Source of the DNA: Candidatus Lustribacter sp.
GTDB lineage: Bacteria > Vulcanimicrobiota > Vulcanimicrobiia > Vulcanimicrobiales > Vulcanimicrobiaceae
NCBI GenBank assembly: GCA_965277805.1
Contig: OZ255842.1
Coordinates: 3,968,001 to 4,032,000 of the forward strand
Length of the DNA stretch: 64,000 nt
Direction of reading: 5' to 3'
The translations under genes were made by a program, and so were the position numbers. Shown one piece after another: positions 1 through 64,000 of the stretch; positions within the stretch are counted from its first letter, which is position 1; the number at the start of each line of letters is the position of its first letter. The notes under the pieces are model-generated. The model was not told the origin of the DNA. It ran no database searches and saw only the letters and a list, made by a program, of their open reading frames with translations.

Positions 1-1284
1 CGCGAACGACCGGGCCGTCGCCACCGCTTCGTCCATCGAACCGGCGTAGGCGACTTCTGCGCGCTTGACGTGCTTAGCGATCTCCGGCGCCGCCTCACCG
101 ATCAGTACGACGGCTTTCGTGCGCGACGAGATGACTTTGCCGAGCTCCGAGAACTCCGTCCCCTTCGATTTGCCGCCCGCGATGAGGACGATCGGGCGAT
201 CGAACGAGCGCAGCGCCGCGATGACGGCGCCCGGGTTCGTCGCTTTGGAATCGTCGACGTAGAGAATACCGTCGCGATCGGCGACCGTCTCGAGCCGGTG
301 GTGCAGCGGTTTGAATGCGCGCACGGCCGCGGCGATCGCGGTGCGGTCCAACCCCGCCGAGAGGCCCACCAGCACCGCCGCCATCACGTTGTCGACGTTG
401 TGTGCGCCGTGCAGCGGGATATCGGCCACGTTCATGATCTCGACCGGGCGCGGGTCGCCGGTCGGCGGAGCGTAGACGATCGAGCTTTCGTTGCGCATGT
501 AGAGCGTGCTCTGACGGTGCGGCTCGCGCGAGAACCACAGCGCGCGTGCACGGATGCGCGTGTTGTCTTCACCCGGCGCGGCGGCGACGATCGGATCGTC
601 GAGGTTGCCGACGAAGGTGTCGCCCGGGCCTTGGTTGGCGAAAATGCGGAACTTCGCTTCGGCGTACTCGTCCATCGAGTGGTAGCGATCGAGATGATCG
701 GGCGTGATGTTGATGATGCACGAGATGCGCGGCTTGAACGAGCGGATCGATTCGAGCTGGAACGACGAGACCTCGGCGATGACCCAATCTTCGGGCTTCG
801 CGACCGCCGTTTCCGCGATCAGCGCGTTGCCGATGTTACCGCCGACGTACGTGGTGAAGCCGGCCTGGCGGAAGATCTCGCCGATCAGTGCGGTGGTCGT
901 CGACTTGCCCTTGGTGCCGGTCAGCGCGACGATCGGCGCTTGGCAAATGCGATAGGCGACTTCCACTTCGCTGAACACCGGCACGCCGGCTGCCTGAATG
1001 CGCCGCACCAGCTCGCCGTTGAGCGGGATGCCGGGCGAGAGGACGGCCACCGTCACTTTGGGCAGGATCTCACCGAGCGCATCAGGCGCGACGAACGGCA
1101 CGCCGGCCTTCTCGAGTTCCGCCAGGACGGGAGCGAGGGCGCTCGGCGAGCCCTCGTCGGTACCGTAGATCTGCGCGACGCGCGGCTGCAAGACCGCGAC
1201 GCTCGCGCGCCCGCTGCGGCCGAGCCCGATGACGAGGACGCGTTCGTTACGATCGAAGCGAACGGAAGAGATCGGAATATTCAT
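1..1284 (-). CDS. murD: UDP-N-acetylmuramoyl-L-alanine--D-glutamate ligase (3' end beyond window edge)
   Basis: Not in ORF track; read manually from ATG at 1284: MNIPISSVRFDRNERVLVIGLGRSG...SPGIP...ALTGTKGKSTTT...GGNIG...EVSSFQL...NITPDHLDRY. ATGA overlap with mraY stop. Confidence 0.95.
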   Translation of the reverse strand, partial: MNIPISSVRFDRNERVLVIGLGRSGRASVAVLQPRVAQIYGTDEGSPSALAPVLAELEKAGVPFVAPDALGEILPKVTVAVLSPGIPLNGELVRRIQAAGVPVFSEVEVAYRICQAPIVALTGTKGKSTTTALIGEIFRQAGFTTYVGGNIGNALIAETAVAKPEDWVIAEVSSFQLESIRSFKPRISCIINITPDHLDRYHSMDEYAEAKFRIFANQGPGDTFVGNLDDPIVAAAPGEDNTRIRARALWFSREPHRQSTLYMRNESSIVYAPPTGDPRPVEIMNVADIPLHGAHNVDNVMAAVLVGLSAGLDRTAIAAAVRAFKPLHHRLETVADRDGILYVDDSKATNPGAVIAALRSFDRPIVLIAGGKSKGTEFSELGKVISSRTKAVVLIGEAAPEIAKHVKRAEVAYAGSMDEAVATARSFA

Positions 1285-2222
1285 GCATGCACCACGATGA
1301 CGAAGCCGATGATTCCCAAGCAGAGCGAAGCTAACCAGAACGACGAGGTGACACGGGTTTCCGGCCAACCGCCCAACTCGAAATGATGATGCAGCGGGCT
1401 GATGCGAAAGACGCGCCGCCCGGTGGTTTTGAACGACGTTACCTGAATGATCACGGAGAGTGTTTCGGCCACGAACACGCCGCCGATGAGCAAGAGCAGC
1501 AACTGCGAACCGGTGAGGATCGCCGCCCCCGCCAGCGCTGCGCCGAGCGCGAGCGAGCCGGTATCACCCATGAAAATCTTCGCCGGATGGCGGTTGTAGA
1601 GTAAGAAGCCGAGCACCGCACCGAGCACGGCCACTGCCAAGATCGCCACGCTCGCGTTGCCTTGGCGCACGGCGATGAATGCTAGGAGCGCGAGCGGCGG
1701 CACGACCGTTCCCGAGGCGAGGCCGTCGAGCCCGTCGGTGAGGTTGACCGCGTGCGTCGTGGCGAGAATCACCGCGAGCGAAAGCCCATACCACACCCAA
1801 TACGGCACCGGACCGATGAAGAGCACCGCGTGCGGATCGGGGGTCAGCAACGCGACGTACGCGAGAAAGCCGGCGCCGATCACGGCGGTTGCGAGAAACT
1901 TCGTGCGCGCGTTCAAGCCGCGATTGCGGCCGCCGCGAATCGCCATGTAGTCGTCGATGACGCCGACCAGCGCCGAACCCGCAATCAGCAAACCGTAGGC
2001 CGCCACGATCGGATCGCGCGAGATCGCAAACGCGACCAGCGGGGCCAGCAGAAAGAGCAAACCGCCGAGGGTGGGCGTGCCGGTCTTCTTCTGGTGCGTT
2101 TGCGGTGCGAGTTCGTAGGCGTGCTGCCGCAGCGCAGCGCGCCGCAAGTAGCGTATCAGCGCCGGCGCCAGCACGGCCACCAGCGCGAACGTCACGACCA
2201 GCGCGACGAGCAGATCGATCAC
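1281..2222 (-). CDS. mraY: Phospho-N-acetylmuramoyl-pentapeptide transferase
   Basis: KTGTPTLGG, IDDY, NLTDGLDGL, IFMGDTGSLALG and PLHHHFEL motifs; multi-TM; dcw position. Confidence 0.97.
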   Translation of the reverse strand: MIDLLVALVVTFALVAVLAPALIRYLRRAALRQHAYELAPQTHQKKTGTPTLGGLLFLLAPLVAFAISRDPIVAAYGLLIAGSALVGVIDDYMAIRGGRNRGLNARTKFLATAVIGAGFLAYVALLTPDPHAVLFIGPVPYWVWYGLSLAVILATTHAVNLTDGLDGLASGTVVPPLALLAFIAVRQGNASVAILAVAVLGAVLGFLLYNRHPAKIFMGDTGSLALGAALAGAAILTGSQLLLLLIGGVFVAETLSVIIQVTSFKTTGRRVFRISPLHHHFELGGWPETRVTSSFWLASLCLGIIGFVIVVHA

Positions 2223-2917
2223 GCCGCACGCACCAAGGGATGCGCGCCGGCGCCGCGCCAGGCGAGGATGACCAGCGGCGTTTGTTCGTCGCCGTTGCCG
2301 GCGGGGTTGCCGAGCAGTGCCTTCTCTACCGCATCGCGCACGACGCCGGGCGACGCCCCGAGCGCCTTCGCGCGGCGCAGATCGTTGGCGTCGACGATCG
2401 CGATGTGCAATCCCAGCTCTTGCGCGAGTTCCGCGCTGACCTTGTCCGGCTCAGCGGGGCCGAGCACGATCGCACGCTCGTAGGGCGGCAGCGTGCCGGT
2501 GTAGCCGTCGATCGCGGCGATCGCTTCGCCGAGCAATTCGTAGAACACGCCGCGGCGTCCGATCGCGCGGCCGGCCACCTGCAGCACTGCGGCGCCGAAG
2601 ACGCGCCACGCGCCGACTTGGTCGATCACGAGCTGCAGCGACTCGGGCTGGTTGATCGTCGCGAGCACACCCGCGCGGCGCGCCAGCACGCGTGCGAGCT
2701 TCGAAGGACGGATCGTTTCGGCGCCGATGAAACGCCCTTGCGCGATCGCCACCGCCGTCTCCGCAATCGCGACGACGTCGCCCGGCTGCGCTAGGCCCGA
2801 GAGCGCTTCGCGCAACAGCGCGGCGAGATCGTCGCCTTTGACGATCAAGCGCGTGCGCACGGGAATCGCCACGATGCCTTCGGGCAGCGAGGGCTCGTGA
2901 ATCGCCACCGGGATCAT
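2219..2917 (-). CDS. F420-0:gamma-glutamyl ligase (CofE) family protein of unknown function
   Basis: Start re-called at ATG 2917 (ATGA overlap with murF). Motifs PVRTRLI..GDDL, GDVVAIAETAVAIAQGR, IDGYTGTLPPY, AIVDANDL, NPAGNGDEQTP resemble the short CofE-like subfamily. Confidence 0.8.
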   Translation of the reverse strand: MIPVAIHEPSLPEGIVAIPVRTRLIVKGDDLAALLREALSGLAQPGDVVAIAETAVAIAQGRFIGAETIRPSKLARVLARRAGVLATINQPESLQLVIDQVGAWRVFGAAVLQVAGRAIGRRGVFYELLGEAIAAIDGYTGTLPPYERAIVLGPAEPDKVSAELAQELGLHIAIVDANDLRRAKALGASPGVVRDAVEKALLGNPAGNGDEQTPLVILAWRGAGAHPLVRAA

Positions 2918-4281
2918 GCCGACAACCCCGCCACGATTTGCTCCATGCGGTACATGCGCGAGCCTTTGAGCAGCACGGTATCGCTGGGCCGCCCGTTTTC
3001 GCGCAGCCACGCGATCGCTTCTTCGTTGGTTTGGTAGATCACGAGCGCGTCTTCCGCAAGGCCCATCGCACGCGCGCCCGACGCAAGCGAGGGCGCGAAC
3101 GCGCCGCCGAACAGCACGACGTCAGCGGACGCTGCCGCCGCCGCGCCGACGCTCTGGTGCATGAACGCGGCGTCCGGACCCAATTCGGCCATGCTGCCGA
3201 TCACCGCGATGCGGCGCGCCGGCACGCGCTCGCGCGCAAACGTCTGCAGCGTGGCGAGCGCGCCGCTCGTCGAGGCGTTGTAGGCATCGTAGATGATCGT
3301 CGGTCCGCCGGCGATCGCGATGCGTTCGTAACGGCCGTGCGGGAGTTCGAATTTCGGCGCAGCTTGCGCGACGGCGGACGGATCGACGCCCGCCGCCCAC
3401 GCCGCGGCGAACGCAGCGGCAAGGTTGCGCCGGTTGTGATCGCCCGGCACGTCGACGAGCAACGGAAACGCGCGCACGTCGTCACCATCGATTGCGAGCA
3501 CGTCGTCGAGGCGTACGATCGCCGCCCGTTCGCCCGCCGGCGGCCGTTGCGCGTCGATGCCGAACCACACCGGCTGCTGGCCCAACTCCGGCGCGCGCTC
3601 CCGCGAGGTGTCATCGCTGAGGTTGAGCACCGGTTGCGCGCCGCCCCCAAAGATTCCCCACTTCGTCTCGGCGAGCCGCTCGCGGCTGCCCATGATCTCG
3701 AGGTGCGCTTCGCCGATGTTCGTGAGCACGCCGATGTCCGGCCGCGCCGCCATCACGAGCGGCTCGAGATCGCGGTATTTGCGCGCGCCGAACTCGACGA
3801 TCGCCACGCGCTCGTCGCCGTCGTCGAGGGAGAGCAAGAATTTCGCGACACCGATCTCGTTGTTCTCGTTCTCCGGCGTTGCGGTTACCGGCCGGCCGGC
3901 CGCCTCGAACGCCTGCAGCGCGAACGTCTTCGTCGTCGTCTTGCCGGTACTGCCGGTGATTGCGATGACCGGACCGTTCACGCGATCGCGCGCCAGCCCG
4001 CCGAGCGCGAGATAGGCCGCCAGCGTGTCGGCAACGACGATGCCCGCTTGACCCTCCGGCAGCGCGCTCGCATCATCGACGATGACGGCCGATGCGCCGG
4101 CCGCCACGGCGGCGTTCACGAATTTGTGTCCGTCGAAACGCTCGCCGCGCAAGGCCAGGAACGTTTCGCTGGGCCGGATGTCGCGCGTGTCGGTCGAGAC
4201 CGCGATCGTGGCCGGCAAGTGTTCGCGATTGTGCACGGTTCCTGCGAGCGCGGCCAGCGCGTCGTTCGTCGGCAGCCTCAT
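2914..4281 (-). CDS. murF: UDP-N-acetylmuramoyl-tripeptide--D-Ala-D-Ala ligase
   Basis: TDTR, GERFDGH, ITGSTGKTTTK, NNEIGV, DAYNAS, GSMAELG, LLKGSR motifs. Confidence 0.96.
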   Translation of the reverse strand: MRLPTNDALAALAGTVHNREHLPATIAVSTDTRDIRPSETFLALRGERFDGHKFVNAAVAAGASAVIVDDASALPEGQAGIVVADTLAAYLALGGLARDRVNGPVIAITGSTGKTTTKTFALQAFEAAGRPVTATPENENNEIGVAKFLLSLDDGDERVAIVEFGARKYRDLEPLVMAARPDIGVLTNIGEAHLEIMGSRERLAETKWGIFGGGAQPVLNLSDDTSRERAPELGQQPVWFGIDAQRPPAGERAAIVRLDDVLAIDGDDVRAFPLLVDVPGDHNRRNLAAAFAAAWAAGVDPSAVAQAAPKFELPHGRYERIAIAGGPTIIYDAYNASTSGALATLQTFARERVPARRIAVIGSMAELGPDAAFMHQSVGAAAAASADVVLFGGAFAPSLASGARAMGLAEDALVIYQTNEEAIAWLRENGRPSDTVLLKGSRMYRMEQIVAGLSA

Positions 4282-5708
4282 GCGCGCAACGCTCCCGAAC
4301 GCAACGAGAACGCGCTGCGTACTTCGTCGCGGTCATCGAACGGAAACCGCTCGTCGCCGATGATCTGGTAGGCTTCGTGGCCCTTGCCCGCCACCACGAC
4401 CGTATCGCCGGCGCGCGCATCGTTGATCGCGCGGCGGATCGCGGTGCGCCGGTCGAGGATCACTTCGGCAATGATGCCGTCGGCGATCGCGGCGGCAATT
4501 TCGGCCGGGTTTTCACTGCGCGGATTATCGGTGGTCACGATCACCGCGTCGGCCGCTTCGGCCGCGATGCGTCCCATCTCCACGCGTTTGCCCGCATCGC
4601 GGTCGCCGCCGCACCCGAACACCACGATCAAGCGCCCGCGCGTCGTTTCACGCGCGGCGCGCAGCACGTTCGTCAGGGCATCGGGCGTGTGCGCGTAGTC
4701 GACGATCGCATCGATGCCGAACGCGCCGATGCGTTCCATCCGGCCGGGTACCGCGCGCACCGTGGCCAGACCGCGCACGATCGCTTCGTCGTCGATGCCG
4801 GCCGCCCGCGCGAGACCGATCGCGGCGAGCGCGTTCGCGACGTTGAACCGGCCGGGCAGGCTGATCTCGATGTGCATTCCGTCAACGTCGAATTGCGATC
4901 CGTCGCCGTTGAGGACGATGTTCGTTGCGCGCAGTTGCGCCACGCGGTCGATCGCGTAGGTGGTCGCAGTCACAAACTCACCGGCAAACGTGCGGCCCAC
5001 CGGATCGTCGACGTTGAGCACCGCCAGCGGCGCCAAATCGAAGAGATGGCGCTTGGCGGCGATGTAGCGCGTAAGCGTGCCGTGAAAATCGAGATGGTCG
5101 CGCGTGACGTTGGTCAGCACCGCTGCACGAAAGTGCACGTCGTCGGCACGGCCCAGCGCGAGCGCGTGCGACGAGACCTCCATCGCTACCGCGCGCGCGC
5201 CGGCGTTGCGCATCTCCGCGAGCGTGCGGTGCAGTTCGATCGCTAGCGGCGTCGTGTTCTCGAGCGCCCACGTCTCGCCGCCGAACACGCCGCCGAGCGT
5301 ACCGATCACGCCGCACGGGATACTCGCCGCTTCGGCGATCGCGCGGATCAGATACGACGTTGTCGTTTTGCCGTTGGTCCCGGTGATGCCGAAGACCATC
5401 ATTCCGAGCGACGGCTGGCCGTAGAATTTTGCGGCCAGCCGCGAGATCGCACTGCGTGTGTCATCGACCACGACCTGCGGTACGTCGACATCAACTTCGT
5501 GCTCGACGACCAGTGCGGCGGCACCGCGTGCGACGGCACCCTTGGCAAAGCGATGGCCGTCCACACGCTCGCCTCGGACGGCAACGAAAAGGCTGCCGGG
5601 CTCAACCGTACGCGAGTCGACGGCAATCGAGGTCACGGCTTCGGGCAAGGTGCCGATGATTCGCGGCGCGGTCAGTGCGTCGAGCAACGGCCGAAGCTCT
5701 CGCATCAT
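4278..5708 (-). CDS. murE: UDP-N-acetylmuramoyl-L-alanyl-D-glutamate--2,6-diaminopimelate ligase
   Basis: GITGTNGKTTT, MEVSSH, DHLDFH, VDYAHTPD, FGCGGDRD, DNPR (meso-DAP-type motif), AGKGHE. Confidence 0.97.
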   Translation of the reverse strand: MMRELRPLLDALTAPRIIGTLPEAVTSIAVDSRTVEPGSLFVAVRGERVDGHRFAKGAVARGAAALVVEHEVDVDVPQVVVDDTRSAISRLAAKFYGQPSLGMMVFGITGTNGKTTTSYLIRAIAEAASIPCGVIGTLGGVFGGETWALENTTPLAIELHRTLAEMRNAGARAVAMEVSSHALALGRADDVHFRAAVLTNVTRDHLDFHGTLTRYIAAKRHLFDLAPLAVLNVDDPVGRTFAGEFVTATTYAIDRVAQLRATNIVLNGDGSQFDVDGMHIEISLPGRFNVANALAAIGLARAAGIDDEAIVRGLATVRAVPGRMERIGAFGIDAIVDYAHTPDALTNVLRAARETTRGRLIVVFGCGGDRDAGKRVEMGRIAAEAADAVIVTTDNPRSENPAEIAAAIADGIIAEVILDRRTAIRRAINDARAGDTVVVAGKGHEAYQIIGDERFPFDDRDEVRSAFSLRSGALRA

Positions 5709-7474
5709 CGTTTCTTCTTCGCAGCAGCCGGCCGGGAAACCAAGCGCGGGGGAGAGCTCGGCATGATGTCGTCGTGCAACATCACCGTGCGCGCGAGGTC
5801 GGCGAAAATCGGCGCCGCGACGGTACCGCCGTAGTAGGAGCCGCGCGGGCGCTCGATCTTCACGAAGATCACGTAACGCGGCTGTTCGGCCGGCACGTAA
5901 CCGATAAAGGAGCCGACGTACTCGCCCGGCTCGTAGCGGCCGTTTTCCACCACCTGCGCGGTACCGGTCTTCCCGGCCGTGGTGTAGCCCGGGGTGCGCG
6001 CGCTGGGATTCCCCGTGCCGTACGTCACGACCGCGCGCAAGATCTGCCGCAACTCCGCCGCCGTCGTCTCGGAGATCACGCGCCGTTCGATCTCGGGCGC
6101 GTACGTGTAGATCACCTTACCGTTCGCATCTTCGAGGGCGTGCACGATGCGCGGGCGCAGCAAGAGCCCGCCGTTGGCGATTGCGGCGTACGCCCGCGTC
6201 AGCGCGATCGGCGTCGTCGACACGCCGTGACCGAACGAGATCGTCGCGACCGAACTGCCGCTCCACTCGGAGACCGGCGGAACGATGCCGGCATTTTCGC
6301 CGTCGAGTTCGACGTGCGTGTAGTCGCCGAAACCGAATTTGCGGATCATCGCATACAGCGTCGAGGCGCCGATCCTCATGCCCACTTCGGCCGCGCCGAC
6401 GTTGTGCGAGTACGCGACGATATCTTGCAGCGTCTCGGTACTCGACGATCCGGCCATGAAGCCGTCCTCGGCGTTGTGAATCGTATGACCGCCGACATCG
6501 AGCTGATCGCGGGCCGGAAAGCGCGTCTTCAGCGTCACCTTGCCGCTCTCGAGCGCCGCGGCGGCGGTGATCAGCTTGAAGGTCGATCCGGGCTCGTAGG
6601 CGTCCGCCACCGCGCGATCGCGCCACGAGTTTTCCGGCGCTTGCGAGAAATGGTTGGGATCGAAGTCCGGCGCGTTGGCCATCGCCAGGATCTCGCCCGT
6701 GTGTACGTCCATCACGACGGCCGTCGCGCTCTTCGCGTGCCAAGTCTTCATCGCGGCGTCGATCTGGTGTTCGGCCTCGAACTGCAGGAACGAATCGAGC
6801 GTCAGCACGAGCGTCTTGCCGGGTTGCGCGCGTTCGATCACGGTCGAGTCGCCGAACGGGATCGCGCGTCCGAACTCATCCGCCTCGACGCGCATTTTTC
6901 CCGGCGTACCGCGCAGGTAGCCATCGAACGAGTACTCGAGGCCGGCGAGCCCGTTTTCTTCCGTTCCCACGAAGCCGAGCACCGTCGACGCGAGCCGGCC
7001 CGATGGTGCGTACCGCACGCCGGTCTCTTCGGGTTTGAGCCCGATCGCGTCGATGTTCAGCGCTCGGACGCGCTCGGCAACCGAGTGCGGAATCTTGCGC
7101 TTTAGGTAGCGGAACGGCGTGCGCTCGCGCAACGCTGCTTCGAGCCGGTCTTGCGAATAGCCGAGGATCGGCGAAAGTTTGGCGGCGATTTCCGGCACGT
7201 CGGAGGGATCGATCGACGTCGGCACCGCGTAGACGCTCTCCGACGGGAGCGATCGCACGAGAACCGTTCCGTCGCGATCGACGATCGAGCCGCGCTTGGC
7301 GAACGCGTCGACGGTTTCGCTATGCTGGGAGAGCGCAAGACGCGAAAGATTCGCGCTCTGACGAATTTGGACGTCGGCGAGCCGCCACGTTAGCCATAAG
7401 GTAACCAGAAGCGTCGCAAGAATAGCGAGCTTCGCGCGTACGACAGGAACGCGCGCGAACGCCCGGTCGGCCAT
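5705..7474 (-). CDS. ftsI: Class B penicillin-binding protein (FtsI/SpoVD type)
   Basis: N-terminal TM, RGSIVDR, EPGSTFK (SxxK), SHN (SxN), KTGTAQ. Confidence 0.93.
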   Translation of the reverse strand: MADRAFARVPVVRAKLAILATLLVTLWLTWRLADVQIRQSANLSRLALSQHSETVDAFAKRGSIVDRDGTVLVRSLPSESVYAVPTSIDPSDVPEIAAKLSPILGYSQDRLEAALRERTPFRYLKRKIPHSVAERVRALNIDAIGLKPEETGVRYAPSGRLASTVLGFVGTEENGLAGLEYSFDGYLRGTPGKMRVEADEFGRAIPFGDSTVIERAQPGKTLVLTLDSFLQFEAEHQIDAAMKTWHAKSATAVVMDVHTGEILAMANAPDFDPNHFSQAPENSWRDRAVADAYEPGSTFKLITAAAALESGKVTLKTRFPARDQLDVGGHTIHNAEDGFMAGSSSTETLQDIVAYSHNVGAAEVGMRIGASTLYAMIRKFGFGDYTHVELDGENAGIVPPVSEWSGSSVATISFGHGVSTTPIALTRAYAAIANGGLLLRPRIVHALEDANGKVIYTYAPEIERRVISETTAAELRQILRAVVTYGTGNPSARTPGYTTAGKTGTAQVVENGRYEPGEYVGSFIGYVPAEQPRYVIFVKIERPRGSYYGGTVAAPIFADLARTVMLHDDIMPSSPPRLVSRPAAAKKKR

Positions 7475-7900
7475 TTAACGGCGGAAAAATGCGCCCAGGA
7501 ACGCGATGCCGTTGGAGGGCGGCGCCACGACCGGACCGGGAACGTCGACCACGGCGTACCGGCTGGGATCGTGCATGTTCATGCGACCCGCCAAATCGGC
7601 CAGACGCTCGCGCGACTGGAGTTGCGCGATGCGATCGTCGAGACGCAGCGTCTCTTCGACGAGGGCACTTTTCGTCTGCGTCGCCTGCGCGAGCGAGTAG
7701 TTGAGCGCGGTGAGGTTGCCCATGAGGAGCACGTAAACCATCACCGGCACCAGCAGCACCCCGAACCCGATTGCGATGAGCGCGGGCATCGCGTAATTCT
7801 GCATTCGCGTGCGGCGTCCGCGACGGCGCGCGGCTTCGCGCGCGCGTACCTGGACGCGCGGCTGGGGTTGAGTCTGCGGAATTGCTTTGAGCGCAATCAC
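7475..7900 (-). CDS. ftsL: Cell division protein FtsL-like
   Basis: Single TM followed by a coiled coil (L..RIAQLQSRERLADLA..MNM); sits between rsmH and ftsI. Confidence 0.75.
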   Translation of the reverse strand: MIALKAIPQTQPQPRVQVRAREAARRRGRRTRMQNYAMPALIAIGFGVLLVPVMVYVLLMGNLTALNYSLAQATQTKSALVEETLRLDDRIAQLQSRERLADLAGRMNMHDPSRYAVVDVPGPVVAPPSNGIAFLGAFFRR

Positions 7901-8763
7901 GCGGCGGCCTCGCTTTCAACGGTGGCGACGCGCATTTTCGCGCTGCGCGCCCGGGGATTGGTGCTGATTTCCTCATCGCCCGGTACGATGGGTTTGCGCG
8001 TGAGCGGTTGCACGCGCTCGTCCTCACGAAAGAACAGCTTCACGATACGATCTTCAAGCGAATGAAAGCTGATGACGGCGATGCGGCCGCCGGGGCGCAC
8101 GACGTTCGCCGCTCCGTCGAGGCTCTCGCGCAGCGCGCCGAGCTCGTCGTTGACCGCGATGCGCAAAGCCTGAAAGGTCCGCGTTGCGGGGTGAATGCGC
8201 TCGCGCTTCCCACGCACGTGCACGGACCCGGCGACGATCGCAGCCAGCTCGCCCGTGGTCCGCGGCAGTTTGCTCTTGAGCGCGCGGGCGATACGCCGTG
8301 AGTTGCGCTCGTCGCCATAGCGGAAGATGATGTCGGCCAACTCGACCTCGTCGTGCGAGACGATGTAGTCGGCCGCGCTTTCGCCCTGCGTTGGATCGAG
8401 CCGCATGTCGAGCGGCGCGTCGCTGCGGAACGAGAAGCCGCGCGCGCCGTCATCGAGCTGCATCGAGCTCACACCTAAGTCGTAGAGGACGCCGTCCACC
8501 CGCGCGATCGCCCGCGACGCCAGCTCCGCGGCGAGCGTCCGGAAATTTGCGTGTATTAAGGTAAGCCGCGGATCCTCCGGCGCGAGCGACGCCGCAAGCG
8601 GATCCGCATCGAAAGCGATTGTCCGTCCGAGCGGCCCCAATCGCTCCAGGATCAGCCGCGTGTGTCCGCCCGCGCCGAAGGTCGCGTCGACGTAAGTCCC
8701 ATCCGGGACGATGGCCAGAGCATCGAGTGCTTCGGTTGCAAGAACCGATGTGTGCGGCGGCAC
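7897..8763 (-). CDS. rsmH: 16S rRNA (cytosine1402-N4)-methyltransferase
   Basis: HTSVL, DATFGAGGH, DLGVSSMQLD, PLDMR, HPATRTFQALRIAVNDEL, ISFHSLEDRIVK, NPRARSAK. Confidence 0.97.
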   Translation of the reverse strand: MPPHTSVLATEALDALAIVPDGTYVDATFGAGGHTRLILERLGPLGRTIAFDADPLAASLAPEDPRLTLIHANFRTLAAELASRAIARVDGVLYDLGVSSMQLDDGARGFSFRSDAPLDMRLDPTQGESAADYIVSHDEVELADIIFRYGDERNSRRIARALKSKLPRTTGELAAIVAGSVHVRGKRERIHPATRTFQALRIAVNDELGALRESLDGAANVVRPGGRIAVISFHSLEDRIVKLFFREDERVQPLTRKPIVPGDEEISTNPRARSAKMRVATVESEAAA

Positions 8764-8766
8764 CCA

Positions 8767-9210
8767 CTAATACAGCCCGAGCTCGGAGCGGAAGTCGGTG
8801 AGATCACCGGCGCCGGCCGCGACGGCAGCGTAACGATCCTTCGCCCAGAGCTCGACCCGGGTCAGAGAACCGATCGACGTCACGTCTTTCTCGATGTGGG
8901 CCCACGCGCGCAACACCGGCGGCAGCACGAGCCGGCCTTGGTTATCGCACGAGCTCTCTTCGGTGTGCGCGAACAGATGGCGCACGAACGCGCGATAGCG
9001 CGCGTCCTTCACCGGCGAGGCCTCGAGGCGCGCGCAAAATTCGTTCCACATGACAGCAGGGTAGAGCGCCAGACACTGGTCGGGCTCGCCGATCGTTACG
9101 AAGAAGCCGGACCCCAGACGTTCCCGGAAGCGTGCGGGCACGACGAGACGGCCTTTGTCATCAAGGCTATGTTCGACCGAACCGGTGAACAGGGGCCGTT
9201 CCGCTGCCAA
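8767..9210 (-). CDS. mraZ: dcw cluster transcriptional regulator MraZ
   Basis: Two SpoVT/AbrB repeats, LDDKGRLVVPARFR and CDNQGRLVLP; first gene of the cluster; TTG start. Confidence 0.95.
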   Translation of the reverse strand: MAAERPLFTGSVEHSLDDKGRLVVPARFRERLGSGFFVTIGEPDQCLALYPAVMWNEFCARLEASPVKDARYRAFVRHLFAHTEESSCDNQGRLVLPPVLRAWAHIEKDVTSIGSLTRVELWAKDRYAAVAAGAGDLTDFRSELGLY

Positions 9211-9219
9211 AAGGGTACT

Positions 9220-9272
9220 CCACTAGGAACCATTACGATCCACTAGGTACCACTATAGCCCACTGTCCCCAC
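9220..9272 (-). promoter_or_regulatory. MraZ-binding direct repeats (GTGG boxes, 10-bp period)
   Basis: On + strand CCAC at 9220, 9240, 9250, 9260 and 9269, and CCAT at 9230; these read GTGG/ATGG on the mraZ strand immediately upstream of mraZ. Confidence 0.85.
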
Positions 9273-9477
9273 ATGGGCAACCCTCTGCGCGATTTCCGCC
9301 AGACCGAGATACGGGATACGCGGGCCGACCCACCTGACGAACGCACGTTCGATCCCCGCGGCCTCGTAGCGAAGGCCGCGTGTCGAGTGGCGCCCGTCCA
9401 GTTATGTTCTTACGAAGACGCGCAATCTGCGGAGCAAAGACTTGTTTCGAAACTTCGCGACTGTGGGTTCCCGCCCG

Positions 9478-9648
9478 TTACGAGTGACGCCGGTCTTTGG
9501 ATCCACGGTCGACGCGTCGCCGATCGACCGCGCTGCGGGGCACGTAGGCGCGACGCAGTGCGCGATCTCGCATCCGTACCGATGCGACACGCCATGCGAG
9601 CGAGCAAAGCACAACAACCGTCCCAATCGCTAACAGCGTGAAAAACAT
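9478..9648 (-). CDS. Small (56 aa) single-TM membrane protein with Arg/Asp-rich tail
   Basis: Below the ORF-track cutoff; read manually: MFFTLLAIGTVVVLCSLAWRVASVRMRDRALRRAYVPRSAVDRRRVDRGSKDRRHS*. Confidence 0.5.
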   Translation of the reverse strand: MFFTLLAIGTVVVLCSLAWRVASVRMRDRALRRAYVPRSAVDRRRVDRGSKDRRHS

Positions 9649-9917
9649 GCACGTGAGAGCTTTAGCCGGGCCCCATGTGATCGACTTGTTCGAGTCGAAG
9701 CCGAATGAATCCGGCAGTTTTCGGCAGCCTCGTTAAGTCAGACTTAAATTCGTGACCGACCACCGGCATCTGCGTCGTTCGGCCGTGTATATGGCACGGT
9801 CGATTGATCCTTAGGCGACCATCGGCTGCGATCAACGACAATGGCCCTTCTGCGGACCGCTGTGAGGCGACAGGACCAGCGGGGCTTTGGAGGTTTCCTC
9901 GCGCAAACGTATCCGCC

Positions 9918-10700
9918 ATGGATATGGCCATCCGCCGCGCGGTGAAGGCGCTGACACTCGGAGGCGACGCCGAGCGTCATTTCGATTTAGCTGCGAGGCG
10001 CATAGAAGAGTCCTTACTGGCAGTTCATGTCCCAACGATTCCGGGCTTCGACCTTGGAATCCACGCCGAGCCTGCGCGCCTAGTTGGCGGCGATTATATT
10101 GATCTTTACAAGGTGGATGCCGCGTCAATTGTCTTCGGCTTGGGCGATGCGTCCGGAAAGTCATTGGCAGCAGCCTTGACGGCTCTTATGTTGCGCTATT
10201 TGGTGCGCGGCCTAGTTACGGCAATTGGGACGGCAAATCTCGCACAACACCTCGCGCATATCAACCATGTCGTTTCAGAAGATTTAACGGACGGGGCCTT
10301 TATCACGTTTATCATCGGTGAGCTGAATGGAACGACCGGTAATATGCGCGTAGCGAACGCAGGACACGAGCCGCCTCTAACGCTGCGCGCCGACTCGGAG
10401 GCCGTCGGTACGATTGATGCTGCCGGCATTGTGCTCGGCGTCGATTCAAAGGCGACGTTTTCCGAAGTTCACTGCGACCTTGCGCCGGGCGACCTTGTCG
10501 TGATTTATACGGACGGCCTTACAGAGGCCACAAATAGCCGCGGAGAAATGTATACGATCGAGCGTCTGTCTGAGGATATCTTGCGAAATCGTTCACTTGG
10601 CGCAGCCGCACTCGCAGATACGGTATTTGCCACGGTTCAGGAGTTCGCGACCGGCGAGCTAAAAGATGATGCCACGATTCTTGCCATAAAACGTCTCTAG
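9918..10700 (+). CDS. PP2C/SpoIIE (RsbU-like) Ser/Thr phosphatase without a sensor domain
   Basis: GGDYID, LGDASGK, NAGHEPP, YTDGLTEA, DDATI motifs; start re-called at ATG 9918 (uncertain). Confidence 0.88.
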   Translation: MDMAIRRAVKALTLGGDAERHFDLAARRIEESLLAVHVPTIPGFDLGIHAEPARLVGGDYIDLYKVDAASIVFGLGDASGKSLAAALTALMLRYLVRGLVTAIGTANLAQHLAHINHVVSEDLTDGAFITFIIGELNGTTGNMRVANAGHEPPLTLRADSEAVGTIDAAGIVLGVDSKATFSEVHCDLAPGDLVVIYTDGLTEATNSRGEMYTIERLSEDILRNRSLGAAALADTVFATVQEFATGELKDDATILAIKRL

Positions 10701-10765
10701 TTCGCCGCCGCCGATTCGAACGCGTGTTCGCTCTTATTATCTCGGCGACGGCCGAACTTTTTTAG

Positions 10766-12541
10766 ATGAAACGCATTGACTGCCGGCGTGCCGTAGCGTG
10801 CGCGGCGGTACTCGGACTGGCCGGCTGCGGCGGCGGCGGTGGTGGGGCCATATCGCCGCCGGCTGACACGGCAGCGGCGAGCCCGGCCCCATCCGTGAAA
10901 TCGGTCACCGCGTCGGTGACCTTGCGGATCGCGCTCCCCACAAAGACGGCCTCGGCGCGGGTACGCACGCCGGCATACGTCTCGCCCGCCACGAAGTCGA
11001 TGTCGATCGCGGTCAACGGGGCGTCACCCGCCGACTTTGATCTCACGACCGGTTCGCCGAATTGCGTGACCGGGCCGGCGCCGGCGTGCAGCGCGACGGT
11101 CGCCGCACCGGCCGGCAACGATACGTTGGTCGTCACGCTCTACGACGGCGCGGGCGCCACGGGCAACGTGCTGGCAACGAAGACGCTCGCGCAGACAATA
11201 GCTGCTAACAGCACGAACACGATTTCACTGGTATTGAACGGCGTCGTCAGCAGCATCAGCGTCAGTCCCGCGGCCCAAACCGTGCCGGCGGGAGTCGCAA
11301 CGTCGCTGCCCGTCGTCGTCAACGCGTACGACGCGCAGAACAACATCATCGTCGGGCCGGGCAACTACGCCGATGCGAACGGAAACCCGCTCACGATCAC
11401 CCTCGCCGCGACGCAGACGACGCCCACGGTGCAAACGCCGTATACGGCAGGCTCGGCAACGCTCAGCGCAACCACGCTGACCGGTCCGTCGACGGCGTTG
11501 ACGATAACCTACGACGGAAATGCCTTGCTCTCGACGCAGTTTACCGCAACCGTGAGCGGCGGCGCCGGCATCGCACCGGCGGCGGCAACCCTCAACGTGA
11601 CGCCGGCAATATACGAATACGCGACGTCTGTTGCCAATAGCGGACCGTATTCGCTCGCCGTGGGCGTGGACAAACAGATCTGGGTAACGCTCTTCGGTAT
11701 TAGCGGCGTCGAGCATTTCGCACCGCCCGCGCCCGGCACGACGTCGCTCAACGCAACGACGTTCGCCATGCCGGATACGAGCAACCAGTATGCGCTTGGG
11801 ATCGCGCCGGGCTCCGACGGGAACATGTGGATCGCATCGTGGGGGAGCGAGATCTTCGTCTGCTCGGTCCTCGGCAGCTGCTCTATCATCAATGTGTTCG
11901 AAGCGGATCACCCGGAGTACGTCATCGACGGCGGCGATGGAAACATGTATGTGAACCAGTCGTATTACACGGGCCCGTATCGATATGGCATTTCTTCGCG
12001 GTCATTTATCCAAGACTTCGGTGACATCGGCGGCGGACACCGGCAGAGCATTGGTCCCGACGGGCGCGTGTGGTCGGCCGGCGGCCAAGGCGGCTGTTGC
12101 TATACGCCGTATATCGTCGCGCTCCCGACGCTGACGTCGGCCAATCAAAGCATCACGGAAGTCAACATGGGGAACGACACGACCAACGCCGCGACCGGGC
12201 CGGACGGCAATATCTGGTACGTGCAAAGCTCCGCGGGAATCGTCGGTCACATGACGAGCCTAACGTCGACATCGCTCACGGGCGTTGCCATCGGCGTTCC
12301 GTCGGGCCCGGCGGGTGGGCTGCGCGGACTCACGGCCGGCCCCGACGGCAACATGTATTTTACCGAACCCACGGCGAACAACGTCGGACGCGTGCTGATC
12401 AATGCGACGACGGCTGCCGGCATTACCGAATATCCGGTACCGAGCGCGAACGCCGGCTTGATCGATATCATCGCGGGACCCGACGGCAACATCTGGTTCG
12501 TCGAAAGCGCGACAAGCCGGATCGGAAAACTCGCGCTTTAG
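10766..12541 (+). CDS. Secreted lipoprotein with Ig-like region and Vgb-lyase-like beta-propeller repeats
   Basis: Lipobox LAGC followed by a Gly linker; repeated GPDGNIW/GPDGNMY blades; Thr/Ala-rich beta region. Confidence 0.8.
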   Translation: MKRIDCRRAVACAAVLGLAGCGGGGGGAISPPADTAAASPAPSVKSVTASVTLRIALPTKTASARVRTPAYVSPATKSMSIAVNGASPADFDLTTGSPNCVTGPAPACSATVAAPAGNDTLVVTLYDGAGATGNVLATKTLAQTIAANSTNTISLVLNGVVSSISVSPAAQTVPAGVATSLPVVVNAYDAQNNIIVGPGNYADANGNPLTITLAATQTTPTVQTPYTAGSATLSATTLTGPSTALTITYDGNALLSTQFTATVSGGAGIAPAAATLNVTPAIYEYATSVANSGPYSLAVGVDKQIWVTLFGISGVEHFAPPAPGTTSLNATTFAMPDTSNQYALGIAPGSDGNMWIASWGSEIFVCSVLGSCSIINVFEADHPEYVIDGGDGNMYVNQSYYTGPYRYGISSRSFIQDFGDIGGGHRQSIGPDGRVWSAGGQGGCCYTPYIVALPTLTSANQSITEVNMGNDTTNAATGPDGNIWYVQSSAGIVGHMTSLTSTSLTGVAIGVPSGPAGGLRGLTAGPDGNMYFTEPTANNVGRVLINATTAAGITEYPVPSANAGLIDIIAGPDGNIWFVESATSRIGKLAL

Positions 12542-12568
12542 CGCGGTCGAAAACCAAGGAGCAGCTTT

Positions 12569-13693
12569 TTGATATCCGACAACCCTGCAGATCAGCGCTT
12601 GCGCAACGCGATGTACAACCGGAACGCGCTGAAGCTCGGGCTGTTCGCTGCGAACTGTTCGTCGGGCAATGCGGCCACCAAAGTGCCCGAGCGCTGGGAT
12701 GCGTCGTGGGAACACAACGTCGCGCTCGCGCGTTTAGCCGACGCGGCCGGCATCGACTTCTTCTTGCCGATCGCGCGCTGGAAAGGCTATCCCGGCGAGT
12801 CGAACTTCCAAGGGGCATCGTTTGAAACGATCACCTGGGCTTGCGGTCTGCTCGCCGCAACGGAACGACTGACGGTTTTCGGCACCGTGCACGCACCGCT
12901 CGTCAATCCCGTCTTTGCCGCGAAGCAGATGGTGACGGCCGATCACATCGGCAGCGGACGCTTCGGACTGAACATCGTGTGCGGCTCGAACGAGGACGAG
13001 TTTGCGATGTTCGGTGAAGCGCCCCTCGCCCACGACGAGCGCTACGAGCTCGGTGCCGAGTGGATCTCCGTCATCTCGCAGCTCTGGGAACGCGACGAAG
13101 ACTTCGACTTCCACGGCGCGCACTTCCAACTGCGCGGCCTGCACGGTGAACCGAAACCGTACAACGGGACCCGGCCACTGATCATGAACGCCGGGTCGTC
13201 CCCGGCCGGGCAAGACTTCGCGCTCCACCATGCCGACTTTCTCTTCCGGGGCTTGCGCTCGATCGAGCAAGGCGCACAAGACGTCGCAGCGGCGCGCTCG
13301 AGCGCCCGCGCGATCGGTCGCGACGTCGGCTGTTTCAGCGCCGCGCACGTGCTCTGCCGCCCCACGATGCGGGAAGCCGAAGAGTATCTGCACTATTACG
13401 CCGAGGAGAACGGTGACTGGACCGCAGTCGATCACATCGTCGAGATGGGCGGCCGCAACTCGGCATCGCTCGATCCGGAAATGTACCGGCGCCTGCGCAT
13501 TCGCTTTGCCGCGGGCCACGGCGGTTATCCGCTCGTCGGCACGCCCGACCACATCGCCGATGAAATGGCGAAGATTTCGCACGCGGGGTTCACCGGACTC
13601 GCGTTGTCGTTCGTCGATTATCTCAACGAGTTCCCGTACTTCCGTGATGAAGTGCTGCCGCGCCTCGAGCGCTTAGGAGTCCGCGAACCATGA
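12569..13693 (+). CDS. Luciferase-like (LLM) flavin-dependent monooxygenase, RutA/SfnG-like
   Basis: LPIARWKGY, ETITWACGLLAAT, AAKQMVTADHIGSGRFGLNIV, NAGSSPAGQDFA, LVGTPDHIAD. Start may be ATG 12611. Confidence 0.9.
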   Translation: MISDNPADQRLRNAMYNRNALKLGLFAANCSSGNAATKVPERWDASWEHNVALARLADAAGIDFFLPIARWKGYPGESNFQGASFETITWACGLLAATERLTVFGTVHAPLVNPVFAAKQMVTADHIGSGRFGLNIVCGSNEDEFAMFGEAPLAHDERYELGAEWISVISQLWERDEDFDFHGAHFQLRGLHGEPKPYNGTRPLIMNAGSSPAGQDFALHHADFLFRGLRSIEQGAQDVAAARSSARAIGRDVGCFSAAHVLCRPTMREAEEYLHYYAEENGDWTAVDHIVEMGGRNSASLDPEMYRRLRIRFAAGHGGYPLVGTPDHIADEMAKISHAGFTGLALSFVDYLNEFPYFRDEVLPRLERLGVREP

Positions 13694-14625
13694 ACCGTCG
13701 TAGCTATCTCGCCGGAGCCGCAGCCGTCTCGACCGCCGCGCTGTTCCCGAACATCATCGGCGCGCAGACGAATGCCGTGCGCATCGCGTCGGCATATAAC
13801 GACGCCTACGCCCTCTCGTACTTCGCCCGCGATGCCGGCTTTTTCAAACAGGCCGGGATCGATGTCGATATTCAGCTCTTCCCGAACACGCAGGTCGCGC
13901 TGCAAGCCGTCGCCACCGGCTCGCTCGACGTCGCGGTGGCGGACGCCGTGCAGATCGGCAATGCCGTGAATAGCGGTGTCGAAGCCGGCTTCTTTGCGCC
14001 GTCGTCCGTCTACACGAGCGCCGTGCCGACGACGCTGATCTGCGTCGCGAAAGACGGTCCGGTCAAGACGGCCAAAGATCTCGAAGGCCGTACGGTCGGC
14101 GTCGTCGCGCTGCACTCGCTGATGTGTGTCGGCCTCGAGGAATATCTGCGCCAAAACGGCGCCGACAATACGAAGGTCAAGCAGGTCGAACTGAACTTTC
14201 CGGTCATGGAGGCGGCCGTCGTGCGCGGCACCGTCGACGCGGTGATCCTGGCCGAACCGTTCATCAGTGCCGCCGCTGCCGACACCCGCGTTCTCGGCGA
14301 TCCACTCGGCGCCATCGCGAAGAATTTTCTGTTGAGCGGACAAGTCGCCATGCGAAAGTGGGTCTCGGACAATCGCGATTTAGCAGCCAAACTTGCAAAA
14401 GTCTATGCGCAGACGGCCGCGTGGGCCAACGACCATCACGATGAGACGGCGAACTTTCTGGCCACCTACTCGAACGTTCCGGCGGCAAGGATCCGCGCGA
14501 TCCGCCGCGCGACGTTCGGCTCGTCGCTCACGGCACCCGCGGTGCAGCCGGTACTCGACATGGCCTTCAAGTATGGTTCCTTACAGAAGGCCGTGCGCGC
14601 TCAAAGTGCGCTGATTAGCGTCTGA
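13690..14625 (+). CDS. ABC substrate-binding protein, SsuA/NMT1 family, Tat signal
   Basis: MNRRSYL signal; GFFKQAGIDV, KDLEGRTVGV, GTVDAVILAEP. Confidence 0.88.
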   Translation: MNRRSYLAGAAAVSTAALFPNIIGAQTNAVRIASAYNDAYALSYFARDAGFFKQAGIDVDIQLFPNTQVALQAVATGSLDVAVADAVQIGNAVNSGVEAGFFAPSSVYTSAVPTTLICVAKDGPVKTAKDLEGRTVGVVALHSLMCVGLEEYLRQNGADNTKVKQVELNFPVMEAAVVRGTVDAVILAEPFISAAAADTRVLGDPLGAIAKNFLLSGQVAMRKWVSDNRDLAAKLAKVYAQTAAWANDHHDETANFLATYSNVPAARIRAIRRATFGSSLTAPAVQPVLDMAFKYGSLQKAVRAQSALISV

Positions 14626-15277
14626 GCGCAGCCGATAAAGCCGGCCGCAGTGCTTCGCGCAAGAGTGCGTAGCCTGCATCGGACGGGTGAAAGCGATCGT
14701 GCGAAAAGAAGCGCGAGTCGCGGCCGATGCGCCGTTTGGTGAGATCGAAGAAATCGACGAAGCGCGCGCCGGCCGCTCGCGCGCCGGCGCGGACGGCCGC
14801 ATCGTCCGCGGCCGAACGCCGCCCGATCAGCGCGGGCTCGTCGGCAAAGAGCGGGCTCACCGCGACATCGGGAACGCCGCAGCAGATGATGCGCGCGCGC
14901 GGAGCCGCGTCGCCGATCGTCCGGCACAAAACGCGGTATGTCGCGGCGAAGACGGCGGGCGGGGTGCCACGAACCACGTCGTTACCGCCCACGCAAACGA
15001 TGACTACGTCCGGATGGGTCGAGGCCACGCGCGGCGCCTGTAAGCGCAAGACGTCGGCGGCGGTGCTGCCGCCGATCGCGAAGTTGTCGAGCTCGGCACC
15101 GGGATGATCGCGTAAGATGTCGCGAAACAGCGGGAAGATGAAGCCGCCGTCCGGTCGCGACGCGCCGGTTGCCAAGGCGAGTGAATCGCCGAGGACGAGG
15201 ATCCGCAGCGCACCGGTAGGGTGGTAAGCGGCGGCCGGGGCCGCGGCCACCAGCGCCAAAAAGGCGCTACGATCCAT
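14615..15277 (-). CDS. SGNH/GDSL hydrolase, exported
   Basis: LGDSL, GGND, DRFHP blocks; N-terminal signal-like segment. Confidence 0.9.
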   Translation of the reverse strand: MDRSAFLALVAAAPAAAYHPTGALRILVLGDSLALATGASRPDGGFIFPLFRDILRDHPGAELDNFAIGGSTAADVLRLQAPRVASTHPDVVIVCVGGNDVVRGTPPAVFAATYRVLCRTIGDAAPRARIICCGVPDVAVSPLFADEPALIGRRSAADDAAVRAGARAAGARFVDFFDLTKRRIGRDSRFFSHDRFHPSDAGYALLREALRPALSAALRR

Positions 15278-15950
15278 CGCTGACGATCTGCCCGTCGGCG
15301 AGCCGGATGACGCGCCGCGCGCGCCGCTCGACGGCGGCGCTGTGCGTCACGACGACGATCGTCTGGCCGCGTGCATTCAGCCCGTCGAACAAATCGAGGA
15401 TGGCACCGGCCGTGCGCGAATCCAGTTCGCCGGTCGGCTCGTCCGCGAGCAGTAACGCCGGTTCGTTCACGAGCGCCCGCGCGATCGCGACGCGCTGTTG
15501 CTGGCCGCCCGACAATTCGCTCGGACGATGGCGCAAACGGTCGCCGAGGCCGAGATCGCGCAGAACTTGCTGCGCCCGCACCGCAGCCTCAGCGGGATCG
15601 CGCCGTGCGTAGCGCGCGGCGAGCAGCACGTTGTCGACGGCGTTGAGCGTCGGGATCAGGTTGAAGCCCTGGAAAACGAAGCCGATCTTCTGCGCGCGAA
15701 TGTGCGCGAGTTCGCGTCGCGATGCCCGGTCGAGCGCTTGACCGTCGACGACGATCGAGCCGCTCGTTGGACGGTCGAGTCCGCCCAGAAGGTGCATGAT
15801 CGTCGTTTTTCCGCTGCCGCTTTCACCGACGATCGCCACGTACTCGCCGCGCGCGATCGTCAGGCTCACATCGTCGAGCGCACGGACGCTCGCCATCTTC
15901 GATGAGGCATAAACCTTGCTCACCGACGCGGCGCGGACCAGGGGCTCCAT
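15267..15950 (-). CDS. ABC ATP-binding protein (LolD/MacB-like)
   Basis: GESGSGKTT, GFVFQGFNL, LSGGQQQRVAIARAL, LLADEPTGELD. Confidence 0.95.
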   Translation of the reverse strand: MEPLVRAASVSKVYASSKMASVRALDDVSLTIARGEYVAIVGESGSGKTTIMHLLGGLDRPTSGSIVVDGQALDRASRRELAHIRAQKIGFVFQGFNLIPTLNAVDNVLLAARYARRDPAEAAVRAQQVLRDLGLGDRLRHRPSELSGGQQQRVAIARALVNEPALLLADEPTGELDSRTAGAILDLFDGLNARGQTIVVVTHSAAVERRARRVIRLADGQIVSDGS

Positions 15951-17123
15951 CTACGCCCGGCCCAACGCGTCGGTGGGCACGAGCCGCGCCGCGCCGAGCG
16001 CCGGGATGAGGCCCGCCGCAACGCTGAGGACGATCGCAAACGCGAACGCACCGGCCACGACGCGGGGCGACAGCGCAAACAACTCGACCGACCCGGAGAC
16101 GGCGCTGTGCGCGTCGACGTATGCCACGACCGCCGCACCGCCGAGGATGCCGAGGATGCCGCCGAATGCTCCGATCGCCGCGGCTTCGATGAGGAACTCG
16201 CCCAGCACGTCGGCGTCGGTGGCGCCGATCGCTTTGCGGATGCCGATTTCGCGCGTTCGCTCAGCGACCGCGATCGTCATCGTGTTGACGATCGAGAACC
16301 CGGCAATCAACAGCGCGATCAGCGCCGCACCGAACACGATCGTATCGAAGATCCGGATCGTCGCGCTCACGCTTTGCGCGACGTCGACCGGGTCGCGCGC
16401 CGCCAGCCCATCGATCGTATTGATGCGGCCGACGAGCGTCTCCACGTCGGTGCCGGGCCGCGGGACGACGAGGAATGCCGTAATGCCGTTCGACGGCACC
16501 GATGCGATGCTCGGCGGCACGCTTTGCGCGAGCAGCGCTTGCGCATCCGCGAACGGCACGACGACCGCTGCATCGTACACCGTGAACGACTTCGCATACA
16601 CGCCGGCGACGGTATAGGAGTTCCCGTAGAGCGAGATGACGTCGCCCGGCTGCACCTGAGCCGCGGCGGCAAAATCGGCGCCGACCACGGCAACGCGGCG
16701 GTCGCCGACACGCAAATCGCGGCCCCCACCGACGGTCAACGTCGCCGACGCGAGCGCCCGCGCCGCATCCGGCAAGCCGAAGATCAGCGAGGGCGGTCCG
16801 AAACGTCCCGTTTCACCCGCATCGGCGGCATACGGTAAGACGACCTCGGGGACGACGTTCGCGACCCCGGGCAACCGCTGCAATGCCGGTCCGTCGCGTC
16901 GCACCGTCGCGCCGTCGCCCGCGATCAGCACCCGGCGCTCGACCACGGCGAAGATCGTGCCCGCATTCACGGCGGTCGAACGCGCGACGATTTCGGCCAG
17001 CCGCTCCGCCAGCGAGCCGACGACCACGAGCGCAAGGATGCCGATGGCGATGCCCGCGACGGTAAGCACGGTGCGCGTTGCACGTCCGTACATGTGAAGC
17101 AAGGCATCCCGGATCGCGCGCAC
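15951..17123 (-). CDS. MacB/FtsX-family (type VII) ABC permease
   Basis: RTVLTVAGIAIG, periplasmic domain, NTMTIAVAERTREIGIRKAIGA, AARLVPTDAL. Confidence 0.92.
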   Translation of the reverse strand: MRAIRDALLHMYGRATRTVLTVAGIAIGILALVVVGSLAERLAEIVARSTAVNAGTIFAVVERRVLIAGDGATVRRDGPALQRLPGVANVVPEVVLPYAADAGETGRFGPPSLIFGLPDAARALASATLTVGGGRDLRVGDRRVAVVGADFAAAAQVQPGDVISLYGNSYTVAGVYAKSFTVYDAAVVVPFADAQALLAQSVPPSIASVPSNGITAFLVVPRPGTDVETLVGRINTIDGLAARDPVDVAQSVSATIRIFDTIVFGAALIALLIAGFSIVNTMTIAVAERTREIGIRKAIGATDADVLGEFLIEAAAIGAFGGILGILGGAAVVAYVDAHSAVSGSVELFALSPRVVAGAFAFAIVLSVAAGLIPALGAARLVPTDALGRA

Positions 17124-17159
17124 TTTCGCTGGTACCCGTTACGGCACCAGGAGTTCCAC

Positions 17160-18266
17160 TTACGCGAGGTGCTCGACGAAAAAGGCGCGCGCGACGTCGA
17201 AGCAATTGGCACGATCGACGCGCGTGCGCTCGGGGCCGCCCTTGGGATGTTCGCGAACGTCCATGCGGAACGGACCGGCCAATTCATCGAGATTCGTGCG
17301 ATTGAAGAACGTGTGCGGCAGACCGTCGACGAGCCGCAGCGTCACGTCGTTGTTCGCTTTGGCCAGCGCCTCGTACATGAGCACGCTCTGCGTGTGCGGC
17401 ACGGAGTTGTCGGCGAGGCCGTGCATCAGCAGAAACGGCGGCGCATTGCCCGACACGTAGGTCAACGGACTGGCGGCGCGGGACTTCTCCGGCACGCTTT
17501 GGATCGGCGCGCCGACGAGCCTCGATTCATTGGATTGGGGATCGTCGTGCGGCGGATCCGCATCTCCGATGCCGGTGCCGCGCGGCCGGCCGGGCGGGAG
17601 TACCGTACCGGGTTCGACGACGACGCCCCCAACGAGCGGTGGCGCGTGTACTAACCCTGCCGCCAGCGGCTGCAGCGTCGCCTTCTCGGCTTCCGTCTCC
17701 GCGTCCATGACGAGTAGCGAACTCGGGCCATAGGCGTCGAGCACGCACTGCACGGTGCTCGCGTAGCTGAGATTGCCGCTGCCTTCGAACATTCCGCGCG
17801 GCGACAGCGCCGCAATGCCCGACAGCAATCCACCCGCCGAGGTGCCCCACAGGCCGATGCGATCGGGATTCAGTCCATGTTCGCTCGCATGAGCGCGTAG
17901 CCAGCGGAGCGACGTTTTCACGTCTTCCGCATTGGCGGGGAACGCGACGCCCGGCGCGGTGAGGCGATATTCGATCGACGCGATCGCAAAGCCGTCGCGC
18001 GCGAAGAAGCGCTTGAAGTCGGGACCCGTCGCACGGTTTCCGCCCGACCATCCACCGCCGTGAATGAAGACGATCACCGGCAACGGCTTCTTCGCGCCTT
18101 GCGGCAGAAAGAGATCGAGCAGCAGATCGTTCCCGCCGGGGCTTGCGTAGGCGAAGGTGTTTTTCGTCACGCCGGTCGTCTGTGCGAAAGCCGCTCCGGG
18201 CCACGTGAGCTGCGTAGCGGCGGCGGCCGCGGACGTGCCGATGATGAATGCGCGTCTCGTTATCAC
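17160..18266 (-). CDS. Tat-exported alpha/beta hydrolase (HSL-like esterase)
   Basis: MITRRAFI signal; HGGGW, GTSAGG, HGLADNSVP, GLPH. Confidence 0.88.
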   Translation of the reverse strand: MITRRAFIIGTSAAAAATQLTWPGAAFAQTTGVTKNTFAYASPGGNDLLLDLFLPQGAKKPLPVIVFIHGGGWSGGNRATGPDFKRFFARDGFAIASIEYRLTAPGVAFPANAEDVKTSLRWLRAHASEHGLNPDRIGLWGTSAGGLLSGIAALSPRGMFEGSGNLSYASTVQCVLDAYGPSSLLVMDAETEAEKATLQPLAAGLVHAPPLVGGVVVEPGTVLPPGRPRGTGIGDADPPHDDPQSNESRLVGAPIQSVPEKSRAASPLTYVSGNAPPFLLMHGLADNSVPHTQSVLMYEALAKANNDVTLRLVDGLPHTFFNRTNLDELAGPFRMDVREHPKGGPERTRVDRANCFDVARAFFVEHLA

Positions 18267-18279
18267 GTCGTGCGTTCGT

Positions 18280-19716
18280 TCAGACGAACTTTTCGGCTTT
18301 GGGTTTCAACGCCAGCGAGCGGCGCAATTCCGGGCTCATTTCGCGGCTCAGCCCCTCGGCGCCGCAAATCGCCATGCCGTGCATGACCAACGCGGCGCGC
18401 TGAACGGCCGACGGCGTCAATCCCGATATCGGACCTTGCGTCTTGATCCAGAACGGATCCTGCGGCGGCAGCGGCTGCGTTGCACCGTGAACGTCGAGCG
18501 GATAGCCGTCGGGGCCGCGACCGCTCATCATCAAGTAGTGGAGCATCGCCGCCGAATTGTTCGACGACCCCGGTGGTGGCGCATCGGCCGGCAAGGTCAC
18601 GCCGCCGGCGTCCCAGATGCCGTTCTGCGCATCGGCACCGGGCCGGTGCGCGAGCCGGCCGAATGGATTCCCATCGAAAAACTTCTCGAAGATCCCGGGG
18701 GTGAGAAACGCCGCGAACCGGTTGTACGGTTGCGTGAGCGCGAAGCCGTGCAGATTGCGCGGCGGCGCTTGAAAATAATCACCCGTCGTGATCGGCACGG
18801 CCTTCCCGTGCGCCCAACCCATCGTCTCGCCGTCCATGCCGAGAAAATTCTCAAAGTGACGAGCGTGGAAATGCGGCCCGACGCCCGGGCTCTTCGGCCC
18901 ATCGGTAATGACGAACAAAAATTGGCCGCCGGAATTGGTATTTTTGGCCAGCAGCGTGTTCCCGCCGAAACGGTCACCGCCGCCGTCCAAGATCACGTAG
19001 GGGCCGGGCGCCGTGGGAACAGCTTTGTTCGAAACGCGCACCGGTGCCGAAGCCGGCTGACGCAGCGGGCGCAATTGAAAGTCACCAACCGTTGCGGCAT
19101 CGTCGAGTTTACCGGGCGCGATCGCGAGACCCTCGGGCATCGCCGCCTCGGCCCCGCGAACGGCACTGCCCATTGCGACGAACGCAGCGCCGACGCGATC
19201 GCCCATCGTGTATAGCGCAAATCGCGTCTTGTCCGATCGTATCGTCCACGCGTGCGGCGTACCCGGCGGAATGTTGGCGAAGTCGCCGCGCATCATGGTC
19301 CACGTATCGCCGTTCAGCTCGAGTTCGAGTTCGCCGCTCAGCACGAGCAGCGCAGCGTGCGAGCCGAGGTGCGCGTGCCGCGGCATCGATGTACCGTTCT
19401 TGCCGGCGAACGTCACGAGCTCGTGGACGTTCGTCGTCTCCTCGGGCCGCGCGAGCCGCGTCATGACGTGACCACCGATCGCGTAGCTCTCACCGTGACC
19501 GGCCGGGAGCATGTACATCCGGCGCGCGCCCGGCAGGCGGCCGAGGATCGGCACCGCCGGCGCGCCGGTCACTTCAACCGGATTGAGAATGTCGGCCGGC
19601 GGGTCGGCCGTTTGCGCATCACCCTGTAGGGCCAGCCCGGCTTGGTACGCGAGTAACCCGCACCCGCTCGTCAATCCGGCAATGCGCAAGAAATCGCGCC
19701 TGTTTCGATCGCTCAT
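18280..19716 (-). CDS. Tat-exported bicupin, quercetin 2,3-dioxygenase (QdoI/YxaG)-like
   Basis: RNRRDFL signal; cupin 1 RHAHLGSHA...PPGTPHAW; cupin 2 PHFHARHFE...PPRNLHGF; LTPGIFEKFF. Confidence 0.78.
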   Translation of the reverse strand: MSDRNRRDFLRIAGLTSGCGLLAYQAGLALQGDAQTADPPADILNPVEVTGAPAVPILGRLPGARRMYMLPAGHGESYAIGGHVMTRLARPEETTNVHELVTFAGKNGTSMPRHAHLGSHAALLVLSGELELELNGDTWTMMRGDFANIPPGTPHAWTIRSDKTRFALYTMGDRVGAAFVAMGSAVRGAEAAMPEGLAIAPGKLDDAATVGDFQLRPLRQPASAPVRVSNKAVPTAPGPYVILDGGGDRFGGNTLLAKNTNSGGQFLFVITDGPKSPGVGPHFHARHFENFLGMDGETMGWAHGKAVPITTGDYFQAPPRNLHGFALTQPYNRFAAFLTPGIFEKFFDGNPFGRLAHRPGADAQNGIWDAGGVTLPADAPPPGSSNNSAAMLHYLMMSGRGPDGYPLDVHGATQPLPPQDPFWIKTQGPISGLTPSAVQRAALVMHGMAICGAEGLSREMSPELRRSLALKPKAEKFV

Positions 19717-19762
19717 GTTTCTCCACCCGAGGAATTCCCCGGGAGCAGCCTACGCGATCAGC

Positions 19763-20809
19763 TTACACAGTGCCTGTGCGCTTCTCGAGCGACGTCAGGC
19801 GCTCGAACAGCTCCGGCAGCCGCTGGAAGTACGCCTGAACTTTCAGCGTTTGCCGGTGCGCCCGCGCCGGTGCGCCGCTGACGACGAGACCGTCGGCGAT
19901 GTTGCCCCACACTTCCGAACGCGCGGCGACGCGAACGCGCGAGCCGATCGTCAAATGGCCTTTGACGCCGACTTGGCCGCCCATTTGCACGTAGTCGCCG
20001 ACGATCGTCGAGCCGGCGAGTCCGGATTGCGCCGCGATCGCGCAGTGCTTGCCGATGCGGCAGTTGTGACCGATCTGCACGAGGTTGTCGATCTTCGTTC
20101 CTTCGCCGATGGAGGTGACGCCGGTCTGCGCGCGATCGACGCACGTGTTGGAGCCGATCTCGACGTCGTCACCGAGCTGGACGTAACCGATCTGCGGAAT
20201 TCGCCGCAGGCCGCCGTCGAGAAAGGCCCAGCCGAAGCCCTGACCGCCGATGACCGCATGCGGTTTGAGCACGACGCGGTTTCCGAGCACGGATCCCTCA
20301 CCCACGTACGCGCGCGTATCGATGAAACACTCTTCACCCAACGTTGCATGTTCGGCGATGACGCAACCCGGACCGAGGACGGTGCGCGCGCCGACGACCG
20401 CTCCCGCCCCAACGGTGACGTCCCTTCCAACGTACACGTCCGCGCCAATCGTCGCCGACGGATCGATCGCCGCGGATGGATCGGCAAAGGGGCCCCGGGG
20501 GAGCGGCGTTTCCACCATCGCGAGCAGCGACGCGAGGGCAGCGCGCGGTGACGGCACAACGACGATCGGCTTCGAATACGATATGCGCGAGTCGACGGCA
20601 GATTCAGCCGCGAGTATTGCTGCCGCGCGAGACTCAAGGGCGGCCTTCATATAACGCTCGTCGGTCGCGAAGGTCAGCGTGGCTGATTCCGCATCCTCAA
20701 CGGCTGCGATCGACGCGATGCGTACGTTCGGATCACCGATGACGACACCGTCGGTGCGCCGGGCAATGTCCGCTAACGAGCCCAGCTCAGCGGCATTCCG
20801 AGCCAACAT
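19763..20809 (-). CDS. lpxD: UDP-3-O-(3-hydroxymyristoyl)glucosamine N-acyltransferase
   Basis: Hexapeptide repeats, IGGQGFGW, IPQIG.V, DDVEIGSNTCVDR, KIDNLVQIGHN, GAPAR. Confidence 0.95.
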   Translation of the reverse strand: MLARNAAELGSLADIARRTDGVVIGDPNVRIASIAAVEDAESATLTFATDERYMKAALESRAAAILAAESAVDSRISYSKPIVVVPSPRAALASLLAMVETPLPRGPFADPSAAIDPSATIGADVYVGRDVTVGAGAVVGARTVLGPGCVIAEHATLGEECFIDTRAYVGEGSVLGNRVVLKPHAVIGGQGFGWAFLDGGLRRIPQIGYVQLGDDVEIGSNTCVDRAQTGVTSIGEGTKIDNLVQIGHNCRIGKHCAIAAQSGLAGSTIVGDYVQMGGQVGVKGHLTIGSRVRVAARSEVWGNIADGLVVSGAPARAHRQTLKVQAYFQRLPELFERLTSLEKRTGTV

Positions 20810-20818
20810 AACACGTCC

Positions 20819-20847
20819 ATCGTACTACGCCGCGGACGGGCTGGCTA
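20819..20847 (-). promoter_or_regulatory. Putative sigma70 promoter of lpxD
   Basis: TAGCCA-N17-TACGAT, 9 nt upstream of the ATG, within an AT-richer intergenic region. Confidence 0.35.
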
Positions 20848-20897
20848 TAGCACTTTCTACGGTATTTTCACATCATTTTGCCAGGTTTGTAGGCGTG

Positions 20898-21653
20898 TTA
20901 TGTTGCGAGCGCGACTTCAACGGGTGCGGGATGTTCGGCCAGCAGACGGCCGAAGCCGCGGCGCGGTTCGCGCACGTGCAGGCGATTCTGAATCGCCCAC
21001 AGCCGCGCCATCTGCGCGTGCACGACGGGAACGCCGAAGTCGTCCTCCATCAGCTGCACGATGTCCGTGACTTTCCAACCCGAACCGAGCATGTAGATGC
21101 CGTCCGCACCGGGGTTCTCGATGAACGTCTTGCGCGTATGCGCGTAGACTTCGTGTGACGAGAGGTTCTGCGCGCGGTCGAAGTCGACGTCCATGCCGGC
21201 CATCGCCAGCACCTCGATGCCCGCGTCGCGGAAGTACTGCGCGAACGTTTCGTTGATATCGCCGCGGAAATACGACACGCCCACGATGCGCCGGATGCCG
21301 AGCGCGCGCATCGCCTCGACCTGCGTCTGCGGCGCCGTAACGATCGGCACGCCGTACGCGCGTTCCCAGCGTTGCACGATGTCGCGCTCGCCCGCAAGTC
21401 CGTGCACCATGAACGGCGGCGCGCCTTCGGGATGGATCAATTCGACCGGTACGCTCGCGAGCGCCTTGACGTGCTCTTCGAAGTGCTCGAGTACGCTCTT
21501 GAACTCGTCTGCCGTGCCCTTGCGAATGTTGACGAAGAGCGGCAGCACGCCGATGCCTTCCGGCAGCAGACGAATGAACTCTTCGATCCCGCCCAAACGC
21601 ATCGTGGGCTTGATGATGCCGACGCTGCCGCGCCAGCTCGATGAAATGGCCAC
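20898..21653 (-). CDS. Maleate isomerase / arylmalonate decarboxylase (Asp/Glu racemase superfamily)
   Basis: EAMRALGIRRI, FAQYFRDAGIEV, PGADGIYM, MEDDFGVPVV, GFGRLL. Confidence 0.8.
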   Translation of the reverse strand: MAISSSWRGSVGIIKPTMRLGGIEEFIRLLPEGIGVLPLFVNIRKGTADEFKSVLEHFEEHVKALASVPVELIHPEGAPPFMVHGLAGERDIVQRWERAYGVPIVTAPQTQVEAMRALGIRRIVGVSYFRGDINETFAQYFRDAGIEVLAMAGMDVDFDRAQNLSSHEVYAHTRKTFIENPGADGIYMLGSGWKVTDIVQLMEDDFGVPVVHAQMARLWAIQNRLHVREPRRGFGRLLAEHPAPVEVALAT

Positions 21654-21657
21654 CCGA

Positions 21658-22731
21658 TTAGCTCCTCACCGTTTCGGCGACTTTGGGGGTCAGCAGCCGG
21701 CCGATGCCGGAGCCGACGTAATCGACGACGTGCTCGCCCTCGACGATCGTATGCTGCATCCGGCCGATGCCCTCGAACTCGATCGAGATCCTCTGGCCGA
21801 CCTTCACCCACTTGCGCAAATCCAGAGAACAGCCGGTGCCGATCGTTCCGGTGCCGAGCAACTCACCCGGCTGCAGCGTTTCGTTATCGGATGCATACGC
21901 AACGAGCTGATGCGTGAGCACCGAGCGCGGCAAGCTCGTGTTACCCTCAAACCACACCTCGCCGTCGACCACGACGCGCACGTCGAGGTTGTCGACGTCG
22001 AGTTCATCCGGCGTCACGAGACACGGCCCGACCATGGTGGCGAAGTCCTTCGATTTCGACGGCCCGAGCGTGTCGCGTTTTTGTCCGTCGCGGCTGCTGC
22101 AATCGACCACGATCGTATACCCGGCAATCGCCGCGAGCGCCTCGTCTTCGCTCATGTTGCGTCCGGTGCGGCCGACGACGATGCCGAGCTCCGGCTCGAG
22201 ATCGAGCTTTTTCGTATAGTACGGATACGGGATCGGATCTTCGGGTCCGTAGATCGATTCGGGGCTGCCCTTGTAGTACGGCGGCCACTTATACCAGTTC
22301 TCGGGCTTGTAACGGCGGACCGCAAGCTCGTCGCCGTCGCGCCGGCTGCCGTGATCTTCGTAGATCGAGAAATCGCGAAACGTCGTCGGCCGCGGTAAGG
22401 GCGAGAGAAGGCGGACGGCCGCGCGCGGATGGACGATCTGCTCGCCGTTGCGCCCGAGTACGGCATCGGCACCCTTCGCGCGCACATGCGCGAGCGCGAG
22501 TTCGCCCGCCTCTTTCGACTTGTGTCCGCCGCGCAGCCACCCGATCATGTCGGGCGGGGTGCGCAACTGCGCTAAACCTTCCGGCGTCGGCTCGTCGGTC
22601 GCGTCTTGCAGATAGAGCGTGTACGCCAGGGTGAGATCGACGATGCGCCCGTCTTGATCGTTATCGAGCAGCGCGCCGAGCCGCCGCTGCGTGCCGAGCG
22701 GGGTCGCGATCTGGAAGGTGACGAGCTTCAT
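21658..22731 (-). CDS. Fumarylacetoacetate hydrolase family protein
   Basis: FRDFSIYEDH, YYKG, LDLEPELGIVVG, DCSSRD, KSKDFAT, GTGT. Confidence 0.92.
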   Translation of the reverse strand: MKLVTFQIATPLGTQRRLGALLDNDQDGRIVDLTLAYTLYLQDATDEPTPEGLAQLRTPPDMIGWLRGGHKSKEAGELALAHVRAKGADAVLGRNGEQIVHPRAAVRLLSPLPRPTTFRDFSIYEDHGSRRDGDELAVRRYKPENWYKWPPYYKGSPESIYGPEDPIPYPYYTKKLDLEPELGIVVGRTGRNMSEDEALAAIAGYTIVVDCSSRDGQKRDTLGPSKSKDFATMVGPCLVTPDELDVDNLDVRVVVDGEVWFEGNTSLPRSVLTHQLVAYASDNETLQPGELLGTGTIGTGCSLDLRKWVKVGQRISIEFEGIGRMQHTIVEGEHVVDYVGSGIGRLLTPKVAETVRS

Positions 22732-22733
22732 CG

Positions 22734-23939
22734 CTAGTGCGCGCCGGTCGTGACTTCGAGATGGCCCGGCCAGTGCCAGCGTTTGAGCGGCTCACCGTTC
22801 GCAATCTTCGTCATCTCGCGGCTCCACAGCTTGCGCAGCAGAATCACGATCTTGTCGGATTGGCCAAGGCGCTCGTGCACGCGGTCGACGATCAGACCTT
22901 GTCCCCGCTGCGCGACGTAGTCTTGCAGGTTGACGCTCTTCGCCAGCTCACCGACATCCTCGACCGTCAAGCGCAGGCGTCCGGCGAGAATCTCGTTGCC
23001 GAGGCGCTGGATCTCCGCCCACTGCGCGCCGCGCCCGGAGTTGCGCGGGTTCTGCGGATGCGCGCGATAGCGGTCGGCCGCAGCGCCGTCGACGTGTGCG
23101 ATCGTCAGGTTGAAGTTGTGGTAGCTCTCGTCGTCGATCGGAACTTTCCAGGCCACGAAGTCGCGCCAGCCGCTCTCGGCATCGACCGGCCAGACTTTGA
23201 TGTGCAGCGTGTTGGGCATCTCGAAATGGCTCACGCGCACGTTGCCGTTATCGTAGATGTCGCGAAAGATGAAGCCGTATTCCGTTTCGTCGGCCGAGAA
23301 CTCGACGATGTTGCCCTCGAGCGATCCGACCTTTTTCTCGTCGCCGTTGAAATCGGACAGACGGCTATCGGAGTAGAAGTTCGATTTGCGGTGCACCCAG
23401 CTCACATGGAGCGTGTCGACCGAGTTCTCCATGTTCTGATAGAAGTTGTAGGGCACGTCCATCATCACCGCATCGACGACACAGCCCGTCTCGAATTCCG
23501 GGTACCGCGGCATCGGCGGCGGATCGCCCTCGCCGAGATACGCGAAGATGAGACCGAGATATTCTTGCACGGGATGACTCGGGATACTCACTTTGGAGGC
23601 GAAGCCCGGATTCTCCACGGCCTGTTCGACGCATTGCCCGTGTTCGTCGTACTTCCAGCCGTGGTAGAAGCAGCGAATGCAATCGCCCTCGATCCAGCCG
23701 ACCGAAAGCTGCGTATTCCGGTGCGCGCAGCGTCCGGCCACGAGATGCGGCGTGCCGGTCTCACCGCGATAGACCGTGAATTCCTCACCCATGACCTGGA
23801 CCGGAATCGCACGCCCCGCTTGTACCGACTCCGAGAGCGCCACCGGTTGCCACACCGAACGCATCAGCTTGCCGCCCAGCGTACCGGGCCCGGTATGCGC
23901 GTAGTCGGTGTAACGCTTAACTGCAGATAGCATCGTCAT
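22734..23939 (-). CDS. Rieske oxygenase alpha subunit (phthalate dioxygenase/LigX-like)
   Basis: Start re-called at ATG 23939. TGPGTLGG..R..WQPV, CAH...CFYH, ENSVDTLHVSWVH, ERLGQSD. Confidence 0.92.
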   Translation of the reverse strand: MTMLSAVKRYTDYAHTGPGTLGGKLMRSVWQPVALSESVQAGRAIPVQVMGEEFTVYRGETGTPHLVAGRCAHRNTQLSVGWIEGDCIRCFYHGWKYDEHGQCVEQAVENPGFASKVSIPSHPVQEYLGLIFAYLGEGDPPPMPRYPEFETGCVVDAVMMDVPYNFYQNMENSVDTLHVSWVHRKSNFYSDSRLSDFNGDEKKVGSLEGNIVEFSADETEYGFIFRDIYDNGNVRVSHFEMPNTLHIKVWPVDAESGWRDFVAWKVPIDDESYHNFNLTIAHVDGAAADRYRAHPQNPRNSGRGAQWAEIQRLGNEILAGRLRLTVEDVGELAKSVNLQDYVAQRGQGLIVDRVHERLGQSDKIVILLRKLWSREMTKIANGEPLKRWHWPGHLEVTTGAH

Positions 23940-23953
23940 TCGCTCCGTGTTCT

Positions 23954-24787
23954 CTAGTCCAGTGATTTCTTGTCGACCCAGCCCTGGCGCTCGAGCTGGC
24001 TGAGGCCGATCATCTCGTAGCCTGCGCCCGCATCGAGTGTGCGGTTGAGCTGTTCGACGATGTGGCGGTTGACCGCGCGCTTGCACCAGGCCAGCGGATA
24101 GGCCGGGCGGTCGAGCAAACGCTTCACCAAATCGGCGACCTTCGCATCGATCTCGCTCGCGGGCACCGCGTAGTTGATGATGCCTTGCGCCGCGAGCTCT
24201 TTGGCAGTGAAGCTCTTGCCGAGCATCAGCATTTCTTTCGCGATCATCGGTGAGAAGAACAGCGGCGCGAGCGCGGTTCCGCCGTCGCCCGGCACGAGAC
24301 CGAACGGCGGGCCGATCGGATCGTATGCGCCCATCGCGAGATGGTGGTCGCCGAACACGGCGTCTTCGCGAGCGACGATGAAATCGCCCGAGAAAGCGAT
24401 CCAGCAGCCGCCGCCGATGATGTTTCCGTCGACTTGCATGATGATCGGTTTTTCGATCGCCGCCATGACCTCGTGCATGCGCACGATGCCCGAGAACGTC
24501 TTCCAGATGTGTTCCGGATCGTTGTGATGATCTTGCCACGCAGGGCTGTTGTAGTGCTTGGTCGAGTTCCCGCCGTGGTTGGCCCCGCCGCGGTGCAGCA
24601 CGATGACGCGCACGCCGTCGTCGGCGCGCAGCGCGTCGAGCAAGTTCGCCAGTGCGAGCGCGCTCGTGACCTTTTTCGCGGCTTCCTGTTCCTCGGGAGC
24701 GAGTTTGTCGCCGGCGCGCGCCCAGATCGTGGCCAGCTGGCCGTCACGTTCGATCCGGAAATGCGGGCTCTGCAGACGGTCGATCAT
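23954..24787 (-). CDS. Enoyl-CoA hydratase/isomerase (crotonase) family
   Basis: EKPIIMQVDG, GLVPGDGG, AKEMLMLG, GIINYAVP. Confidence 0.88.
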   Translation of the reverse strand: MIDRLQSPHFRIERDGQLATIWARAGDKLAPEEQEAAKKVTSALALANLLDALRADDGVRVIVLHRGGANHGGNSTKHYNSPAWQDHHNDPEHIWKTFSGIVRMHEVMAAIEKPIIMQVDGNIIGGGCWIAFSGDFIVAREDAVFGDHHLAMGAYDPIGPPFGLVPGDGGTALAPLFFSPMIAKEMLMLGKSFTAKELAAQGIINYAVPASEIDAKVADLVKRLLDRPAYPLAWCKRAVNRHIVEQLNRTLDAGAGYEMIGLSQLERQGWVDKKSLD

Positions 24788-25734
24788 GCTTTCAGCACGA
24801 GCTCGGACGTGCTCATCGGGCGCGGCAAGAAACCGAACTTGGTGGCGGTGTCGAGCAGCGGCTGGATCTGGTCGACGTGGATGCCGTCGGAGAAGTCGGC
24901 GCGCATCATCGTCGTAATATCGGCCACCGGCAGCTTCGTGTATTTCGCCACGATCACCGCCGACGCCGTGTGGTTGGCGTTTCCCCAGCGGCCCGCTTGA
25001 GCGATGGCCGCCTGGAAGCGTTTGATGATGTCAGGGTTTGCCTTGGCGTAGGTGGGCGTCGAGTACCAGGCAGCGTAGAGAAAGTTCGGCGCGATCGCCG
25101 GCATCGGGTCGGCGAGCACGCGCACGTTATTGCGGCGCAGTGCATCGGAGAGCGCCGGCTCGCCTTGTGCGAACGCATCGATCGTGCCGCGGTCGATCGC
25201 GGTGCCGACTTCGGCCGCCAAGACCTCGACGAACTTCACGCTCTTCGCATCGAGGCCGTTCTTGACGAGCCAGGCTTGGATCGCGAGATCGACCGACGTG
25301 CCGAGCACGTTCACGCCGATCACCTTGCCGACCATGTCTTTGGCGGTGTGAATCGGGCCGTCTTTGCGCACGCAGAGCAATGCCTGCGGTCCCTTGGCCG
25401 TATTCACGGCGGCAGGCGCGACGATCACGAGCGGAACGTTCTTCGACACCGCGACAGCCGTGCCGAGCGTCGTACCGCAGGCGATGTCGCACGATCCGCC
25501 GAGGACGGCCGCCGTCGCGATGCTGCCGCTGTTGAACGGCTGATATTCGACGTCCAGTCCGGCATCTTTGAAGAAGCCCATGTCGACGCCATACCAGCCC
25601 TCAGCGTAAGCATCGGCCGGACCCGAGCCGATCCGCAGCTTCGGCAGCCCGGTTTGCGCGGCGGCGGGTGCCGTAGACGCGAGCGCGAGCGCCGCGGTCG
25701 CTCCGAGAAATGCTTTACGCGAATGACCGGTCAT
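24784..25734 (-). CDS. ABC substrate-binding protein, SsuA/NMT1 family
   Basis: SRKAFLG Tat-like signal; GFFKDAGLDVE; KDMVGKVIGV; paralog of 13690. Confidence 0.88.
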   Translation of the reverse strand: MTGHSRKAFLGATAALALASTAPAAAQTGLPKLRIGSGPADAYAEGWYGVDMGFFKDAGLDVEYQPFNSGSIATAAVLGGSCDIACGTTLGTAVAVSKNVPLVIVAPAAVNTAKGPQALLCVRKDGPIHTAKDMVGKVIGVNVLGTSVDLAIQAWLVKNGLDAKSVKFVEVLAAEVGTAIDRGTIDAFAQGEPALSDALRRNNVRVLADPMPAIAPNFLYAAWYSTPTYAKANPDIIKRFQAAIAQAGRWGNANHTASAVIVAKYTKLPVADITTMMRADFSDGIHVDQIQPLLDTATKFGFLPRPMSTSELVLKA

Positions 25735-27994
25735 CGTTGCTCCTTGTGGATTGCAGCGCGTTGAAGATGCGCTCGGAAGTAATCGGGAATTCGCCCAGCC
25801 GCACGCCGACCGCGTTGTGAATCGCGTTCATTAGCGCCGGTGCCACGCCGCTGTTGCTGAGTTCGCCGGCCATCTTGGCACCGTAGGGTCCTTGGCCTTC
25901 GGCGGGTACGTGGATCGTCCGGAACGGCGGCGGCAGATCGTTGATCGTCGGCAGTTTGTACTCGCCGAGGCTCAGCGTCGTGATCTTGCCGCTCTCGTCC
26001 TCGGGCATTTCTTCCATCGTTGCACCGCCGAGGCCGTAGATGAATCCGCCGTCGATCTGCCCTTGATGGCCGATCGGGTTGATGATCTGGCCGACGTCGG
26101 TGATGAAGAGCGTATCGACGATTTCGAACGCCCCGGTTTCTTTATCGACGGCGACGTCGAGCGCGTAGCACGAAAAGGTGTAGTCGGCGGGATGGTCGCC
26201 CTCGTGAGAACCGTCGTAGCCGCCTTCAACCTCGAGCGGTCCTTGCGCGCACGCCTGTGCCGTAATGTTTTCGAACGAAAGCCGCATGCCGTGCGTGTCG
26301 ACGAAGGCGCCGTCTTCGAAGGCGGTGCCGGTACGTGCGGCGAGCTCTTCCACGATCATGTGGGCGGTAACGATGGCGCTCTGACCGACGATGTGCGTCA
26401 CGCGGCTCGCGCCGGTGCCGGGATCCTTCGCCGCTTCGTTCGTATTGCCGCGGCGCACCGCGATTTTCTCCGGAGCAATGCCGAGAATGCCGGCCATGAT
26501 GCGGCGCACCACGGTGAAACCGCCGGAGCCCTGATCCGGAGCGCCGACGATTACCTCGACCGCACCCGACGGCTTTACCGATGCTTTGATCGACGTCTTG
26601 CCGCCGCCGGTATGGCGGCAAACGAGCGCGACGCCGCGGCCGGCGCCGGCGGGCGGCGGTCCCTGTTTGGCAAGTTCGCGGGTGAGCGTCTGCAGCACGG
26701 CGCGGCCGGCGGGTTTATACATCGACTCATCGGTGATCGCGTGATCGCCCTCATCGACGACGTTGCGCAGACGCAGGGCGATCGAGTCCATGCCGAGGGC
26801 CTGCGCGATCTCTTCGACGTGCTGTTCCCATGCCCAGAAGATCTGCACGTCGGACGGCGCGCGCATGTGCGCCCCCGGCGGCGTGTTCGTATACACGACG
26901 TCGATGTCCAAGCGCACGTTGGGAATGCGGTAACCGACGGTGGAGTAGCCGATTTGTCCGGGCGTGAGCAGATTGCCCGGCTTGCCGCCGCCATAGGCAC
27001 CGCCGTTGAACGTCACCTGCGAGTGATGTGCGAGAAACGTCCCATCGCGATCGACGGCCGTGCGGAGCGTCAAGTGCGCCGGGTGACGAACCGTGCCGCT
27101 TTGGAGCTCGTCAACATACGTTGCCACCGATCGCACGGGACGGCCGGTTGCGCGCGCCAAGAAGTAGCACGGGAACTCGTCCATCGTGAGCCCCTTGCCG
27201 CCGAAGTCGCCGCCGATGAAGGTCGACTCGACGACGATCTTATTGCTCGGCGTGCCGCTGATCGCGGCCATGAAATCGCGCATCTTGAACGGCGATTTGT
27301 TTGGGCTCACCACGTGGATCGTGCCGTCGTCGTCGATCCATACCAGCGTCGACTTCGGCTCGATGTAGCCGCAGTGCTGGCGCGGCGTCGAGTACGTGTG
27401 TTCGAACACGCGATACGCGCGCGCAAAGATCGCCTCCAGTTCGGCATCCGTGCCCTTGCGCACGACGTTACCGCCTTGCTGATTGGGGTGGCGCCGAGCC
27501 GGGCGCACGTTCGAACCAAACGCGTAGGACTCGACGTTCGGATGCAGCACCGGCGCATCCGGATCGAGCGCGCGGAGCGGATCGAGCAGGGTCGGCAGCT
27601 CTTCATACTCGACCTCGATCAGGCGCGCCGCTTCTTGCGCTGCTTCGCGCGTCTCGGCGGCGATCGCCGCTACCCGGTCGCCGATATACACGACCTTCTC
27701 GTACGCGAGCACCGACCAGTCGCGGATCATCCGGCCGTGGCGCACGTCGCCGATATCGGCGCCGGTCAGCACGGCCCGAACACCGGGCACTTCTTTTGCG
27801 GCAGCCGTGTCGATGCTGATGATCTTCGCGTGAGCGAACGGGCTCGTCGCGAACGCCGCCCAGAGGCAATTCGGCCGCCGCACGTCGGCCGTGTATTTCG
27901 CCTCGCCGCTGACCTTGTCGCGTCCTTCGACGCGAATGTCGTCGGTCTTGAAGATCTCGATCGCCGATGACCGTTCGAGTTGCTTGACGCTCAT
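25715..27994 (-). CDS. Xanthine dehydrogenase/CoxL-family molybdopterin-binding subunit
   Basis: Start re-called at ATG 27994. KVSGEAKYTAD, SPFAHAKI, IGGDFGGK, DQGSG, GQIDGG, GAKMAGE with the catalytic Glu. Confidence 0.93.
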   Translation of the reverse strand: MSVKQLERSSAIEIFKTDDIRVEGRDKVSGEAKYTADVRRPNCLWAAFATSPFAHAKIISIDTAAAKEVPGVRAVLTGADIGDVRHGRMIRDWSVLAYEKVVYIGDRVAAIAAETREAAQEAARLIEVEYEELPTLLDPLRALDPDAPVLHPNVESYAFGSNVRPARRHPNQQGGNVVRKGTDAELEAIFARAYRVFEHTYSTPRQHCGYIEPKSTLVWIDDDGTIHVVSPNKSPFKMRDFMAAISGTPSNKIVVESTFIGGDFGGKGLTMDEFPCYFLARATGRPVRSVATYVDELQSGTVRHPAHLTLRTAVDRDGTFLAHHSQVTFNGGAYGGGKPGNLLTPGQIGYSTVGYRIPNVRLDIDVVYTNTPPGAHMRAPSDVQIFWAWEQHVEEIAQALGMDSIALRLRNVVDEGDHAITDESMYKPAGRAVLQTLTRELAKQGPPPAGAGRGVALVCRHTGGGKTSIKASVKPSGAVEVIVGAPDQGSGGFTVVRRIMAGILGIAPEKIAVRRGNTNEAAKDPGTGASRVTHIVGQSAIVTAHMIVEELAARTGTAFEDGAFVDTHGMRLSFENITAQACAQGPLEVEGGYDGSHEGDHPADYTFSCYALDVAVDKETGAFEIVDTLFITDVGQIINPIGHQGQIDGGFIYGLGGATMEEMPEDESGKITTLSLGEYKLPTINDLPPPFRTIHVPAEGQGPYGAKMAGELSNSGVAPALMNAIHNAVGVRLGEFPITSERIFNALQSTRSNDDRSFA

Positions 27995-30900
27995 TGTGCC
28001 AATACCGCCGTTCCATTCCAAGCTGCCAGCGCTTCGCCGAGCTTCGCAGCGTCTGCACCGTAATCACGAATCGCGGCCTCGCGCGAAACATATCCGTCGA
28101 GAACGTCGGAGAGTATCGCGTCGAACGGCCGCTCGGCTGGGACTCCCAGTCCGCCGCCTCCGGCGCGCTGCATGCGCAAAAGATCGCCGCGCATCATGCG
28201 CACGCCGCTAAAGCGGCTCGGCAACTGCTTTTCGCTCGCGGTACCGGGATTGATCGTCAACGAACCCAGCGCGCCCGGCTTTCCGCCGCCGGTTCCGGCC
28301 GGCGGCACCGTGTGCTTTCCGCCGCGGCACGTGAGCTGTGCATCGTCGACGAGCACTTCCCAAACCCGGCGCGGCGAGAGGCCGCCGCGATAGCGGCCCG
28401 GACCGGCGGAATCACGGATCAGCTCGAACCGTCGCACGCGCGTCGGGAACTCGCTTTCGAGCACTTCGATCGATGCGGTGCGCGTGTTGGAGAGCAGCAC
28501 CGAGATCCCGCTCACGCCGTCCGAGGTGGCGCGTCCGCCGTACGCGGAGCCCATCGGTTCGTACTGCACGAACGACTCGCCCGAGGGTGCGCGCCCGGTA
28601 ATCGAAATTCCGCCGACGCCGCCGTTGCCCGCCATCCGCCGAGTTGGAACGAATTCGCTCAGCGCATTCAGCATCGCCTCAACGATCGCGGTGCACGACG
28701 CCATGTAAGTGCAGCAGGGCGCGGGGAAATGGGGATCGAGCACGGACCCCTTGCGGAACATCGTCTCGACCACCCGCGCTACCCCGGCGTTGTTCGGGAG
28801 CGTCGGATCGATCATCGCGATGAGCGCATAGTAGCAGCAGCCGCGGGCGAGCGAGGGGCTGATGTTCACCGGGCCCTGCGCCTGATCGTTGGAATCGGTG
28901 AAGTCGAACGCGATGCGGTCGCCGCGCTTCTCGATCTTCACGTGGTAGCGGATCGGCCGGTCGAGCGTAACGCCATCGCTATCCACGTATGTTTCGGCTT
29001 CGTGCACGCCGTCGGGCCAGGTCGCCAGCACGGCGCGAATGCGACGTTCGGTGACGTCTTGCAATAGCGCGAACGTCTCGAGCGCCGTTTCGATCCCATA
29101 GCGGGCGATGAGGTCGGCCAGGCGGCGCTCGCCCAGGCGTCCGACCCCGACTTGCCCGCGGATGTCGCCGATGACGAGATCCGGCGTGCGGCTGTTGGCG
29201 CGCAAGATCGCCTCGACGTCGCGCTGCGGCACGCCGCCGGCGATGAAGCGGATCGGCGGATACTGGATGCCTTCCTGAAAGAGTTCGCGCGCGCTGCCGT
29301 ACGAGGTGCCCGGCACCACTCCGCCGAGGTCGCTCTTATGCGCGATGCTGCCGCAGAACGCGATCAAGGCGCCGTCGTGAAAGACCGGCGTGACGACGGC
29401 CATGTCCATCGAGTGCGTGACGCCGGCAAGGTACGGATGGTTGGTGATGAAGGCGTCGCCGGGACGGATATCGTCGAAATCGCGCCGCACCGCGCGCACG
29501 ACTTCGGGCAGCGCGCTGATGTGTAACGGGAGCACGACGTTTTCGCCGACGACGTTGCCGACCGCATCGAGCAGCATGCAGCTCGCGTCCTGCGACTCGC
29601 GAATGATGGTCGAGTAACCCGTGCGGAAAATGCTGTCCTGCATCTCGCTGACGATACCTGAGAGCCGGCTCTGCACGACTTGAAACGTGACCGCGTCGAC
29701 GCTGCGCTTCGCGCCGAGCTCCGCCTTTTTCGCCGCGAGATCGACGATCTCGATTTGCCCGAGTTCGACGACCCGCGCGCGCTGGCCGGTTCCGACCACC
29801 GTCGTCGAGTCGTTCTGCAGCAGAATTGCCGGGCCGTCGATCTCGGCGTCCGGCGGCAGCTTCGTGCGATCGTACAATGCGGTCGTCACCGGTTGCTCGC
29901 CCTCGATGAACGTTTGCCGCGTGCCGAGCTGGGCGCCTTCTACGGAGCCGCCCGCAGCGAACGGCGATGAGATCGAAACGTGCGGCACCGCGGCTACCGC
30001 CGTCAAACGATAATTGACGATCTCGACGTGTTCGTCGGGCGCGGAGTGCCCCGTGAGTTGCGCGTGCTGCGCATCGAAGCGGTCGCGCACATCACGCATG
30101 GCAGCCGCATCGCGCGGCACGTCATCGAGCGCTACGGTGAGATCGTAGCCCTGGCCGACGTAACGCAAGTCGAACGCGTATTCAAAACGGAGGGAGGCGG
30201 GAGCGAAGCCTTGCGCGATCAATTCGCCCTCGCCTTGCGCCCGCAGCCGCCCGAAGATTTCGGCGACCGGCCCGAGTTCCGTAGCTTCGATGCCGGAGAG
30301 CTTCGAGACGACGTAATCGTGCCGCACGTCCGAGAGCAAGAGCCCGAGCGCGCTCGTCACACCGGGAAACGCGGGCACGAGCACGCCGCGCATGCCGAGT
30401 TCTTGTGCCATCTTCGCCGCGTGAATCGCACCCGCTCCGCCGAAAGCCAGCAAGTGAAAATCGCGCAGATCGTAGCCGCGGTTGGACGAGACGACCTTGA
30501 TCGCTTCCTGCATCTTCACGCTGACGATCTCGACGATGCCGCGCGCTGCCGCGATGACGGAGATGCCGAGCGGTTCGGCAATGCGTTCGCGAATCGCCTT
30601 CTCAGCGGCCGCGCGGTCGAGCCGCAGCGTGCCGCCGGCGAGCGGACTCTCTTCCGAGAGCGCGCCGAGCACGACGTTCGCATCGGTAATTGTCGGCTCC
30701 ATACCGCCCTTGCCGTAACACACCGGTCCCGGATTCGCGCCCGCGCTCTTTGGACCGACTTGCAAGACGCCGGCCGTATCGATCCACGCGATCGTCCCGC
30801 CTCCGGCGGCGACGGTATGGATGTCGAGCATCGCCACTTGCACGTCCCGGCCGTGCACTTTGCCGCCGCTGCGGCGCACCGGCCGGCCGTTCTCGATCAG

Positions 30901-31809
30901 CGCCACGTCGGTGCTCGTGCCGCCCATGTCGAAGGTTACGACGTTGGGAAAGTCTTTGCTGCCGCTCACGAGCCGCGCCGATGCCACGACGCCGGCCGCG
31001 GGACCGCTCAAAATCGTCTGTACGCTGCGCCGCGCCGCTGCTTCGAACGTTGCGACGCCGCCGTTTGAGCGCATGATGTAGCGCTGACGCTCGCCGCAGC
31101 GCTCGGCACTGAGCCGCCGATCGAGTTCCTCGATATAGTGTTCGAGCTTCGGATTGAGATATGCGTTCACGACCGTGCTCGAGAGCCGGTAGTATTCGCG
31201 AATTTGCGGCGATACGTCGCTCGAGAGCGACACGTTGACGCCCGGTGCTTCGCGGGCGATCAATTGCCCCACGCGCCGCTCGTGCGCCGGATTGCGGAAC
31301 GAGAACAACAGCGCTACCGCGATCGACGTTACGCCATGGCGCACGAGCGTACGGATGGCCTCGACCGTCGCTGCCTCGTCGAGTTCTTCGAGCACCGAGC
31401 CGTCGAAGAGCAGTCGCTCGGGGATCTCTTCGGTCAGGCGCGCCGGAATCAGCGCGTGCGGCTTTTCGAAAAATAGATCGTACGTTGTCGCGCCGTATGG
31501 GCGGCTCTGTTCGCCGACTTCATAGATGCCGCGGAACCCGGCGGTAACGAGCAAACCGGTTTTCGCGCCGTTCTCCTCGAGCATCGCGTTCGTGCCGACG
31601 GTCGTACCGTGCGAAAAGTACACGACCTCGTCCCCACCGGCGCCGGAGCGCCCGAGGTAGGCGCGAAGGCCGTTGACGATACCGTCGGCCTCGGATCCGC
31701 GTGTCGAGGGCACTTTGAACACATCGAACGTGCCGCTGCTCTCATCGAGCACGACGAAATCGGTAAATGTGCCGCCGGTATCGACGGCGACGCGGAGACG
31801 CTTTTCCAC
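27991..31809 (-). CDS. Fused hydantoinase A/B (ATP-dependent 5-oxoprolinase-like lactamase)
   Basis: VDTGGTFTD, HGTTVGTN, SGPAAGV, DMGGTSTD in the A half; YSTIIRESQD, NHPY..VTHSMD, HKSDLGG, GGGGLG in the B half. Confidence 0.94.
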   Translation of the reverse strand: MEKRLRVAVDTGGTFTDFVVLDESSGTFDVFKVPSTRGSEADGIVNGLRAYLGRSGAGGDEVVYFSHGTTVGTNAMLEENGAKTGLLVTAGFRGIYEVGEQSRPYGATTYDLFFEKPHALIPARLTEEIPERLLFDGSVLEELDEAATVEAIRTLVRHGVTSIAVALLFSFRNPAHERRVGQLIAREAPGVNVSLSSDVSPQIREYYRLSSTVVNAYLNPKLEHYIEELDRRLSAERCGERQRYIMRSNGGVATFEAAARRSVQTILSGPAAGVVASARLVSGSKDFPNVVTFDMGGTSTDVALIENGRPVRRSGGKVHGRDVQVAMLDIHTVAAGGGTIAWIDTAGVLQVGPKSAGANPGPVCYGKGGMEPTITDANVVLGALSEESPLAGGTLRLDRAAAEKAIRERIAEPLGISVIAAARGIVEIVSVKMQEAIKVVSSNRGYDLRDFHLLAFGGAGAIHAAKMAQELGMRGVLVPAFPGVTSALGLLLSDVRHDYVVSKLSGIEATELGPVAEIFGRLRAQGEGELIAQGFAPASLRFEYAFDLRYVGQGYDLTVALDDVPRDAAAMRDVRDRFDAQHAQLTGHSAPDEHVEIVNYRLTAVAAVPHVSISSPFAAGGSVEGAQLGTRQTFIEGEQPVTTALYDRTKLPPDAEIDGPAILLQNDSTTVVGTGQRARVVELGQIEIVDLAAKKAELGAKRSVDAVTFQVVQSRLSGIVSEMQDSIFRTGYSTIIRESQDASCMLLDAVGNVVGENVVLPLHISALPEVVRAVRRDFDDIRPGDAFITNHPYLAGVTHSMDMAVVTPVFHDGALIAFCGSIAHKSDLGGVVPGTSYGSARELFQEGIQYPPIRFIAGGVPQRDVEAILRANSRTPDLVIGDIRGQVGVGRLGERRLADLIARYGIETALETFALLQDVTERRIRAVLATWPDGVHEAETYVDSDGVTLDRPIRYHVKIEKRGDRIAFDFTDSNDQAQGPVNISPSLARGCCYYALIAMIDPTLPNNAGVARVVETMFRKGSVLDPHFPAPCCTYMASCTAIVEAMLNALSEFVPTRRMAGNGGVGGISITGRAPSGESFVQYEPMGSAYGGRATSDGVSGISVLLSNTRTASIEVLESEFPTRVRRFELIRDSAGPGRYRGGLSPRRVWEVLVDDAQLTCRGGKHTVPPAGTGGGKPGALGSLTINPGTASEKQLPSRFSGVRMMRGDLLRMQRAGGGGLGVPAERPFDAILSDVLDGYVSREAAIRDYGADAAKLGEALAAWNGTAVLAQ

Positions 31810-31814
31810 CTCCT

Positions 31815-31884
31815 TACTATAGTCTGCGCCGGTACCGGGGAGCGATGATCCCAGGCGACGTATTCCATGACGCGGAGGCTATGG
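31815..31884 (-). promoter_or_regulatory. Putative LysR-regulated promoter, copy 1
   Basis: TACTATAGTC...GGAGCGATG...ATGACGCGGAGGCTATGG between divergent genes; a matching block arrangement occurs at 33774-33842. Confidence 0.65.
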
Positions 31885-31887
31885 GTC

Positions 31888-32769
31888 ATGGAGCTTCTTC
31901 AGCTAGAGTATTTTTGCACGCTCGGCCGCGTGCAGCACGTCACCCGCGCTGCCGAGCGAATCGGCATTGCGCAGCCGACGCTCAGCCGGGCGATCGCTCG
32001 CCTTGAAGGCGAGCTGGGCGTCCGTTTGTTCGAACGGCGCGGCCGCTCGGTCGCCCTCTCCGAACGCGGCGCCGTCTTCCTGTCCTACGTCGAGCGCGCG
32101 CTCGACGAACTCGGTAACGCGCAAACGCACATCGCGAAGATGAACCAGACGGAGGAGGCGACGGTCTCGTTGGGCTTCCTGCGCTCGCTCGGCCCGCGCT
32201 TCGTTCCCGACCTCGCTCGGCGCTTTCTGCTCGAACATCCGGCGGTGCGCTTTGATTACGGCGAAGCCGGACGCGACGGTTTGCTCCAACGCCTCTACAG
32301 CGGGCTCTCGATGTTGTGCATCACCGTGCACACCGACGATCCGCGCATCGATTGGCAGCCGATCGGCAAGCAAAACCTCGTTGTGATCGTGCCGCCGCAC
32401 CATCGGCTCGCCCAGCGTACGAGCATCCCGCTCTCCGAACTCGCCGGCGAACCGTTCGCGATGTTCAGCGAAGGCATTCCCGTGCGCCGGCAGATCCTCA
32501 GCCTGCTCGAGGCTGCGGGCGTCACGCCCATCATCGCCTCGGAAAGCGCGCAGTCCGGTTCGATCTTCGGCCTCGTTTCGTCCGGCTCGGCCGTGTCCAT
32601 CGTGCCCGCGACGGGCGCGTCGCACGATTGCGTCACGCTCACGATCGAGGATGCCGGCGCGGCACGCGATCTCGGTATCGCGCACCTGGCGGGCGGCTAC
32701 CTCTCCGTTGCGGAAACCGCCTTCCGCGAATTCGTGCTGCGCGACTCGGCGCTCTTAAGCGCCAAGTAG
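31888..32769 (+). CDS. LysR-family transcriptional regulator
   Basis: MELLQLEYF...HVTRAAERIGIAQPTLSRAIARLEGELGVRLFERRGR; start re-called at 31888. Confidence 0.95.
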   Translation: MELLQLEYFCTLGRVQHVTRAAERIGIAQPTLSRAIARLEGELGVRLFERRGRSVALSERGAVFLSYVERALDELGNAQTHIAKMNQTEEATVSLGFLRSLGPRFVPDLARRFLLEHPAVRFDYGEAGRDGLLQRLYSGLSMLCITVHTDDPRIDWQPIGKQNLVVIVPPHHRLAQRTSIPLSELAGEPFAMFSEGIPVRRQILSLLEAAGVTPIIASESAQSGSIFGLVSSGSAVSIVPATGASHDCVTLTIEDAGAARDLGIAHLAGGYLSVAETAFREFVLRDSALLSAK

Positions 32770-33768
32770 CGCGACCGTATTCGTGCGGTCAATCGCGGCC
32801 AGTTGCTGCGCATCGAACACACCGCAGCCGGCTAAGCCGTCGACGTTCTCCTTGACCGTCAGATACGGGTAGTCCGAGCCGAACAGGATTTGGGAGACCG
32901 GCACGATCTTCGTCAACGCCGCCATTGGTGCCGCGATGGCCGTTTGTGCCGTATCGTAATACATCTTGCGCGCTTCGCTGAAGAACCCGCCGGGGACCAC
33001 CTTGAGCCGGTCGGGCGCGCGCGACTCGCGCATGAAGCGCCACTGCAGGAACGGCATCGTACCGCCGGCATGCGACCAGATCACGCGCATGTTCGGATAC
33101 CTGAGCGTGGTGCCGCTGAAGATCATGCGCGCGATGGCCCGCGTCGTGTCCGTGCCGTACTCGATGTCGGCGTCGGTGATGCCGGCCATCAAATTCGTAC
33201 AGCACGCGGGTGAGGTGGGATGCACGAACAGAACGGCCTTGCGGCGGTTGAGTTCTTCGAAGATCGGCGCGAAGATCTCATCGCCGAGGTACCACTTGCC
33301 GTAGCTCGTGAACATACCGATGCCGTTGCACTTCAATGTGTCGAGGGCGTATCCGATCTCGGTCAGACAACCGTCGACATCCGGAAACGGCAGCGCGCCG
33401 AAGATCCCGAAGCGGCCCGGATGATCGGACCGCATCTTCGCCGCGTACTCATTGGCGTCGCGCGCCAGCCGGCGTGCCTGCTCGTTGTCGCCGAAGTTGA
33501 GTCCGGGCGTCGTAATCGAGAGGATCGCCTTTTGCGCGCCGCCTTCATCCATCGTTGCGAGTGTTGCCGCCGGCGACCACTTCTTCCAGATTTGCGCCGT
33601 GATCGGCGAGATGCCGTCGGTTACGCGCAGCCAGTACGGCGGTGCGAAGTGGTGGTGCACGTCGATGCGGCCCGGCGCCTGTGAACGCGCCGCGTCCGGC
33701 CCGAGTGCGAGCCCCGCGCCCGTGGCCGCCAATCCCGCAATGAACGTCCGGCGATCGATACCCATCAT
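32755..33768 (-). CDS. Amidohydrolase_2 family (ACMSD/6-MSA decarboxylase-like), Tat signal
   Basis: IDRRTFI signal; IDVHHH, FVHP, SHAGG, YDTA, LFGSDYP. Confidence 0.9.
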   Translation of the reverse strand: MMGIDRRTFIAGLAATGAGLALGPDAARSQAPGRIDVHHHFAPPYWLRVTDGISPITAQIWKKWSPAATLATMDEGGAQKAILSITTPGLNFGDNEQARRLARDANEYAAKMRSDHPGRFGIFGALPFPDVDGCLTEIGYALDTLKCNGIGMFTSYGKWYLGDEIFAPIFEELNRRKAVLFVHPTSPACCTNLMAGITDADIEYGTDTTRAIARMIFSGTTLRYPNMRVIWSHAGGTMPFLQWRFMRESRAPDRLKVVPGGFFSEARKMYYDTAQTAIAAPMAALTKIVPVSQILFGSDYPYLTVKENVDGLAGCGVFDAQQLAAIDRTNTVALLGA

Positions 33769-33773
33769 GCTCC

Positions 33774-33842
33774 TACTATAGTCGCATCGCCGCTTCGGAG
33801 CGATGCCGCCGAACGGTTCGCTTTATGACGCAGAGGCTATGG
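33774..33842 (-). promoter_or_regulatory. Putative LysR-regulated promoter, copy 2 (overlaps the 3' end of the upstream gene)
   Basis: TACTATAGTC...GGAGCGATG...ATGACGCAGAGGCTATGG, with spacing within 1 nt of copy 1. Confidence 0.65.
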
Positions 33843-34959
33843 TTAACGCTTTGTCCGCGTCGCTGAAGTTCTTGCCGGCGTCGAAGCGGATGATCTCGTC
33901 GTTCGCGCTCGCGTCGCGCAGGATGCCGTGCGGATCGCGGCCCTCTTGTACGGCCGCGATTGAATCGAAGGCGACCTTACGCCACATGATGATCCCGCGA
34001 TCCGACGACGCGAGAATTTCGCGCGTGCGGTCGTGGATGAGGCCTTGGCTCTCCTGCGCCGCGCGGTCTTGTTCGTCGGACGCCAAACCCCACCAGCCGT
34101 CCTCGACCGTATCGTACACGCCGCGCACGTTCTTCGTGAAGCCGCGGCACTCGCGTTTGTACGGCCCTTCCGGCTTGAACTTGCTCTCGATGAAGAACGT
34201 CATCGTCGCGTAGTCATCGACCGGCACCCGGATGTGTAAGAACTCGCTCGGGATGCTTCCGACGCGCGCGTTGTAGCGGCGGGTCGACGACGGGAAGATA
34301 TCGTGGACGATGTTTGTGCGGCCGTCCGGATATTCGGACTGCGTGCGAAAGCCGTACCACGTCTTCACGAACTCGACTTCGGGCCGCTTCAACGCGATCG
34401 ATGGATACACCGAGGCGTGCAGTGCCATGCTGTGATAAGCGTCGACGCCGTTTTCCGCGCGCTGCACCCAATTGCAGAGGTCGTCGGCGGCCCAGATCGT
34501 GCGGTCGCATTCATCGATGGCGAGCAGATCGAAGCGCGGGATCAAAGGCGCCGGATCGGGACCGAGGTACGCGAAGATGAGCCCGGCCACGATCTGCACT
34601 TTCGCCGAACGTTGGCGCACGCGCTGGGGCAGCGTGCTCGACGGCGGTTCGGCCGGCATCTCGAGACACTGGCCCTCGGCATCGTAGAGCCAGCCGTGGT
34701 AGCAGCAGCGGATGCCGCGCTCTTCGACGCGCCCGTGTTCGAGCGACGCGCGGCGATGCGAGCAGAACGTGTCGAGCATCCCGATCTTGCCCTCGCCGTC
34801 ACGGAAGAGCACGAAGTCTTCCCCGAGATGGCGCACCTTGACCGGCTTCTTCTCGATCTGCTCCTCAAAGCCGACCGGCCACCAATAGCGCCGCAGCATC
34901 TCGCCGCCGGGCGTTCCGGGGCCGACGCGGGTGAGCTTTTCGTTGTCTTCTGGCGTCAT
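33823..34959 (-). CDS. Rieske oxygenase alpha subunit (phthalate dioxygenase-like)
   Basis: LTRVGPGTPGGEMLRRYWWPV, CSH...CCYH, ENGVDAYHSMALH, QDRAAQESQG. Confidence 0.93.
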   Translation of the reverse strand: MTPEDNEKLTRVGPGTPGGEMLRRYWWPVGFEEQIEKKPVKVRHLGEDFVLFRDGEGKIGMLDTFCSHRRASLEHGRVEERGIRCCYHGWLYDAEGQCLEMPAEPPSSTLPQRVRQRSAKVQIVAGLIFAYLGPDPAPLIPRFDLLAIDECDRTIWAADDLCNWVQRAENGVDAYHSMALHASVYPSIALKRPEVEFVKTWYGFRTQSEYPDGRTNIVHDIFPSSTRRYNARVGSIPSEFLHIRVPVDDYATMTFFIESKFKPEGPYKRECRGFTKNVRGVYDTVEDGWWGLASDEQDRAAQESQGLIHDRTREILASSDRGIIMWRKVAFDSIAAVQEGRDPHGILRDASANDEIIRFDAGKNFSDADKALTIASAS

Positions 34960-34967
34960 GTGGTTCC

Positions 34968-35951
34968 TCAGGCTTTGGGCAGGAAGCGTTCCGTGTACAA
35001 CTTCGAGGTGTCGACCGACTTGTCGACCAGATTGAGATCGCTGAAGGAAGCGAAGAGTTTGTCGAGCCCGCGCGGCGCGAACTTGCCGTCGGTCGAGAAT
35101 TTCGCGATCAGTTGATCGTAGATGCGCGACGACACGTCGGCCGGATAACCCGTCGCCTCGACGGTTACCGCGACGGTTTCCGCTTTGTGCGTGCGCATGT
35201 ACTTCACCGCATCGAACCAGCCGGCGAGGAAGCGCCGCACGGCGCCGGGATTCTGCTGCACGATCGCGTTGCTCGCGAAGATCACGAACAGCTGCAGCTC
35301 CTTCACGTAGGTCGAGACGTCGACGAGCGAACGGCCCACGTGCAAGTCTTGCAGCTCGTAGCCGTTGGCCGGGCTCGCAATGTTGGCATCGATCTGCCCC
35401 GTCTTGAAGGCGGAGACTTCGGCCGCCGGATCGCCGCCGATTGCCACCGGAACGGCGCGATCGCTATCGCTCGTCCAGCCCTTCACGCGATTGAGCTCAT
35501 CGACGAGCCATGACGTGAGCGTGCCTTGGCTCGTGATGCCGATCTTCTTGCCGCGCAGATCGTCGAGGCTCTTGGCGGTCGAGTTCGCGCCGACGTCGAT
35601 GCCCATGAATGCGGGCGACGCCGTGATCGAGGCCACCGCGATCTCGGGCGCTCCCTTCGCGATAAACGCCATTTCCGAGCCGCCGCTGAGCGCGATCTCC
35701 ACCGCGCCGGCCGTCAGCGCTTGCGTGAGTTTCGTGCCGCCGCTAAACACGATCGACTCGACGTCCAGCCCCTGTTTCGCGAACTGCCCGTACTTGATCC
35801 CGATGTCGAGCGGCACGTAGCCAAACACTTGCTGCACCGATTTGCCGACGCGCAACTTGTCGGCGGCGCGGGCCGGTAACGGCAGTGCAGCGGCCGCTAT
35901 CGAGGTTCCGAGGACGGTTAATGCATCGCGGCGCGAGAGTTGAGCAGCCAT
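34968..35951 (-). CDS. ABC substrate-binding protein, SsuA/NMT1 family, Tat signal
   Basis: LSRRDAL signal; FAKQGLDVE; DLRGKKIGIT. Confidence 0.9.
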   Translation of the reverse strand: MAAQLSRRDALTVLGTSIAAAALPLPARAADKLRVGKSVQQVFGYVPLDIGIKYGQFAKQGLDVESIVFSGGTKLTQALTAGAVEIALSGGSEMAFIAKGAPEIAVASITASPAFMGIDVGANSTAKSLDDLRGKKIGITSQGTLTSWLVDELNRVKGWTSDSDRAVPVAIGGDPAAEVSAFKTGQIDANIASPANGYELQDLHVGRSLVDVSTYVKELQLFVIFASNAIVQQNPGAVRRFLAGWFDAVKYMRTHKAETVAVTVEATGYPADVSSRIYDQLIAKFSTDGKFAPRGLDKLFASFSDLNLVDKSVDTSKLYTERFLPKA

Positions 35952-35962
35952 TGTTCCCCCCT

Positions 35963-37015
35963 TCAGTCCGGTAGCGCGACTTCGGCTTCACCGCGGGCGG
36001 CGGCGCCGCGGTTGTTGACGACGGCGATGTCGAGCTTCACGCGTCCGCCATCTGCACCGCGCGAAGTTTCCGTTACGCGCGCGCGGGCGGTAACGACGTC
36101 GTCGGGATACGAGCTGCCGATCATGCGAAATGGTCCGAGCTTCACGAGCCGGCCGTCGAGGCCCATCCAGCGGCGCAGCATCACTTCGAACAGCATCTCG
36201 TAGCTGCGCGTGTTGAAGATGATGTCGTTGAAGCCCGAGGCCTTCGCCTGATCGCGATTGTGGTGGATGCCCGAATACATCCGGTCGACCGCCACGCTCA
36301 TCACGATGCGCTGATAGCTGAGCCAGAGCGAGAACGGCGGAACCATCTCGCCCGCAGCAACATCGCCGATGCGGCGCTGACGGCTCCAGTCGAACGGGTC
36401 GGGCGCGGTGCCGGCCGCCTCGGGCGGCGCGCTCAACTCGTCGGCTTCGCGCGGCGCGCGTTTCTCGCGCGGTGAATCGCTCGCCTTTTCATCGTAGCGG
36501 AAGCCGGTGTTACGGTTCTTCGCGACCAGTTCGCCGGTCTGTTTGTAAATCGTGGTTTCGGTCGTGAGGAACACGCCTTCACCGAGCCGCGTCGTGCTCG
36601 GCTTGATGTCGACCAGCCGCCAGTTGCCGCGCAGCCGGTCGCCGGCGTACAGCGGCTCGAAATACTCCCACTCGGTTGCGGTGTTTACGCCCTTCGCGTA
36701 CACGGCCGGCAAGGTGTCGGTGCGGATGCCGCCGGGCTGCTGACGCAAGCCGGGTGCGTACAGTTGCGGATCGCCGGGAGCCCAATAGGCCGGCATGCCC
36801 CATAGCGGCGTCATCGTTACCGGTGCAACGAGGCTGCGAAAGCCGTGCGCGCGCGCCGTTGCGTCGTCGTAGTGCAGTGGGCAGTCGGCACAATACACTT
36901 CGAGCTTGCGACGGATGTCGTTTCGCGACACCTCATCGGCGCCGCTGAACGCATGCTCGCGCCCGATCCACTCCTGCAACTGGTCGAGCGAGGCGGCTTT
37001 CGATTCGGTCGTCAT
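35963..37015 (-). CDS. Double hot-dog MaoC-like dehydratase
   Basis: CPLHYDDATARAHGFRSLVAP, EWEYFEPLYAGD, GIHHNRDQAKASGFNDI. Confidence 0.85.
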   Translation of the reverse strand: MTTESKAASLDQLQEWIGREHAFSGADEVSRNDIRRKLEVYCADCPLHYDDATARAHGFRSLVAPVTMTPLWGMPAYWAPGDPQLYAPGLRQQPGGIRTDTLPAVYAKGVNTATEWEYFEPLYAGDRLRGNWRLVDIKPSTTRLGEGVFLTTETTIYKQTGELVAKNRNTGFRYDEKASDSPREKRAPREADELSAPPEAAGTAPDPFDWSRQRRIGDVAAGEMVPPFSLWLSYQRIVMSVAVDRMYSGIHHNRDQAKASGFNDIIFNTRSYEMLFEVMLRRWMGLDGRLVKLGPFRMIGSSYPDDVVTARARVTETSRGADGGRVKLDIAVVNNRGAAARGEAEVALPD

Positions 37016-38146
37016 CTAGTGCGCTTGCGCCGCCGGCTGACGCGATGACACCGCACCCGGCAAAAGCAAGCGGTAGTGATCGACTTTCGAGACCGGTGCG
37101 AAATCGCCGATCAGGCGCCAGTTCTCGCCGCCGTCGTCACTCGTGTAGACGTTGCCGTTGGTCGCGCCGACGAACATGCTGAAACCGCCGGGCGCCGCAT
37201 AGAGCGACATCGCTTCGAGGTTCGCCGTCATCGGATCGGGCATGCCGTTCGATGCGGGCTGCCAGCTAGCGCCGAGATCGTGACTGACGAGCACGGTCGC
37301 GTTCGCGCGATGCAGGCTGATCCACGTGCCGGGATTGCTGAACGCGCCGCACATGTACATCGTGCGATCGTCGACGGGCGAGAAGATCAAGCGGTCGGGG
37401 TAACCGATGCGGAAGCCCTCGCGGTACGTGAGGTTGCTCCACGTTTCGCCGCAATCGATGCTGCGATAGAGCCCCATGCCGGTTGTCATGTAGATTTCGT
37501 CGGGATGATTCGGACGCAACGCGATCTGGTGCACGTCGCGATAGCTCTTGTCATCGGGCTTCGAGTACGAATCGAGTTCGCGCCACGTTTGACCGCCGTC
37601 GCTGGTGGTGAACAAACCGGCTTGCTCGACACCGACGTAGAGCGTTTTCGGATCGCGCGGATCGACGGCCAGCGTTTTCGCGTGCGGAATTTTCGGCGGC
37701 ATCGGAAAGACCCACTTGTCCATGCCCGGCATGTCGCGCCAGCCCGGCAGTTCATCCCACGTGCGGCCCTCATCGGCGCTGTGAAACAAGCTCGGCGGTT
37801 CGGTGCCGGCATACACGACCGGTTTTCCGCTTTCGACCGCCGAGACGAGCGAGTACACGTGCTCGATCGAGAGACCGGTGCTGCGCTGCTCCCACGTCCG
37901 GCCCAAATCGGGGCTGAAGTACACGCCGCCGCGATGGATGCCGGCATAAAGTCCGCCGTTCACCGGCTCGATCAAGAGCGAGCTGATGTGGTTGCCGTCT
38001 AGCGTCGTGCCCGTGAGTTTCCAGTCGGCTCCGGGCGCGCGTTCGAATGTCGCGACGCCCTTAGCGGTGCCGACGAGGAGGCGCGTGGCCGGTGCGTCGC
38101 CGCGAAAGACGCTCATGCCGTTAGGTGCGAGACAAGCGGTGGTCAT
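37016..38146 (-). CDS. BNR/Asp-box repeat beta-propeller protein
   Basis: Repeated SxDxGxTW boxes (SPDLGRTW, SADEGRTW, SDGGQTW, SIDCGETW, SDDGGENW); no signal peptide. Confidence 0.85.
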   Translation of the reverse strand: MTTACLAPNGMSVFRGDAPATRLLVGTAKGVATFERAPGADWKLTGTTLDGNHISSLLIEPVNGGLYAGIHRGGVYFSPDLGRTWEQRSTGLSIEHVYSLVSAVESGKPVVYAGTEPPSLFHSADEGRTWDELPGWRDMPGMDKWVFPMPPKIPHAKTLAVDPRDPKTLYVGVEQAGLFTTSDGGQTWRELDSYSKPDDKSYRDVHQIALRPNHPDEIYMTTGMGLYRSIDCGETWSNLTYREGFRIGYPDRLIFSPVDDRTMYMCGAFSNPGTWISLHRANATVLVSHDLGASWQPASNGMPDPMTANLEAMSLYAAPGGFSMFVGATNGNVYTSDDGGENWRLIGDFAPVSKVDHYRLLLPGAVSSRQPAAQAH

Positions 38147-39219
38147 AGCGGTTCTCCCCTTCCGTCCGGAGAGCTAAGGTCCCTTAGTATCGTAGCATCG
38201 GCGGCGCCGAGTTGCGAAGCGGGGGCGGGCATTTCGTGCCACAGATTTGCCAGTGCGCCGGCCGGGAAAGGAATCCGGCCGAAATCCGGATGATCGATTT
38301 CCCGCAGGAAGCCCCGCGCGATCAACTGCGGGTCACGCGTGAGGTCGAGCGGGTTCAGCACGGGCGCGGCCGGGATGTGGCGCCGCTGCGCTTCGGCCAC
38401 GATCTCGTCCTTCTGCTGATGCGCCGACCAGAGCGCGATGCGGTCGAGGATCTCGTGCTTGCGCTCGCGCCGCTCGGCTTCGTCCGCGAGCGAGTCGTCG
38501 TCCTTGAACGCCGGGTCCGGCACGACTTGCACGAAGTTCGCCCAGCCGTTCGGATCGGGCGGCACGCTGACCATCCAGTAACCGTCGGCGCACGGCAGCG
38601 CGCCGGCGAGCGCGGTGATGCCGCCGCGCGAACCGAGGCGCTCGAGCAATTCGCCCGATGCGCTGTACTCGACGAAGACTTGCTCGGCGAGTACCGCGAG
38701 GCATTGCGCCGCGGAAACGTCGACGACGCAGCCCTCGCCCGTCGCGTCTTTCGCGAACAGCGCCGAAGCCGCAGCCATCGCAACGTAGAGTCCGATCGCG
38801 GAATGCGGGATGTGACCGCCGAGCGGCGTTGGGCGCCCGTCAGGCTCGCCGGTGATCGCGAGCAAACCCGAACGCGCGAACGCGCACAACTCCGGCGGCC
38901 CGTCGTCGAGCTCGACGAGCACGAGCTTTGGATTCGCGCCCAGAATCACGATTTCGGGCAACGGCAACGGCAAGCTGGCGACGAGGGCGTCGGCGTTTCC
39001 GATTAGGCCGAGCAGCGTTTCGCGATCTTCTCTTGCCTGCCAATCGAGCACCATGCTGCGTTTGCCGGCGTTGAGGAATGCATGAAACATGCCGCCGGCT
39101 TCATGACGCAACGCGTCGCCGCCGGGCGGCTCGACGCGTACGACGTCGTGACCGAGTTCGGCCAATAGCCGCGTAGCGTACGCGCCGGCGCTGCTGGTAA
39201 AGTCCAGAACGCGCGCCAT
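38143..39219 (-). CDS. Family III CoA-transferase subunit (lacks the catalytic Asp)
   Basis: Start re-called at ATG 39219. RVLDF, LLAELGHDVVRVEPPGGD, LNAGKRS; GHIPHS at the position of the usual catalytic Asp. Confidence 0.85.
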   Translation of the reverse strand: MARVLDFTSSAGAYATRLLAELGHDVVRVEPPGGDALRHEAGGMFHAFLNAGKRSMVLDWQAREDRETLLGLIGNADALVASLPLPLPEIVILGANPKLVLVELDDGPPELCAFARSGLLAITGEPDGRPTPLGGHIPHSAIGLYVAMAAASALFAKDATGEGCVVDVSAAQCLAVLAEQVFVEYSASGELLERLGSRGGITALAGALPCADGYWMVSVPPDPNGWANFVQVVPDPAFKDDDSLADEAERRERKHEILDRIALWSAHQQKDEIVAEAQRRHIPAAPVLNPLDLTRDPQLIARGFLREIDHPDFGRIPFPAGALANLWHEMPAPASQLGAADATILRDLSSPDGRGEPL

Positions 39220-40376
39220 CAGTGTCCCAGCCAATCGCGCAGCACGTCGTCGCTGTCGGCACCGACGCGCGGAGCCGGCGTGAGCGCCGCCGGTGAGGTT
39301 CCGCGGAACGAGAACGGCAGACCGACGGATTGCTCGCCGTCGCCGAGCGGTTTGAGAATGCGCTGCCATTCAGCCGTCTGCGCGATGTCGTTGCCGCGCC
39401 GCATCGCTGCGGCCCACACGCCGCACGCCTCCACGCGCGCTTCCACTTCGTCCGGCGTAAGTTCGCGCGTCCATGCTTCGAGTACGCGGTCGATCGCGTC
39501 GTGATGCTGCAATCGGCCCGCGAGCGTTGCATATTGCGGATCGCGCAGCGAGCCGGCGCTTTCCCCAAGTCCGTGCAGCAGCGCGTGCCATTGCGCATCG
39601 GTTTGCACGCTGATCGTGCACCACTGGTCGTCGCCGGCACAGCGGTAACAGCCTTGCGGTGCGGCCGTCGCGGACCGGCTTCCAGAACGTGCCGGTGCCG
39701 CACCCGTGACGGTACTCGACAGCAGCAAACTGCCGATCATCGCGACGCTGCACTCGAATTGCGAGACGTCGAGGTGGTAGCCGAGGCCGCTCGCGCGACG
39801 TTTGGCGAGCGCGCCGATGATCGCGACGGCGGTGTGCAATCCGCCGATGTAGTCGTTCCACGAATTCGAGATGCCGATCGGCGGATCGCCGCTTTCGCCG
39901 GTGGCGAGCATCATGCCTGAAAACGCTTGCAACGTGACGTTCATGCCGGTCCACGCTTGGCGCGGCCCCGTATGTCCGAACGCCGACATGCTCGCATAGA
40001 CCAGCCGCGGATTCGTTTTCGAGACGTCGGCGTAGCCGATGCCGAGCCGGTCCATCACGCCGCTCGAGAAGTTCTCGACCAGCACGTCGGCCGTATCGAT
40101 GAGCCGGCGCGCGATCGCAATGCCGTCTTCGGTCTTGAGGTTGAGGTCGATCGAGCGGCGATTACGGTTGATGTGCGCGAGGAGCGGCGTGCGTCCGCTG
40201 GGCGTCCGGCTTCCGCCGCCGCCGCGCCGCGCGCCCGTGCGTCCGCGACGCGTCGCCGTTTCCACTTTCACGACGTCGGCGCCGAGATCGGCCAGCATGC
40301 GCGCGCAAAACGGCCCGGCCACGATGTGACCGAAGTCGAGCACGCGGATACCGCTCAGCGGCAAGCGTTGCAGCAC
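39219..40376 (-). CDS. Family III CoA-transferase (CaiB/BaiF)
   Basis: PLSGIRVLDFGHIVAGPF, LADLGADVVKVE, ADVLVENF, WNDYIGG with the catalytic Asp. Confidence 0.92.
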   Translation of the reverse strand: MLQRLPLSGIRVLDFGHIVAGPFCARMLADLGADVVKVETATRRGRTGARRGGGGSRTPSGRTPLLAHINRNRRSIDLNLKTEDGIAIARRLIDTADVLVENFSSGVMDRLGIGYADVSKTNPRLVYASMSAFGHTGPRQAWTGMNVTLQAFSGMMLATGESGDPPIGISNSWNDYIGGLHTAVAIIGALAKRRASGLGYHLDVSQFECSVAMIGSLLLSSTVTGAAPARSGSRSATAAPQGCYRCAGDDQWCTISVQTDAQWHALLHGLGESAGSLRDPQYATLAGRLQHHDAIDRVLEAWTRELTPDEVEARVEACGVWAAAMRRGNDIAQTAEWQRILKPLGDGEQSVGLPFSFRGTSPAALTPAPRVGADSDDVLRDWLGH

Positions 40377-40377
40377 G

Positions 40378-41121
40378 TTACGCTTGATGCCAGCGGCTGA
40401 AGCGCCGCTCGGCGATGCGGCAGAGTTCGTTCAGCGTCACGGCGATCGCGGCGAGCACCGCGATCAGCGCGAAGAGATTCGGCGGCGAGAAGCTCTGCGC
40501 GAAATGGCGCGTGTAGTAGCCGAGACCCGCGGTCGAGACGTAGAGTTCGGCAATGAGCACGCCGAGCAGCACCGCCGTCATGCCGAGCCGCATGCCGGTG
40601 AAGAAACACGGCACCATGTGCGGCAGCACGACGGTTTGCAAAACTTGCAGCCGGCTCGCACCCATCGAGCGCGCCGCGGTCACCAGGGCGGACGGCAGAT
40701 TTGCGACGCCGGCGACGGTCGAAACGATCACGGGAAAGACACCCTGGCTGACGCCGAACGCGATCTTCGCTTCGGGCCCGATGCCCCACCCCAACACGAA
40801 CAGCGGCAACAGCGTCGTCTGCGGAATCGCGTACAGCAGCAGAATCACCGGCATGATCGCGCCTTTGGTAAACCCTTGCAGCCCCACCGCGAGCCCCACC
40901 GACAGACCGACACCGGTCGCGATCGCGAACGCCGCGACCATCTCGAATACGGTGATCGCAATTGCATGGACGACCTTCGGATCCCCGAACAGCGGCCCGA
41001 GCGCTTGCACGACGGCCGACGGCGGACAGATGAACAGCGGATCGCCGAAGAGCCGCGCGCCCACTTCCCACAGCACGAGCACGGCCGCAATCACGAGCAG
41101 CCGCGCGTTGCCCGCGCTCAT
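40378..41121 (-). CDS. ABC permease (SsuC/NitT-type)
   Basis: Start re-called at ATG 41121. AARSMGAS EAA loop, VLIAEL...GLG. Confidence 0.9.
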   Translation of the reverse strand: MSAGNARLLVIAAVLVLWEVGARLFGDPLFICPPSAVVQALGPLFGDPKVVHAIAITVFEMVAAFAIATGVGLSVGLAVGLQGFTKGAIMPVILLLYAIPQTTLLPLFVLGWGIGPEAKIAFGVSQGVFPVIVSTVAGVANLPSALVTAARSMGASRLQVLQTVVLPHMVPCFFTGMRLGMTAVLLGVLIAELYVSTAGLGYYTRHFAQSFSPPNLFALIAVLAAIAVTLNELCRIAERRFSRWHQA

Positions 41122-41867
41122 TGTGCCCACCGCCGGCCGCGCGCTTCGGCATACGAAACGCTCGCGTTGATGGCGACGGCTAAGAGCACGGCGAAGATGA
41201 TGCCGGCGAACATTTTCGAGGGCTCCATATTTTCGCCGGCCTCGACGATGCGATGGCCCAAGCCCGAGAGCGACGCGATCATCTCGCAGCCGAGGATCGT
41301 CATGAACGCGATGATGCCGCCAAGGCGGAATCCGGTGAGCACGACCGGCAGTGCGGCCGGCAGCATCACGGTTGAAAACAGTTGCAGATCGCTCGCGCCC
41401 ATCGAACGCGCCGCCGTCACGAAGCTGCGGTTGACGAAGCTCAGGCCCGCAATCGTGTTGAGCGCGACGGGAAAGAACGCGATCGTCGTGCCGATCGCGA
41501 TCTTCGACGCCGGGCCCAAACCGAAGAAGAGCAGGTAGAGCGGAAACAGCAGAATCGCCGGCACCGAATAGAACCCGGCCAGCAGCGGATCGAATACGCG
41601 CACCGTGTACGGCGTGAGGCTGACGAGATATCCCACGACGCAACCCGCGACCGCACCGAGCGCAAACGCAACGACCCACTCGGAGATCGTGACGAGCAGA
41701 TCGGGCCAGATGCCGCGCGTCGTCAGCAGCACGCCGAAGTCGTGAAACACGGGTCCCGGCGGCGGCAGCAAGATCGGATTCACGCGGCCGGGGAGCGTGA
41801 GGAGATACCAGGCGGCGAACCCGGCTATCAGGATCGCGAGTTGGACCAGCCGTTGCGCCGTTCTCAT
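41118..41867 (-). CDS. ABC permease (SsuC/NitT-type)
   Basis: LLPPP, AARSMGAS, LPAALP, CEM...GLG. Confidence 0.92.
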   Translation of the reverse strand: MRTAQRLVQLAILIAGFAAWYLLTLPGRVNPILLPPPGPVFHDFGVLLTTRGIWPDLLVTISEWVVAFALGAVAGCVVGYLVSLTPYTVRVFDPLLAGFYSVPAILLFPLYLLFFGLGPASKIAIGTTIAFFPVALNTIAGLSFVNRSFVTAARSMGASDLQLFSTVMLPAALPVVLTGFRLGGIIAFMTILGCEMIASLSGLGHRIVEAGENMEPSKMFAGIIFAVLLAVAINASVSYAEARGRRWAQ

Positions 41868-42640
41868 CGAAGCGTCCGGCGGATCTCGTCGTGCAGCAAT
41901 TCGTAGAGCTCGTTGCGCAAAGCGCCGAGTTTGGGCGAGGTCATGAAATCGCTCTTGCGCGGATGGCCTTCGTCAACGTTAATGATCGTTTTGATCTTGC
42001 CCGGCCGGGCCGTGAGCACGGCGACGCGATCGGCGAGGAACACCGCCTCAACGAGGCTGTGCGTGACGAACACGATCGTCTTGCCGGTTTTGGCCAACAG
42101 CACCGAGAGATCTTCGCCCAGCACCATGCGCGTCTGCTCGTCGAGTGCGGCGAACGGTTCGTCCATCAGCAAGATCTCGGTTTGCAGGCCGAGCGCGCGC
42201 GCCAGCTGCGCACGCTGCTTCATGCCGCCGGACAGCTGCGCCGGGTAATGATCGGCAAATTCCAAAAGGCCGACGGCCCGCAACGACTCGCGCGCGCGCT
42301 CGTCGTGTTCGCTCTTCGGCACGCCCTGATACACCATGCCGAGCTTGACGTTGTCGATCACCGTGCGCCACGGAAACAGCGTATTGTCTTGAAACACGAA
42401 GGCGACTTTTTGCGGTGACGGACCCTTGACGGGCACGCCGTCGATCGTCACGCCGCCGCTGCTCGGCGTCGCGAGGCCGCCGATCACGTTGAGCAGCGTG
42501 CTCTTGCCGCAGCCCGAGGGGCCGATCAGGCACAGCAGCTCGCCGCGCGCGACCTCGAACGTCGTACTCTCGAGCGCGACCACGCGGCGCGGATTGCCCG
42601 CCTCACCAAACGCGTGACCGACGCCGTCGATGCGTATCAT
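41864..42640 (-). CDS. ABC ATP-binding protein (SsuB/TauB-type)
   Basis: GPSGCGKST, LFPWRTV, LSGGMKQR, LLMDEPFAALD, VTHS. Confidence 0.95.
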   Translation of the reverse strand: MIRIDGVGHAFGEAGNPRRVVALESTTFEVARGELLCLIGPSGCGKSTLLNVIGGLATPSSGGVTIDGVPVKGPSPQKVAFVFQDNTLFPWRTVIDNVKLGMVYQGVPKSEHDERARESLRAVGLLEFADHYPAQLSGGMKQRAQLARALGLQTEILLMDEPFAALDEQTRMVLGEDLSVLLAKTGKTIVFVTHSLVEAVFLADRVAVLTARPGKIKTIINVDEGHPRKSDFMTSPKLGALRNELYELLHDEIRRTLR

Positions 42641-42698
42641 TCGCGGGCGGCCTTCTGCACCGGGGGCCGCGTCACCTCAACAAAGAAGGGACGGCGCC

Positions 42699-43577
42699 AT
42701 GACCGCTACCAGTGAAACGCAATCGCTTTGGCTCGGCCTGCTCGGCTCCGAGATGCGCTACTACAACGCGGGCGGCATCCGCACGCGCGCGATCGAGTCC
42801 GGCACCGGCGATCCGCCGCTCATCATGCTGCACGGCGTTGGTGGTCACGCAGAGGCCTTTGCGCGCAACGTCGTTCCGCTGGGCAAGCACTTCCGCACGA
42901 TCGCGCTCGACTATTTAGGGCACGGCCTCACCGGCAGCATCGACGGCCGGCTGACCAAAGAAGCCTACACGAAGCATCTGGTCGACTTCATGGACGCGGC
43001 CGGCATCGAGAAAGCCAACTTGCTCGGTGAATCGCTCGGCGGCTGGATATCGGTGATGACCTCGCTGCTCTATCCCGAACGCGTCAACAAGATCATCTAC
43101 TGCGTCGGCGCGCGGCTCGACGTGCCGGTCGATGAAGCCGCGGCGAAGCGCACGTCATTCGGGCGCTCAGAATTGCAGCGCCTCACTAAACAGTTCAACA
43201 CGGACCCGTCACGCGAGAACGTGCGCGAGCGACTCAAGTGGCTCTTTCACAAACCCGAACGCGACATCACCGAAGAACTCGTCGACCTGCGCTGGGAACT
43301 TTACCGGCGCACGGAAGCCCAAGGCGTCCGGGGTCACGCCGGCGGCACCACATCCGATGAGGCATTGACCCCGGAGCGCCTCGCGACGATCAAGCACCGC
43401 ATGCTGGTGCTCTGGACCGACCACAACCCATCAGCCGCCGTCGCCGAAGCCGAATCGGCGATGAATTATCTGCCCAACGCCGAGCTGAAAATCATGCAAG
43501 ACAGCGGCCATTGGCCGCAATGGGAACACCCCGAAGAATTCGACGAAATCGTCCGCGAATTTCTCCAACGCCCCTAG
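42699..43577 (+). CDS. Alpha/beta hydrolase, MhpC/BphD-like C-C hydrolase
   Basis: Start re-called at ATG 42699 after GAAGGGA. LHGVGGH, GESLGGW, SGHWPQWEHPEEF. Confidence 0.85.
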   Translation: MTATSETQSLWLGLLGSEMRYYNAGGIRTRAIESGTGDPPLIMLHGVGGHAEAFARNVVPLGKHFRTIALDYLGHGLTGSIDGRLTKEAYTKHLVDFMDAAGIEKANLLGESLGGWISVMTSLLYPERVNKIIYCVGARLDVPVDEAAAKRTSFGRSELQRLTKQFNTDPSRENVRERLKWLFHKPERDITEELVDLRWELYRRTEAQGVRGHAGGTTSDEALTPERLATIKHRMLVLWTDHNPSAAVAEAESAMNYLPNAELKIMQDSGHWPQWEHPEEFDEIVREFLQRP

Positions 43578-43583
43578 CACCGG

Positions 43584-43940
43584 CTACGCCGTGCGGTAGT
43601 TGCGTTGGGCGGCGACGAGGTCGCTGACGTTGTCTTGGAGCCAGGTGATCAGGCTCATCACCCGCTGCGCGACTTCGATGCCGGCGGGCGTGAGGGTGTA
43701 GTCGACGCGCGGCGGCACCTCGGCGTGCTGGCGGCGGATGACCAAGCCGTCGCGCTCGAGATCGCGCAGCGTTTGGGCGAGCATCTTTTCAGAGATGCCC
43801 TCGATGCGGTCGCGGATCTCCGAATAGCGGCGCGTGCCGCGGAGCAGGGCGCCGAGGACGAGGCCGCCCCAGCGACCGGTGACGTGGCCCAGGACCTCGC
43901 GAGCGGGGCAGTCGGCGTTGTAGCAGTTTCCGGTTTCCAT
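43584..43940 (-). CDS. HxlR-family winged-helix regulator
   Basis: CPAREVL..VTGRW, GISEKMLAQTLRDLERDG, VPPRVDYTLT. Confidence 0.93.
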   Translation of the reverse strand: METGNCYNADCPAREVLGHVTGRWGGLVLGALLRGTRRYSEIRDRIEGISEKMLAQTLRDLERDGLVIRRQHAEVPPRVDYTLTPAGIEVAQRVMSLITWLQDNVSDLVAAQRNYRTA

Positions 43941-44021
43941 AGCTTACCTTTTGGTGTGTACTAGCGTTTCGATAGTTTCAGTGCTAGGCTGACGTTCTCC
44001 CCCACCCTTCCTGAGGATTTC

Positions 44022-44882
44022 ATGACCCAACGTACCGCCGTCGTTACCGGAGCCAGCTCCGGCTTCGGCCGCCTGACCGCCCAGACACTCGCCGCCGACG
44101 GCTGGCGCGTCTACGCCACCATGCGTAACGTCGCGACCACGAACGCCGCCGCAGCCGCTGCTCTCACGCAGGGCGGCATCTCGGTCGTCGAGCTCGACGT
44201 CACGAGCGACGCCTCGGTCGACGCCGCCGCAAAAAGCATCCTCTCCGAAGCCGGCGCAGTCGACGTGCTGGTCAATAACGCCGGCACCGGCTACTTCGGA
44301 ATTGAAGAAGCCTTCACGCCCGCAGCGGCCGAGCAGCAGTTTGCTACCAACGTGATCGGGCCGTTGCGCGTGAACCGCGCGTTCTTGCCGTCGATGCGCG
44401 AACGCAACAGCGGTCTCGTCGTGTTCGTTTCGTCAGTCGTCGGCCGGATGATCATCCCCTTCGGCGGGATCTATACCGCGTCGAAGTGGGCAATCGAAGC
44501 ACTGGCGGAAACGTCGTCGTACGAGCTTGCACCGTTTGGGATCGATGTTGCCATCGTAGAGCCCGGCGCCTATGCAACGGATATCTTCGGCAAGGTCACC
44601 GGCGCGGATGACGCCGCGCGCGTCACTGCCTACGGCGACGCTGCGAACGATGCGGTAGCTCTCACCGAGCGGCTCGCCGCTTCAGCCCAAGAGCGCGATC
44701 CGCAAGAAGTCGCGGACGCCATTTTGCACCTCGCCAACGCACCGGCCGGCACGCGTCCGTTGCGCACCGTCGTCCCGGAGAATCCGGCGATCGAAGCGAT
44801 CAACAATGCGATCGCGCCGATCCAACGCGAGATCATCAAGGGGTCAGGGTTCGAGTCGCTGCTGCCGAAAGCGCACGCTTAA
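44022..44882 (+). CDS. SDR oxidoreductase
   Basis: TGASSGFG, NNAG, YTASK, VEPG; divergent from the HxlR gene. Confidence 0.93.
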   Translation: MTQRTAVVTGASSGFGRLTAQTLAADGWRVYATMRNVATTNAAAAAALTQGGISVVELDVTSDASVDAAAKSILSEAGAVDVLVNNAGTGYFGIEEAFTPAAAEQQFATNVIGPLRVNRAFLPSMRERNSGLVVFVSSVVGRMIIPFGGIYTASKWAIEALAETSSYELAPFGIDVAIVEPGAYATDIFGKVTGADDAARVTAYGDAANDAVALTERLAASAQERDPQEVADAILHLANAPAGTRPLRTVVPENPAIEAINNAIAPIQREIIKGSGFESLLPKAHA

Positions 44883-44887
44883 GAGCG

Positions 44888-44912
44888 GTCCCTCGACAAG
44901 CTCGGGATGACA
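44888..44912. repeat. REP-like short intergenic element
   Basis: GTCCCTCGACAAGCTCGGGATGACA resembles the CCCTTCGACAAGCTCAGGATGAC type of extragenic repeat; single copy in this window. Confidence 0.5.
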
Positions 44913-44940
44913 CGAATGGCGCGCTGGCTAAACTCACCAG

Positions 44941-46320
44941 GTGGCGCGTTCGTTCTTTAAGCCTGACCTCAACCGCCGTACCTTTCTCGCGGGTGCGGCG
45001 GCGTTGGCGCTGCCGATCACCGCGGCCGACGCGGCTGCTGCGCCTGACTACCGGCTTTCCATTGCGCCGCTCGAGTTGGAGCTGGCGCCGGGAAACGTAG
45101 TGAAGACCGTTGCTTATAACGGGAGCGTTCCGGGGCCGTTGATTCGCGTGCGCGAAGGGCAGCGCGTTACGATCGCGATCGACAATCATCAGACCGGAGT
45201 CGACGATATCGTGCACTGGCACGGGCTTACCGTTCCGTCGGCGGCCGACGGGTCGATGGAAGAGGGCAGCGCGATGATTGCGGCCGGCGGAAGCCAGACC
45301 GTATCGTTCGTCGCGCAGCCCGGCGGCACGCGCTGGTACCACACGCACAACATCGCCAAGACCGATCTCACGCGCAGTCTCTACACCGGTCAGTTCGGCC
45401 TGTTCATCATCGATCCGAAGAACGATCCGGCGCGATATGATCGCGAAGAGCTGATCGTCCTTCACAGCTGGCAACCGAGCTGGGTGATCTTGCAAGATTT
45501 GCGCAAGGGTCCGCCGGCCGACAACGGACTCGAAGTCGCGTACGCGTCGGCATCGGTCAACGGTCACGCGCTCGGTGCGGGTGCGCCGATCACCGTGCGG
45601 CAAGGGCAGCGCGTGCTCTTCCGCATCCTCAACGCCAACGCGACGATGGAAACCGCGCTCGCGCTTCCGGGCCACCGTTTCACCGTGATTGCGCTCGACG
45701 GCAATCCCGTCCCCGTACCGCAAACCGTCGACGTTCTCTTCATCGCGCCGGGCGAACGCATCGACGCGATCGTCGAGATGAATCAGCCGGGCGTGTGGGT
45801 CTTCGGCTCGACGAACAACGGTATGCGCATGATGGGCATGGGCACGGTCGTCGCGTACGCGGGCGCCGGCGGCGACCCGGTCTGGCAAGCGCCACCGGCG
45901 TCGACGTGGGATTACACGGCGTTCGGCAAGCCGGCGGTCGCGCGCGAGCCCGACGGCACGTTCAACCTGACGTTCGACAAAATTCCCGGCGGCCGCGGCG
46001 GCTACAATCGCTGGACGATCAACGGCAAGTCATGGCCCGACACGGATCCGCTGCGCGTGCAGCGCGGCAAACGTTACCGCATCACGCTTACGAATGCCAG
46101 CGGCGACTTGCACCCGATCCATCTGCATCGACATCGCTTTGAAGTGACGGCATGGAACGGCACGCCGTCCTCCGGCGTCATGAAAGACGTCGTCGCGCTA
46201 ATGCCGCGCAAAACCGCCACAATCGAATTCATCGCCGATAATCCCGGCCCGTCGCTATTCCACTGCCACATGCAAGACCACCAAGACTTCGGCTTCATGG
46301 GCCTCGTCCAATATATTTAG
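44941..46320 (+). CDS. Tat-exported multicopper oxidase
   Basis: LNRRTFL signal; HWHG, WYHTH, HPIHLH, HCHMQDHQDFGFM copper motifs all intact. Confidence 0.95.
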   Translation: MARSFFKPDLNRRTFLAGAAALALPITAADAAAAPDYRLSIAPLELELAPGNVVKTVAYNGSVPGPLIRVREGQRVTIAIDNHQTGVDDIVHWHGLTVPSAADGSMEEGSAMIAAGGSQTVSFVAQPGGTRWYHTHNIAKTDLTRSLYTGQFGLFIIDPKNDPARYDREELIVLHSWQPSWVILQDLRKGPPADNGLEVAYASASVNGHALGAGAPITVRQGQRVLFRILNANATMETALALPGHRFTVIALDGNPVPVPQTVDVLFIAPGERIDAIVEMNQPGVWVFGSTNNGMRMMGMGTVVAYAGAGGDPVWQAPPASTWDYTAFGKPAVAREPDGTFNLTFDKIPGGRGGYNRWTINGKSWPDTDPLRVQRGKRYRITLTNASGDLHPIHLHRHRFEVTAWNGTPSSGVMKDVVALMPRKTATIEFIADNPGPSLFHCHMQDHQDFGFMGLVQYI

Positions 46321-46328
46321 CGGCTCCA

Positions 46329-46670
46329 CTATGGCGCGTGCAGCCACCAGCCCGTAATGACGATGTAGAGTGCGAAGCACGCCGTTAAGATCGGCACGGC
46401 CCACGACCAATTCCACGAAATTTTCTCGGTCACGTTGCGCGGGACGAGTGCGTAGATCGCCGTCACGACGATAGCGGTGATGAGGCCCCAGGCGATCCAG
46501 CCGAACCAGCCGATCGTATTATGTCCCGTCGGAACCCTCACCCAGCCCCACGAAAACGTGCCGAGATTCGGATAGTACTTGATCAGGGGCTGATTGAGCC
46601 AGTCGTCGACCTGGTATCCGATCATGAAAGCGAGCGAGAAGACCGGAATCAGACGCAAATCTAGCTTCAC
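46329..46670 (-). CDS. Small Trp-rich membrane protein, about 3 TM
   Basis: Hydrophobic segments; GTGA overlap with the upstream gene. Confidence 0.7.
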   Translation of the reverse strand: MKLDLRLIPVFSLAFMIGYQVDDWLNQPLIKYYPNLGTFSWGWVRVPTGHNTIGWFGWIAWGLITAIVVTAIYALVPRNVTEKISWNWSWAVPILTACFALYIVITGWWLHAP

Positions 46671-47263
46671 GTTCCGAACCCTTTGAGGTTATTGAGTACG
46701 TGACCGACGAGGAAGCTGTACCACACGAAGCACGCGAGAATCGCGGTGACCGCGGTTCGCCACCGCGTTTGTTCTGCGAGCGGAACCTTCTTCCACAAGA
46801 GCCAGTACACCGGCAGCAGTGCGAGCCCGATCACGACGAAGTGTTCTTTGAGTTCGAATACGCCGCCGAAGAGTTTCAAGCCGTGACCGTAAAAAAACGG
46901 CAGCACGGTGAGGCGGTACGGTCCGTAGAGAAGTGCACCAACGACCGCGGTGAGCACAAACAGCGCGATCACCGCGTTGGTGTAGAGGTTGACGCGCACC
47001 GCGCGATACGCATGCAGTAGCGACGGCGTGGCCGGGGCGCCGCCCGTCGCCGGAACGAGCCGGCCGGCGGGCCAGAGCAGCGCGACGGCCTGATGTGTGA
47101 GCGCGCCGAGCAACGTGATCGCAAGCAATAAGTGCACGATCGTAACGACGCTGTACGTGAGGTGATAGCTGATCCCGAGGTTGGGCACGAACGTCGGCGA
47201 TTGCGTCGTCGCCGGTGCAAGTGTGGCCTGCGCAATCAGTTGCGGGAGCGGTAGCTCAAGCAA
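46667..47263 (-). CDS. Uncharacterised 4-TM membrane protein with intramembrane His residues
   Basis: IVHLL..LLGALTHQ, FELKEHF, FLVGHVLNN; start re-called at TTG 47263 after GAGGAGG (uncertain). Confidence 0.7.
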   Translation of the reverse strand: MLELPLPQLIAQATLAPATTQSPTFVPNLGISYHLTYSVVTIVHLLLAITLLGALTHQAVALLWPAGRLVPATGGAPATPSLLHAYRAVRVNLYTNAVIALFVLTAVVGALLYGPYRLTVLPFFYGHGLKLFGGVFELKEHFVVIGLALLPVYWLLWKKVPLAEQTRWRTAVTAILACFVWYSFLVGHVLNNLKGFGT

Positions 47264-47367
47264 CAGCGTGATCCTCCTCGTGGATGTAGGGGAACGGCAA
47301 TCGATGTTCGGAATACTCGGCTCGTACGCGGAAAACATTTTCCTGACCGTGCTGACGGGAGGTCCGA

Positions 47368-49551
47368 ATGCGGACTCGTAGAGCGTTTCATTCACTGATT
47401 ATCGCTGCAGCCGTGGCGTTGCTCGTCACCGCTCCATCGACGCTCACCGCGATGGCACCGGCCGTCAAGGTCGGCACCGCAGACATCGGCGGCGTCGTCA
47501 CCAGCGCGCACGGTCCCGAGGCCGGCGTGTGGGTGATCGCGCGGACCGACGATCTGCCGACGCGCTACACGAAGATCGTCGTGACCGACGATCAGGGCCG
47601 TTACCTCATACCGGACTTACCGGCCGGCGCTACCTACACGGTGTGGTCGCGCGGTTACGGCCTCGTCGACGGACCGCAAGTGCACACCGTACCGGGCAAG
47701 CTCATCAACCTGCGCGCGACGCTGGCGCCGAACGCAAAGGCCGCCGCGCAGTACTATCCGGCCGAGTACTGGTTCTCGCTGCTCAAGATTCCGGATGCGA
47801 GCGATTTCCCAGGAACCGGACCAAAAGGCAACGGCATCGGCACCGAGATCAAAAATCAGCAGATGTGGATCGACCAGGTCAAGACCGACGGCTGCGAGAC
47901 CTGTCATCAACTCGGCAACAAGTACACGCGCACGCTGCCGACGGCGTTCGGCACGTTCCCGAACCACGCCGCCGTGTGGCAACGCCGTGTCGAATCCGGC
48001 CAAGCCGGTCCGCTGATGACCTCGACCGCGGCCCGCATCGGACCGCGCCTGTTCGAAAATTTTGCCGACTGGACCGATCGCATCGCTGCCGGCGAGATTC
48101 CCAGCACGCAGCCGGCGCGACCGGCGGGCATCGAGCGCAATATCGTCATCACCGAATGGGACTGGTCGTCGCCGACCACCTACATGCACGACGAGATCTC
48201 GACGGATAAACGGAATCCGCGCCTCAACGCGTACGGCAAGATCTACGGATCGTCGGAAGAGAGCAGCGATTTCATGCCGGTGCTCGACCCGATCCGCAAT
48301 TCGACGAGTTGGGTCAAAGTGCCGGTGCTCGATCCGGCCACGCCGTCGTTCGACTTCCTGGGCGCCGAAAAACCGCTCATGCCGTCGGCGTTCTGGGGCA
48401 ATCAGCGCATCTGGCTCAGCCAGACAATCGTGCACAATCCGATGCTCGACGAAAACGGTCGTGTCTGGATGACCGCGCGCATTCGGCCTGAAGACGATCC
48501 CGCGTACTGCAAAGCCGGCTCGTCGATGGAGTCCGCGCAAGTCTTCCCGCTCACGACGTCGGGAAGGCAGTCGGCCGTGTACGATCCGAAAACCAAACAG
48601 TTCAAGCTCGCGAACTTGTGCTTCGGCACCCACCATCTGTACTTGACCGACGACGGCAAGGACACGATGTGGTATACGGGCAGCCGCGACGTCGCAGGCT
48701 GGCTCGACACCAAAGCGTTTCTCCGCACGGGCGATGCGTCAACGTCGCAAGGCTGGACGCCGTTCATCGTCGACACGACCGGTACGGGGAAACGCACTGC
48801 CGCGTGGACCGAACCCGGCGCACCGCTCGATCCGGCCAAAGATGCGCGCATCCACGGCAACTTCTACGGCGCAGGCATCAGCGCGGTCGACGGATCGGTG
48901 TGGGGTTCGGTCGTGAGTTATCCGGGCGTGGTCCTACGGGTTATGCCGGGCGCCGATCCGCCGCACACCGCATTGACCGAAGCCTACGAACTGCCCGCAA
49001 CCGATCCGCGCGCGCCGGTGCACGGCTTCTCCCCGCGCGGCATGGACATCGACTCGAACGGCGTCGTGTGGGCGCCGCTCGCGAGCGGACATCTCGCCAG
49101 CTTCGACCGGCGCAAATGCAAGGGACCGCTCAACGGCGCGGGCGCGGAGAAGGGACAGCAGTGCCCGGAAGGCTGGACGCTGTATCCGCTGCCGGGACCG
49201 CAGTTCAAGGGCCTCAAGGAATCGGGGAGCGCGGAAGCGCCGTACTTCACCTGGGTCGACCGGTTCAACACCGTCGGCCTCGGCAAAGACGTGCCGTACG
49301 CTACCGCTAATCTCGGCGAAGGTGCCTACGCGCTGGTGAACGGCAAGTTCGTCACCTTCCGCGTGCCGTATCCGCTCGGCTTCTTTGCGAAGAACGTCGA
49401 CGGCCGCATCGACGATCCGAAGGCCGGCTGGAAAGGCCGCGGCATGTGGACCACGTTCGGCTCGCGCACCCCGTTCCACATGGAAACAGGCAAAGGCACG
49501 AAGCCGATCGTGCTGCACATGCAGATTAGGCCAAACCCGCTGGCCGACTAG
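47368..49551 (+). CDS. Secreted protein: carboxypeptidase-regulatory-like domain, c-type heme, putative beta-propeller
   Basis: Sec signal; GPEAGVWVIA..VVTDDQGRYLIPDLP; CETCH heme motif; MHD, VHNP, THH His motifs; SPRGMDIDSNGVVW blade. Confidence 0.8.
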   Translation: MRTRRAFHSLIIAAAVALLVTAPSTLTAMAPAVKVGTADIGGVVTSAHGPEAGVWVIARTDDLPTRYTKIVVTDDQGRYLIPDLPAGATYTVWSRGYGLVDGPQVHTVPGKLINLRATLAPNAKAAAQYYPAEYWFSLLKIPDASDFPGTGPKGNGIGTEIKNQQMWIDQVKTDGCETCHQLGNKYTRTLPTAFGTFPNHAAVWQRRVESGQAGPLMTSTAARIGPRLFENFADWTDRIAAGEIPSTQPARPAGIERNIVITEWDWSSPTTYMHDEISTDKRNPRLNAYGKIYGSSEESSDFMPVLDPIRNSTSWVKVPVLDPATPSFDFLGAEKPLMPSAFWGNQRIWLSQTIVHNPMLDENGRVWMTARIRPEDDPAYCKAGSSMESAQVFPLTTSGRQSAVYDPKTKQFKLANLCFGTHHLYLTDDGKDTMWYTGSRDVAGWLDTKAFLRTGDASTSQGWTPFIVDTTGTGKRTAAWTEPGAPLDPAKDARIHGNFYGAGISAVDGSVWGSVVSYPGVVLRVMPGADPPHTALTEAYELPATDPRAPVHGFSPRGMDIDSNGVVWAPLASGHLASFDRRKCKGPLNGAGAEKGQQCPEGWTLYPLPGPQFKGLKESGSAEAPYFTWVDRFNTVGLGKDVPYATANLGEGAYALVNGKFVTFRVPYPLGFFAKNVDGRIDDPKAGWKGRGMWTTFGSRTPFHMETGKGTKPIVLHMQIRPNPLAD

Positions 49552-49552
49552 C

Positions 49553-50194
49553 CTACCACGTCGTCCGGGCGGCGGCTTCTTCGGGGGTATCCTTCGATGT
49601 GTTCGACGTATACGCCAGAGGATTCACGTGTCCGCAGTCGGGGCAGGTGCGTAGCGCGCGATCTCCATTGTAGGTGCGGACGCCCTCGATTTCCTTACGC
49701 CAGAACTCTCGAAGCCCAAGCTCGCCGGTGCGCACCGGCGTCTCGTAGAGCAGGGTGAAGCACTGTTGGCAGTACCACGCGTAGCTTTCGCCTTCACTAC
49801 CGACGGGCGTGCGCATCACGACGATGCTGTAGCCTGTCTCGCCCGGCGGCCCGGCGAATTTTATGGAGAGCTCTTCCATATCGGTGATGTGCCAATAGCC
49901 GAAATTGTACGGTACCCGATGCGGCGTCCCCGAGGCAATAATGTGGAAGTTGCCGGGCAAGAACCTGTGCTCGTGGATACCCTTCGGCCCGAGCTCGTGC
50001 AGGAGCGACACGTTGCCCTTTTTTGCGTCCGTCACTCCGAGCGATGAAACGTCGCGGCGGCGAATCCCATACACGTTCGAACCGACGGCCCGAAAACCGG
50101 AAAACTTCTTCAAAAGCGCGGCTTCGAGAAAGTCGGGCTCGTCGATGACTTTCTGCAACGGTTCTTTGATGGTCAACTCGATCGGTGTGTTCAT
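49553..50194 (-). CDS. 3-hydroxyanthranilate-dioxygenase-like cupin with rubredoxin-type CxxC/CxxC
   Basis: GTPHRV, YWHITDMEE, AWYCQQC...RTCPDCGHVNP. Confidence 0.7.
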   Translation of the reverse strand: MNTPIELTIKEPLQKVIDEPDFLEAALLKKFSGFRAVGSNVYGIRRRDVSSLGVTDAKKGNVSLLHELGPKGIHEHRFLPGNFHIIASGTPHRVPYNFGYWHITDMEELSIKFAGPPGETGYSIVVMRTPVGSEGESYAWYCQQCFTLLYETPVRTGELGLREFWRKEIEGVRTYNGDRALRTCPDCGHVNPLAYTSNTSKDTPEEAAARTTW

Positions 50195-50523
50195 GGCGTA
50201 CGCTCCGGGATGGTGATAAAGACCGAGCCGTCGGTCACGCGGGTTTCGAACGTCGGCACCGACAGCTCGGGATTCGTGACGCTCCTACCGTCCCGCAGGC
50301 CGAATCGGAATCGGTGCCAGGGGCAAATCAATTCGGCGCGCGCCTCGCTCACCGTGCCTTCGCACAACGGAGCGCCCTTATGCGGGCACGCATTCTGCAG
50401 CGCGAACACCTCGCCGGCAATACGCACGAGGACGACCTTTCGGCCGCGGACCGTCACGAGCTTGGGCATGCCTCGTTCGAGCTCGTCGAGCCGGCAGACC
50501 GCGTCTTCGCGATCGCTTACCAT
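50191..50523 (-). CDS. Rieske [2Fe-2S] ferredoxin
   Basis: Start re-called at ATG 50523. CPHKGAPL...CPWH. Confidence 0.9.
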   Translation of the reverse strand: MVSDREDAVCRLDELERGMPKLVTVRGRKVVLVRIAGEVFALQNACPHKGAPLCEGTVSEARAELICPWHRFRFGLRDGRSVTNPELSVPTFETRVTDGSVFITIPERTP

Positions 50524-51059
50524 GGTGCCGTATCTCGCATTTGGAAGTCGTAAGCGGGTGGGTGCTCTTGACCGCAGCCGTTGCACGTTCGCAGCGCCGG
50601 GCTCGCGTTGAATTCCGCCACTTTGGCAGCCGCATGATCCCAGAATGCCGCCAGGCCGAAGCGTCGCACGTCAAACGACGATTCCGCCAGCGGCTTCAGA
50701 CACGCCGAGCAGAACCAAGCGATGATATCGTTTCGATATGCGCGGTGTCCCGTGTTGATCAGAATGCTGTATGCCGTGCGCTCCGGCTCCGAGACCTTGA
50801 AGAGGTCGGTGTCACCGCCGGAAATACGCCAGAATCCGAACAGCGGGGCAATGCGGTGCGGCGTTCCGGCCGGAATGTTATTCAGCGCGTGACTCTCGCT
50901 CGGTAACTCGACAGTACCGCCGGATTGCAGCGTAAGCACGCGCAGCGGTACCAGGTGCGCCGGCCGGTGCATCGTCCAGAGCGCGTAGTCACCGACCTGC
51001 TGCCAGGCGGCGTTCTCGCCGCCCATTGCCACATTGAAGCTTAGCGTCGGTACGGTCAT
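50517..51059 (-). CDS. Second 3-HAO-like cupin-rubredoxin paralog with degenerate metal motif
   Basis: Start re-called at ATG 51059. PAGTPHRI, FGFWRIS, AWFCSAC...RTCNGCGQEHP. Confidence 0.68.
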   Translation of the reverse strand: MTVPTLSFNVAMGGENAAWQQVGDYALWTMHRPAHLVPLRVLTLQSGGTVELPSESHALNNIPAGTPHRIAPLFGFWRISGGDTDLFKVSEPERTAYSILINTGHRAYRNDIIAWFCSACLKPLAESSFDVRRFGLAAFWDHAAAKVAEFNASPALRTCNGCGQEHPPAYDFQMRDTAPW

Positions 51060-51064
51060 CTGCA

Positions 51065-52273
51065 CTACTTCCGCGCGGGCAGCGGCGCGCCGCCCGGCTT
51101 CGACGCCGGCGGGAACGTGTCGCGATCCGCATCCCACCGCACGATGGGCACCTGCATATCGGTGAGGCCGTGCTGATCGCCGATGCGGAAGTCGTAGGTT
51201 CCGTTGACGCCGTCGATGTTGTGGGCGGTCGAGAGATAGCTGCGGAGCTGCTCGGACGTGACGTTCGGCCCGAGCTTGCGCAGCGCATTGACAAGGATCC
51301 AAGCGGGATCCCAGGCCAAGCCGCTGTTCGGGCTGACAATCTCACCCGCGCTCTTGTACGTTGCGAGAAACTCGTCGACCGTGTTGCGCAACATGCCGGG
51401 GCGCAACTCGTCCCGTTCTTGATAGATGGAGCCGTTGAAGTACAGCGCCGGGGGCCGAAACGATTTATATTCGTCGAGCTGCGCGGGATTGAGGTTGGCC
51501 GCGGAAGTTACGACCGGCAGCTGCACACCGGCGTCACTGAGGTTTCGCAAAACCGTTCCGAACGCGGTGCCACCGACAAAGGCGAAGATGACGTTCGGCC
51601 CGGCATCCTTGATGCGCGCAACCTGCGCCGCTACGCTCAAATCGCCCGGATTGAAGTGTTGCCAGCTGACGACTTTTACGTCGCGATTTTCCGGCTGCGC
51701 GAGTGAGAACTCCACGGCTTGATCGGACGATTGTCCGCTCGCATCCGTCGCGGCGATGACGGCAATACGCCGATAGCCCTTGAGACGCGCGAATCGAATC
51801 ACAGCCCCAACGATCGAGTGCAGGGAAGCCGACGAGGCGAACGCGTACGTGCCGGCCTTCGGGAAAAATCCCGGCGAGATGCAAAAGTCGACCGGCCCGT
51901 CTTTGACCATCGCTGCGATTGCGGCGCACGAGGCAGTTTGATTTCCGCCGAAAAACGCGACCGGCTTGTGCGCGATAACGTCGGCGGCGAGTTGTACGGC
52001 GTTCTTCGGATTCGTTTGGTCGTCGTGAATCTCGATATGCAACGGACGCCCATAGATGCCGCCGTGCTGGTTGACGTCTTTCTCGAGCAGTCGCAGGGCC
52101 GATGCGTAAATGCTGCCGGCGAATCCGTTCGCGCCGGTGAGATCGAGGATAGCATCGATCGTGTAGGGCGCTTTCTCTTGCGCCCGCGACGGGGCGATGC
52201 CCGCGCCGGCCACGAGCGTGAAGGCAAGAAGCGCCGTGAGGCCCAGTCGAGCGAAGCGCGTGGGGATGTTCAC
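51065..52273 (-). CDS. ABC substrate-binding protein, branched-chain (LivJ) family
   Basis: Sec signal; LDLTG, VNQHGGIYGRPL..DDQTNP, AQVARIK. Confidence 0.9.
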   Translation of the reverse strand: MNIPTRFARLGLTALLAFTLVAGAGIAPSRAQEKAPYTIDAILDLTGANGFAGSIYASALRLLEKDVNQHGGIYGRPLHIEIHDDQTNPKNAVQLAADVIAHKPVAFFGGNQTASCAAIAAMVKDGPVDFCISPGFFPKAGTYAFASSASLHSIVGAVIRFARLKGYRRIAVIAATDASGQSSDQAVEFSLAQPENRDVKVVSWQHFNPGDLSVAAQVARIKDAGPNVIFAFVGGTAFGTVLRNLSDAGVQLPVVTSAANLNPAQLDEYKSFRPPALYFNGSIYQERDELRPGMLRNTVDEFLATYKSAGEIVSPNSGLAWDPAWILVNALRKLGPNVTSEQLRSYLSTAHNIDGVNGTYDFRIGDQHGLTDMQVPIVRWDADRDTFPPASKPGGAPLPARK

Positions 52274-52309
52274 GGCACAGTCATTTAGCTTCCTTCCCCA
52301 GGAAGCCTT

Positions 52310-52897
52310 CTATTCTTCCACCGCGAGCTCGGGCTGCGCCGAGCCTTCCTCCATCGCCTCGAAGGCTAGTAGTAACGACCGCAGGCTAGCGGCCAGGGCA
52401 CGGCGCGCCTGCGGATCGACGCTTCGGAACACCTCGAATTCAGGCTCGGCCGGCGCCCTCAACTCGTTATCGACCAAGCGGCGGCCCTTCGGGGTCAGCT
52501 CGATGACCACTCGCCGGGCGTCCTCCATGCTCGTCGACCGGCGTGCGACGTAGCCAAGCATTTCCAACTGATCGATACGCTTAGCAATGCCGCCCGACGT
52601 TATCGCGATCTCGGCCAGCAGATCGGTGGGCGTCAGCGGGCCGCTGCTGCGCCGCAGCGCAAAGAGCAGCGACACGTCGCGCCGGGTGATCCCGTTGCGA
52701 ATCGCTACACGTGTGAGGGCGCGGTCGATATAGCGCGAAATCCGTTGGATGCGTGCCGAAACGGCAAACGTCGGATCGTCGACGTCCGGCGTTGCCGCCT
52801 TCCATTGCGCGGCGCGCAGGTCGATCGAGTCGTGCTGATCCGATGCGACCGGAGCCGGACGGATGTGACGGTTGCGCTTAACGATTGGACTCTCCAT
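52310..52897 (-). CDS. MarR-family regulator (PecS/TamR/UrtR-like N-terminal helix)
   Basis: DSIDLRAAQW..TPDVD, LTPTDL..ITSGGIAKRIDQLE..G, DARRVVIELT..G; start uncertain. Confidence 0.9.
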   Translation of the reverse strand: MESPIVKRNRHIRPAPVASDQHDSIDLRAAQWKAATPDVDDPTFAVSARIQRISRYIDRALTRVAIRNGITRRDVSLLFALRRSSGPLTPTDLLAEIAITSGGIAKRIDQLEMLGYVARRSTSMEDARRVVIELTPKGRRLVDNELRAPAEPEFEVFRSVDPQARRALAASLRSLLLAFEAMEEGSAQPELAVEE

Positions 52898-52970
52898 TCG
52901 GATACAACGTGGCCTGGCCGTCAATTCGAGTCAGCGATTGGTGATCATGCCGATCCCATCGGCCAGGTAG

Positions 52971-52992
52971 TTTCCTTCCGACGGAAGAAATA
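52971..52992. promoter_or_regulatory. Palindromic operator, putative MarR site
   Basis: TTTC-CTTCCG-A-CGGAAG-AAA between the divergent marR and M24 genes. Confidence 0.6.
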
Positions 52993-52998
52993 TTATTC

Positions 52999-54306
52999 AT
53001 GACGGTTCTCGCACAGCATGTCTATCGGCGTTTTTCCATTGCCGAGCGCGATCGCCGCTGGAGCGGCCTACGACAACGTATGGAACGCGATGGCCTCGCG
53101 GCGATCGTCGCACCCCAAAACCCCGGCAACTCGACCGACTGGCAAGCCGACGCGCGGTATATATCGCAGTGCGGCGGCGGAGCCGACGCTTCGATCGCCG
53201 CGGTACTCCCTCTCGACGGCGAGGTCACCGTCGTCGCGACGTCGGCGCTGGAGCGCTGGGGGCCGGCGGTGCAAAACTGGGTCACCGACGTGCGTGAGGC
53301 CCAACGCCGTTACGGCAAAGTCATTGCCGAACGGCTTTTGGAACTCGGCCTCTCCAACCAAAAGATCGGTATAACCGGCGCGAGCACGCGTTCGCCCGAG
53401 GGTACGATCATGCACGGCACCTATGCGGCCATTACGTCGATGCTTCCGCACGCGACGTTCGTCGACGCGTCGGAACTGCTCCAAGAAATGCGCGAACAAA
53501 AGAGTGCTGAGGAGCTGGCCGTCCTTCAAAGTTCCGTCGACCTCGTAGAGCGAGCGTACGACGCGATGGCACGCGCTGCGCAGCCCGGCGTTCCGGACTA
53601 TTACGTGTGGGCCGAATCGATGCACGCGATGTTCTCACGCGGATCGGAACTGTCGGTGCATTACAACTGGCTCGCAGACACTCACCCGGGCCGCACGCTT
53701 ACCCGTCCGACAGGCCGGCCGCTCGTTGCCGGGGACGTCATCGTAGCCGAGATGGAAGCGTCGGTTTGCGGCTACCGCTCCCAGCAAATCCGGCCTGTCG
53801 CCGTGCACGACGCCGACCCGTTTTTCCGCGAGCTCGCCAAACTGCATGGCGAGCTCTACCCGCAGCTCCTCGATGTGATTCGCCCCGGCATTACCGTGTC
53901 CGAGCTGATCGAAAAGACAATCGCAGTCGGGAAGAAAGCAACGAGGCGCGCCGGTGCGCTGGCGGACCTCCAAACCTCGCTGATCGTCCACGGCCGCGGC
54001 CTGGGCGATGACCGGCCCTTGCTGCTCACCGATCTCGACGCCAAGCCGATGTATGAGGGAACCGAACGCGCCATGAGTTTCCGTTTTCCGGATAACGGCG
54101 TCTACATCGTCAAGCCGACGATCGCCTCACGTGATAAGAAATATCAATTCATCTGGGGCGACACGGTCAGGCTCACTCCATCGGGTGCCCGCCGCATGGG
54201 CCGCTCGGACCACGGGCTGATCGTCTCGGAGCCGGCGCCGGTTGCATGGCCGCAAGACGTCAACATTTACCGGGACTTGGCCGTTAACGAAAGATCAGAG
54301 ACTTGA
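52999..54306 (+). CDS. M24 (creatinase/Xaa-Pro peptidase) fold hydrolase
   Basis: FSIAERDRRW, REQKSAEEL, HGRGLG; the canonical metal-binding Asp/Glu residues appear substituted. Confidence 0.82.
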   Translation: MTVLAQHVYRRFSIAERDRRWSGLRQRMERDGLAAIVAPQNPGNSTDWQADARYISQCGGGADASIAAVLPLDGEVTVVATSALERWGPAVQNWVTDVREAQRRYGKVIAERLLELGLSNQKIGITGASTRSPEGTIMHGTYAAITSMLPHATFVDASELLQEMREQKSAEELAVLQSSVDLVERAYDAMARAAQPGVPDYYVWAESMHAMFSRGSELSVHYNWLADTHPGRTLTRPTGRPLVAGDVIVAEMEASVCGYRSQQIRPVAVHDADPFFRELAKLHGELYPQLLDVIRPGITVSELIEKTIAVGKKATRRAGALADLQTSLIVHGRGLGDDRPLLLTDLDAKPMYEGTERAMSFRFPDNGVYIVKPTIASRDKKYQFIWGDTVRLTPSGARRMGRSDHGLIVSEPAPVAWPQDVNIYRDLAVNERSET

Positions 54307-55864
54307 TGACGAGCGGGATGACGCCTGGAGGGGTGACCATCTCGCCGACATCGACGAAATCGAAATCGCGCAGATCGACGCTATCGATCGAGAGCACCTC
54401 GCACGTGAGGTTCAACTCATCGCGTAGCAGATGACCCATCGTCTTGCCGACGTCGCCGTCGATCAGCACGACGAGCGGGGTCGTGCGCGCGTTCGGCTGC
54501 GAGACGGTTTGCGCGATGCCCTTGGCCACCGCGAGCAGCTCGCGATATTCCGGCGCGCGCGTCCAGCTGAACGCGACCGCCACGATCGCATCGTCATCGC
54601 GTTCGAGCCGCCCGATGCTGCGCCGCAACGCCTCCTCGAGCCCGTCGCTCGTGAACGTTTCCGGAATCTCCAACCGCACGACCGGAACGTTGCGCAACGG
54701 TAGCGCGGCGTGGTCCGACACGTAGATCGTCTTGCCGCTGACTTGCACCGTGAATTGCGATGCGCCGAGCACGGTCGCGCGAATGCCCGAACCCGGATCG
54801 ACGACCGGTACTTTCAAGCGTTCGCGAAAGCGTTCGCGCAGCTGTTCGGCCAATTGCGGCGCGAGATCGCCGAACTCTTTGACTTGCCGCTTGAACACGT
54901 ATTCGGCCACGCCGCCGGAAACGGTGATCGCTTCGGGCTCGACGGTACGCCGTAACTCGGGCGTGAGGATCAGCGAGCGCGCAAACGCATCCAGCGGTGC
55001 GCCCGTGATGTAATCGATCAAGACATCGGCCAACCGGCTGGCCATCCGCGCGCGCGTTTCCGCGTTGGCAAATGATTCCGGCGTGGCCGGAACGCCGAGT
55101 TCTTTGGCCAGCAACACCGCCGTGTCGTCGATGCGGGTATACTTGCCGTCCGCGTCGAGTGCGATCAAACGCCCGCCGACGGCAAACGCGCACAGATCGA
55201 GGATCTCGCCGCCATGGATCAGCGCAAGCTTCGTCGTGCCGCCGCCGATATCGACATGCAGCACGGTCGTGTCAGGATCTTTTGAATACGCGACGGCGCC
55301 CGAACCGTGCGCGCACAGCACCGCTTCGAGCTGGTGACCGGCCGTCGCGCACACGAACTTGCCCGCGTGGGCTGCGAAGAGTTCGTCGATCGCCTCGGCG
55401 TTGCTCTTCTTGATCGCTTCACCGGTGAGGATTACCGCGCCGCTGTCGATCGCCTCCGGCGTGGTTCCCGCATCGTGATAACACGTTTCGATAAAGCGGC
55501 CGAGCTTGTCGGCGTCGATTGCGCCCGCGGCGGTGAACGGCGTCAGCATGATCGGCGAGCGCCACACGATATCGCGCCGCACGACGACGTAGCGGCTCGA
55601 GAGATCCTGCGCCTCACGTTCGAGGATGATTTTCGCAAACAGCAAGTGCGAGGTCGAACTGCCGATGTCGATGCCGACGGTTTTCAGTTCGAGATGTTCT
55701 TGCGACTCGATGTAGGCCTCGATCGCCTTCGCCGCTTCCGCGTCGAAGTGAGCGTGGTCGAAGATGTCCTCGTGCAATTGCAGCCACTCCCTTGCCCAGG
55801 CAGCCTGCATCCCCGCAAGACCAGGATCCACCGGCGGACGGCCGTGCGGTTGAAAGAACGCCAT
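54284..55864 (-). CDS. eutA: EutA-like reactivase (ASKHA ATPase)
   Basis: TVGIDIGSSTSHL, SGAVILTGEA, GKFVCATAGHQLEA, DIGGGTTK, SGGVAEY, IRATVLGAS, PLVIKSLIF. Confidence 0.85.
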   Translation of the reverse strand: MAFFQPHGRPPVDPGLAGMQAAWAREWLQLHEDIFDHAHFDAEAAKAIEAYIESQEHLELKTVGIDIGSSTSHLLFAKIILEREAQDLSSRYVVVRRDIVWRSPIMLTPFTAAGAIDADKLGRFIETCYHDAGTTPEAIDSGAVILTGEAIKKSNAEAIDELFAAHAGKFVCATAGHQLEAVLCAHGSGAVAYSKDPDTTVLHVDIGGGTTKLALIHGGEILDLCAFAVGGRLIALDADGKYTRIDDTAVLLAKELGVPATPESFANAETRARMASRLADVLIDYITGAPLDAFARSLILTPELRRTVEPEAITVSGGVAEYVFKRQVKEFGDLAPQLAEQLRERFRERLKVPVVDPGSGIRATVLGASQFTVQVSGKTIYVSDHAALPLRNVPVVRLEIPETFTSDGLEEALRRSIGRLERDDDAIVAVAFSWTRAPEYRELLAVAKGIAQTVSQPNARTTPLVVLIDGDVGKTMGHLLRDELNLTCEVLSIDSVDLRDFDFVDVGEMVTPPGVIPLVIKSLIFR

Positions 55865-55916
55865 GGTGCTCCAAATAGGGGAAGGGATGCGCTTAGTTCT
55901 CTAACTAGAGTACGAA

Positions 55917-56615
55917 ATGAGCGTTACCGAAACCTCGCACGCGCTGCCGCGAACCGGCGGCGGAACCTTTCCCGTTACGCAAGTGACGCCGGGCGCGCGT
56001 GCTCCCGGGCTCGTCGTCATCTCCTCTGCGTACGGCGTGACGGACGAGCTGCGCGCAACGATGCGCCGGTACAGCGCGACCGCCGGTTACATCGTGGCCG
56101 CTCCCGATATGTTTTCGCGCACGGTACCGGGACCGCTCGGTCAGAGCGAAGCCGATCGCACCGCCGCGCGCGGACGCCTCGACGGCTTCGACGTTGCGCT
56201 CGGACTCGCCGACATGCGGGCGGTCATGGACGATCTGCGCGCGCGACCCGATTGTAACGGAACGATCGCCGTCATGGGCTACTGCTTCGGCGGCGAGTTC
56301 GCATTTCTGGGAACGACCGAACTCGGCGCGGCCGGCGCGATCTCGTTTCACGGCGTCGGCATCGGCAAACATCTCGACGAGGCCGGCAAAGTCAACGTGC
56401 CGATGAGCTTGCACTTCGGCGAAGACGACCGCTTCGTGCCGAATACCGAAGTCGACGCGATCGAAGCGGCGTTTCGCAATAAGCCGGACGTTGAAGTGTA
56501 CCGTTACGCCGGCGCCAAGCACGGCTTCGTGCAATCCGAATCGGCTGCTTACGATGCGGCGGCGGCGCAACTCTCCGAGGAGCGTGCTCTGGCAATGCTT
56601 GCCCGCTTGAAGTGA
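55917..56615 (+). CDS. Dienelactone hydrolase family
   Basis: GYCFGG, HFGEDD, YAGAKHGF. Confidence 0.92.
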   Translation: MSVTETSHALPRTGGGTFPVTQVTPGARAPGLVVISSAYGVTDELRATMRRYSATAGYIVAAPDMFSRTVPGPLGQSEADRTAARGRLDGFDVALGLADMRAVMDDLRARPDCNGTIAVMGYCFGGEFAFLGTTELGAAGAISFHGVGIGKHLDEAGKVNVPMSLHFGEDDRFVPNTEVDAIEAAFRNKPDVEVYRYAGAKHGFVQSESAAYDAAAAQLSEERALAMLARLK

Positions 56616-57841
56616 GCGAGACCGCCGTCGAAGCGCCGGATCCGGCGTGGAAACGGACGCTCGCGCTGATGGTCTGCGTGCAGGCGGTGATGTCGGCGCA
56701 GATCTACTATTCCTCGCCGTTCTTTCCGCAATTTCTCGAACAGAACGGCGTCTTTCCGCTCAGCAGCGTCGAGGTATGGGCCGGCGCGATCCTCTCGGCG
56801 AGCGCGCTGTCATCGGCCGTCTTCTCGCCGATCTGGGGCGGCATCGGCGATCGCATCGGCCGCAAGCAGATGGTGTGGCGTTCGGCGGTTGCCGCCAGCC
56901 TCGCGATGGGCCTGACGGGCTTGTGCACGACTCCGTGGGAGATGCTCGGCATCCGCGTCATCTCGGGTGTGTTCGCGGGATTTTCCACCTCGGCGATGGC
57001 GCTGGTTGCTACGCAAGTGCCGGAAGCGCGTCTCGGCTACGCGCTGGGCTGGCTCTCGACCGGACAGATCACGGGCGCGCTCATCGGCCCGCTCCTAGGC
57101 GGTTTGCTGGCCGATCATTTGCATAACTACCGGCTCGTTTTCTTTTTGTCCAGCGGCGCGACGATGCTCGTTTCGGTGCTGTGCGTCGCGTTCGTGCACG
57201 AGGTGCGGCGGCCGGGTTCCCACATGGAACGTCACACGGCCTCGTTCTTGGAGCGGCTGCGCGGCATCGCGCAGCATCCCGATTTCGCACCGATGTTTCT
57301 GGTCATCATGCTGGCACAGATCTGCTCAATCGGGCTCTCTCCGATCCTGCCGATCTTCGTCCGCGACATCTTGGGCGACGTGCCGTATCAAACCACGATC
57401 ACCGGCGCCGCGATCGCGGTCACCGGCGTCGCGGGGTTGGTGAGCGCGCCGTTTCTGGGCCGGCGCAGTGACGAGATCGGTTACCGCCGGGTCTTGCTGA
57501 TCACGCTCTCGGGTGCCGCGGTGTTCACGCTGCCGCAAGCGTTCGTCTCGAATATCTGGGAATTCGTGACGCTGCGGTTCGGCGTCGGCGTGTTCTTGGG
57601 CGGCATCTTGCCGAGCGCCAACGCGATCATCGGCCGCATCGCAAAGCCCGAGATGCGCGGTCAAGTGTACGGCCTCACCTCCACGGCGCAGTTCCTTGGA
57701 CGCTTCGTCGGCCCGCTGCTGGGCTCGACCATCGCGGCGTCCTTTGGGATCCCGGCGACCTTCGCGGTCATCGGCTGCCTCATGGTCGTCAACGTGGTGT
57801 GGGTTGCAGCGCGCGTCGGTCGTGGTATGCTTGACGCATGA
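56612..57841 (+). CDS. MFS transporter (DHA1/MdtG-like)
   Basis: SPIWGGIGDRIGRK motif A, GPLLGG, about 12 TM. Confidence 0.93.
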   Translation: MSETAVEAPDPAWKRTLALMVCVQAVMSAQIYYSSPFFPQFLEQNGVFPLSSVEVWAGAILSASALSSAVFSPIWGGIGDRIGRKQMVWRSAVAASLAMGLTGLCTTPWEMLGIRVISGVFAGFSTSAMALVATQVPEARLGYALGWLSTGQITGALIGPLLGGLLADHLHNYRLVFFLSSGATMLVSVLCVAFVHEVRRPGSHMERHTASFLERLRGIAQHPDFAPMFLVIMLAQICSIGLSPILPIFVRDILGDVPYQTTITGAAIAVTGVAGLVSAPFLGRRSDEIGYRRVLLITLSGAAVFTLPQAFVSNIWEFVTLRFGVGVFLGGILPSANAIIGRIAKPEMRGQVYGLTSTAQFLGRFVGPLLGSTIAASFGIPATFAVIGCLMVVNVVWVAARVGRGMLDA

Positions 57842-58023
57842 ACGCGGCGACGGCAGCCACCGCCACGCCCGGATCGACCGGGGTGATCGCGCACGTCTCC
57901 GACAGCCCGGTCTACATCGCCCCGGCCTCGCATCAGTTCCTGATCGCGCCGGCGGGCAAAGTCATCATTCCGGTCCAGGAAAAGACGGCCGGCATCGGCA
58001 TCCACGCCGACCACAGCTCCTAA
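57838..58023 (+). CDS. Small hypothetical protein (61 aa)
   Basis: GC-typical codons, ATGA overlap with the MFS gene, TGgTATGCT 6 nt upstream of the ATG. Confidence 0.5.
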   Translation: MNAATAATATPGSTGVIAHVSDSPVYIAPASHQFLIAPAGKVIIPVQEKTAGIGIHADHSS

Positions 58024-58721
58024 ACCACGCCCGAGAACGAGACGAAGCCTTCGCGCCGTCCGCTGAGAAACGCGCGGACGTCGCTTGCGAGACGCGCGAT
58101 CTCGACCGCATCGAACGGGTAGTGCGCGCCCGCGGCCGGTTCGAACAGATCGGCGAATTGGCGGCCGTCGCGCACGTTCGATCCGACGCACGTCAAGCGC
58201 ACGCCGTCGTCGCCCGCGGGCCGCAGCGTGGCCGAGAGATGACCGACGGCAAAGCGCATCGAGTTGTCGATGAGCGGGCCTTCTTCCACCGGACCTAAAC
58301 CGCGGCGCGCGCGGGCGCTGGCGTCGGGATCGGGATCCGGCCGTAAGATCAGCGCGCTGCGAAAGCCCGCCTCCAGTTCGACGACGAGTTCGCGCGCCAC
58401 GAGTTCGTACGTCGGCGGCGCACTCGCCGGCATCTCTTCGAACGGACGATCGCGCACGTCGATCTGAAACGACGGGCGCAATGCAACGCGCAGCAGGTCG
58501 CCGATCACGGTCAGCATGTCCGAACCGCGGAACGTCACCAGCGGCAATTCCGCGTCGTCGACGATCCGCGTCACCGGATTCGCGCCGGCGTTCGGACGAT
58601 CGAAAAGACGGAACGTACCGCTGCGATAGACCGCGGTTCCGCGCAGATCTTTGGCGCGCAGCAAGGCGGTCCAAACTTGCTTGCCATCGAGCGCGCGCAG
58701 ACGCTCGAACGTCGCATCCAT
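58020..58721 (-). CDS. Hypothetical protein
   Basis: Globular-looking ORF filling the gap; start re-called at ATG 58721; no recognised motif. Confidence 0.6.
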   Translation of the reverse strand: MDATFERLRALDGKQVWTALLRAKDLRGTAVYRSGTFRLFDRPNAGANPVTRIVDDAELPLVTFRGSDMLTVIGDLLRVALRPSFQIDVRDRPFEEMPASAPPTYELVARELVVELEAGFRSALILRPDPDPDASARARRGLGPVEEGPLIDNSMRFAVGHLSATLRPAGDDGVRLTCVGSNVRDGRQFADLFEPAAGAHYPFDAVEIARLASDVRAFLSGRREGFVSFSGVV

Positions 58722-58758
58722 ACGGAGGCTTTCAGTATTGGCGCGGGAAGTTCCGCGC

Positions 58759-59598
58759 ATGGCTACGCACTCGGTCCAGGAACGCGACGTTTCGTACCTG
58801 CAGCACGGCGACCGTTCGTATGAAGCGCACCTGTATCAGCCGGACGGCGACGGTCCGTTTCCGGCGGTCGTCGAGGTGCACGGCGGCGCGTGGACGATGA
58901 ACGACCGCTTCAGCAACGCCGCGCTCGACAAGGCGCTCGCGGCTTCCGGCGTCGTGGTTCTCGCGCTCGACTTCCGCATGCCGCCCGACGGCCGCTATCC
59001 CGACTCCGCGGCCGACGTCAACTACGGCATCCGCTGGCTCAAGGCGCACGCGGCCGAACTGCACACGCGTCCCGAACTCGTCGGCGGCATCGCGACGTCG
59101 AGCGGCGCGCAGACGTTGCTCGTGAACGCACTGCAGCCGCACGATCCGCGCTACACGGCGATTCCGCTCGCCGGCTCGCCGGCCGTCGATGCAACGCTGG
59201 CGTTCGTCGCCGCATGCTGGCCGATCGCCGATCCGCTGGCGCGTTATCACATGGCGAAGGGCAAGGGCAACGACAAGCTCGTCGCCGCGCACGATGCGTA
59301 TTGGCCCGACGAAGCGGCGATGGCCGAAGGCAATCCCCAGCGCATGCTCGAGCGCGGCGATGCCGTTACGCCGTTGCCGCCGCTGTTCATCGCGCAGGGA
59401 ACGAACGACGACAACGTCACGCCCGATATGGCGGATAAGTTCGCTGCCGCCTATCGCAGCGCCGGCGGTTCAGTCGAGCTGAAGAAATTCGAAGGCCAGC
59501 CGCACTCGTTCATCAAGGAACCCGTCTCGCCGGTTGCCGCCGAGGCGATCGAGCTGCTGATCGGTTTCATCCACGACCGCAACAGCGTCGCGCGTTAG
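58759..59598 (+). CDS. Alpha/beta hydrolase (HSL-like)
   Basis: Start re-called at ATG 58759. HGGAW, ATSSGA, QGTNDDNV, GQPHSF. Confidence 0.88.
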   Translation: MATHSVQERDVSYLQHGDRSYEAHLYQPDGDGPFPAVVEVHGGAWTMNDRFSNAALDKALAASGVVVLALDFRMPPDGRYPDSAADVNYGIRWLKAHAAELHTRPELVGGIATSSGAQTLLVNALQPHDPRYTAIPLAGSPAVDATLAFVAACWPIADPLARYHMAKGKGNDKLVAAHDAYWPDEAAMAEGNPQRMLERGDAVTPLPPLFIAQGTNDDNVTPDMADKFAAAYRSAGGSVELKKFEGQPHSFIKEPVSPVAAEAIELLIGFIHDRNSVAR

Positions 59599-59604
59599 CG
59601 GGGA

Positions 59605-60147
59605 TTAACTCGCGGGCGCCTTCAGCCGGTAGAGCACGTGCCTGCGCAGCGGGTGGCCGGCTGCGATGTAGGGATTATCGAAGTCGTCGTTCGGATCGCG
59701 CGTCATGCCGAGACGTTGCATCACGCGCTGCGAGCGCACGTTGACGGGCGTCGTGATCGCGACGATTTCGGACCGCTTCAGTTCGCCGAACGCAAAGTCG
59801 AGCGCGGCGCGCGCACCTTCGGTGGCATAGCCCTTGCCCCAGTGGTCGTAAGCGAACCACCAGCCGATCTCCATCGCCGGCGTGAAGTGCGAGTCGAACG
59901 GGATCTCTTGCAGCACGATGACGCCGACAAACGACGCTCCGCCCTTGACCTCGACCGGCCACCAACCGTACCCCTCCCGTTCCAACCGTTCCCGCATGCG
60001 CACGAGACTTGCCTCCGACTGCGCGCGCGTGTAGGTCGACGGAAAGTGCTCCATCACGCGCGGATCGGCGCTCAATTCCACCCACGGATCGACATCACTG
60101 TCGCGCCACGAACGCAGCAGGAGCCGCGGCGTTTCGAGCGTCCCCAT
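59605..60147 (-). CDS. RimJ/RimL-family GNAT acetyltransferase
   Basis: LETPRLLLR, EIGW, WGKGYATEGA, NVRSQRVMQRLGM. Confidence 0.93.
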   Translation of the reverse strand: MGTLETPRLLLRSWRDSDVDPWVELSADPRVMEHFPSTYTRAQSEASLVRMRERLEREGYGWWPVEVKGGASFVGVIVLQEIPFDSHFTPAMEIGWWFAYDHWGKGYATEGARAALDFAFGELKRSEIVAITTPVNVRSQRVMQRLGMTRDPNDDFDNPYIAAGHPLRRHVLYRLKAPAS

Positions 60148-60153
60148 TCGCCG

Positions 60154-60921
60154 TTAGCCGCGATCGATGAACGACGGCATTTGGTTGGGAAGGATCGTCG
60201 CTTCGTACAGGTTCACTTCGTCCGGCAGCGTGGCCATCAAGACCGCGATACGCGCCACGTCCGAAGCCGCCATCACGTATTGCTGCGGCGTCGGTCCGGG
60301 ACCGGCTTTGGGCTCGCGGCCCACGGTCTGACGAGTGAAGCCGCTCAGCGTGGAGCCCGCATGAATGATCGAGGCGACGACGCCGTACGCGCGGCCGTCG
60401 CGCGTGACCTGATGCGTAAGCCCATGCAGCGCATGCTTCGTCGCCGTATACGCGAGTGAATCGGGCCGCGGCGTCTTCTGCGACACGCTCCCCATCGTGA
60501 TGATGCGGCCGCCTTGCGGGTCTTGCGCCTTCATCATCTTCACCGCTTCGCGCGTGGCGATGAACGCGGCGGTGAGGTTGACCGCAATCACGTCATTCCA
60601 AAAGTCGAGCGACATCTCGTCGATCGGCTTGTGTGCCGTGATGCCGGCATTGTTCACCAGCACGTCGAGCCGCCCGAAGTTGCTCTTCGCAGCCTCGAAT
60701 AATTTGATCACGTCGGCTTCGTTTCGGACGTCGCCGGGCACCGGGAGCGCTTTGCCCCCGGCGCTCGTGATGGCAGATGCCACGCGGTCGAGCTCCGCCA
60801 CCTTTCTGCCGCCCAATATCACCGTCGCGCCCTCGGCTCCAAACGCCGTCGCAATCCCCTCGCCGATGCCGCCGCTCGCGCCCGTCACGATCGCGATCCG
60901 GCCAGTCATTTGTGCTGCCAT
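60154..60921 (-). CDS. SDR oxidoreductase
   Basis: TGASGGIG, NNAG, YTATKHA. Confidence 0.93.
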   Translation of the reverse strand: MAAQMTGRIAIVTGASGGIGEGIATAFGAEGATVILGGRKVAELDRVASAITSAGGKALPVPGDVRNEADVIKLFEAAKSNFGRLDVLVNNAGITAHKPIDEMSLDFWNDVIAVNLTAAFIATREAVKMMKAQDPQGGRIITMGSVSQKTPRPDSLAYTATKHALHGLTHQVTRDGRAYGVVASIIHAGSTLSGFTRQTVGREPKAGPGPTPQQYVMAASDVARIAVLMATLPDEVNLYEATILPNQMPSFIDRG

Positions 60922-60967
60922 GTGCTACGGTGTATCCTTCACTCCTAGCGTCTACCTCCAAAACCGC

Positions 60968-62232
60968 CTAATAACTTTGAGCGTCCGCGAGTCGCCGCAG
61001 TGCGAACAGTGCACGGCCTCTTCGTGAGAAATTCTCGGCACGGAGTTCATAGATTGGTCGTCCCTGCTGATCTTGAGCCGCGCTCTCCGTCATTCCAAAT
61101 AATTCGCAGAGCCGTTTACCCTCGGACGTCCAGCCGACGGCGGCGATTTTCGTGACGCGAATTTGGCACTCACGAACGAGGTCTATCAATTGATTGATCG
61201 CGGCCTGCATCAAGTGCTCAAACGCACCTTGGAATGCGCCGTCGCGAACGTTCCGTGCTACCGGATCGATAACAATCGACATGACGTAGAGTTGGAGATC
61301 CCCACCTTGCTGGTATGGCACGATATCGAAATCTCTGATTTTGCTGTCGTCCTGCTCGCCTCGAAGAATTGCGTCGTAGGTGGCAGCTTTCACCGGCATG
61401 AGATTCACATAACCCAGAACATGATCCGGAGAGCCCCTCTCAAGTAGGAACACGTAAATTGCGGGATTTACCTTCACCCAGTCCAGGGCAACACCACGCT
61501 CTATTAGCTCGTGCTCTTTGGCCACGCCATCAGCCAGATAGCACTTGAGGTCGAGTTCATGGCACTTATTCAATAACTCTTCGAAGCGTTCGTACGAATC
61601 GATGTCGCGACCCAATAGTATCTCAAAATTGTACCGGTTCTGGTTGAGAAATGGTAACCATTGATGTTCTATGGAGTCGAGCCCGTAATAGTCACCATGC
61701 TCGTACTCGGAGAACGGATGCTCTTCGAGCAGCGATGACTTAAACGAGAATCCCTCCGCACCGCTCGCTCCCGTATGCGGGACGGCCAGATTGACGAGTC
61801 TCACCCAGTTATCGCGGTCGCCGGTATCATTGCGAATGAGGCATACCTGATTTCGCCCGATGAGTTGACCCCAGTTGAAATCGCTCGGCAGAATGCTGCC
61901 GCATAAAGAATTTTATCGAACTTGATATCGCGATATTTCAACATCGCGTTACCCACCACGTAGGTGCCGAAACTATGAGCGACTATGGAGGGTCGAGCGC
62001 CGCTCCTAAGTGCTTTCGATCGCTCAAAATACCACGTCGCGAACGACTCGACGATTTTTACCCGTTGCCGCGGCAACAGGAACTTGACTAAACCGAAGTT
62101 GCCGAAATCGAATGAAGCAGTCGCAATGCCGTCAGCACTGAGGACGTCCCCAAGTCCCTTTTGCCAAGCGCCGCGAGTTCGGATCCCATGGATTGACATC
62201 ACCAGCGGGCGGCTTTGATAAATCATGATCAC
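60968..62232 (-). pseudogene. Frameshifted alpha/beta-hydrolase + GNAT-like fusion (about 420 aa if restored) in an AT-rich islet
   Basis: The 5' ORF (IHGIRT, AHSFG, FDKIL) continues in another frame as LCGSILPSDFNW...NDTGDRDNWV into ORF 60968-61804 (EHGDYY, GYVNLMP, LYVMSIVIDP, SEGKRLCELFG). One base is missing near 61905. Confidence 0.75.
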
Positions 62233-62294
62233 CCATAGATCAGGCTTTACCGATGGGTCGTTTGCTTCTGCCTAGACGGCGCCGGCCCGAGCCG

Positions 62295-63590
62295 TTAGGC
62301 TAGGACCGGTTCGGCTGCTTTTTCTCGTGCCTGATTGTATTCTTCGAATACCTTGATCAGGTCGGGGATGAATGGCGAGAACTGCACTTGCGTACGGCGG
62401 ATTTGGCTCTCAAAACCATCGCTGAAGTGCGCTTTGTTCTTTTCGACCGGGATATCGAGCGCGTTGTTCTCGGCGGGATCGCGGATCACGCCGATCGGGT
62501 CTTCACCGCGCGCGACCTTGGCCATTTCGCGTTGCAGCATCTTGCGGAATTGGATGACGCCGGTGTCGGTCGTGCCGAGCTTCTCGAGATGGCGCAGTGC
62601 GATCGGGCCTTGCGTGACCCACGCCATCACGTCTTGCGCGTCGATGATGTCGAGCCGGAACTCGCCCTGCTTGTCGCGATACGGGAAATCATAGAGCGGA
62701 ACGCGATCGAGCAGCTTTTGCGGCACTTGCATGCCTTCGGGCGGTTCGTAGGCGATGTACCAGTAGTGCATCGACGTCGTATCGTCGAGCGGCACGCGCA
62801 TTTGATATGCGTGGAACTTCCAGACTTTGCCGCCGCCGCTGCCGACCGCGAGAATATTCGGGAAGAGCACCGGGTGCCCGACGCGCCAATCGTCTGAATC
62901 TTCCGATGCGCCCTCGAGCAAACGGCGCTTGTAGATGCCGTACTTGAATTCTTGAAACGCGATCTTGAGGTGCTTGCGCGAGATCTGATAGTGCGTGCCG
63001 GCGAAGCCGCTCTTCTCTTCAACGAACTCTTGCAATTTGCCGTGCAGCCACTCGGTGTGCACGGGGTCGAGCGAGTTCTCCATGATCTGCAGCCAATTGC
63101 ACGGAATGATGGCCTGACCGATTTGGCGGATGGCGCCGTCGACGACGAAACCGGGCCAGCGCGGCAAGAGCGGCGCGGGTAACGGACCCATGTATGCAAA
63201 GATCAATCCGCCGAGCGCTTGCACGGGATAACCGGTGGTCGCGGTCTTCTCTTTGAACGTGCTGCCGTCGGGTTCGTTGGGATGATTGATGCACGCCCCT
63301 GAGGCGTCGAACTGCCAGCCGTGATAGGGACAGCGAATGCCGACTTCTTGCGGGATGCCGTAGGCCAGCGATGCGCGCCGGTGCGGGCAGAACTCCGCGA
63401 CGAGGCCCAGCACGCCGCTGCGATCGCGGAACAGCACGAGATCCTCGCCGAGCAGGCGGACGCGCTTGGTCCAGGCGTCTTTCAGCTCCTCAACGGCGGC
63501 AATCGGATGCCAGTACCGGCGCTGGAGTTCGCCCATCGGCGTTCCCGGGCCGACCAGCGTGAGGTGCGTGTTTTCAAGCTCGCTAAGCAT
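62295..63590 (-). CDS. Rieske oxygenase alpha subunit (LigX/phthalate dioxygenase-like)
   Basis: LTLVGPGTPMGELQRRYWHPI, CPH...CPYH, ENSLDPVHTEWLH, QDVMAWVTQG. Confidence 0.93.
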   Translation of the reverse strand: MLSELENTHLTLVGPGTPMGELQRRYWHPIAAVEELKDAWTKRVRLLGEDLVLFRDRSGVLGLVAEFCPHRRASLAYGIPQEVGIRCPYHGWQFDASGACINHPNEPDGSTFKEKTATTGYPVQALGGLIFAYMGPLPAPLLPRWPGFVVDGAIRQIGQAIIPCNWLQIMENSLDPVHTEWLHGKLQEFVEEKSGFAGTHYQISRKHLKIAFQEFKYGIYKRRLLEGASEDSDDWRVGHPVLFPNILAVGSGGGKVWKFHAYQMRVPLDDTTSMHYWYIAYEPPEGMQVPQKLLDRVPLYDFPYRDKQGEFRLDIIDAQDVMAWVTQGPIALRHLEKLGTTDTGVIQFRKMLQREMAKVARGEDPIGVIRDPAENNALDIPVEKNKAHFSDGFESQIRRTQVQFSPFIPDLIKVFEEYNQAREKAAEPVLA

Positions 63591-63628
63591 GGCATGTACC
63601 GTTCGGCGGCTGGCCGAAATCCCCTCAG

Positions 63629-64000
63629 ATGATCGATCGGCGGCCCGTGCGTGCCATTGCCGTGAGCGTCCTTTGCTTCGCGCTTGCGCCGGCGCCGGGC
63701 GTTGCGCAGCAGTCTTACCATTTGCGCGTCGGCACCGCGCCGGTAGAAGTCGGGGCGCTCGCGTTCTACGCAGCCGACCAAGGATTCTTCAAAAAAGCCG
63801 GCCTCGACGTCGAGCTCGTCGCGATGGCGAACGGTCCGGCGATCGCGGCCGCGGTCGCCTCGGGCACGCTCGACGCCGGATCCGCGAACGCGCTTTCGAT
63901 CGCGCTCGCGCACGAGCGCGGCCTGAACTTCGTCTACGTTTGCCCCGGCGGCGCATACACGAGTGCCGTACCGACGGCCGGCCTCGTGGTCGCCAAAACG
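63629..64000 (+). CDS. ABC substrate-binding protein, SsuA/NMT1 family (runs off window)
   Basis: Not in ORF track; read manually: MIDRRPVRAIAV...FYAADQGFFKKAGLDVELVAMANGPAIAAAVASGTLDAG. Confidence 0.85.
   Translation, partial: MIDRRPVRAIAVSVLCFALAPAPGVAQQSYHLRVGTAPVEVGALAFYAADQGFFKKAGLDVELVAMANGPAIAAAVASGTLDAGSANALSIALAHERGLNFVYVCPGGAYTSAVPTAGLVVAKT

Follow-up and report, generated by a model that had tools for sequence, protein, structure and literature searches.

The closest described relatives of the proteins considered here are the 3-hydroxyanthranilate 3,4-dioxygenases (3-HAO), homodimeric cupins with a C-terminal CxxC...CxxC, and the rubredoxin-like site of this lineage has been debated as an iron reservoir. 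Their substrate and catalytic residues are the carboxylate-binding Arg47, Arg99 and the acid/base Glu110. Small ferredoxins of the XylT type, which are plant-type [2Fe-2S] proteins and not Rieske-type, are encoded in some non-haem iron dioxygenase operons and are reported to reactivate catechol 2,3-dioxygenases. In the window, by which we mean the whole stretch of 64,000 nucleotides of Candidatus Lustribacter DNA that was analysed, the minus strand carries two paralogous 3-HAO-like genes with a gene for a Rieske [2Fe-2S] ferredoxin between them: gene A (50517-51059; 180 aa), the ferredoxin gene (50191-50523; 110 aa) and gene B (49553-50194; 213 aa). As the preliminary description had it, the three genes overlap at these coordinates. 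The stop of A and the start of the ferredoxin lie within ATGGTAA, an overlap of 7 bases, and the stop of the ferredoxin and the start of B within ATGA, an overlap of 4 bases, which points to translational coupling. Our reading, to which we give a probability of about 0.45, is that A and B associate into a heteromeric, mononuclear non-haem iron oxygenase, B being the catalytic and A the structural subunit, which is fed by the ferredoxin and represents an undescribed family distant from 3-HAO.

A and B share 33% identity across 129 residues (E 9e-21), a homology far above chance that bears out the paralogy claimed in the preliminary description. The motifs quoted there are all present in the two sequences: GTPHR, FG(Y/F)W, AW(Y/F)CxxC, GLxxFW and LRTCxxCG are common to both, and WHITDMEE is found in B only, its counterpart in A reading WRISGGD. 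That description had also called them 3-HAO-like cupins with a Cys4 site and had suggested comparing them with 3-HAO by profile and by Foldseek. Alignment with hhalign relates them to 3-HAO over the whole length (162 columns) with 99% probability (E 3e-18), and all Foldseek matches among those listed at E ≤ 0.001 are 3-HAO structures, with low TM-scores (0.38-0.46) and rmsd values of 7-10 Å. The relationship is clearer with VIA-align, in which the AF2 model of B (pLDDT 87) overlays on its best fold match, the 3-HAO chain 5v26_A, with a Z of 9.1 and an rmsd of 3.2 Å over 141 residues, and A on the same chain with a Z of 9.3 and an rmsd of 4.6 Å over 139 residues; unrelated chains give a Z below 5. 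The overall cupin fold, the C-terminal CxxC...CxxC, the motif-2 His and an Arg aligned with the carboxylate-binding Arg are held in common with 3-HAO/NbaC (PF06052; PDB 1YFU, 5V26, 1ZVF), and B differs in carrying an N-terminal helical extension.

Despite this agreement of profile and fold, A and B fall outside the 3-HAO family. It might be supposed that they are ordinary NbaC-type paralogues serving the kynurenine or the 2-nitrobenzoate pathway, with the ferredoxin as a bystander, and the Cys4 site in common together with a weak similarity to NbaC models, of 28-31 bits with E values of about 1e-6 to 1e-7, would fit such a view. That similarity, however, is confined to the C-terminal third, and A and B reach only 28.2 and 30.8 bits against NF009763, for which the cut-off is 220 and the genome's own NbaC, taken as a positive control, scores 281.4 bits. 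Neither protein matches the Pfam 3-HAO model (PF06052) at E ≤ 0.1 or passes any Pfam or NCBIfam model, so that both lie below the 3-HAO family models (PF06052, NF009763, TIGR03037), and the motif-1 His and Glu ligands are missing. Since this canonical 3-HAO (281 bits) lies elsewhere in the genome, together with a second 3-HAO-family gene, the cassettes are not needed for the 3-HAO reaction; the linkage to a ferredoxin, moreover, recurs on many unrelated contigs. Ordinary 3-HAO identity is contradicted by the family membership tests and we consider it very improbable: A and B are distant relatives of 3-HAO and not members of that family.

Further differences from 3-HAO lie in the putative metal site. 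When the profiles are aligned, the motif-1 His of 3-HAO falls on a gap in B and the motif-1 Glu on a non-conserved position. Of the motif-1 HxxxxxE and the motif-2 His, only the region of the latter aligns, adjoining His92 of B, and A has neither. The cysteines of the Cys4 sites align with those of the 3-HAO CxxC...CxxC. Across 97 B sequences, His92, His102 and Glu108 are invariant (97/97), as are Cys142, Cys145, Cys184 and Cys187 (97/97). In the 66 A sequences, by contrast, the equivalent of His92 is retained in just 26, the place of His102 is taken by Arg or a hydrophobic residue, with His in only 5, and that of Glu108 by Thr, Ala or Leu, whereas the four cysteines (Cys117/120/159/162) are kept in 66, 66, 65 and 66 sequences, and Asp83 is invariant (66/66). 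The contrast first noticed in the single locus, one paralogue with the His/Glu pair and one without it, holds across these sequences. The earlier idea of a permuted cupin site says too much, although the PH motif does precede the H...E motif, the reverse of the 3-HAO order by the profile alignment. His102 and Glu108 of B, unlike the ligands of 3-HAO, sit on a 16-residue insertion C-terminal to the motif-2 His, and the reversed order would be better described, judging from the alignment, not as a circular permutation but as a case in which motif 1 has lost its ligands and a His/Glu pair has been acquired on the insertion. Of the presumed substrate and catalytic residues, Arg47 aligns with Arg45 of B, which is kept in 96 of 97 sequences, and the region of Arg99 aligns with non-conserved residues. 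At the position of Glu110, 75 of the B sequences have Met and 22 have Gln, so that extradiol chemistry may have been lost. The Cys4 sites of A and B could bind structural zinc instead of iron.

The preliminary description had further predicted that A and B form a heterodimer, which would set them apart from the 3-HAO homodimer in that each enzyme would join two different chains, one of them devoid of the ligands. The predicted A-B complex scores an ipSAE of 0.80 (median of 3 runs) against 0.00 for the best control, passing a mark on this score that 58 of 80 solved complexes attain but only 2 of 110 mismatched pairs. At least 76% of contacts are common to the runs, the partner pLDDT is at least 80, and the modelled interface includes His92 of B and Asp83 of A. 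Solved 3-HAO homodimers may lie behind this pass. A is found within 1.5 kb of 59 of 82 metagenomic B genes, that is, of 59 of the 63 that could be evaluated, and it is likewise linked to 12 of the 15 B genes that come from genomes. [quoted passage not shown]

The identity of the middle gene product as a Rieske ferredoxin, also proposed earlier, is confirmed by a score of 69.9 bits against PF00355 (cut-off 20.3) and by the CxH...CxxH ligands (Cys46/His48/Cys67/His70), which all of the cassette ferredoxins compared (41/41) retain. The proteins are 105-113 aa long in the window, in the second copy in the genome and in loci L027, L001 and L002. Closest to the cassette ferredoxin are NirD and the ferredoxins of Rieske oxygenases, at 51-67 bits, although it stays below each equivalog cut-off (NirD, 67.1 against 74.65 bits; HcaC, 55.8 against 150; AndAb, 51.2 against 150). 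The resemblance to Rieske non-haem iron oxygenases would extend to a Rieske centre feeding a 2-His-1-carboxylate iron site, but the cassette lacks an alpha subunit with a fused Rieske domain, its candidate for catalysis being a cupin that bears a Cys4 site. The likeness to XylT is that of a small [2Fe-2S] ferredoxin found within only some operons of a non-haem iron dioxygenase. An XylT-type identity does not fit, the protein matching Rieske models only, and its partner here is a cupin in place of a vicinal-oxygen-chelate dioxygenase.

Conservation of the three-gene cassette had been suggested as a check. It is seen for the A-B pair and in part for the ferredoxin, which is a neighbour of 35 of the 82 B genes from metagenomes and is present in 13 of the 24 cassettes with at least 2.5 kb on either side of B. 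Missing from the remaining 11 of these 24, about half, it makes the trio less than universal. Of the four cassettes in this genome, two also lack it, and a second ferredoxin copy is situated about 6 kb from a third, and an obligate electron donor would consequently have to act in trans. Such a pattern is expected of an accessory repair factor, and it may be that A and B constitute a ring-cleaving dioxygenase of the extradiol type that turns over, like 3-HAO, without electrons from outside and whose inactivated iron is re-reduced by the ferredoxin in the manner of XylT. The nearest relatives are indeed ring-cleaving dioxygenases, and the reactivation of catechol dioxygenases offers a precedent. 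Against this, the ferredoxins known in that role are plant-type, most 3-HAO active-site residues are replaced in the present proteins, including the Met or Gln in place of Glu110, and the ferredoxin looks ancestral and is translationally coupled between the genes for both subunits. The order B-A-Rieske occupies the deep branches of the B tree, and the ferredoxin is a recurrent partner of A and B that probably belonged to the ancestral cassette. When variable residues of B (46, 47, 93, 96, 127 and 182) were compared with ferredoxin presence, no signal beyond phylogeny was seen. We favour, at somewhat less than even odds, a catalytic supply of electrons and monooxygenase-type chemistry over reductive repair of a ring-cleaving enzyme, which is possible but on the unlikely side.

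The family is rare, numbering 173 representatives (E ≤ 0.001) among 1.84 billion, yet more than one bacterial lineage carries it. Alphaproteobacteria, Steroidobacteraceae, Chloroflexota and Candidatus Lustribacter are among the several lineages that the source names give, and in one genus the family has expanded to 5-7 copies. A word-index search with A returned A as its sole match, and A-family members were therefore collected from the loci; a search of the ESM Atlas with B gave no usable match. Sister families in the same genome also consist of two paired Cys4-cupins, and one of them occurs as a single fused protein.

Upstream of A, at a distance of 5 bases, lies the gene for a secreted solute-binding protein (Peripla_BP_6; 51065..52273, minus strand), and the minus-strand gene row is headed by a MarR-family regulator (52310..52924). 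Divergent from the latter is the gene for an M24-fold, creatinase/prolidase-like protein (52999..54306, plus strand; PF00557 36.7 bits, Creatinase_N 30.3 bits). The association of the cassette with these three genes, also drawn from the single locus in the preliminary description, recurs across cassettes. The binding protein is of a subfamily specific to the cassettes: of the 104 paralogues in the genome, the five with the best scores are all encoded beside cassettes. An M24 gene is a neighbour of 14 of the 24 well-flanked B genes and of every one of the four cassettes in this genome, and in the related locus L034 a MarR gene is placed between B and M24. A rare palindrome is found on both sides of marR, once between marR and the binding-protein gene (CTTCCCCAGGAAG, 52293..52305) and once in the divergent marR/M24 promoter region (CTTCCGACGGAAG, 52975..52987). 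Its pattern, CTTCCNNNGGAAG, is present twice in the window, was never produced by 100 shuffles, and has 4 occurrences in 5.53 Mb. Both copies are candidate operators. A scan for sigma-70 promoters and terminators stayed at chance level. Relative to the prolidase 5cdl, the M24-fold protein has Glu and Gln in place of the two Asp metal ligands, in an alignment that covers two of the five ligands, and the solved relatives of both this protein and the binding protein are remote and name no ligand. In riboflavin catabolism, the cobalt-dependent pyrone hydrolase LumW acts after a ring-cleaving dioxygenase (PMC12746152), and in the part of that source available to us it is not stated to be M24-fold.

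Further neighbours, here and at related loci, encode LigXa-type Rieske oxygenases, LigB, glyoxalase-fold proteins, Amidohydro_2 proteins, dienelactone hydrolase and carboxylate transporters, a heterogeneous set that names no single pathway. This richness in aromatic oxygenase and ring-cleavage genes speaks against the alternative that A and B are no oxygenase at all but a redox, metal-handling or sensor module with the Rieske protein, for example one that binds iron or zinc and transfers electrons, or a non-oxidative cupin enzyme (lyase, isomerase or decarboxylase) whose Cys4 sites are structural zinc ribbons. Non-oxidative reactions are widespread among cupins, few residues with a substrate or catalytic role in 3-HAO are conserved, the M24-fold and PBP-fold partners differ between loci, and a search of related loci revealed no reductase gene as a regular neighbour, all of which would suit such an alternative. 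However, an invariant 2-His-1-Glu set in one paralogue alone is the classic O2-activating triad, and a non-redox enzyme would have little evident use for a Rieske ferredoxin of its own. We regard a non-oxygenase function as quite doubtful.

We tentatively propose the following mechanism for the heteromeric oxygenase. B, having lost the iron ligands of cupin motif 1, would be the catalytic subunit and would bind Fe(II) through the motif-2 His92 together with His102 and Glu108 on the 16-residue hairpin insertion. A would be a degenerate paralogue, left with only the rubredoxin-like Cys4 site, that serves as a structural and possibly an electron-relay partner. The co-translated Rieske ferredoxin would be the electron donor of the A/B enzyme. 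A probable substrate is an aromatic or heteroaromatic compound that bears a carboxylate. The adjacent binding protein may help to import it, the M24-fold hydrolase may act before or after oxidation, and the whole gene set would be under MarR control. It is also conceivable, though taken as a whole unlikely, that the system is a Rieske-dependent oxygenase of new architecture on a cupin scaffold. A stand-alone Rieske protein would then dock on the A/B heterodimer, the Fe(Cys)4 sites of A and B might act as an electron relay in place of an iron store, and the relocated 2-His-1-Glu iron site would hydroxylate or demethylate an aromatic acid in a monooxygenase reaction, making this an enzyme class separate from both 3-HAO and the classical Rieske oxygenases.

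The best reading of the A/B set is that of a new family-level variant inside a known superfamily. Our literature search found no described system that joins a cupin or 3-HAO-like protein with a Rieske ferredoxin, a rubredoxin-like site or a heterodimer, no catabolic cluster with creatinase, Rieske and cupin genes, and no relevant 3-HAO homologue forming a heterodimer with an inactive subunit. If the proposed heteromeric oxygenase is correct, the 2-His-1-carboxylate triad of a cupin would have been rebuilt from an inserted hairpin after the loss of the motif-1 ligands, a clear instance of active-site migration in a fold that has been studied well. Because a dedicated ferredoxin is genetically attached to the cupins here, the rubredoxin-like site of the 3-HAO lineage would become testable as an electron relay. 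A catabolic enzyme family that has neither a Pfam nor an NCBIfam model would gain a name, and the cassette-specific binding proteins provide a practical route to its substrates.

The two 3-HAO-like (3-hydroxyanthranilate 3,4-dioxygenase-like) Cys4-cupin genes, A and B, belong to a tight row of five genes on the minus strand (49553-52924), encoding a MarR regulator (52310-52924), a secreted solute-binding protein of the Peripla_BP_6 family (51065-52273), A (50517-51059; 180 aa), a Rieske protein (50191-50523; 110 aa) and B (49553-50194; 213 aa), with a gene of the creatinase/prolidase-like M24 fold (52999-54306, plus strand) divergent from marR. Five bases separate the stop of the binding-protein gene from the start of A, the A stop overlaps the Rieske gene start in ATGGTAA, and the Rieske stop overlaps the B start in ATGA. 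With 33% identity across 129 residues (E = 9e-21), A and B qualify as paralogues, and both the gene arrangement and all motifs quoted in the preliminary description were found as described.

Neither protein matches a Pfam model, and their sole NCBIfam matches are to 3-HAO, weakly and over the C-terminal third (28 and 31 bits for A and B, against a cut-off of 220). When 21 B-family sequences were built into a profile and compared with four 3-HAO sequences, the probability was 99% (E = 3e-18) over 162 columns, and against the PDB this profile retrieved 3-HAO chains only. The AlphaFold models are confident (pLDDT 87.2 for B and 86.7 for A), and the top structural match of each is the 3-HAO chain 5v26_A, with Z = 9.1 and a root-mean-square deviation of 3.2 Å over 141 residues for B, and Z = 9.3 and 4.6 Å over 139 residues for A; the top unrelated chains score Z < 5. 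The Foldseek matches listed at E ≤ 0.001 are all 3-HAO, with low TM-scores of 0.38-0.46. Homology to 3-HAO is secure and, given the failed family cut-offs together with the profile and fold matches, A and B are therefore remote 3-HAO relatives that lie outside the family. Besides another gene of the 3-HAO family, the same genome carries a genuine 3-HAO of the NbaC type (281 bits); an ordinary 3-HAO role for A and B is excluded in practice.

The 97 aligned B sequences come from this genome and two relatives, from two alphaproteobacterial MAGs and from 75 metagenome loci. All of them share His92, His102, Glu108, Cys142, Cys145, Cys184 and Cys187, as well as Trp101, Asn176, Tyr195 and Arg210, and 96 keep Arg45. 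The 66 A sequences keep the four cysteines (in 66, 66, 65 and 66 cases, respectively), but the equivalent of His92 is His in only 26, that of His102 is Arg (34 sequences) or hydrophobic and His in only five, and that of Glu108 is Thr, Ala or Leu; Asp83 of A is invariant. The earlier proposal that one paralogue holds the His/Glu set and the other has lost it is thus upheld. In the profile alignment, B has a gap opposite the motif-1 His of 3-HAO, and the residue opposite the motif-1 Glu is not conserved. The motif-2 'PH' region matches 'GTPH92R', which is followed by an insertion of 16 residues, the stretch FGYWHINDxDELYL with His102 and Glu108. Arg45 aligns with the Arg preceding motif 1, and the 3-HAO Glu110 position is Met (75/97) or Gln (22/97). 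The reversed order of the PH and H...E motifs, previously taken as a permuted cupin site, is therefore real but is not a circular permutation, and on this alignment is best read as ligand loss together with ligand gain on an insertion. His92, His102 and Glu108 would bind one iron.

Modelling of the A-B complex supports binding: the median score over three runs was 0.80, whereas the best of three controls scored 0.00. Of 80 solved complexes 58 reach this mark, but of 110 mismatched pairs only 2. At least 76% of contacts are common to the runs, with partner pLDDT of at least 80. Part of this pass may stem from likeness, because 3-HAO homodimers have already been solved, but the predicted interface involves a hairpin specific to the family (B 106-116 against A 81-90) together with B's N-terminal helices. 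It includes His92 of B and Asp83 of A, the latter invariant. Considering the complex model alongside the near-universal adjacency of the two genes, a heterodimer is the most likely state, in support of the heterocomplex suggested at the outset. We propose that A and B form a heterodimeric non-haem iron oxygenase, in which B would be the catalytic subunit, A a structural partner and possibly an electron relay, and the Rieske ferredoxin the electron donor, with a carboxylate-bearing aromatic compound as the putative substrate; that the pair is instead non-oxidative, or purely a redox carrier, is possible but unlikely.

The metagenome tally covers 82 B genes in 75 loci, a few of them identical copies and one (L045) counted twice through overlapping frames; 24 of these genes are well flanked, with at least 2.5 kb on either side. 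An A gene lies within 1.5 kb of B in 59 of the 82 (59 of 63 evaluable) and in 21 of the 24, a cassette-type Rieske ferredoxin within 2.5 kb in 35 and 13, and an M24-fold gene within 3 kb in 27 and 14, respectively; 20 of the 24 have a ferredoxin, an M24 gene or both. Conservation of a three-gene cassette thus holds for the A-B pair, but the ferredoxin is near only about half of the well-flanked B genes. In a FastTree tree of the 97 B sequences the deep clades have the order B-A-Rieske, the window B belongs to a well-supported clade of six in which the gene order is A-Rieske-B and an M24 gene is present, and cassettes with M24 but without ferredoxin form a derived group. All 41 cassette ferredoxins keep the four Rieske cluster ligands. 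That the ferredoxin appears ancestral to the cassette and its gene translationally coupled argues for the use of electrons in each turnover, as in a monooxygenase, which we hold tentatively (probability about 0.4), while its absence from half of the cassettes argues for repair of oxidised iron, akin to the reactivation of catechol 2,3-dioxygenase by the ferredoxin XylT, which we regard as somewhat less likely.

This is a rare family: of 1.84 billion representative proteins searched with a profile, 173 match at E ≤ 0.001, 102 at E ≤ 1e-10 and 28 at E ≤ 1e-30. B-like and A-like sequences are both included, and true 3-HAO appears only among the weakest matches. A nearer search gave 50 clusters, none with a Pfam domain and with 'hypothetical protein' as the only product name. 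Among the source names are Steroidobacteraceae, Candidatus Lustribacter, Chloroflexota and alphaproteobacterial MAGs. Three of 401 sampled genomes of the phylum have the family, the window genome included, which holds five B and four A genes in four clusters; a second genome of the genus has at least seven B genes. The three further cassettes lie near 283, 682 and 3293 kb of G000:C1 in the same genome (loci L009 and L011-L015), each with M24 and Peripla_BP_6 genes, and the 682-kb cluster has one A gene between two B genes. Only two cassette-type ferredoxins occur in the genome, that of the window and one about 6 kb from the 682-kb cluster; M24 paralogues above 400 bits number ten.

The association with a binding protein, MarR and an M24 enzyme is also borne out. 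An M24-fold gene lies by all four cassettes of the genome, accompanies A, ferredoxin and B in varying arrangements in the window clade, and in locus L034 follows A-Rieske-B-MarR on one strand. The window M24 protein has Glu and Gln at the two Asp metal-ligand positions of prolidase, and so may resemble creatinase more than a dinuclear metallopeptidase. Among 104 Peripla_BP_6 proteins in the genome, the five top-scoring all adjoin cassettes. The palindrome CTTCC-N3-GGAAG, with four copies in 5.53 Mb and none in 100 shuffles of the window, flanks marR on both sides, with one copy preceding the binding-protein gene and another in the region where marR and the M24 gene diverge, which fits a candidate common MarR operator; a third copy, inside a coding region, is probably chance.

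Neighbouring genes in the window and related loci encode LigXa-type Rieske oxygenases, LigB, glyoxalase-fold proteins, Amidohydro_2, dienelactone hydrolase, UbiD and carboxylate transporters of the TctC, TRAP and MFS types, and point to aromatic-acid catabolism, with no single pathway defined. Two LigXa-type alpha subunits (33823-34959 and 62295-63590, both minus), an Amidohydro_2 protein (32755-33768, minus) and a multicopper oxidase (44941-46320, plus) fit a region given over to aromatic-compound oxidation. Directly downstream of B, and convergent, is a gene for a 727-aa secreted protein (47368-49551, plus) in which inspection by eye shows a CETCH motif (CxxCH, haem-c-like), with a weak CarboxypepD_reg domain (23.6 bits, below cut-off), its only family in Pfam or NCBIfam. 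An EutA-like gene (ethanolamine ammonia-lyase reactivase; 54284-55864, minus; 408 bits in Pfam) overlaps the M24 gene end to end and is followed by dienelactone hydrolase and MFS transporter genes; neither eutB nor eutC is among the neighbouring genes scanned at 56-64 kb. In the window's closest relatives the B and M24 genes are separated by one for a 243-245-aa protein, which by eye we take to resemble class II aldolase/adducin-type enzymes (L027:2363-3094, plus; L035:3185-3916, minus), and a similar gene (G000:C1:674029-674766, plus) abuts the second cassette-type ferredoxin of the genome. In the B-A-Rieske clades the next gene almost always encodes an NMT1_3 protein (TAXI-like binding-protein fold) of about 320 aa (L001:7549-8520, L002:1775-2746, L050:8541-9491, L062:8555-9511, L064:8635-9606, L081:8184-9161 and L104:8594-9556), which by eye has no N-terminal signal peptide and is therefore a cytoplasmic binding-protein-fold partner; the window cassette is without it.

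A distant version of the theme occurs at L108 (G000:C1:2154000-2164000; genes at 3708-4148 and 4690-5883, minus, and 5966-6661, 6661-7236 and 7253-8464, plus), where two adjacent Cys4-cupin genes with an ATGA overlap, one having an H..E motif-1-like stretch and the other 'GTPHRIVP', adjoin genes for an M24 protein, a 147-aa Rieske protein and a Peripla_BP_6 protein. Pfam and NCBIfam assign no family to either cupin; hhalign against the B profile gives probabilities of 96.5% and 92.8%. At L109 (8002-9468, minus) a 489-aa protein is an apparent fusion of both cupin types which, if true, would lend Rosetta-stone support to the cupin pairing. No published description of such a system was found in a literature search, and none of the curated family models matches A or B. 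The A/B set is a new family-level variant in the cupin / 3-HAO superfamily and is unusual on three counts: its putative iron ligands are relocated, its partner subunit is degenerate, and it has a Rieske ferredoxin of its own.

Follow-up and report, generated by a model that had tools for sequence, protein, structure and literature searches.

Alpha/beta-hydrolase effectors have been described in NTP-dependent conflict systems and in systems built on EAD/Death-like adaptors, where lipid hydrolysis was proposed for the EAD-linked hydrolase and a pairing of caspase and hydrolase was reported (Kaur, Burroughs, Iyer, and Aravind, eLife 2020, PMC7159879; eLife 2021, PMC8195603). The components described there (EAD1, TIR, Ser/Thr kinase, WD40, and FGE-sulfatase/FGS) are also the fusion partners of the hydrolase module considered here, and the caspase/hydrolase pairing is paralleled at 1 of 22 homolog loci (L054), where a caspase gene lies directly upstream. 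By themselves, these shared fusion partners suggest that the present hydrolase clade and the clade of Kaur et al. may be the same. Unlike the systems of those papers, however, the present subfamily is joined to a GNAT-fold domain and lacks NTPase, vWA, STAND, and adaptor partners as well as any conserved neighbor. The combination of hydrolase and GNAT fold was not found in the accessible text of PMC7159879 or PMC8195603, and two supplement files of PMC7159879 contain no GNAT, hydrolase, or abhydrolase entry; other supplements could list such an architecture.

A related hydrolase module also forms the C-terminal part of two proteins from enterobacterial plasmids, the product of the third PDC-M60 gene and a PDC-M63A-like protein. 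On an Enterobacter plasmid, the hydrolase-module gene is the third of a PDC-M60 locus, completing its A/B/C set beside a recombinase, and its C-terminal part is unlike that of the PADLOC model. On a Klebsiella plasmid, the gene lies between GajA/GajB (Gabija) and OloA/OloB (Olokun). The plasmid modules are only 24 to 30% identical to the N-terminal domain of the present family (E values of 2e-10 to 6e-19), and the proteins differ from it in having an N-terminal DUF6932 or PDC-M60C head and no GNAT-like domain. Both belong to multigene candidate systems, and the PADLOC models miss the present family. Among the papers listed for them, PDC-M60 and PDC-M63 appear in surveys only.

The CBASS effector CapV is a lipid hydrolase. 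Single-protein defense proteins that combine effector and sensor, and likewise CapV, would share with the present family a common logic, in which an exchangeable N-terminal damaging enzyme (hydrolase or TIR) is attached to a constant C-terminal domain. The present family differs in having no signaling partner. Literature searches returned no anti-phage effector composed of an alpha/beta-hydrolase and a GNAT domain and no combination of GNAT, TIR domain, and hydrolase in defense islands; among the titles and abstract openings retrieved for GNAT, TIR, anti-phage, and acetyltransferase, none concerned this architecture.

A foreign gene in a catabolic operon

The window is the whole 64,000-nucleotide stretch of Candidatus Lustribacter DNA that we analyzed. 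Within it, 1.37 kb of foreign DNA with one gene has entered the short spacer of a Rieske-oxygenase-to-SDR operon, in the same orientation as the operon:

60922..62294, no strand assigned: inserted islet of 1,373 nt, lying between the SDR start codon and the Rieske stop codon
60154..60921, minus strand: resident short-chain dehydrogenase (SDR) gene, downstream (Pfam adh_short, E 4e-50; 91% DNA identity to G003)
62295..63590, minus strand: resident Rieske/LigXa-like oxygenase gene, upstream (Pfam Rieske, E 2e-20, and LigXa_C, E 4e-17; 96% DNA identity to G003)

Without the islet, the SDR and Rieske genes stand 11 nt (G003) or 8 nt (G001) apart in two of the seven same-genus genomes, and the same slot is filled by metabolic cargo encoding SBP and TauD in G004 and G006. 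The islet DNA had a match in G000 alone among the 31 genomes searched, and a protein-level match to its gene was found in none of the seven same-genus genomes. GC content is 52.5% in the islet and 52.6% in the gene (60968-62232) versus 64.4% in the window. Relative to all 1.3-kb segments of the 5.53-Mb genome (mean GC, 64.3%; standard deviation, 3.0), the islet stands at z = -3.9, and just 0.31% of the segments are as low as this. GC3 shows the same offset, with 0.59 in the islet gene versus 0.78 to 0.84 in five neighboring genes. A preliminary description of this DNA had reported an abrupt compositional shift covering exactly one gene among catabolic genes. The shift is indeed confined to a single gene, although it extends mildly into the Rieske gene at its 3' end, and the flanking genes are catabolic or transport genes (SDR, Rieske/LigXa-like oxygenase, GNAT, esterase, and MFS). 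A scan for mobile-element scars detected no direct or inverted repeats flanking the islet, no terminal repeats, and no target duplication. Scans of the islet for promoters (2 promoter-like sites versus 1.1 expected) and terminators (none) did not rise above shuffled controls.

Loss of one base separates the catalytic residues

The gene lies within the interval first proposed for it (60944-62275), and every hydrolase and GNAT motif that had been quoted from it could be located:

60968-62232, minus strand: the gene, one gene read as two open reading frames
61801-62232, minus strand: ORF 1, 143 aa
60968-61804, minus strand: ORF 2, 278 aa, with a GTG start, spanning the GNAT-like domain
61906..62232, minus strand: N-terminal piece, the first half of the hydrolase with the oxyanion HG and the AHSFG elbow, 109 codons before the break
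62176-62190, minus strand: HGIRT, containing the oxyanion HG
61966-61980, minus strand: AHSFG nucleophile elbow, with Ser at 61972-61974
61904..61905, minus strand: the break, two bases where intact relatives have one codon (KIL-x-CGS)
61634..61903, minus strand: second half of the hydrolase, containing the catalytic Asp and His and no longer in frame with the Ser
61811-61813, minus strand: catalytic Asp, in GDRDNW
61697-61699, minus strand: catalytic His, in EHGDYY
60971..61633, minus strand: C-terminal domain with a GNAT fold, from structural fold matches
61394-61414, minus strand: GYVNLMP
61262-61291, minus strand: LYVMSIVIDP
inside 61091-61144, minus strand: SEGKRLCELFG
60968-60970, minus strand: stop codon of the gene

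The frame had been suspected to need repair, and alignment to intact relatives combined with frame arithmetic places the fault at 61904-61905; because two bases stand where the relatives have a codon, one base has been lost. Past the break, the N-terminal frame continues out of register for 33 codons and meets a stop at 61801. No uninterrupted frame holds all three catalytic residues, with Ser in one frame and Asp and His in another, so the fusion protein cannot be made in this genome. Apart from this break, neither half is interrupted by a stop, and all conserved residues have been kept. Contigs built from all four runs of one sample are identical to the window at the break, with no gaps, although the runs are not independent since they derive from a single sample that is possibly the assembly's own source. 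The window copy is a recent pseudogene and therefore has no action here as a fusion protein; for this genome, the modest result is a recently inactivated foreign gene within a catabolic operon. The copy is 46 to 55% identical to its close relatives, and its N-terminal piece is 54 to 55% identical to P0003 and the G096 copy.

A programmed frameshift was also considered and rejected. By inspection, the sole 10-nt span allowing a -1 rescue contains no X-XXY-YYZ heptamer.

Folds of the two domains

Evidence for the folds comes from an AF2 model of the intact relative P0003, built from a 46-row alignment (pLDDT, 93.1; pTM, 0.87), which predicts a compact protein of two domains. The preliminary description had proposed an alpha/beta-hydrolase fused to a GNAT-like domain, and both folds were recovered on this relative. 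Residues 1 to 196 matched the lipase 6nkc at Z 18.2 (rmsd, 2.6; 165 aa aligned), and many further hydrolases followed at Z 14 to 17. A minimal alpha/beta-hydrolase core is common to this domain and to 6nkc (Lip_vut1), 5f2h, 1pja (PPT2), and 3bdi, with Z scores of 18.2 to 15.7 over 165 to 175 residues. Foldseek likewise matched it (E 1e-6) to small lid-less lipases, esterases, and thioesterases, which have the same catalytic order of Ser-Asp-His but are only 11 to 17% identical and, unlike the N-terminal domain, have a GNAT partner in none of the listed titles. At the level of fold, the modeled N-terminal domain is thus confirmed as a minimal lid-less alpha/beta-hydrolase with Ser-Asp-His order and an HG oxyanion motif, and this likeness does not fix its substrate. 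In the 46-sequence alignment, H80, S81, G83, D135, and H173 are near-invariant (D135 and H173 in 90% or more). In sequence searches, the best Pfam match of the window hydrolase, Hydrolase_4, scored 18.2 bits versus a cutoff of 27, and the 46-row profile matched no PDB chain at an E value of ≤1. As leads only, the nearest clusters in the ESM Atlas (0.90 to 0.94) either had no name or comprised small alpha/beta-hydrolases from phages and bacteria (DUF900, Ser_hydrolase, and DUF676).

The C-terminal domain matched GNAT enzymes in Foldseek (E 2e-6; probability, 1.00) and, through the model, the GNAT-like domain of SxtA at Z 14.5 (rmsd, 2.7; 162 aa aligned); the matches listed from Z 14.5 to 11.4 are all GNAT or GNAT-like domains. 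Its fold is shared with the decarboxylase domains of polyketide loading modules (SxtA, 7uci; CurA, 2ree; GphF, 6mfc) and with AANAT/Nat enzymes. Among these, the four best rows span Z 14.5 to 14.0, and no GNAT subfamily can be chosen because the top rows lie within 1 Z unit. A divergent GNAT fold is therefore confirmed for the modeled domain at the fold level. In sequence, the GNAT-like domain of the window has no Pfam match even at an E value of ≤10; a distant member, P0117, scores 24.0 bits with Acetyltransf_1 versus a cutoff of 20.7.

In GNAT enzymes, the pyrophosphate loop of motif A follows strand 4 and reads Q/R-x-x-G-x-G/A. This CoA pyrophosphate loop is not conserved among the 46 sequences, which are variable after LYxMSI, with a loosely placed R and one G recurring. 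When the GNAT-like profile was compared with a neighboring canonical GNAT by hhalign, the probability was 1.6%, and only the motif-B-like WTxxGxxLCxxLGM was aligned. Invariant residues of the domain fall in GYVNLMP, MSIVI, and AAVGWTSEGxxLCELFGM, and G267, Y268, S312, A358, W361, T362, and G365 are near-invariant in the 46-sequence alignment. In the model, S312 lies on strand 304-315, A358 lies on strand 351-359, W361 and T362 come just after, and G365 is in helix 363-371; these are elements that we take to line the ligand cleft in GNAT enzymes.

A rare and patchy family

Members of the rare family to which the gene belongs are approximately 415 to 440 aa long; the family has no name of its own and is named by no Pfam, NCBIfam, or PADLOC model. 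A profile search retrieved 2,760 proteins at an E value of ≤1e-3 and 82 library representatives at ≤1e-30; it is through the second half of the hydrolase that the 2,760 library proteins are matched. Full-length copies were found just twice in the 385 genomes of the class searched. Related loci were retrieved with a 13-row alignment as the query. In 9 of 12 genome loci, the AT content of the gene exceeds that of its flanks by at least 0.05, and in all 23 metagenome loci that have flanks, the gene is lower in GC than these. Phyla are intermixed in a quick family tree. Broken copies include those of the window, L026, and 8 of 34 metagenome loci; some of the breaks in metagenome loci may stem from faulty assembly. 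A search of 50,697 phage records gave no match, and none of 82 pattern matches on viral contigs was confirmed as a homolog.

Both domains recur in other combinations. Inspection of the best 150 of the 2,760 profile matches revealed one protein, P0084, that combines TIR with the GNAT-like domain and lacks the hydrolase. TIR, hydrolase, and GNAT-like domain occur together in P0014, P0085, and the L024 gene. Swapping of the hydrolase with TIR, SIR2, or nuclease domains had been proposed as a check, and for TIR it is seen in P0084, although the support is thin, as this is the only clean swap among those 150. Word-index searches returned 12 proteins with the GNAT-only alignment and 5 with the GNAT part of P0084, and none of these carried a new N-terminal effector type. 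Of 43 proteins matching the hydrolase module alone, 20 have extra Pfam domains, including 9 with TIR or SEFIR, 5 with Pkinase (Ser/Thr kinase), and one each with EAD1, FGE-sulfatase, WD40, ankyrin, and Laminin_G_3.

Homologs stand mostly among housekeeping genes

Enrichment of homologs in defense islands had been put forward as a check on an anti-phage role, and this did not hold. At 22 homolog loci (a small sample with no matched control), there was no such enrichment and no complete system. Their flanks are mostly housekeeping or metabolic (for example, enolase, iPGM, cytochrome oxidases, ABC transporters, RuvB, and Era), which is largely the context that the preliminary description had said would speak against defense. 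Only 10 of 152 neighboring ORFs (6/89 and 4/63) touch a PADLOC model, and these represent generic domains (ABC ATPase, kinase, PLD, Era, RuvB, and dNK) or unvalidated candidates (DUF488 and MNT). No neighbor is conserved across the 22 loci, and in the 12 genome loci, there is neither a conserved pathway operon around the gene nor an NTPase core (MoxR-vWA, STAND, or GTPase) as a conserved operon partner. No small antitoxin gene is conserved beside family members, the window copy being flanked by SDR and Rieske genes. The gene had not been recognized as part of a named system, in agreement with PADLOC-DB v2, which returned no family for either window piece at an E value of ≤1 or for P0003, P0014, P0048, and the L019 and L024 genes at ≤1e-5.

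A possible decayed conflict-type effector, or possibly an accessory enzyme

Taken together, we read the window gene as most likely a decayed stand-alone effector of the conflict type, to which we give about an even chance of being correct. Three observations argue for this reading: elsewhere, fusions join the hydrolase module to TIR, SEFIR, EAD1, kinase, WD40, and FGE-sulfatase domains; in some proteins with the GNAT-like domain, a TIR replaces or precedes the hydrolase; and copies of the gene resemble costly mobile cargo in being patchy across phyla, AT-richer than their hosts, and repeatedly broken. Any transferred gene that is dispensable could also be AT-rich and often broken. Members of the family would be stand-alone cytoplasmic proteins similar to those of abortive infection, in which the hydrolase might be a damaging effector whose substrate is bulky or interfacial (membrane lipid or protein, for example). 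The GNAT-fold domain might gate this effector, as the constant part with a regulatory or ligand-binding function. The anti-phage role originally suggested for the gene is thus upheld in part, by the fusions of both modules to TIR and other domains and by the two plasmid loci with defense candidates, and is weakened by the missing island enrichment and conserved neighbor.

A more specific proposal is that the GNAT-fold domain is a previously unrecognized sensor or gate of bacterial immunity, serving a one-protein system that spreads on its own and not within defense islands. A trigger, perhaps a phage protein or a ligand resembling acyl-CoA or a nucleotide, would free an interchangeable N-terminal death effector, which would be a lid-less serine hydrolase in most members, TIR in some, and both in others. 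We hold this only tentatively and consider it possible rather than probable. If the family is immune in function, it would add a compact system that consists of one protein and is regulated by a new kind of domain, and the GNAT fold would join the ligand-sensing folds that gate TIR and hydrolase effectors. It would also be a defense gene hidden from island-based discovery, because its copies stand alone among housekeeping genes, in a class where current catalogues are weakest. If it is not, this would still be an unnamed family of two-domain enzymes spreading between soil phyla.

The rival that survives best is an ordinary accessory enzyme acquired horizontally, a bifunctional esterase/acyltransferase acting on a small molecule (a xenobiotic, an antibiotic, or a lipid or envelope precursor). 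Such an enzyme would take no part in conflict with phages, and the window copy would be decaying because it is dispensable. We regard this as rather unlikely, although several observations fit it well. The 22 loci with housekeeping or metabolic flanks and no defense enrichment, the catabolic operon here, and the SBP and TauD genes in the same slot of G004 and G006 are all consistent with such an enzyme, as are the catalytic triad that is intact across the family and the nearest folds, which are lipases, esterases, and thioesterases for one domain and acyl-CoA-using GNAT enzymes for the other. One source annotates a member as 'pimeloyl-ACP methyl ester carboxylesterase,' a name that would also suit this explanation. 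However, a TIR joined to the GNAT-like domain (P0084, P0014, P0085, and L024) and a hydrolase module joined to EAD1, SEFIR, kinases, and WD40 are unexpected for a metabolic enzyme. The gene never occurs in a conserved pathway operon, its CoA pyrophosphate-loop motif is not conserved, and its distribution, with two full-length copies in the 385 class genomes, is very patchy.

GNAT toxins of the TacT/AtaT type acylate their targets and form toxin-antitoxin pairs with an adjacent small antitoxin gene. By analogy, the roles could be reversed, so that the GNAT-fold domain would be the active effector, acylating, for example, tRNA, protein, or a nucleotide, and the hydrolase or TIR would be a regulator, sensor, or second effector. 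The invariant S312, A358, W361, T362, and G365 on presumed cleft elements would fit a working pocket, P0117 passes the Acetyltransf_1 cutoff, and the GNAT-like domain is the constant part of the proteins with TIR, hydrolase, and GNAT-like domains. We nevertheless find this arrangement quite improbable: no small antitoxin-like gene is conserved next to the family, the motif A loop lacks conservation, hhalign against a canonical GNAT gave the low probability noted above, and the full hydrolase triad is kept in nearly all members, which argues that the hydrolase is not a dead scaffold.

Finally, it is highly improbable that the gene is intact or functional here, through assembly error, programmed ribosomal frameshifting, or two ORFs acting as separate proteins, since the stop-free halves with all conserved residues, the GTG-start ORF of 278 aa spanning the GNAT-like domain, and a short T run adjoining the break are outweighed by the gapless agreement of separately built contigs from four of four runs, the lack of a slippery heptamer in the rescue span, and an N-terminal product that has Ser without Asp or His. 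Nor is the breakage a conserved recoding site, because the lineage of L026 and L065-L068 is broken at a different place from the window copy.

An AT-rich insertion in a variable slot

The gene under study is a foreign single-gene insertion (60922-62294) lodged between the start codon of a short-chain dehydrogenase (SDR) gene and the stop codon of a Rieske oxygenase gene. The features concerned are as follows:

60154-60921, minus strand, short-chain dehydrogenase (SDR) flank
60968-61804, minus strand, ORF 2, C-terminal piece, 278 aa (stop codon 60968-60970)
61801-62232, minus strand, ORF 1, N-terminal piece, 143 aa
62295-63590, minus strand, Rieske/LigXa-like oxygenase flank

The gene has a GC content of 52.6% and a GC3 of 0.59, against a window mean GC of 64.4% and a GC3 of 0.78 to 0.84 in five neighboring genes, and a sliding profile drops to 0.48 to 0.54 from about 61000 to 62350. 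Set against every 1.3-kb window in the genome of 5,533,281 bases (mean, 0.643; standard deviation, 0.030), the islet has a z value of -3.9, and just 0.31% of windows are as low. These figures confirm the AT-rich single-gene islet reported in the preliminary description and place it well outside chance variation. The genome (G000) holds 34 low-GC regions of this kind (1.3-kb GC at or below 0.55). The largest, of 27.4 kb and 53.9% GC, lies beyond the window (G000:C1, 3805801-3833200).

When the DNA was searched against 31 genomes (G000 plus 30 relatives, including the unpublished G015 and G030), the islet portion matched G000 alone. A protein-profile search gave a match in none of the seven same-genus genomes and full-length copies in 2 of the 385 searched genomes of the class, namely, G000 and G096, a member of another genus of the family. 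The Rieske-SDR junction was compared in G001, G003, G004, G006, and G007, five of the seven genomes from the same genus, and is a variable slot in the genus, carrying the foreign gene in G000. It is empty in G003 (11 nt from Rieske stop to SDR start; flank identities of 96% and 91%), G001 (8 nt), and G007 (a gap of about 100 nt). In G004 and G006 it holds genes for a substrate-binding protein and a TauD-type dioxygenase, both with the native GC of 64%, at L013 (G004:C17, 2037-4095) and L014 (G006:C83, 1750-3790), with 83% DNA identity to each other. No repeats or target duplication bracketing the 1,373-nt insert were found. No promoter or terminator signal within the insert exceeded shuffled controls, so it would be transcribed together with the operon.

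Rieske/LigXa-like oxygenases have many paralogs in G000 and the same-genus genomes, with eight further matches of >800 bases in G000 (67 to 74% DNA identity). These paralogs suggest an expanded aromatic or O-demethylation repertoire. Elsewhere in the window, a 246-aa ORF of native GC without a Pfam family (58020-58760, minus strand) lies between genes for an MFS transporter and a BD-FAE/Abhydrolase_3 esterase.

A hydrolase joined to a GNAT-fold domain

Every motif quoted in the preliminary description was found in the window gene. The N-terminal piece gave a sub-threshold Pfam match to Hydrolase_4 (18.2 bits; cut-off, 27), and the C-terminal piece gave none even at E<=10. Neither piece matched NCBIfam or PADLOC, in line with the preliminary description, which did not recognize it as a named system, and no PDB chain matched the family in sequence. 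The protein belongs to no named family. A word-indexed search of 5.8 billion proteins returned three relatives (46 to 48% identical), and searching 1.84 billion representatives exhaustively with a profile returned 2,760 proteins at E<=1e-3, 82 of them at E<=1e-30.

The family has a two-domain architecture, a hydrolase followed by a GNAT fold, with a conserved triad. An AlphaFold2 model of an intact relative (P0003), built from a 46-row alignment, reached a pLDDT of 93.1 and a pTM of 0.87; confidence in an earlier five-row model was limited to the C-terminal domain. Residues 1-196 are predicted to form a minimal alpha/beta-hydrolase, closest to the small lipase 6nkc (Z, 18.2; rmsd, 2.6; 165 aligned residues); 5f2h and PPT2 rank next, with numerous esterases, at Z 14 to 17, and Foldseek likewise matched small hydrolases (E, 1e-6). 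Near-invariance of H80, S81, G83, D135, and H173 in the alignment identifies a nucleophile elbow and a Ser-Asp-His triad.

Residues 196-397 are predicted to adopt a GNAT fold (Foldseek E, 2e-6). The best matches, SxtA GNAT-like (Z, 14.5), CurA GNAT_L (14.3), AANAT (14.2), and GphF (14.0), cannot be ranked, all lying within 1 Z unit of one another; among the matches listed to Z 11.4 all are GNAT or GNAT-like. Aligning the GNAT-like profile with a neighboring canonical GNAT in hhalign gave a probability of 1.6%, with only a motif-B-like stretch aligned. Near-invariant residues in the 46-row alignment are G267, Y268, S312, A358, W361, T362, and G365, the last five on or beside model strands 304-315 and 351-359 and helix 363-371, elements whose counterparts presumably line the acyl-CoA cleft in GNAT enzymes. 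The loop following strand 304-315 is variable in the alignment; canonical GNATs carry Q/R-x-x-G-x-G/A at the matching loop.

Modules shared with TIR-, EAD-, and kinase-bearing proteins

Many of the best 150 of the 2,760 library hits matched the profile only at positions 1-103, which cover the latter half of the hydrolase; the matched part lies at differing points along proteins of 200 to 1,235 aa. A Pfam scan of 49 library hits included 43 that match the hydrolase module alone and 6 others. Among the 43, 9 carry TIR_2/SEFIR and 5 a protein kinase, with single cases of EAD1 (with CarboxypepD_reg), CarboxypepD_reg alone, FGE-sulfatase, WD40, ankyrin, and Laminin_G_3; 19 have no family and 4 only sub-threshold matches. 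The six others are arranged as follows:

P0084, TIR and GNAT-like, without the hydrolase
P0014 and P0085, TIR, hydrolase, and GNAT-like
P0117, 140-aa head of unknown type and GNAT-like (Acetyltransf_1, 24.0 bits; cut-off, 20.7)
P0048, 170-aa head of unknown type, hydrolase, and GNAT-like
P0069, 50-aa extension

Replacement of the hydrolase by another domain, proposed earlier as a check, is seen in P0084, with TIR in its place (one protein among the 49 hits scanned). Across 156 proteins, a local HMM from the 46-row alignment found 67 with both domains, 60 with the hydrolase only, and 29 with the GNAT-like domain only, 27 of these 29 being short and probably fragments. The GNAT-like domain was also matched alone in Bacillota (27 to 30% identity, residues about 220-391) at L027 to L029, on MAG contigs of Bacilli, Christensenellales, and Firmicutes.

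Hydrolase-only relatives at 24 to 30% identity occur in 27 plasmid records, two of which were examined. On Klebsiella pneumoniae plasmid pKPN-332, the hydrolase-module gene, whose head matches DUF6932 and PDC-M63A (a PADLOC phage-defense candidate), lies between GajA/GajB and OloA/OloB. The IS5-bounded block (L030, 913-9395) is a compact plasmid defense island of Gabija (GajA/GajB), the 392-aa DUF6932 and hydrolase-module protein, and Olokun (OloA-like and OloB). On an Enterobacter hormaechei plasmid, the gene is third in a PDC-M60-like A/B/C locus (L031, 1528-6702) adjoining a tyrosine recombinase gene; only residues 1-153 of its product match PDC-M60C (positions 2-154 of 407), so its tail, the hydrolase module, differs from the one that the PADLOC model has there. 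Located 2 kb downstream of this locus is a GNAT/DUF1778 toxin-antitoxin pair. The modules are common to TIR-, EAD-, and kinase-bearing proteins and to plasmid defense-candidate loci.

Genomic context and proposed function

Scanning 185,579 species genomes with a pattern yielded 15 loci, 12 of full or near-full length, in MAGs labeled Bradyrhizobium, Longimicrobiaceae (2), "Ca. Gilichinskyi," Mucilaginibacter, Verrucomicrobiota, Sphingomonadales, Bryobacterales (2), Acidobacteriota, Proteobacteria, and Terracidiphilus. A metagenome scan added 34 loci on mostly short contigs. When the ORFs lying up to about 6.5 kb from the gene at the 12 genome loci were compared all against all, no shared neighbor emerged besides the gene itself. 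Up to four ORFs per side were annotated with Pfam at the 12 genome loci (89 ORFs) and 10 metagenome loci (63 ORFs). Most are housekeeping or metabolic, such as formate dehydrogenase parts, cytochrome bd and aa3 assembly, glutaminase, Era, YbeY, enolase, iPGM, RuvB, HPPK, and ABC transporters. A few are conflict-like: HepT/MNT, PIN, HicA, RadC, PLD, DNase II (2), a serine recombinase, an AAA-ATPase/PD-(D/E)XK protein, and a caspase. PADLOC matched 6 of the 89 and 4 of the 63 ORFs, as generic domains or unvalidated candidates, and found no complete defense system among the neighbor ORFs of the 22 loci. The enrichment in defense islands that the preliminary description proposed to test was thus not seen in this small, uncontrolled sample. 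The G096 copy is surrounded by unknown genes of low GC, and a lone Cas1-like gene (L038, G096:C20, 5961-7571, 537 aa) lies 2.6 kb away; no other Cas proteins were detected within 20 kb.

Kaur et al. (eLife 2020, PMC7159879; eLife 2021, PMC8195603) describe conflict systems of the vWA-MoxR and GTPase types with alpha/beta-hydrolase effectors paired with caspases and propose membrane-lipid hydrolysis for EAD-linked alpha/beta-hydrolases; effectors of this type are therefore already known. A caspase (Peptidase_C14) gene at metagenome locus L054 (1506-2261, plus strand), about 30 nt upstream of the homolog (2292-3662, same orientation), recalls the pairing of the 2020 paper, at only 1 of the 22 loci. 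The fusion of the hydrolase with a GNAT-fold domain and the GNAT-fold-TIR pairing were not found in the literature searched, and both are absent from two supplementary files of Kaur et al. 2020.

We infer, giving it about an even chance, that the family is a stand-alone conflict-type protein in which a lid-less hydrolase would do the damage and the GNAT-fold domain would be the constant gate or sensor. An ordinary accessory esterase/acyl-transferase is less likely: the esterases among its structural neighbors and the mainly housekeeping flanks are consistent with it, and the association of the modules with TIR, EAD, and kinase proteins argues for the conflict-type reading. Still more doubtful is a reversal of roles, with the GNAT-like domain as effector; its near-invariant residues are compatible with this, and the variable loop after strand 304-315 argues against it. 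As a conflict-type protein, the family may represent an immune protein that does not depend on defense islands and that carries a new regulatory domain, the window copy being dead.

Transfer and decay

The copies are solitary, AT-rich, patchy, and often broken. Gene GC was below that of its own locus by 0.05 or more at 9 of 12 genome loci and below the flanks at all 23 metagenome loci with at least 1 kb of flank (by 0.04 or more at 18). A quick maximum-likelihood tree with 44 rows mixes the phyla: the Sphingomonadales copy clusters with those of Acidobacteriota (SH-aLRT, 99), L024 and P0014, both TIR bearing, nest next to the TIR-less Bradyrhizobium copy (support, 100), and the window copy falls in a six-row clade with P0002, P0007, P0005, P0003, and the G096 copy (support, 99).

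Three-frame translation shows that ORFs 1 and 2 are a single gene read in two frames. ORF 1 reads ...KFDKIL, after which 33 codons are out of frame, and the second frame is open from 61912, reading CGSILPSDF... as far as the stop at 60968-60970. Across the break, the sequence of intact relatives is KVLFFGSILP, KVLLSGSILP, or KIL-x-CGSVLP, so exactly one codon has been reduced to two bases (61904-61905) by the loss of one base. Words of the stretch occur in seven sequencing runs and essentially the whole stretch in four, all of one sample; contigs assembled separately from these four show no other letters and no gaps relative to the window over 60900-62320. This agreement excludes a consensus artifact; as the assembly itself may derive from that sample, it does not confirm the break independently. 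Break apart, both halves are stop-free and retain the family-conserved residues, and we conclude that the window gene is a recent pseudogene. A functional or recoded gene in this genome, for which the intact halves might speak, is highly improbable, as inspection found no slippery heptamer in the 10-nt span permitting a -1 rescue of the frame.

Broken copies are frequent, comprising the window gene, a Terracidiphilus-type copy (L026, 8001-9190, frameshift, split at residue 142/143), and 8 of the 34 metagenome loci, with a stop in L061 and L068 and split frames in L063, L065 to L068, L070, and L072; some of the metagenome breaks may be assembly errors. The break in L065 to L068 is that of L026, and these were counted as one allele. 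Its presence in four metagenome contigs of peat type suggests that this lineage has retained the broken allele.
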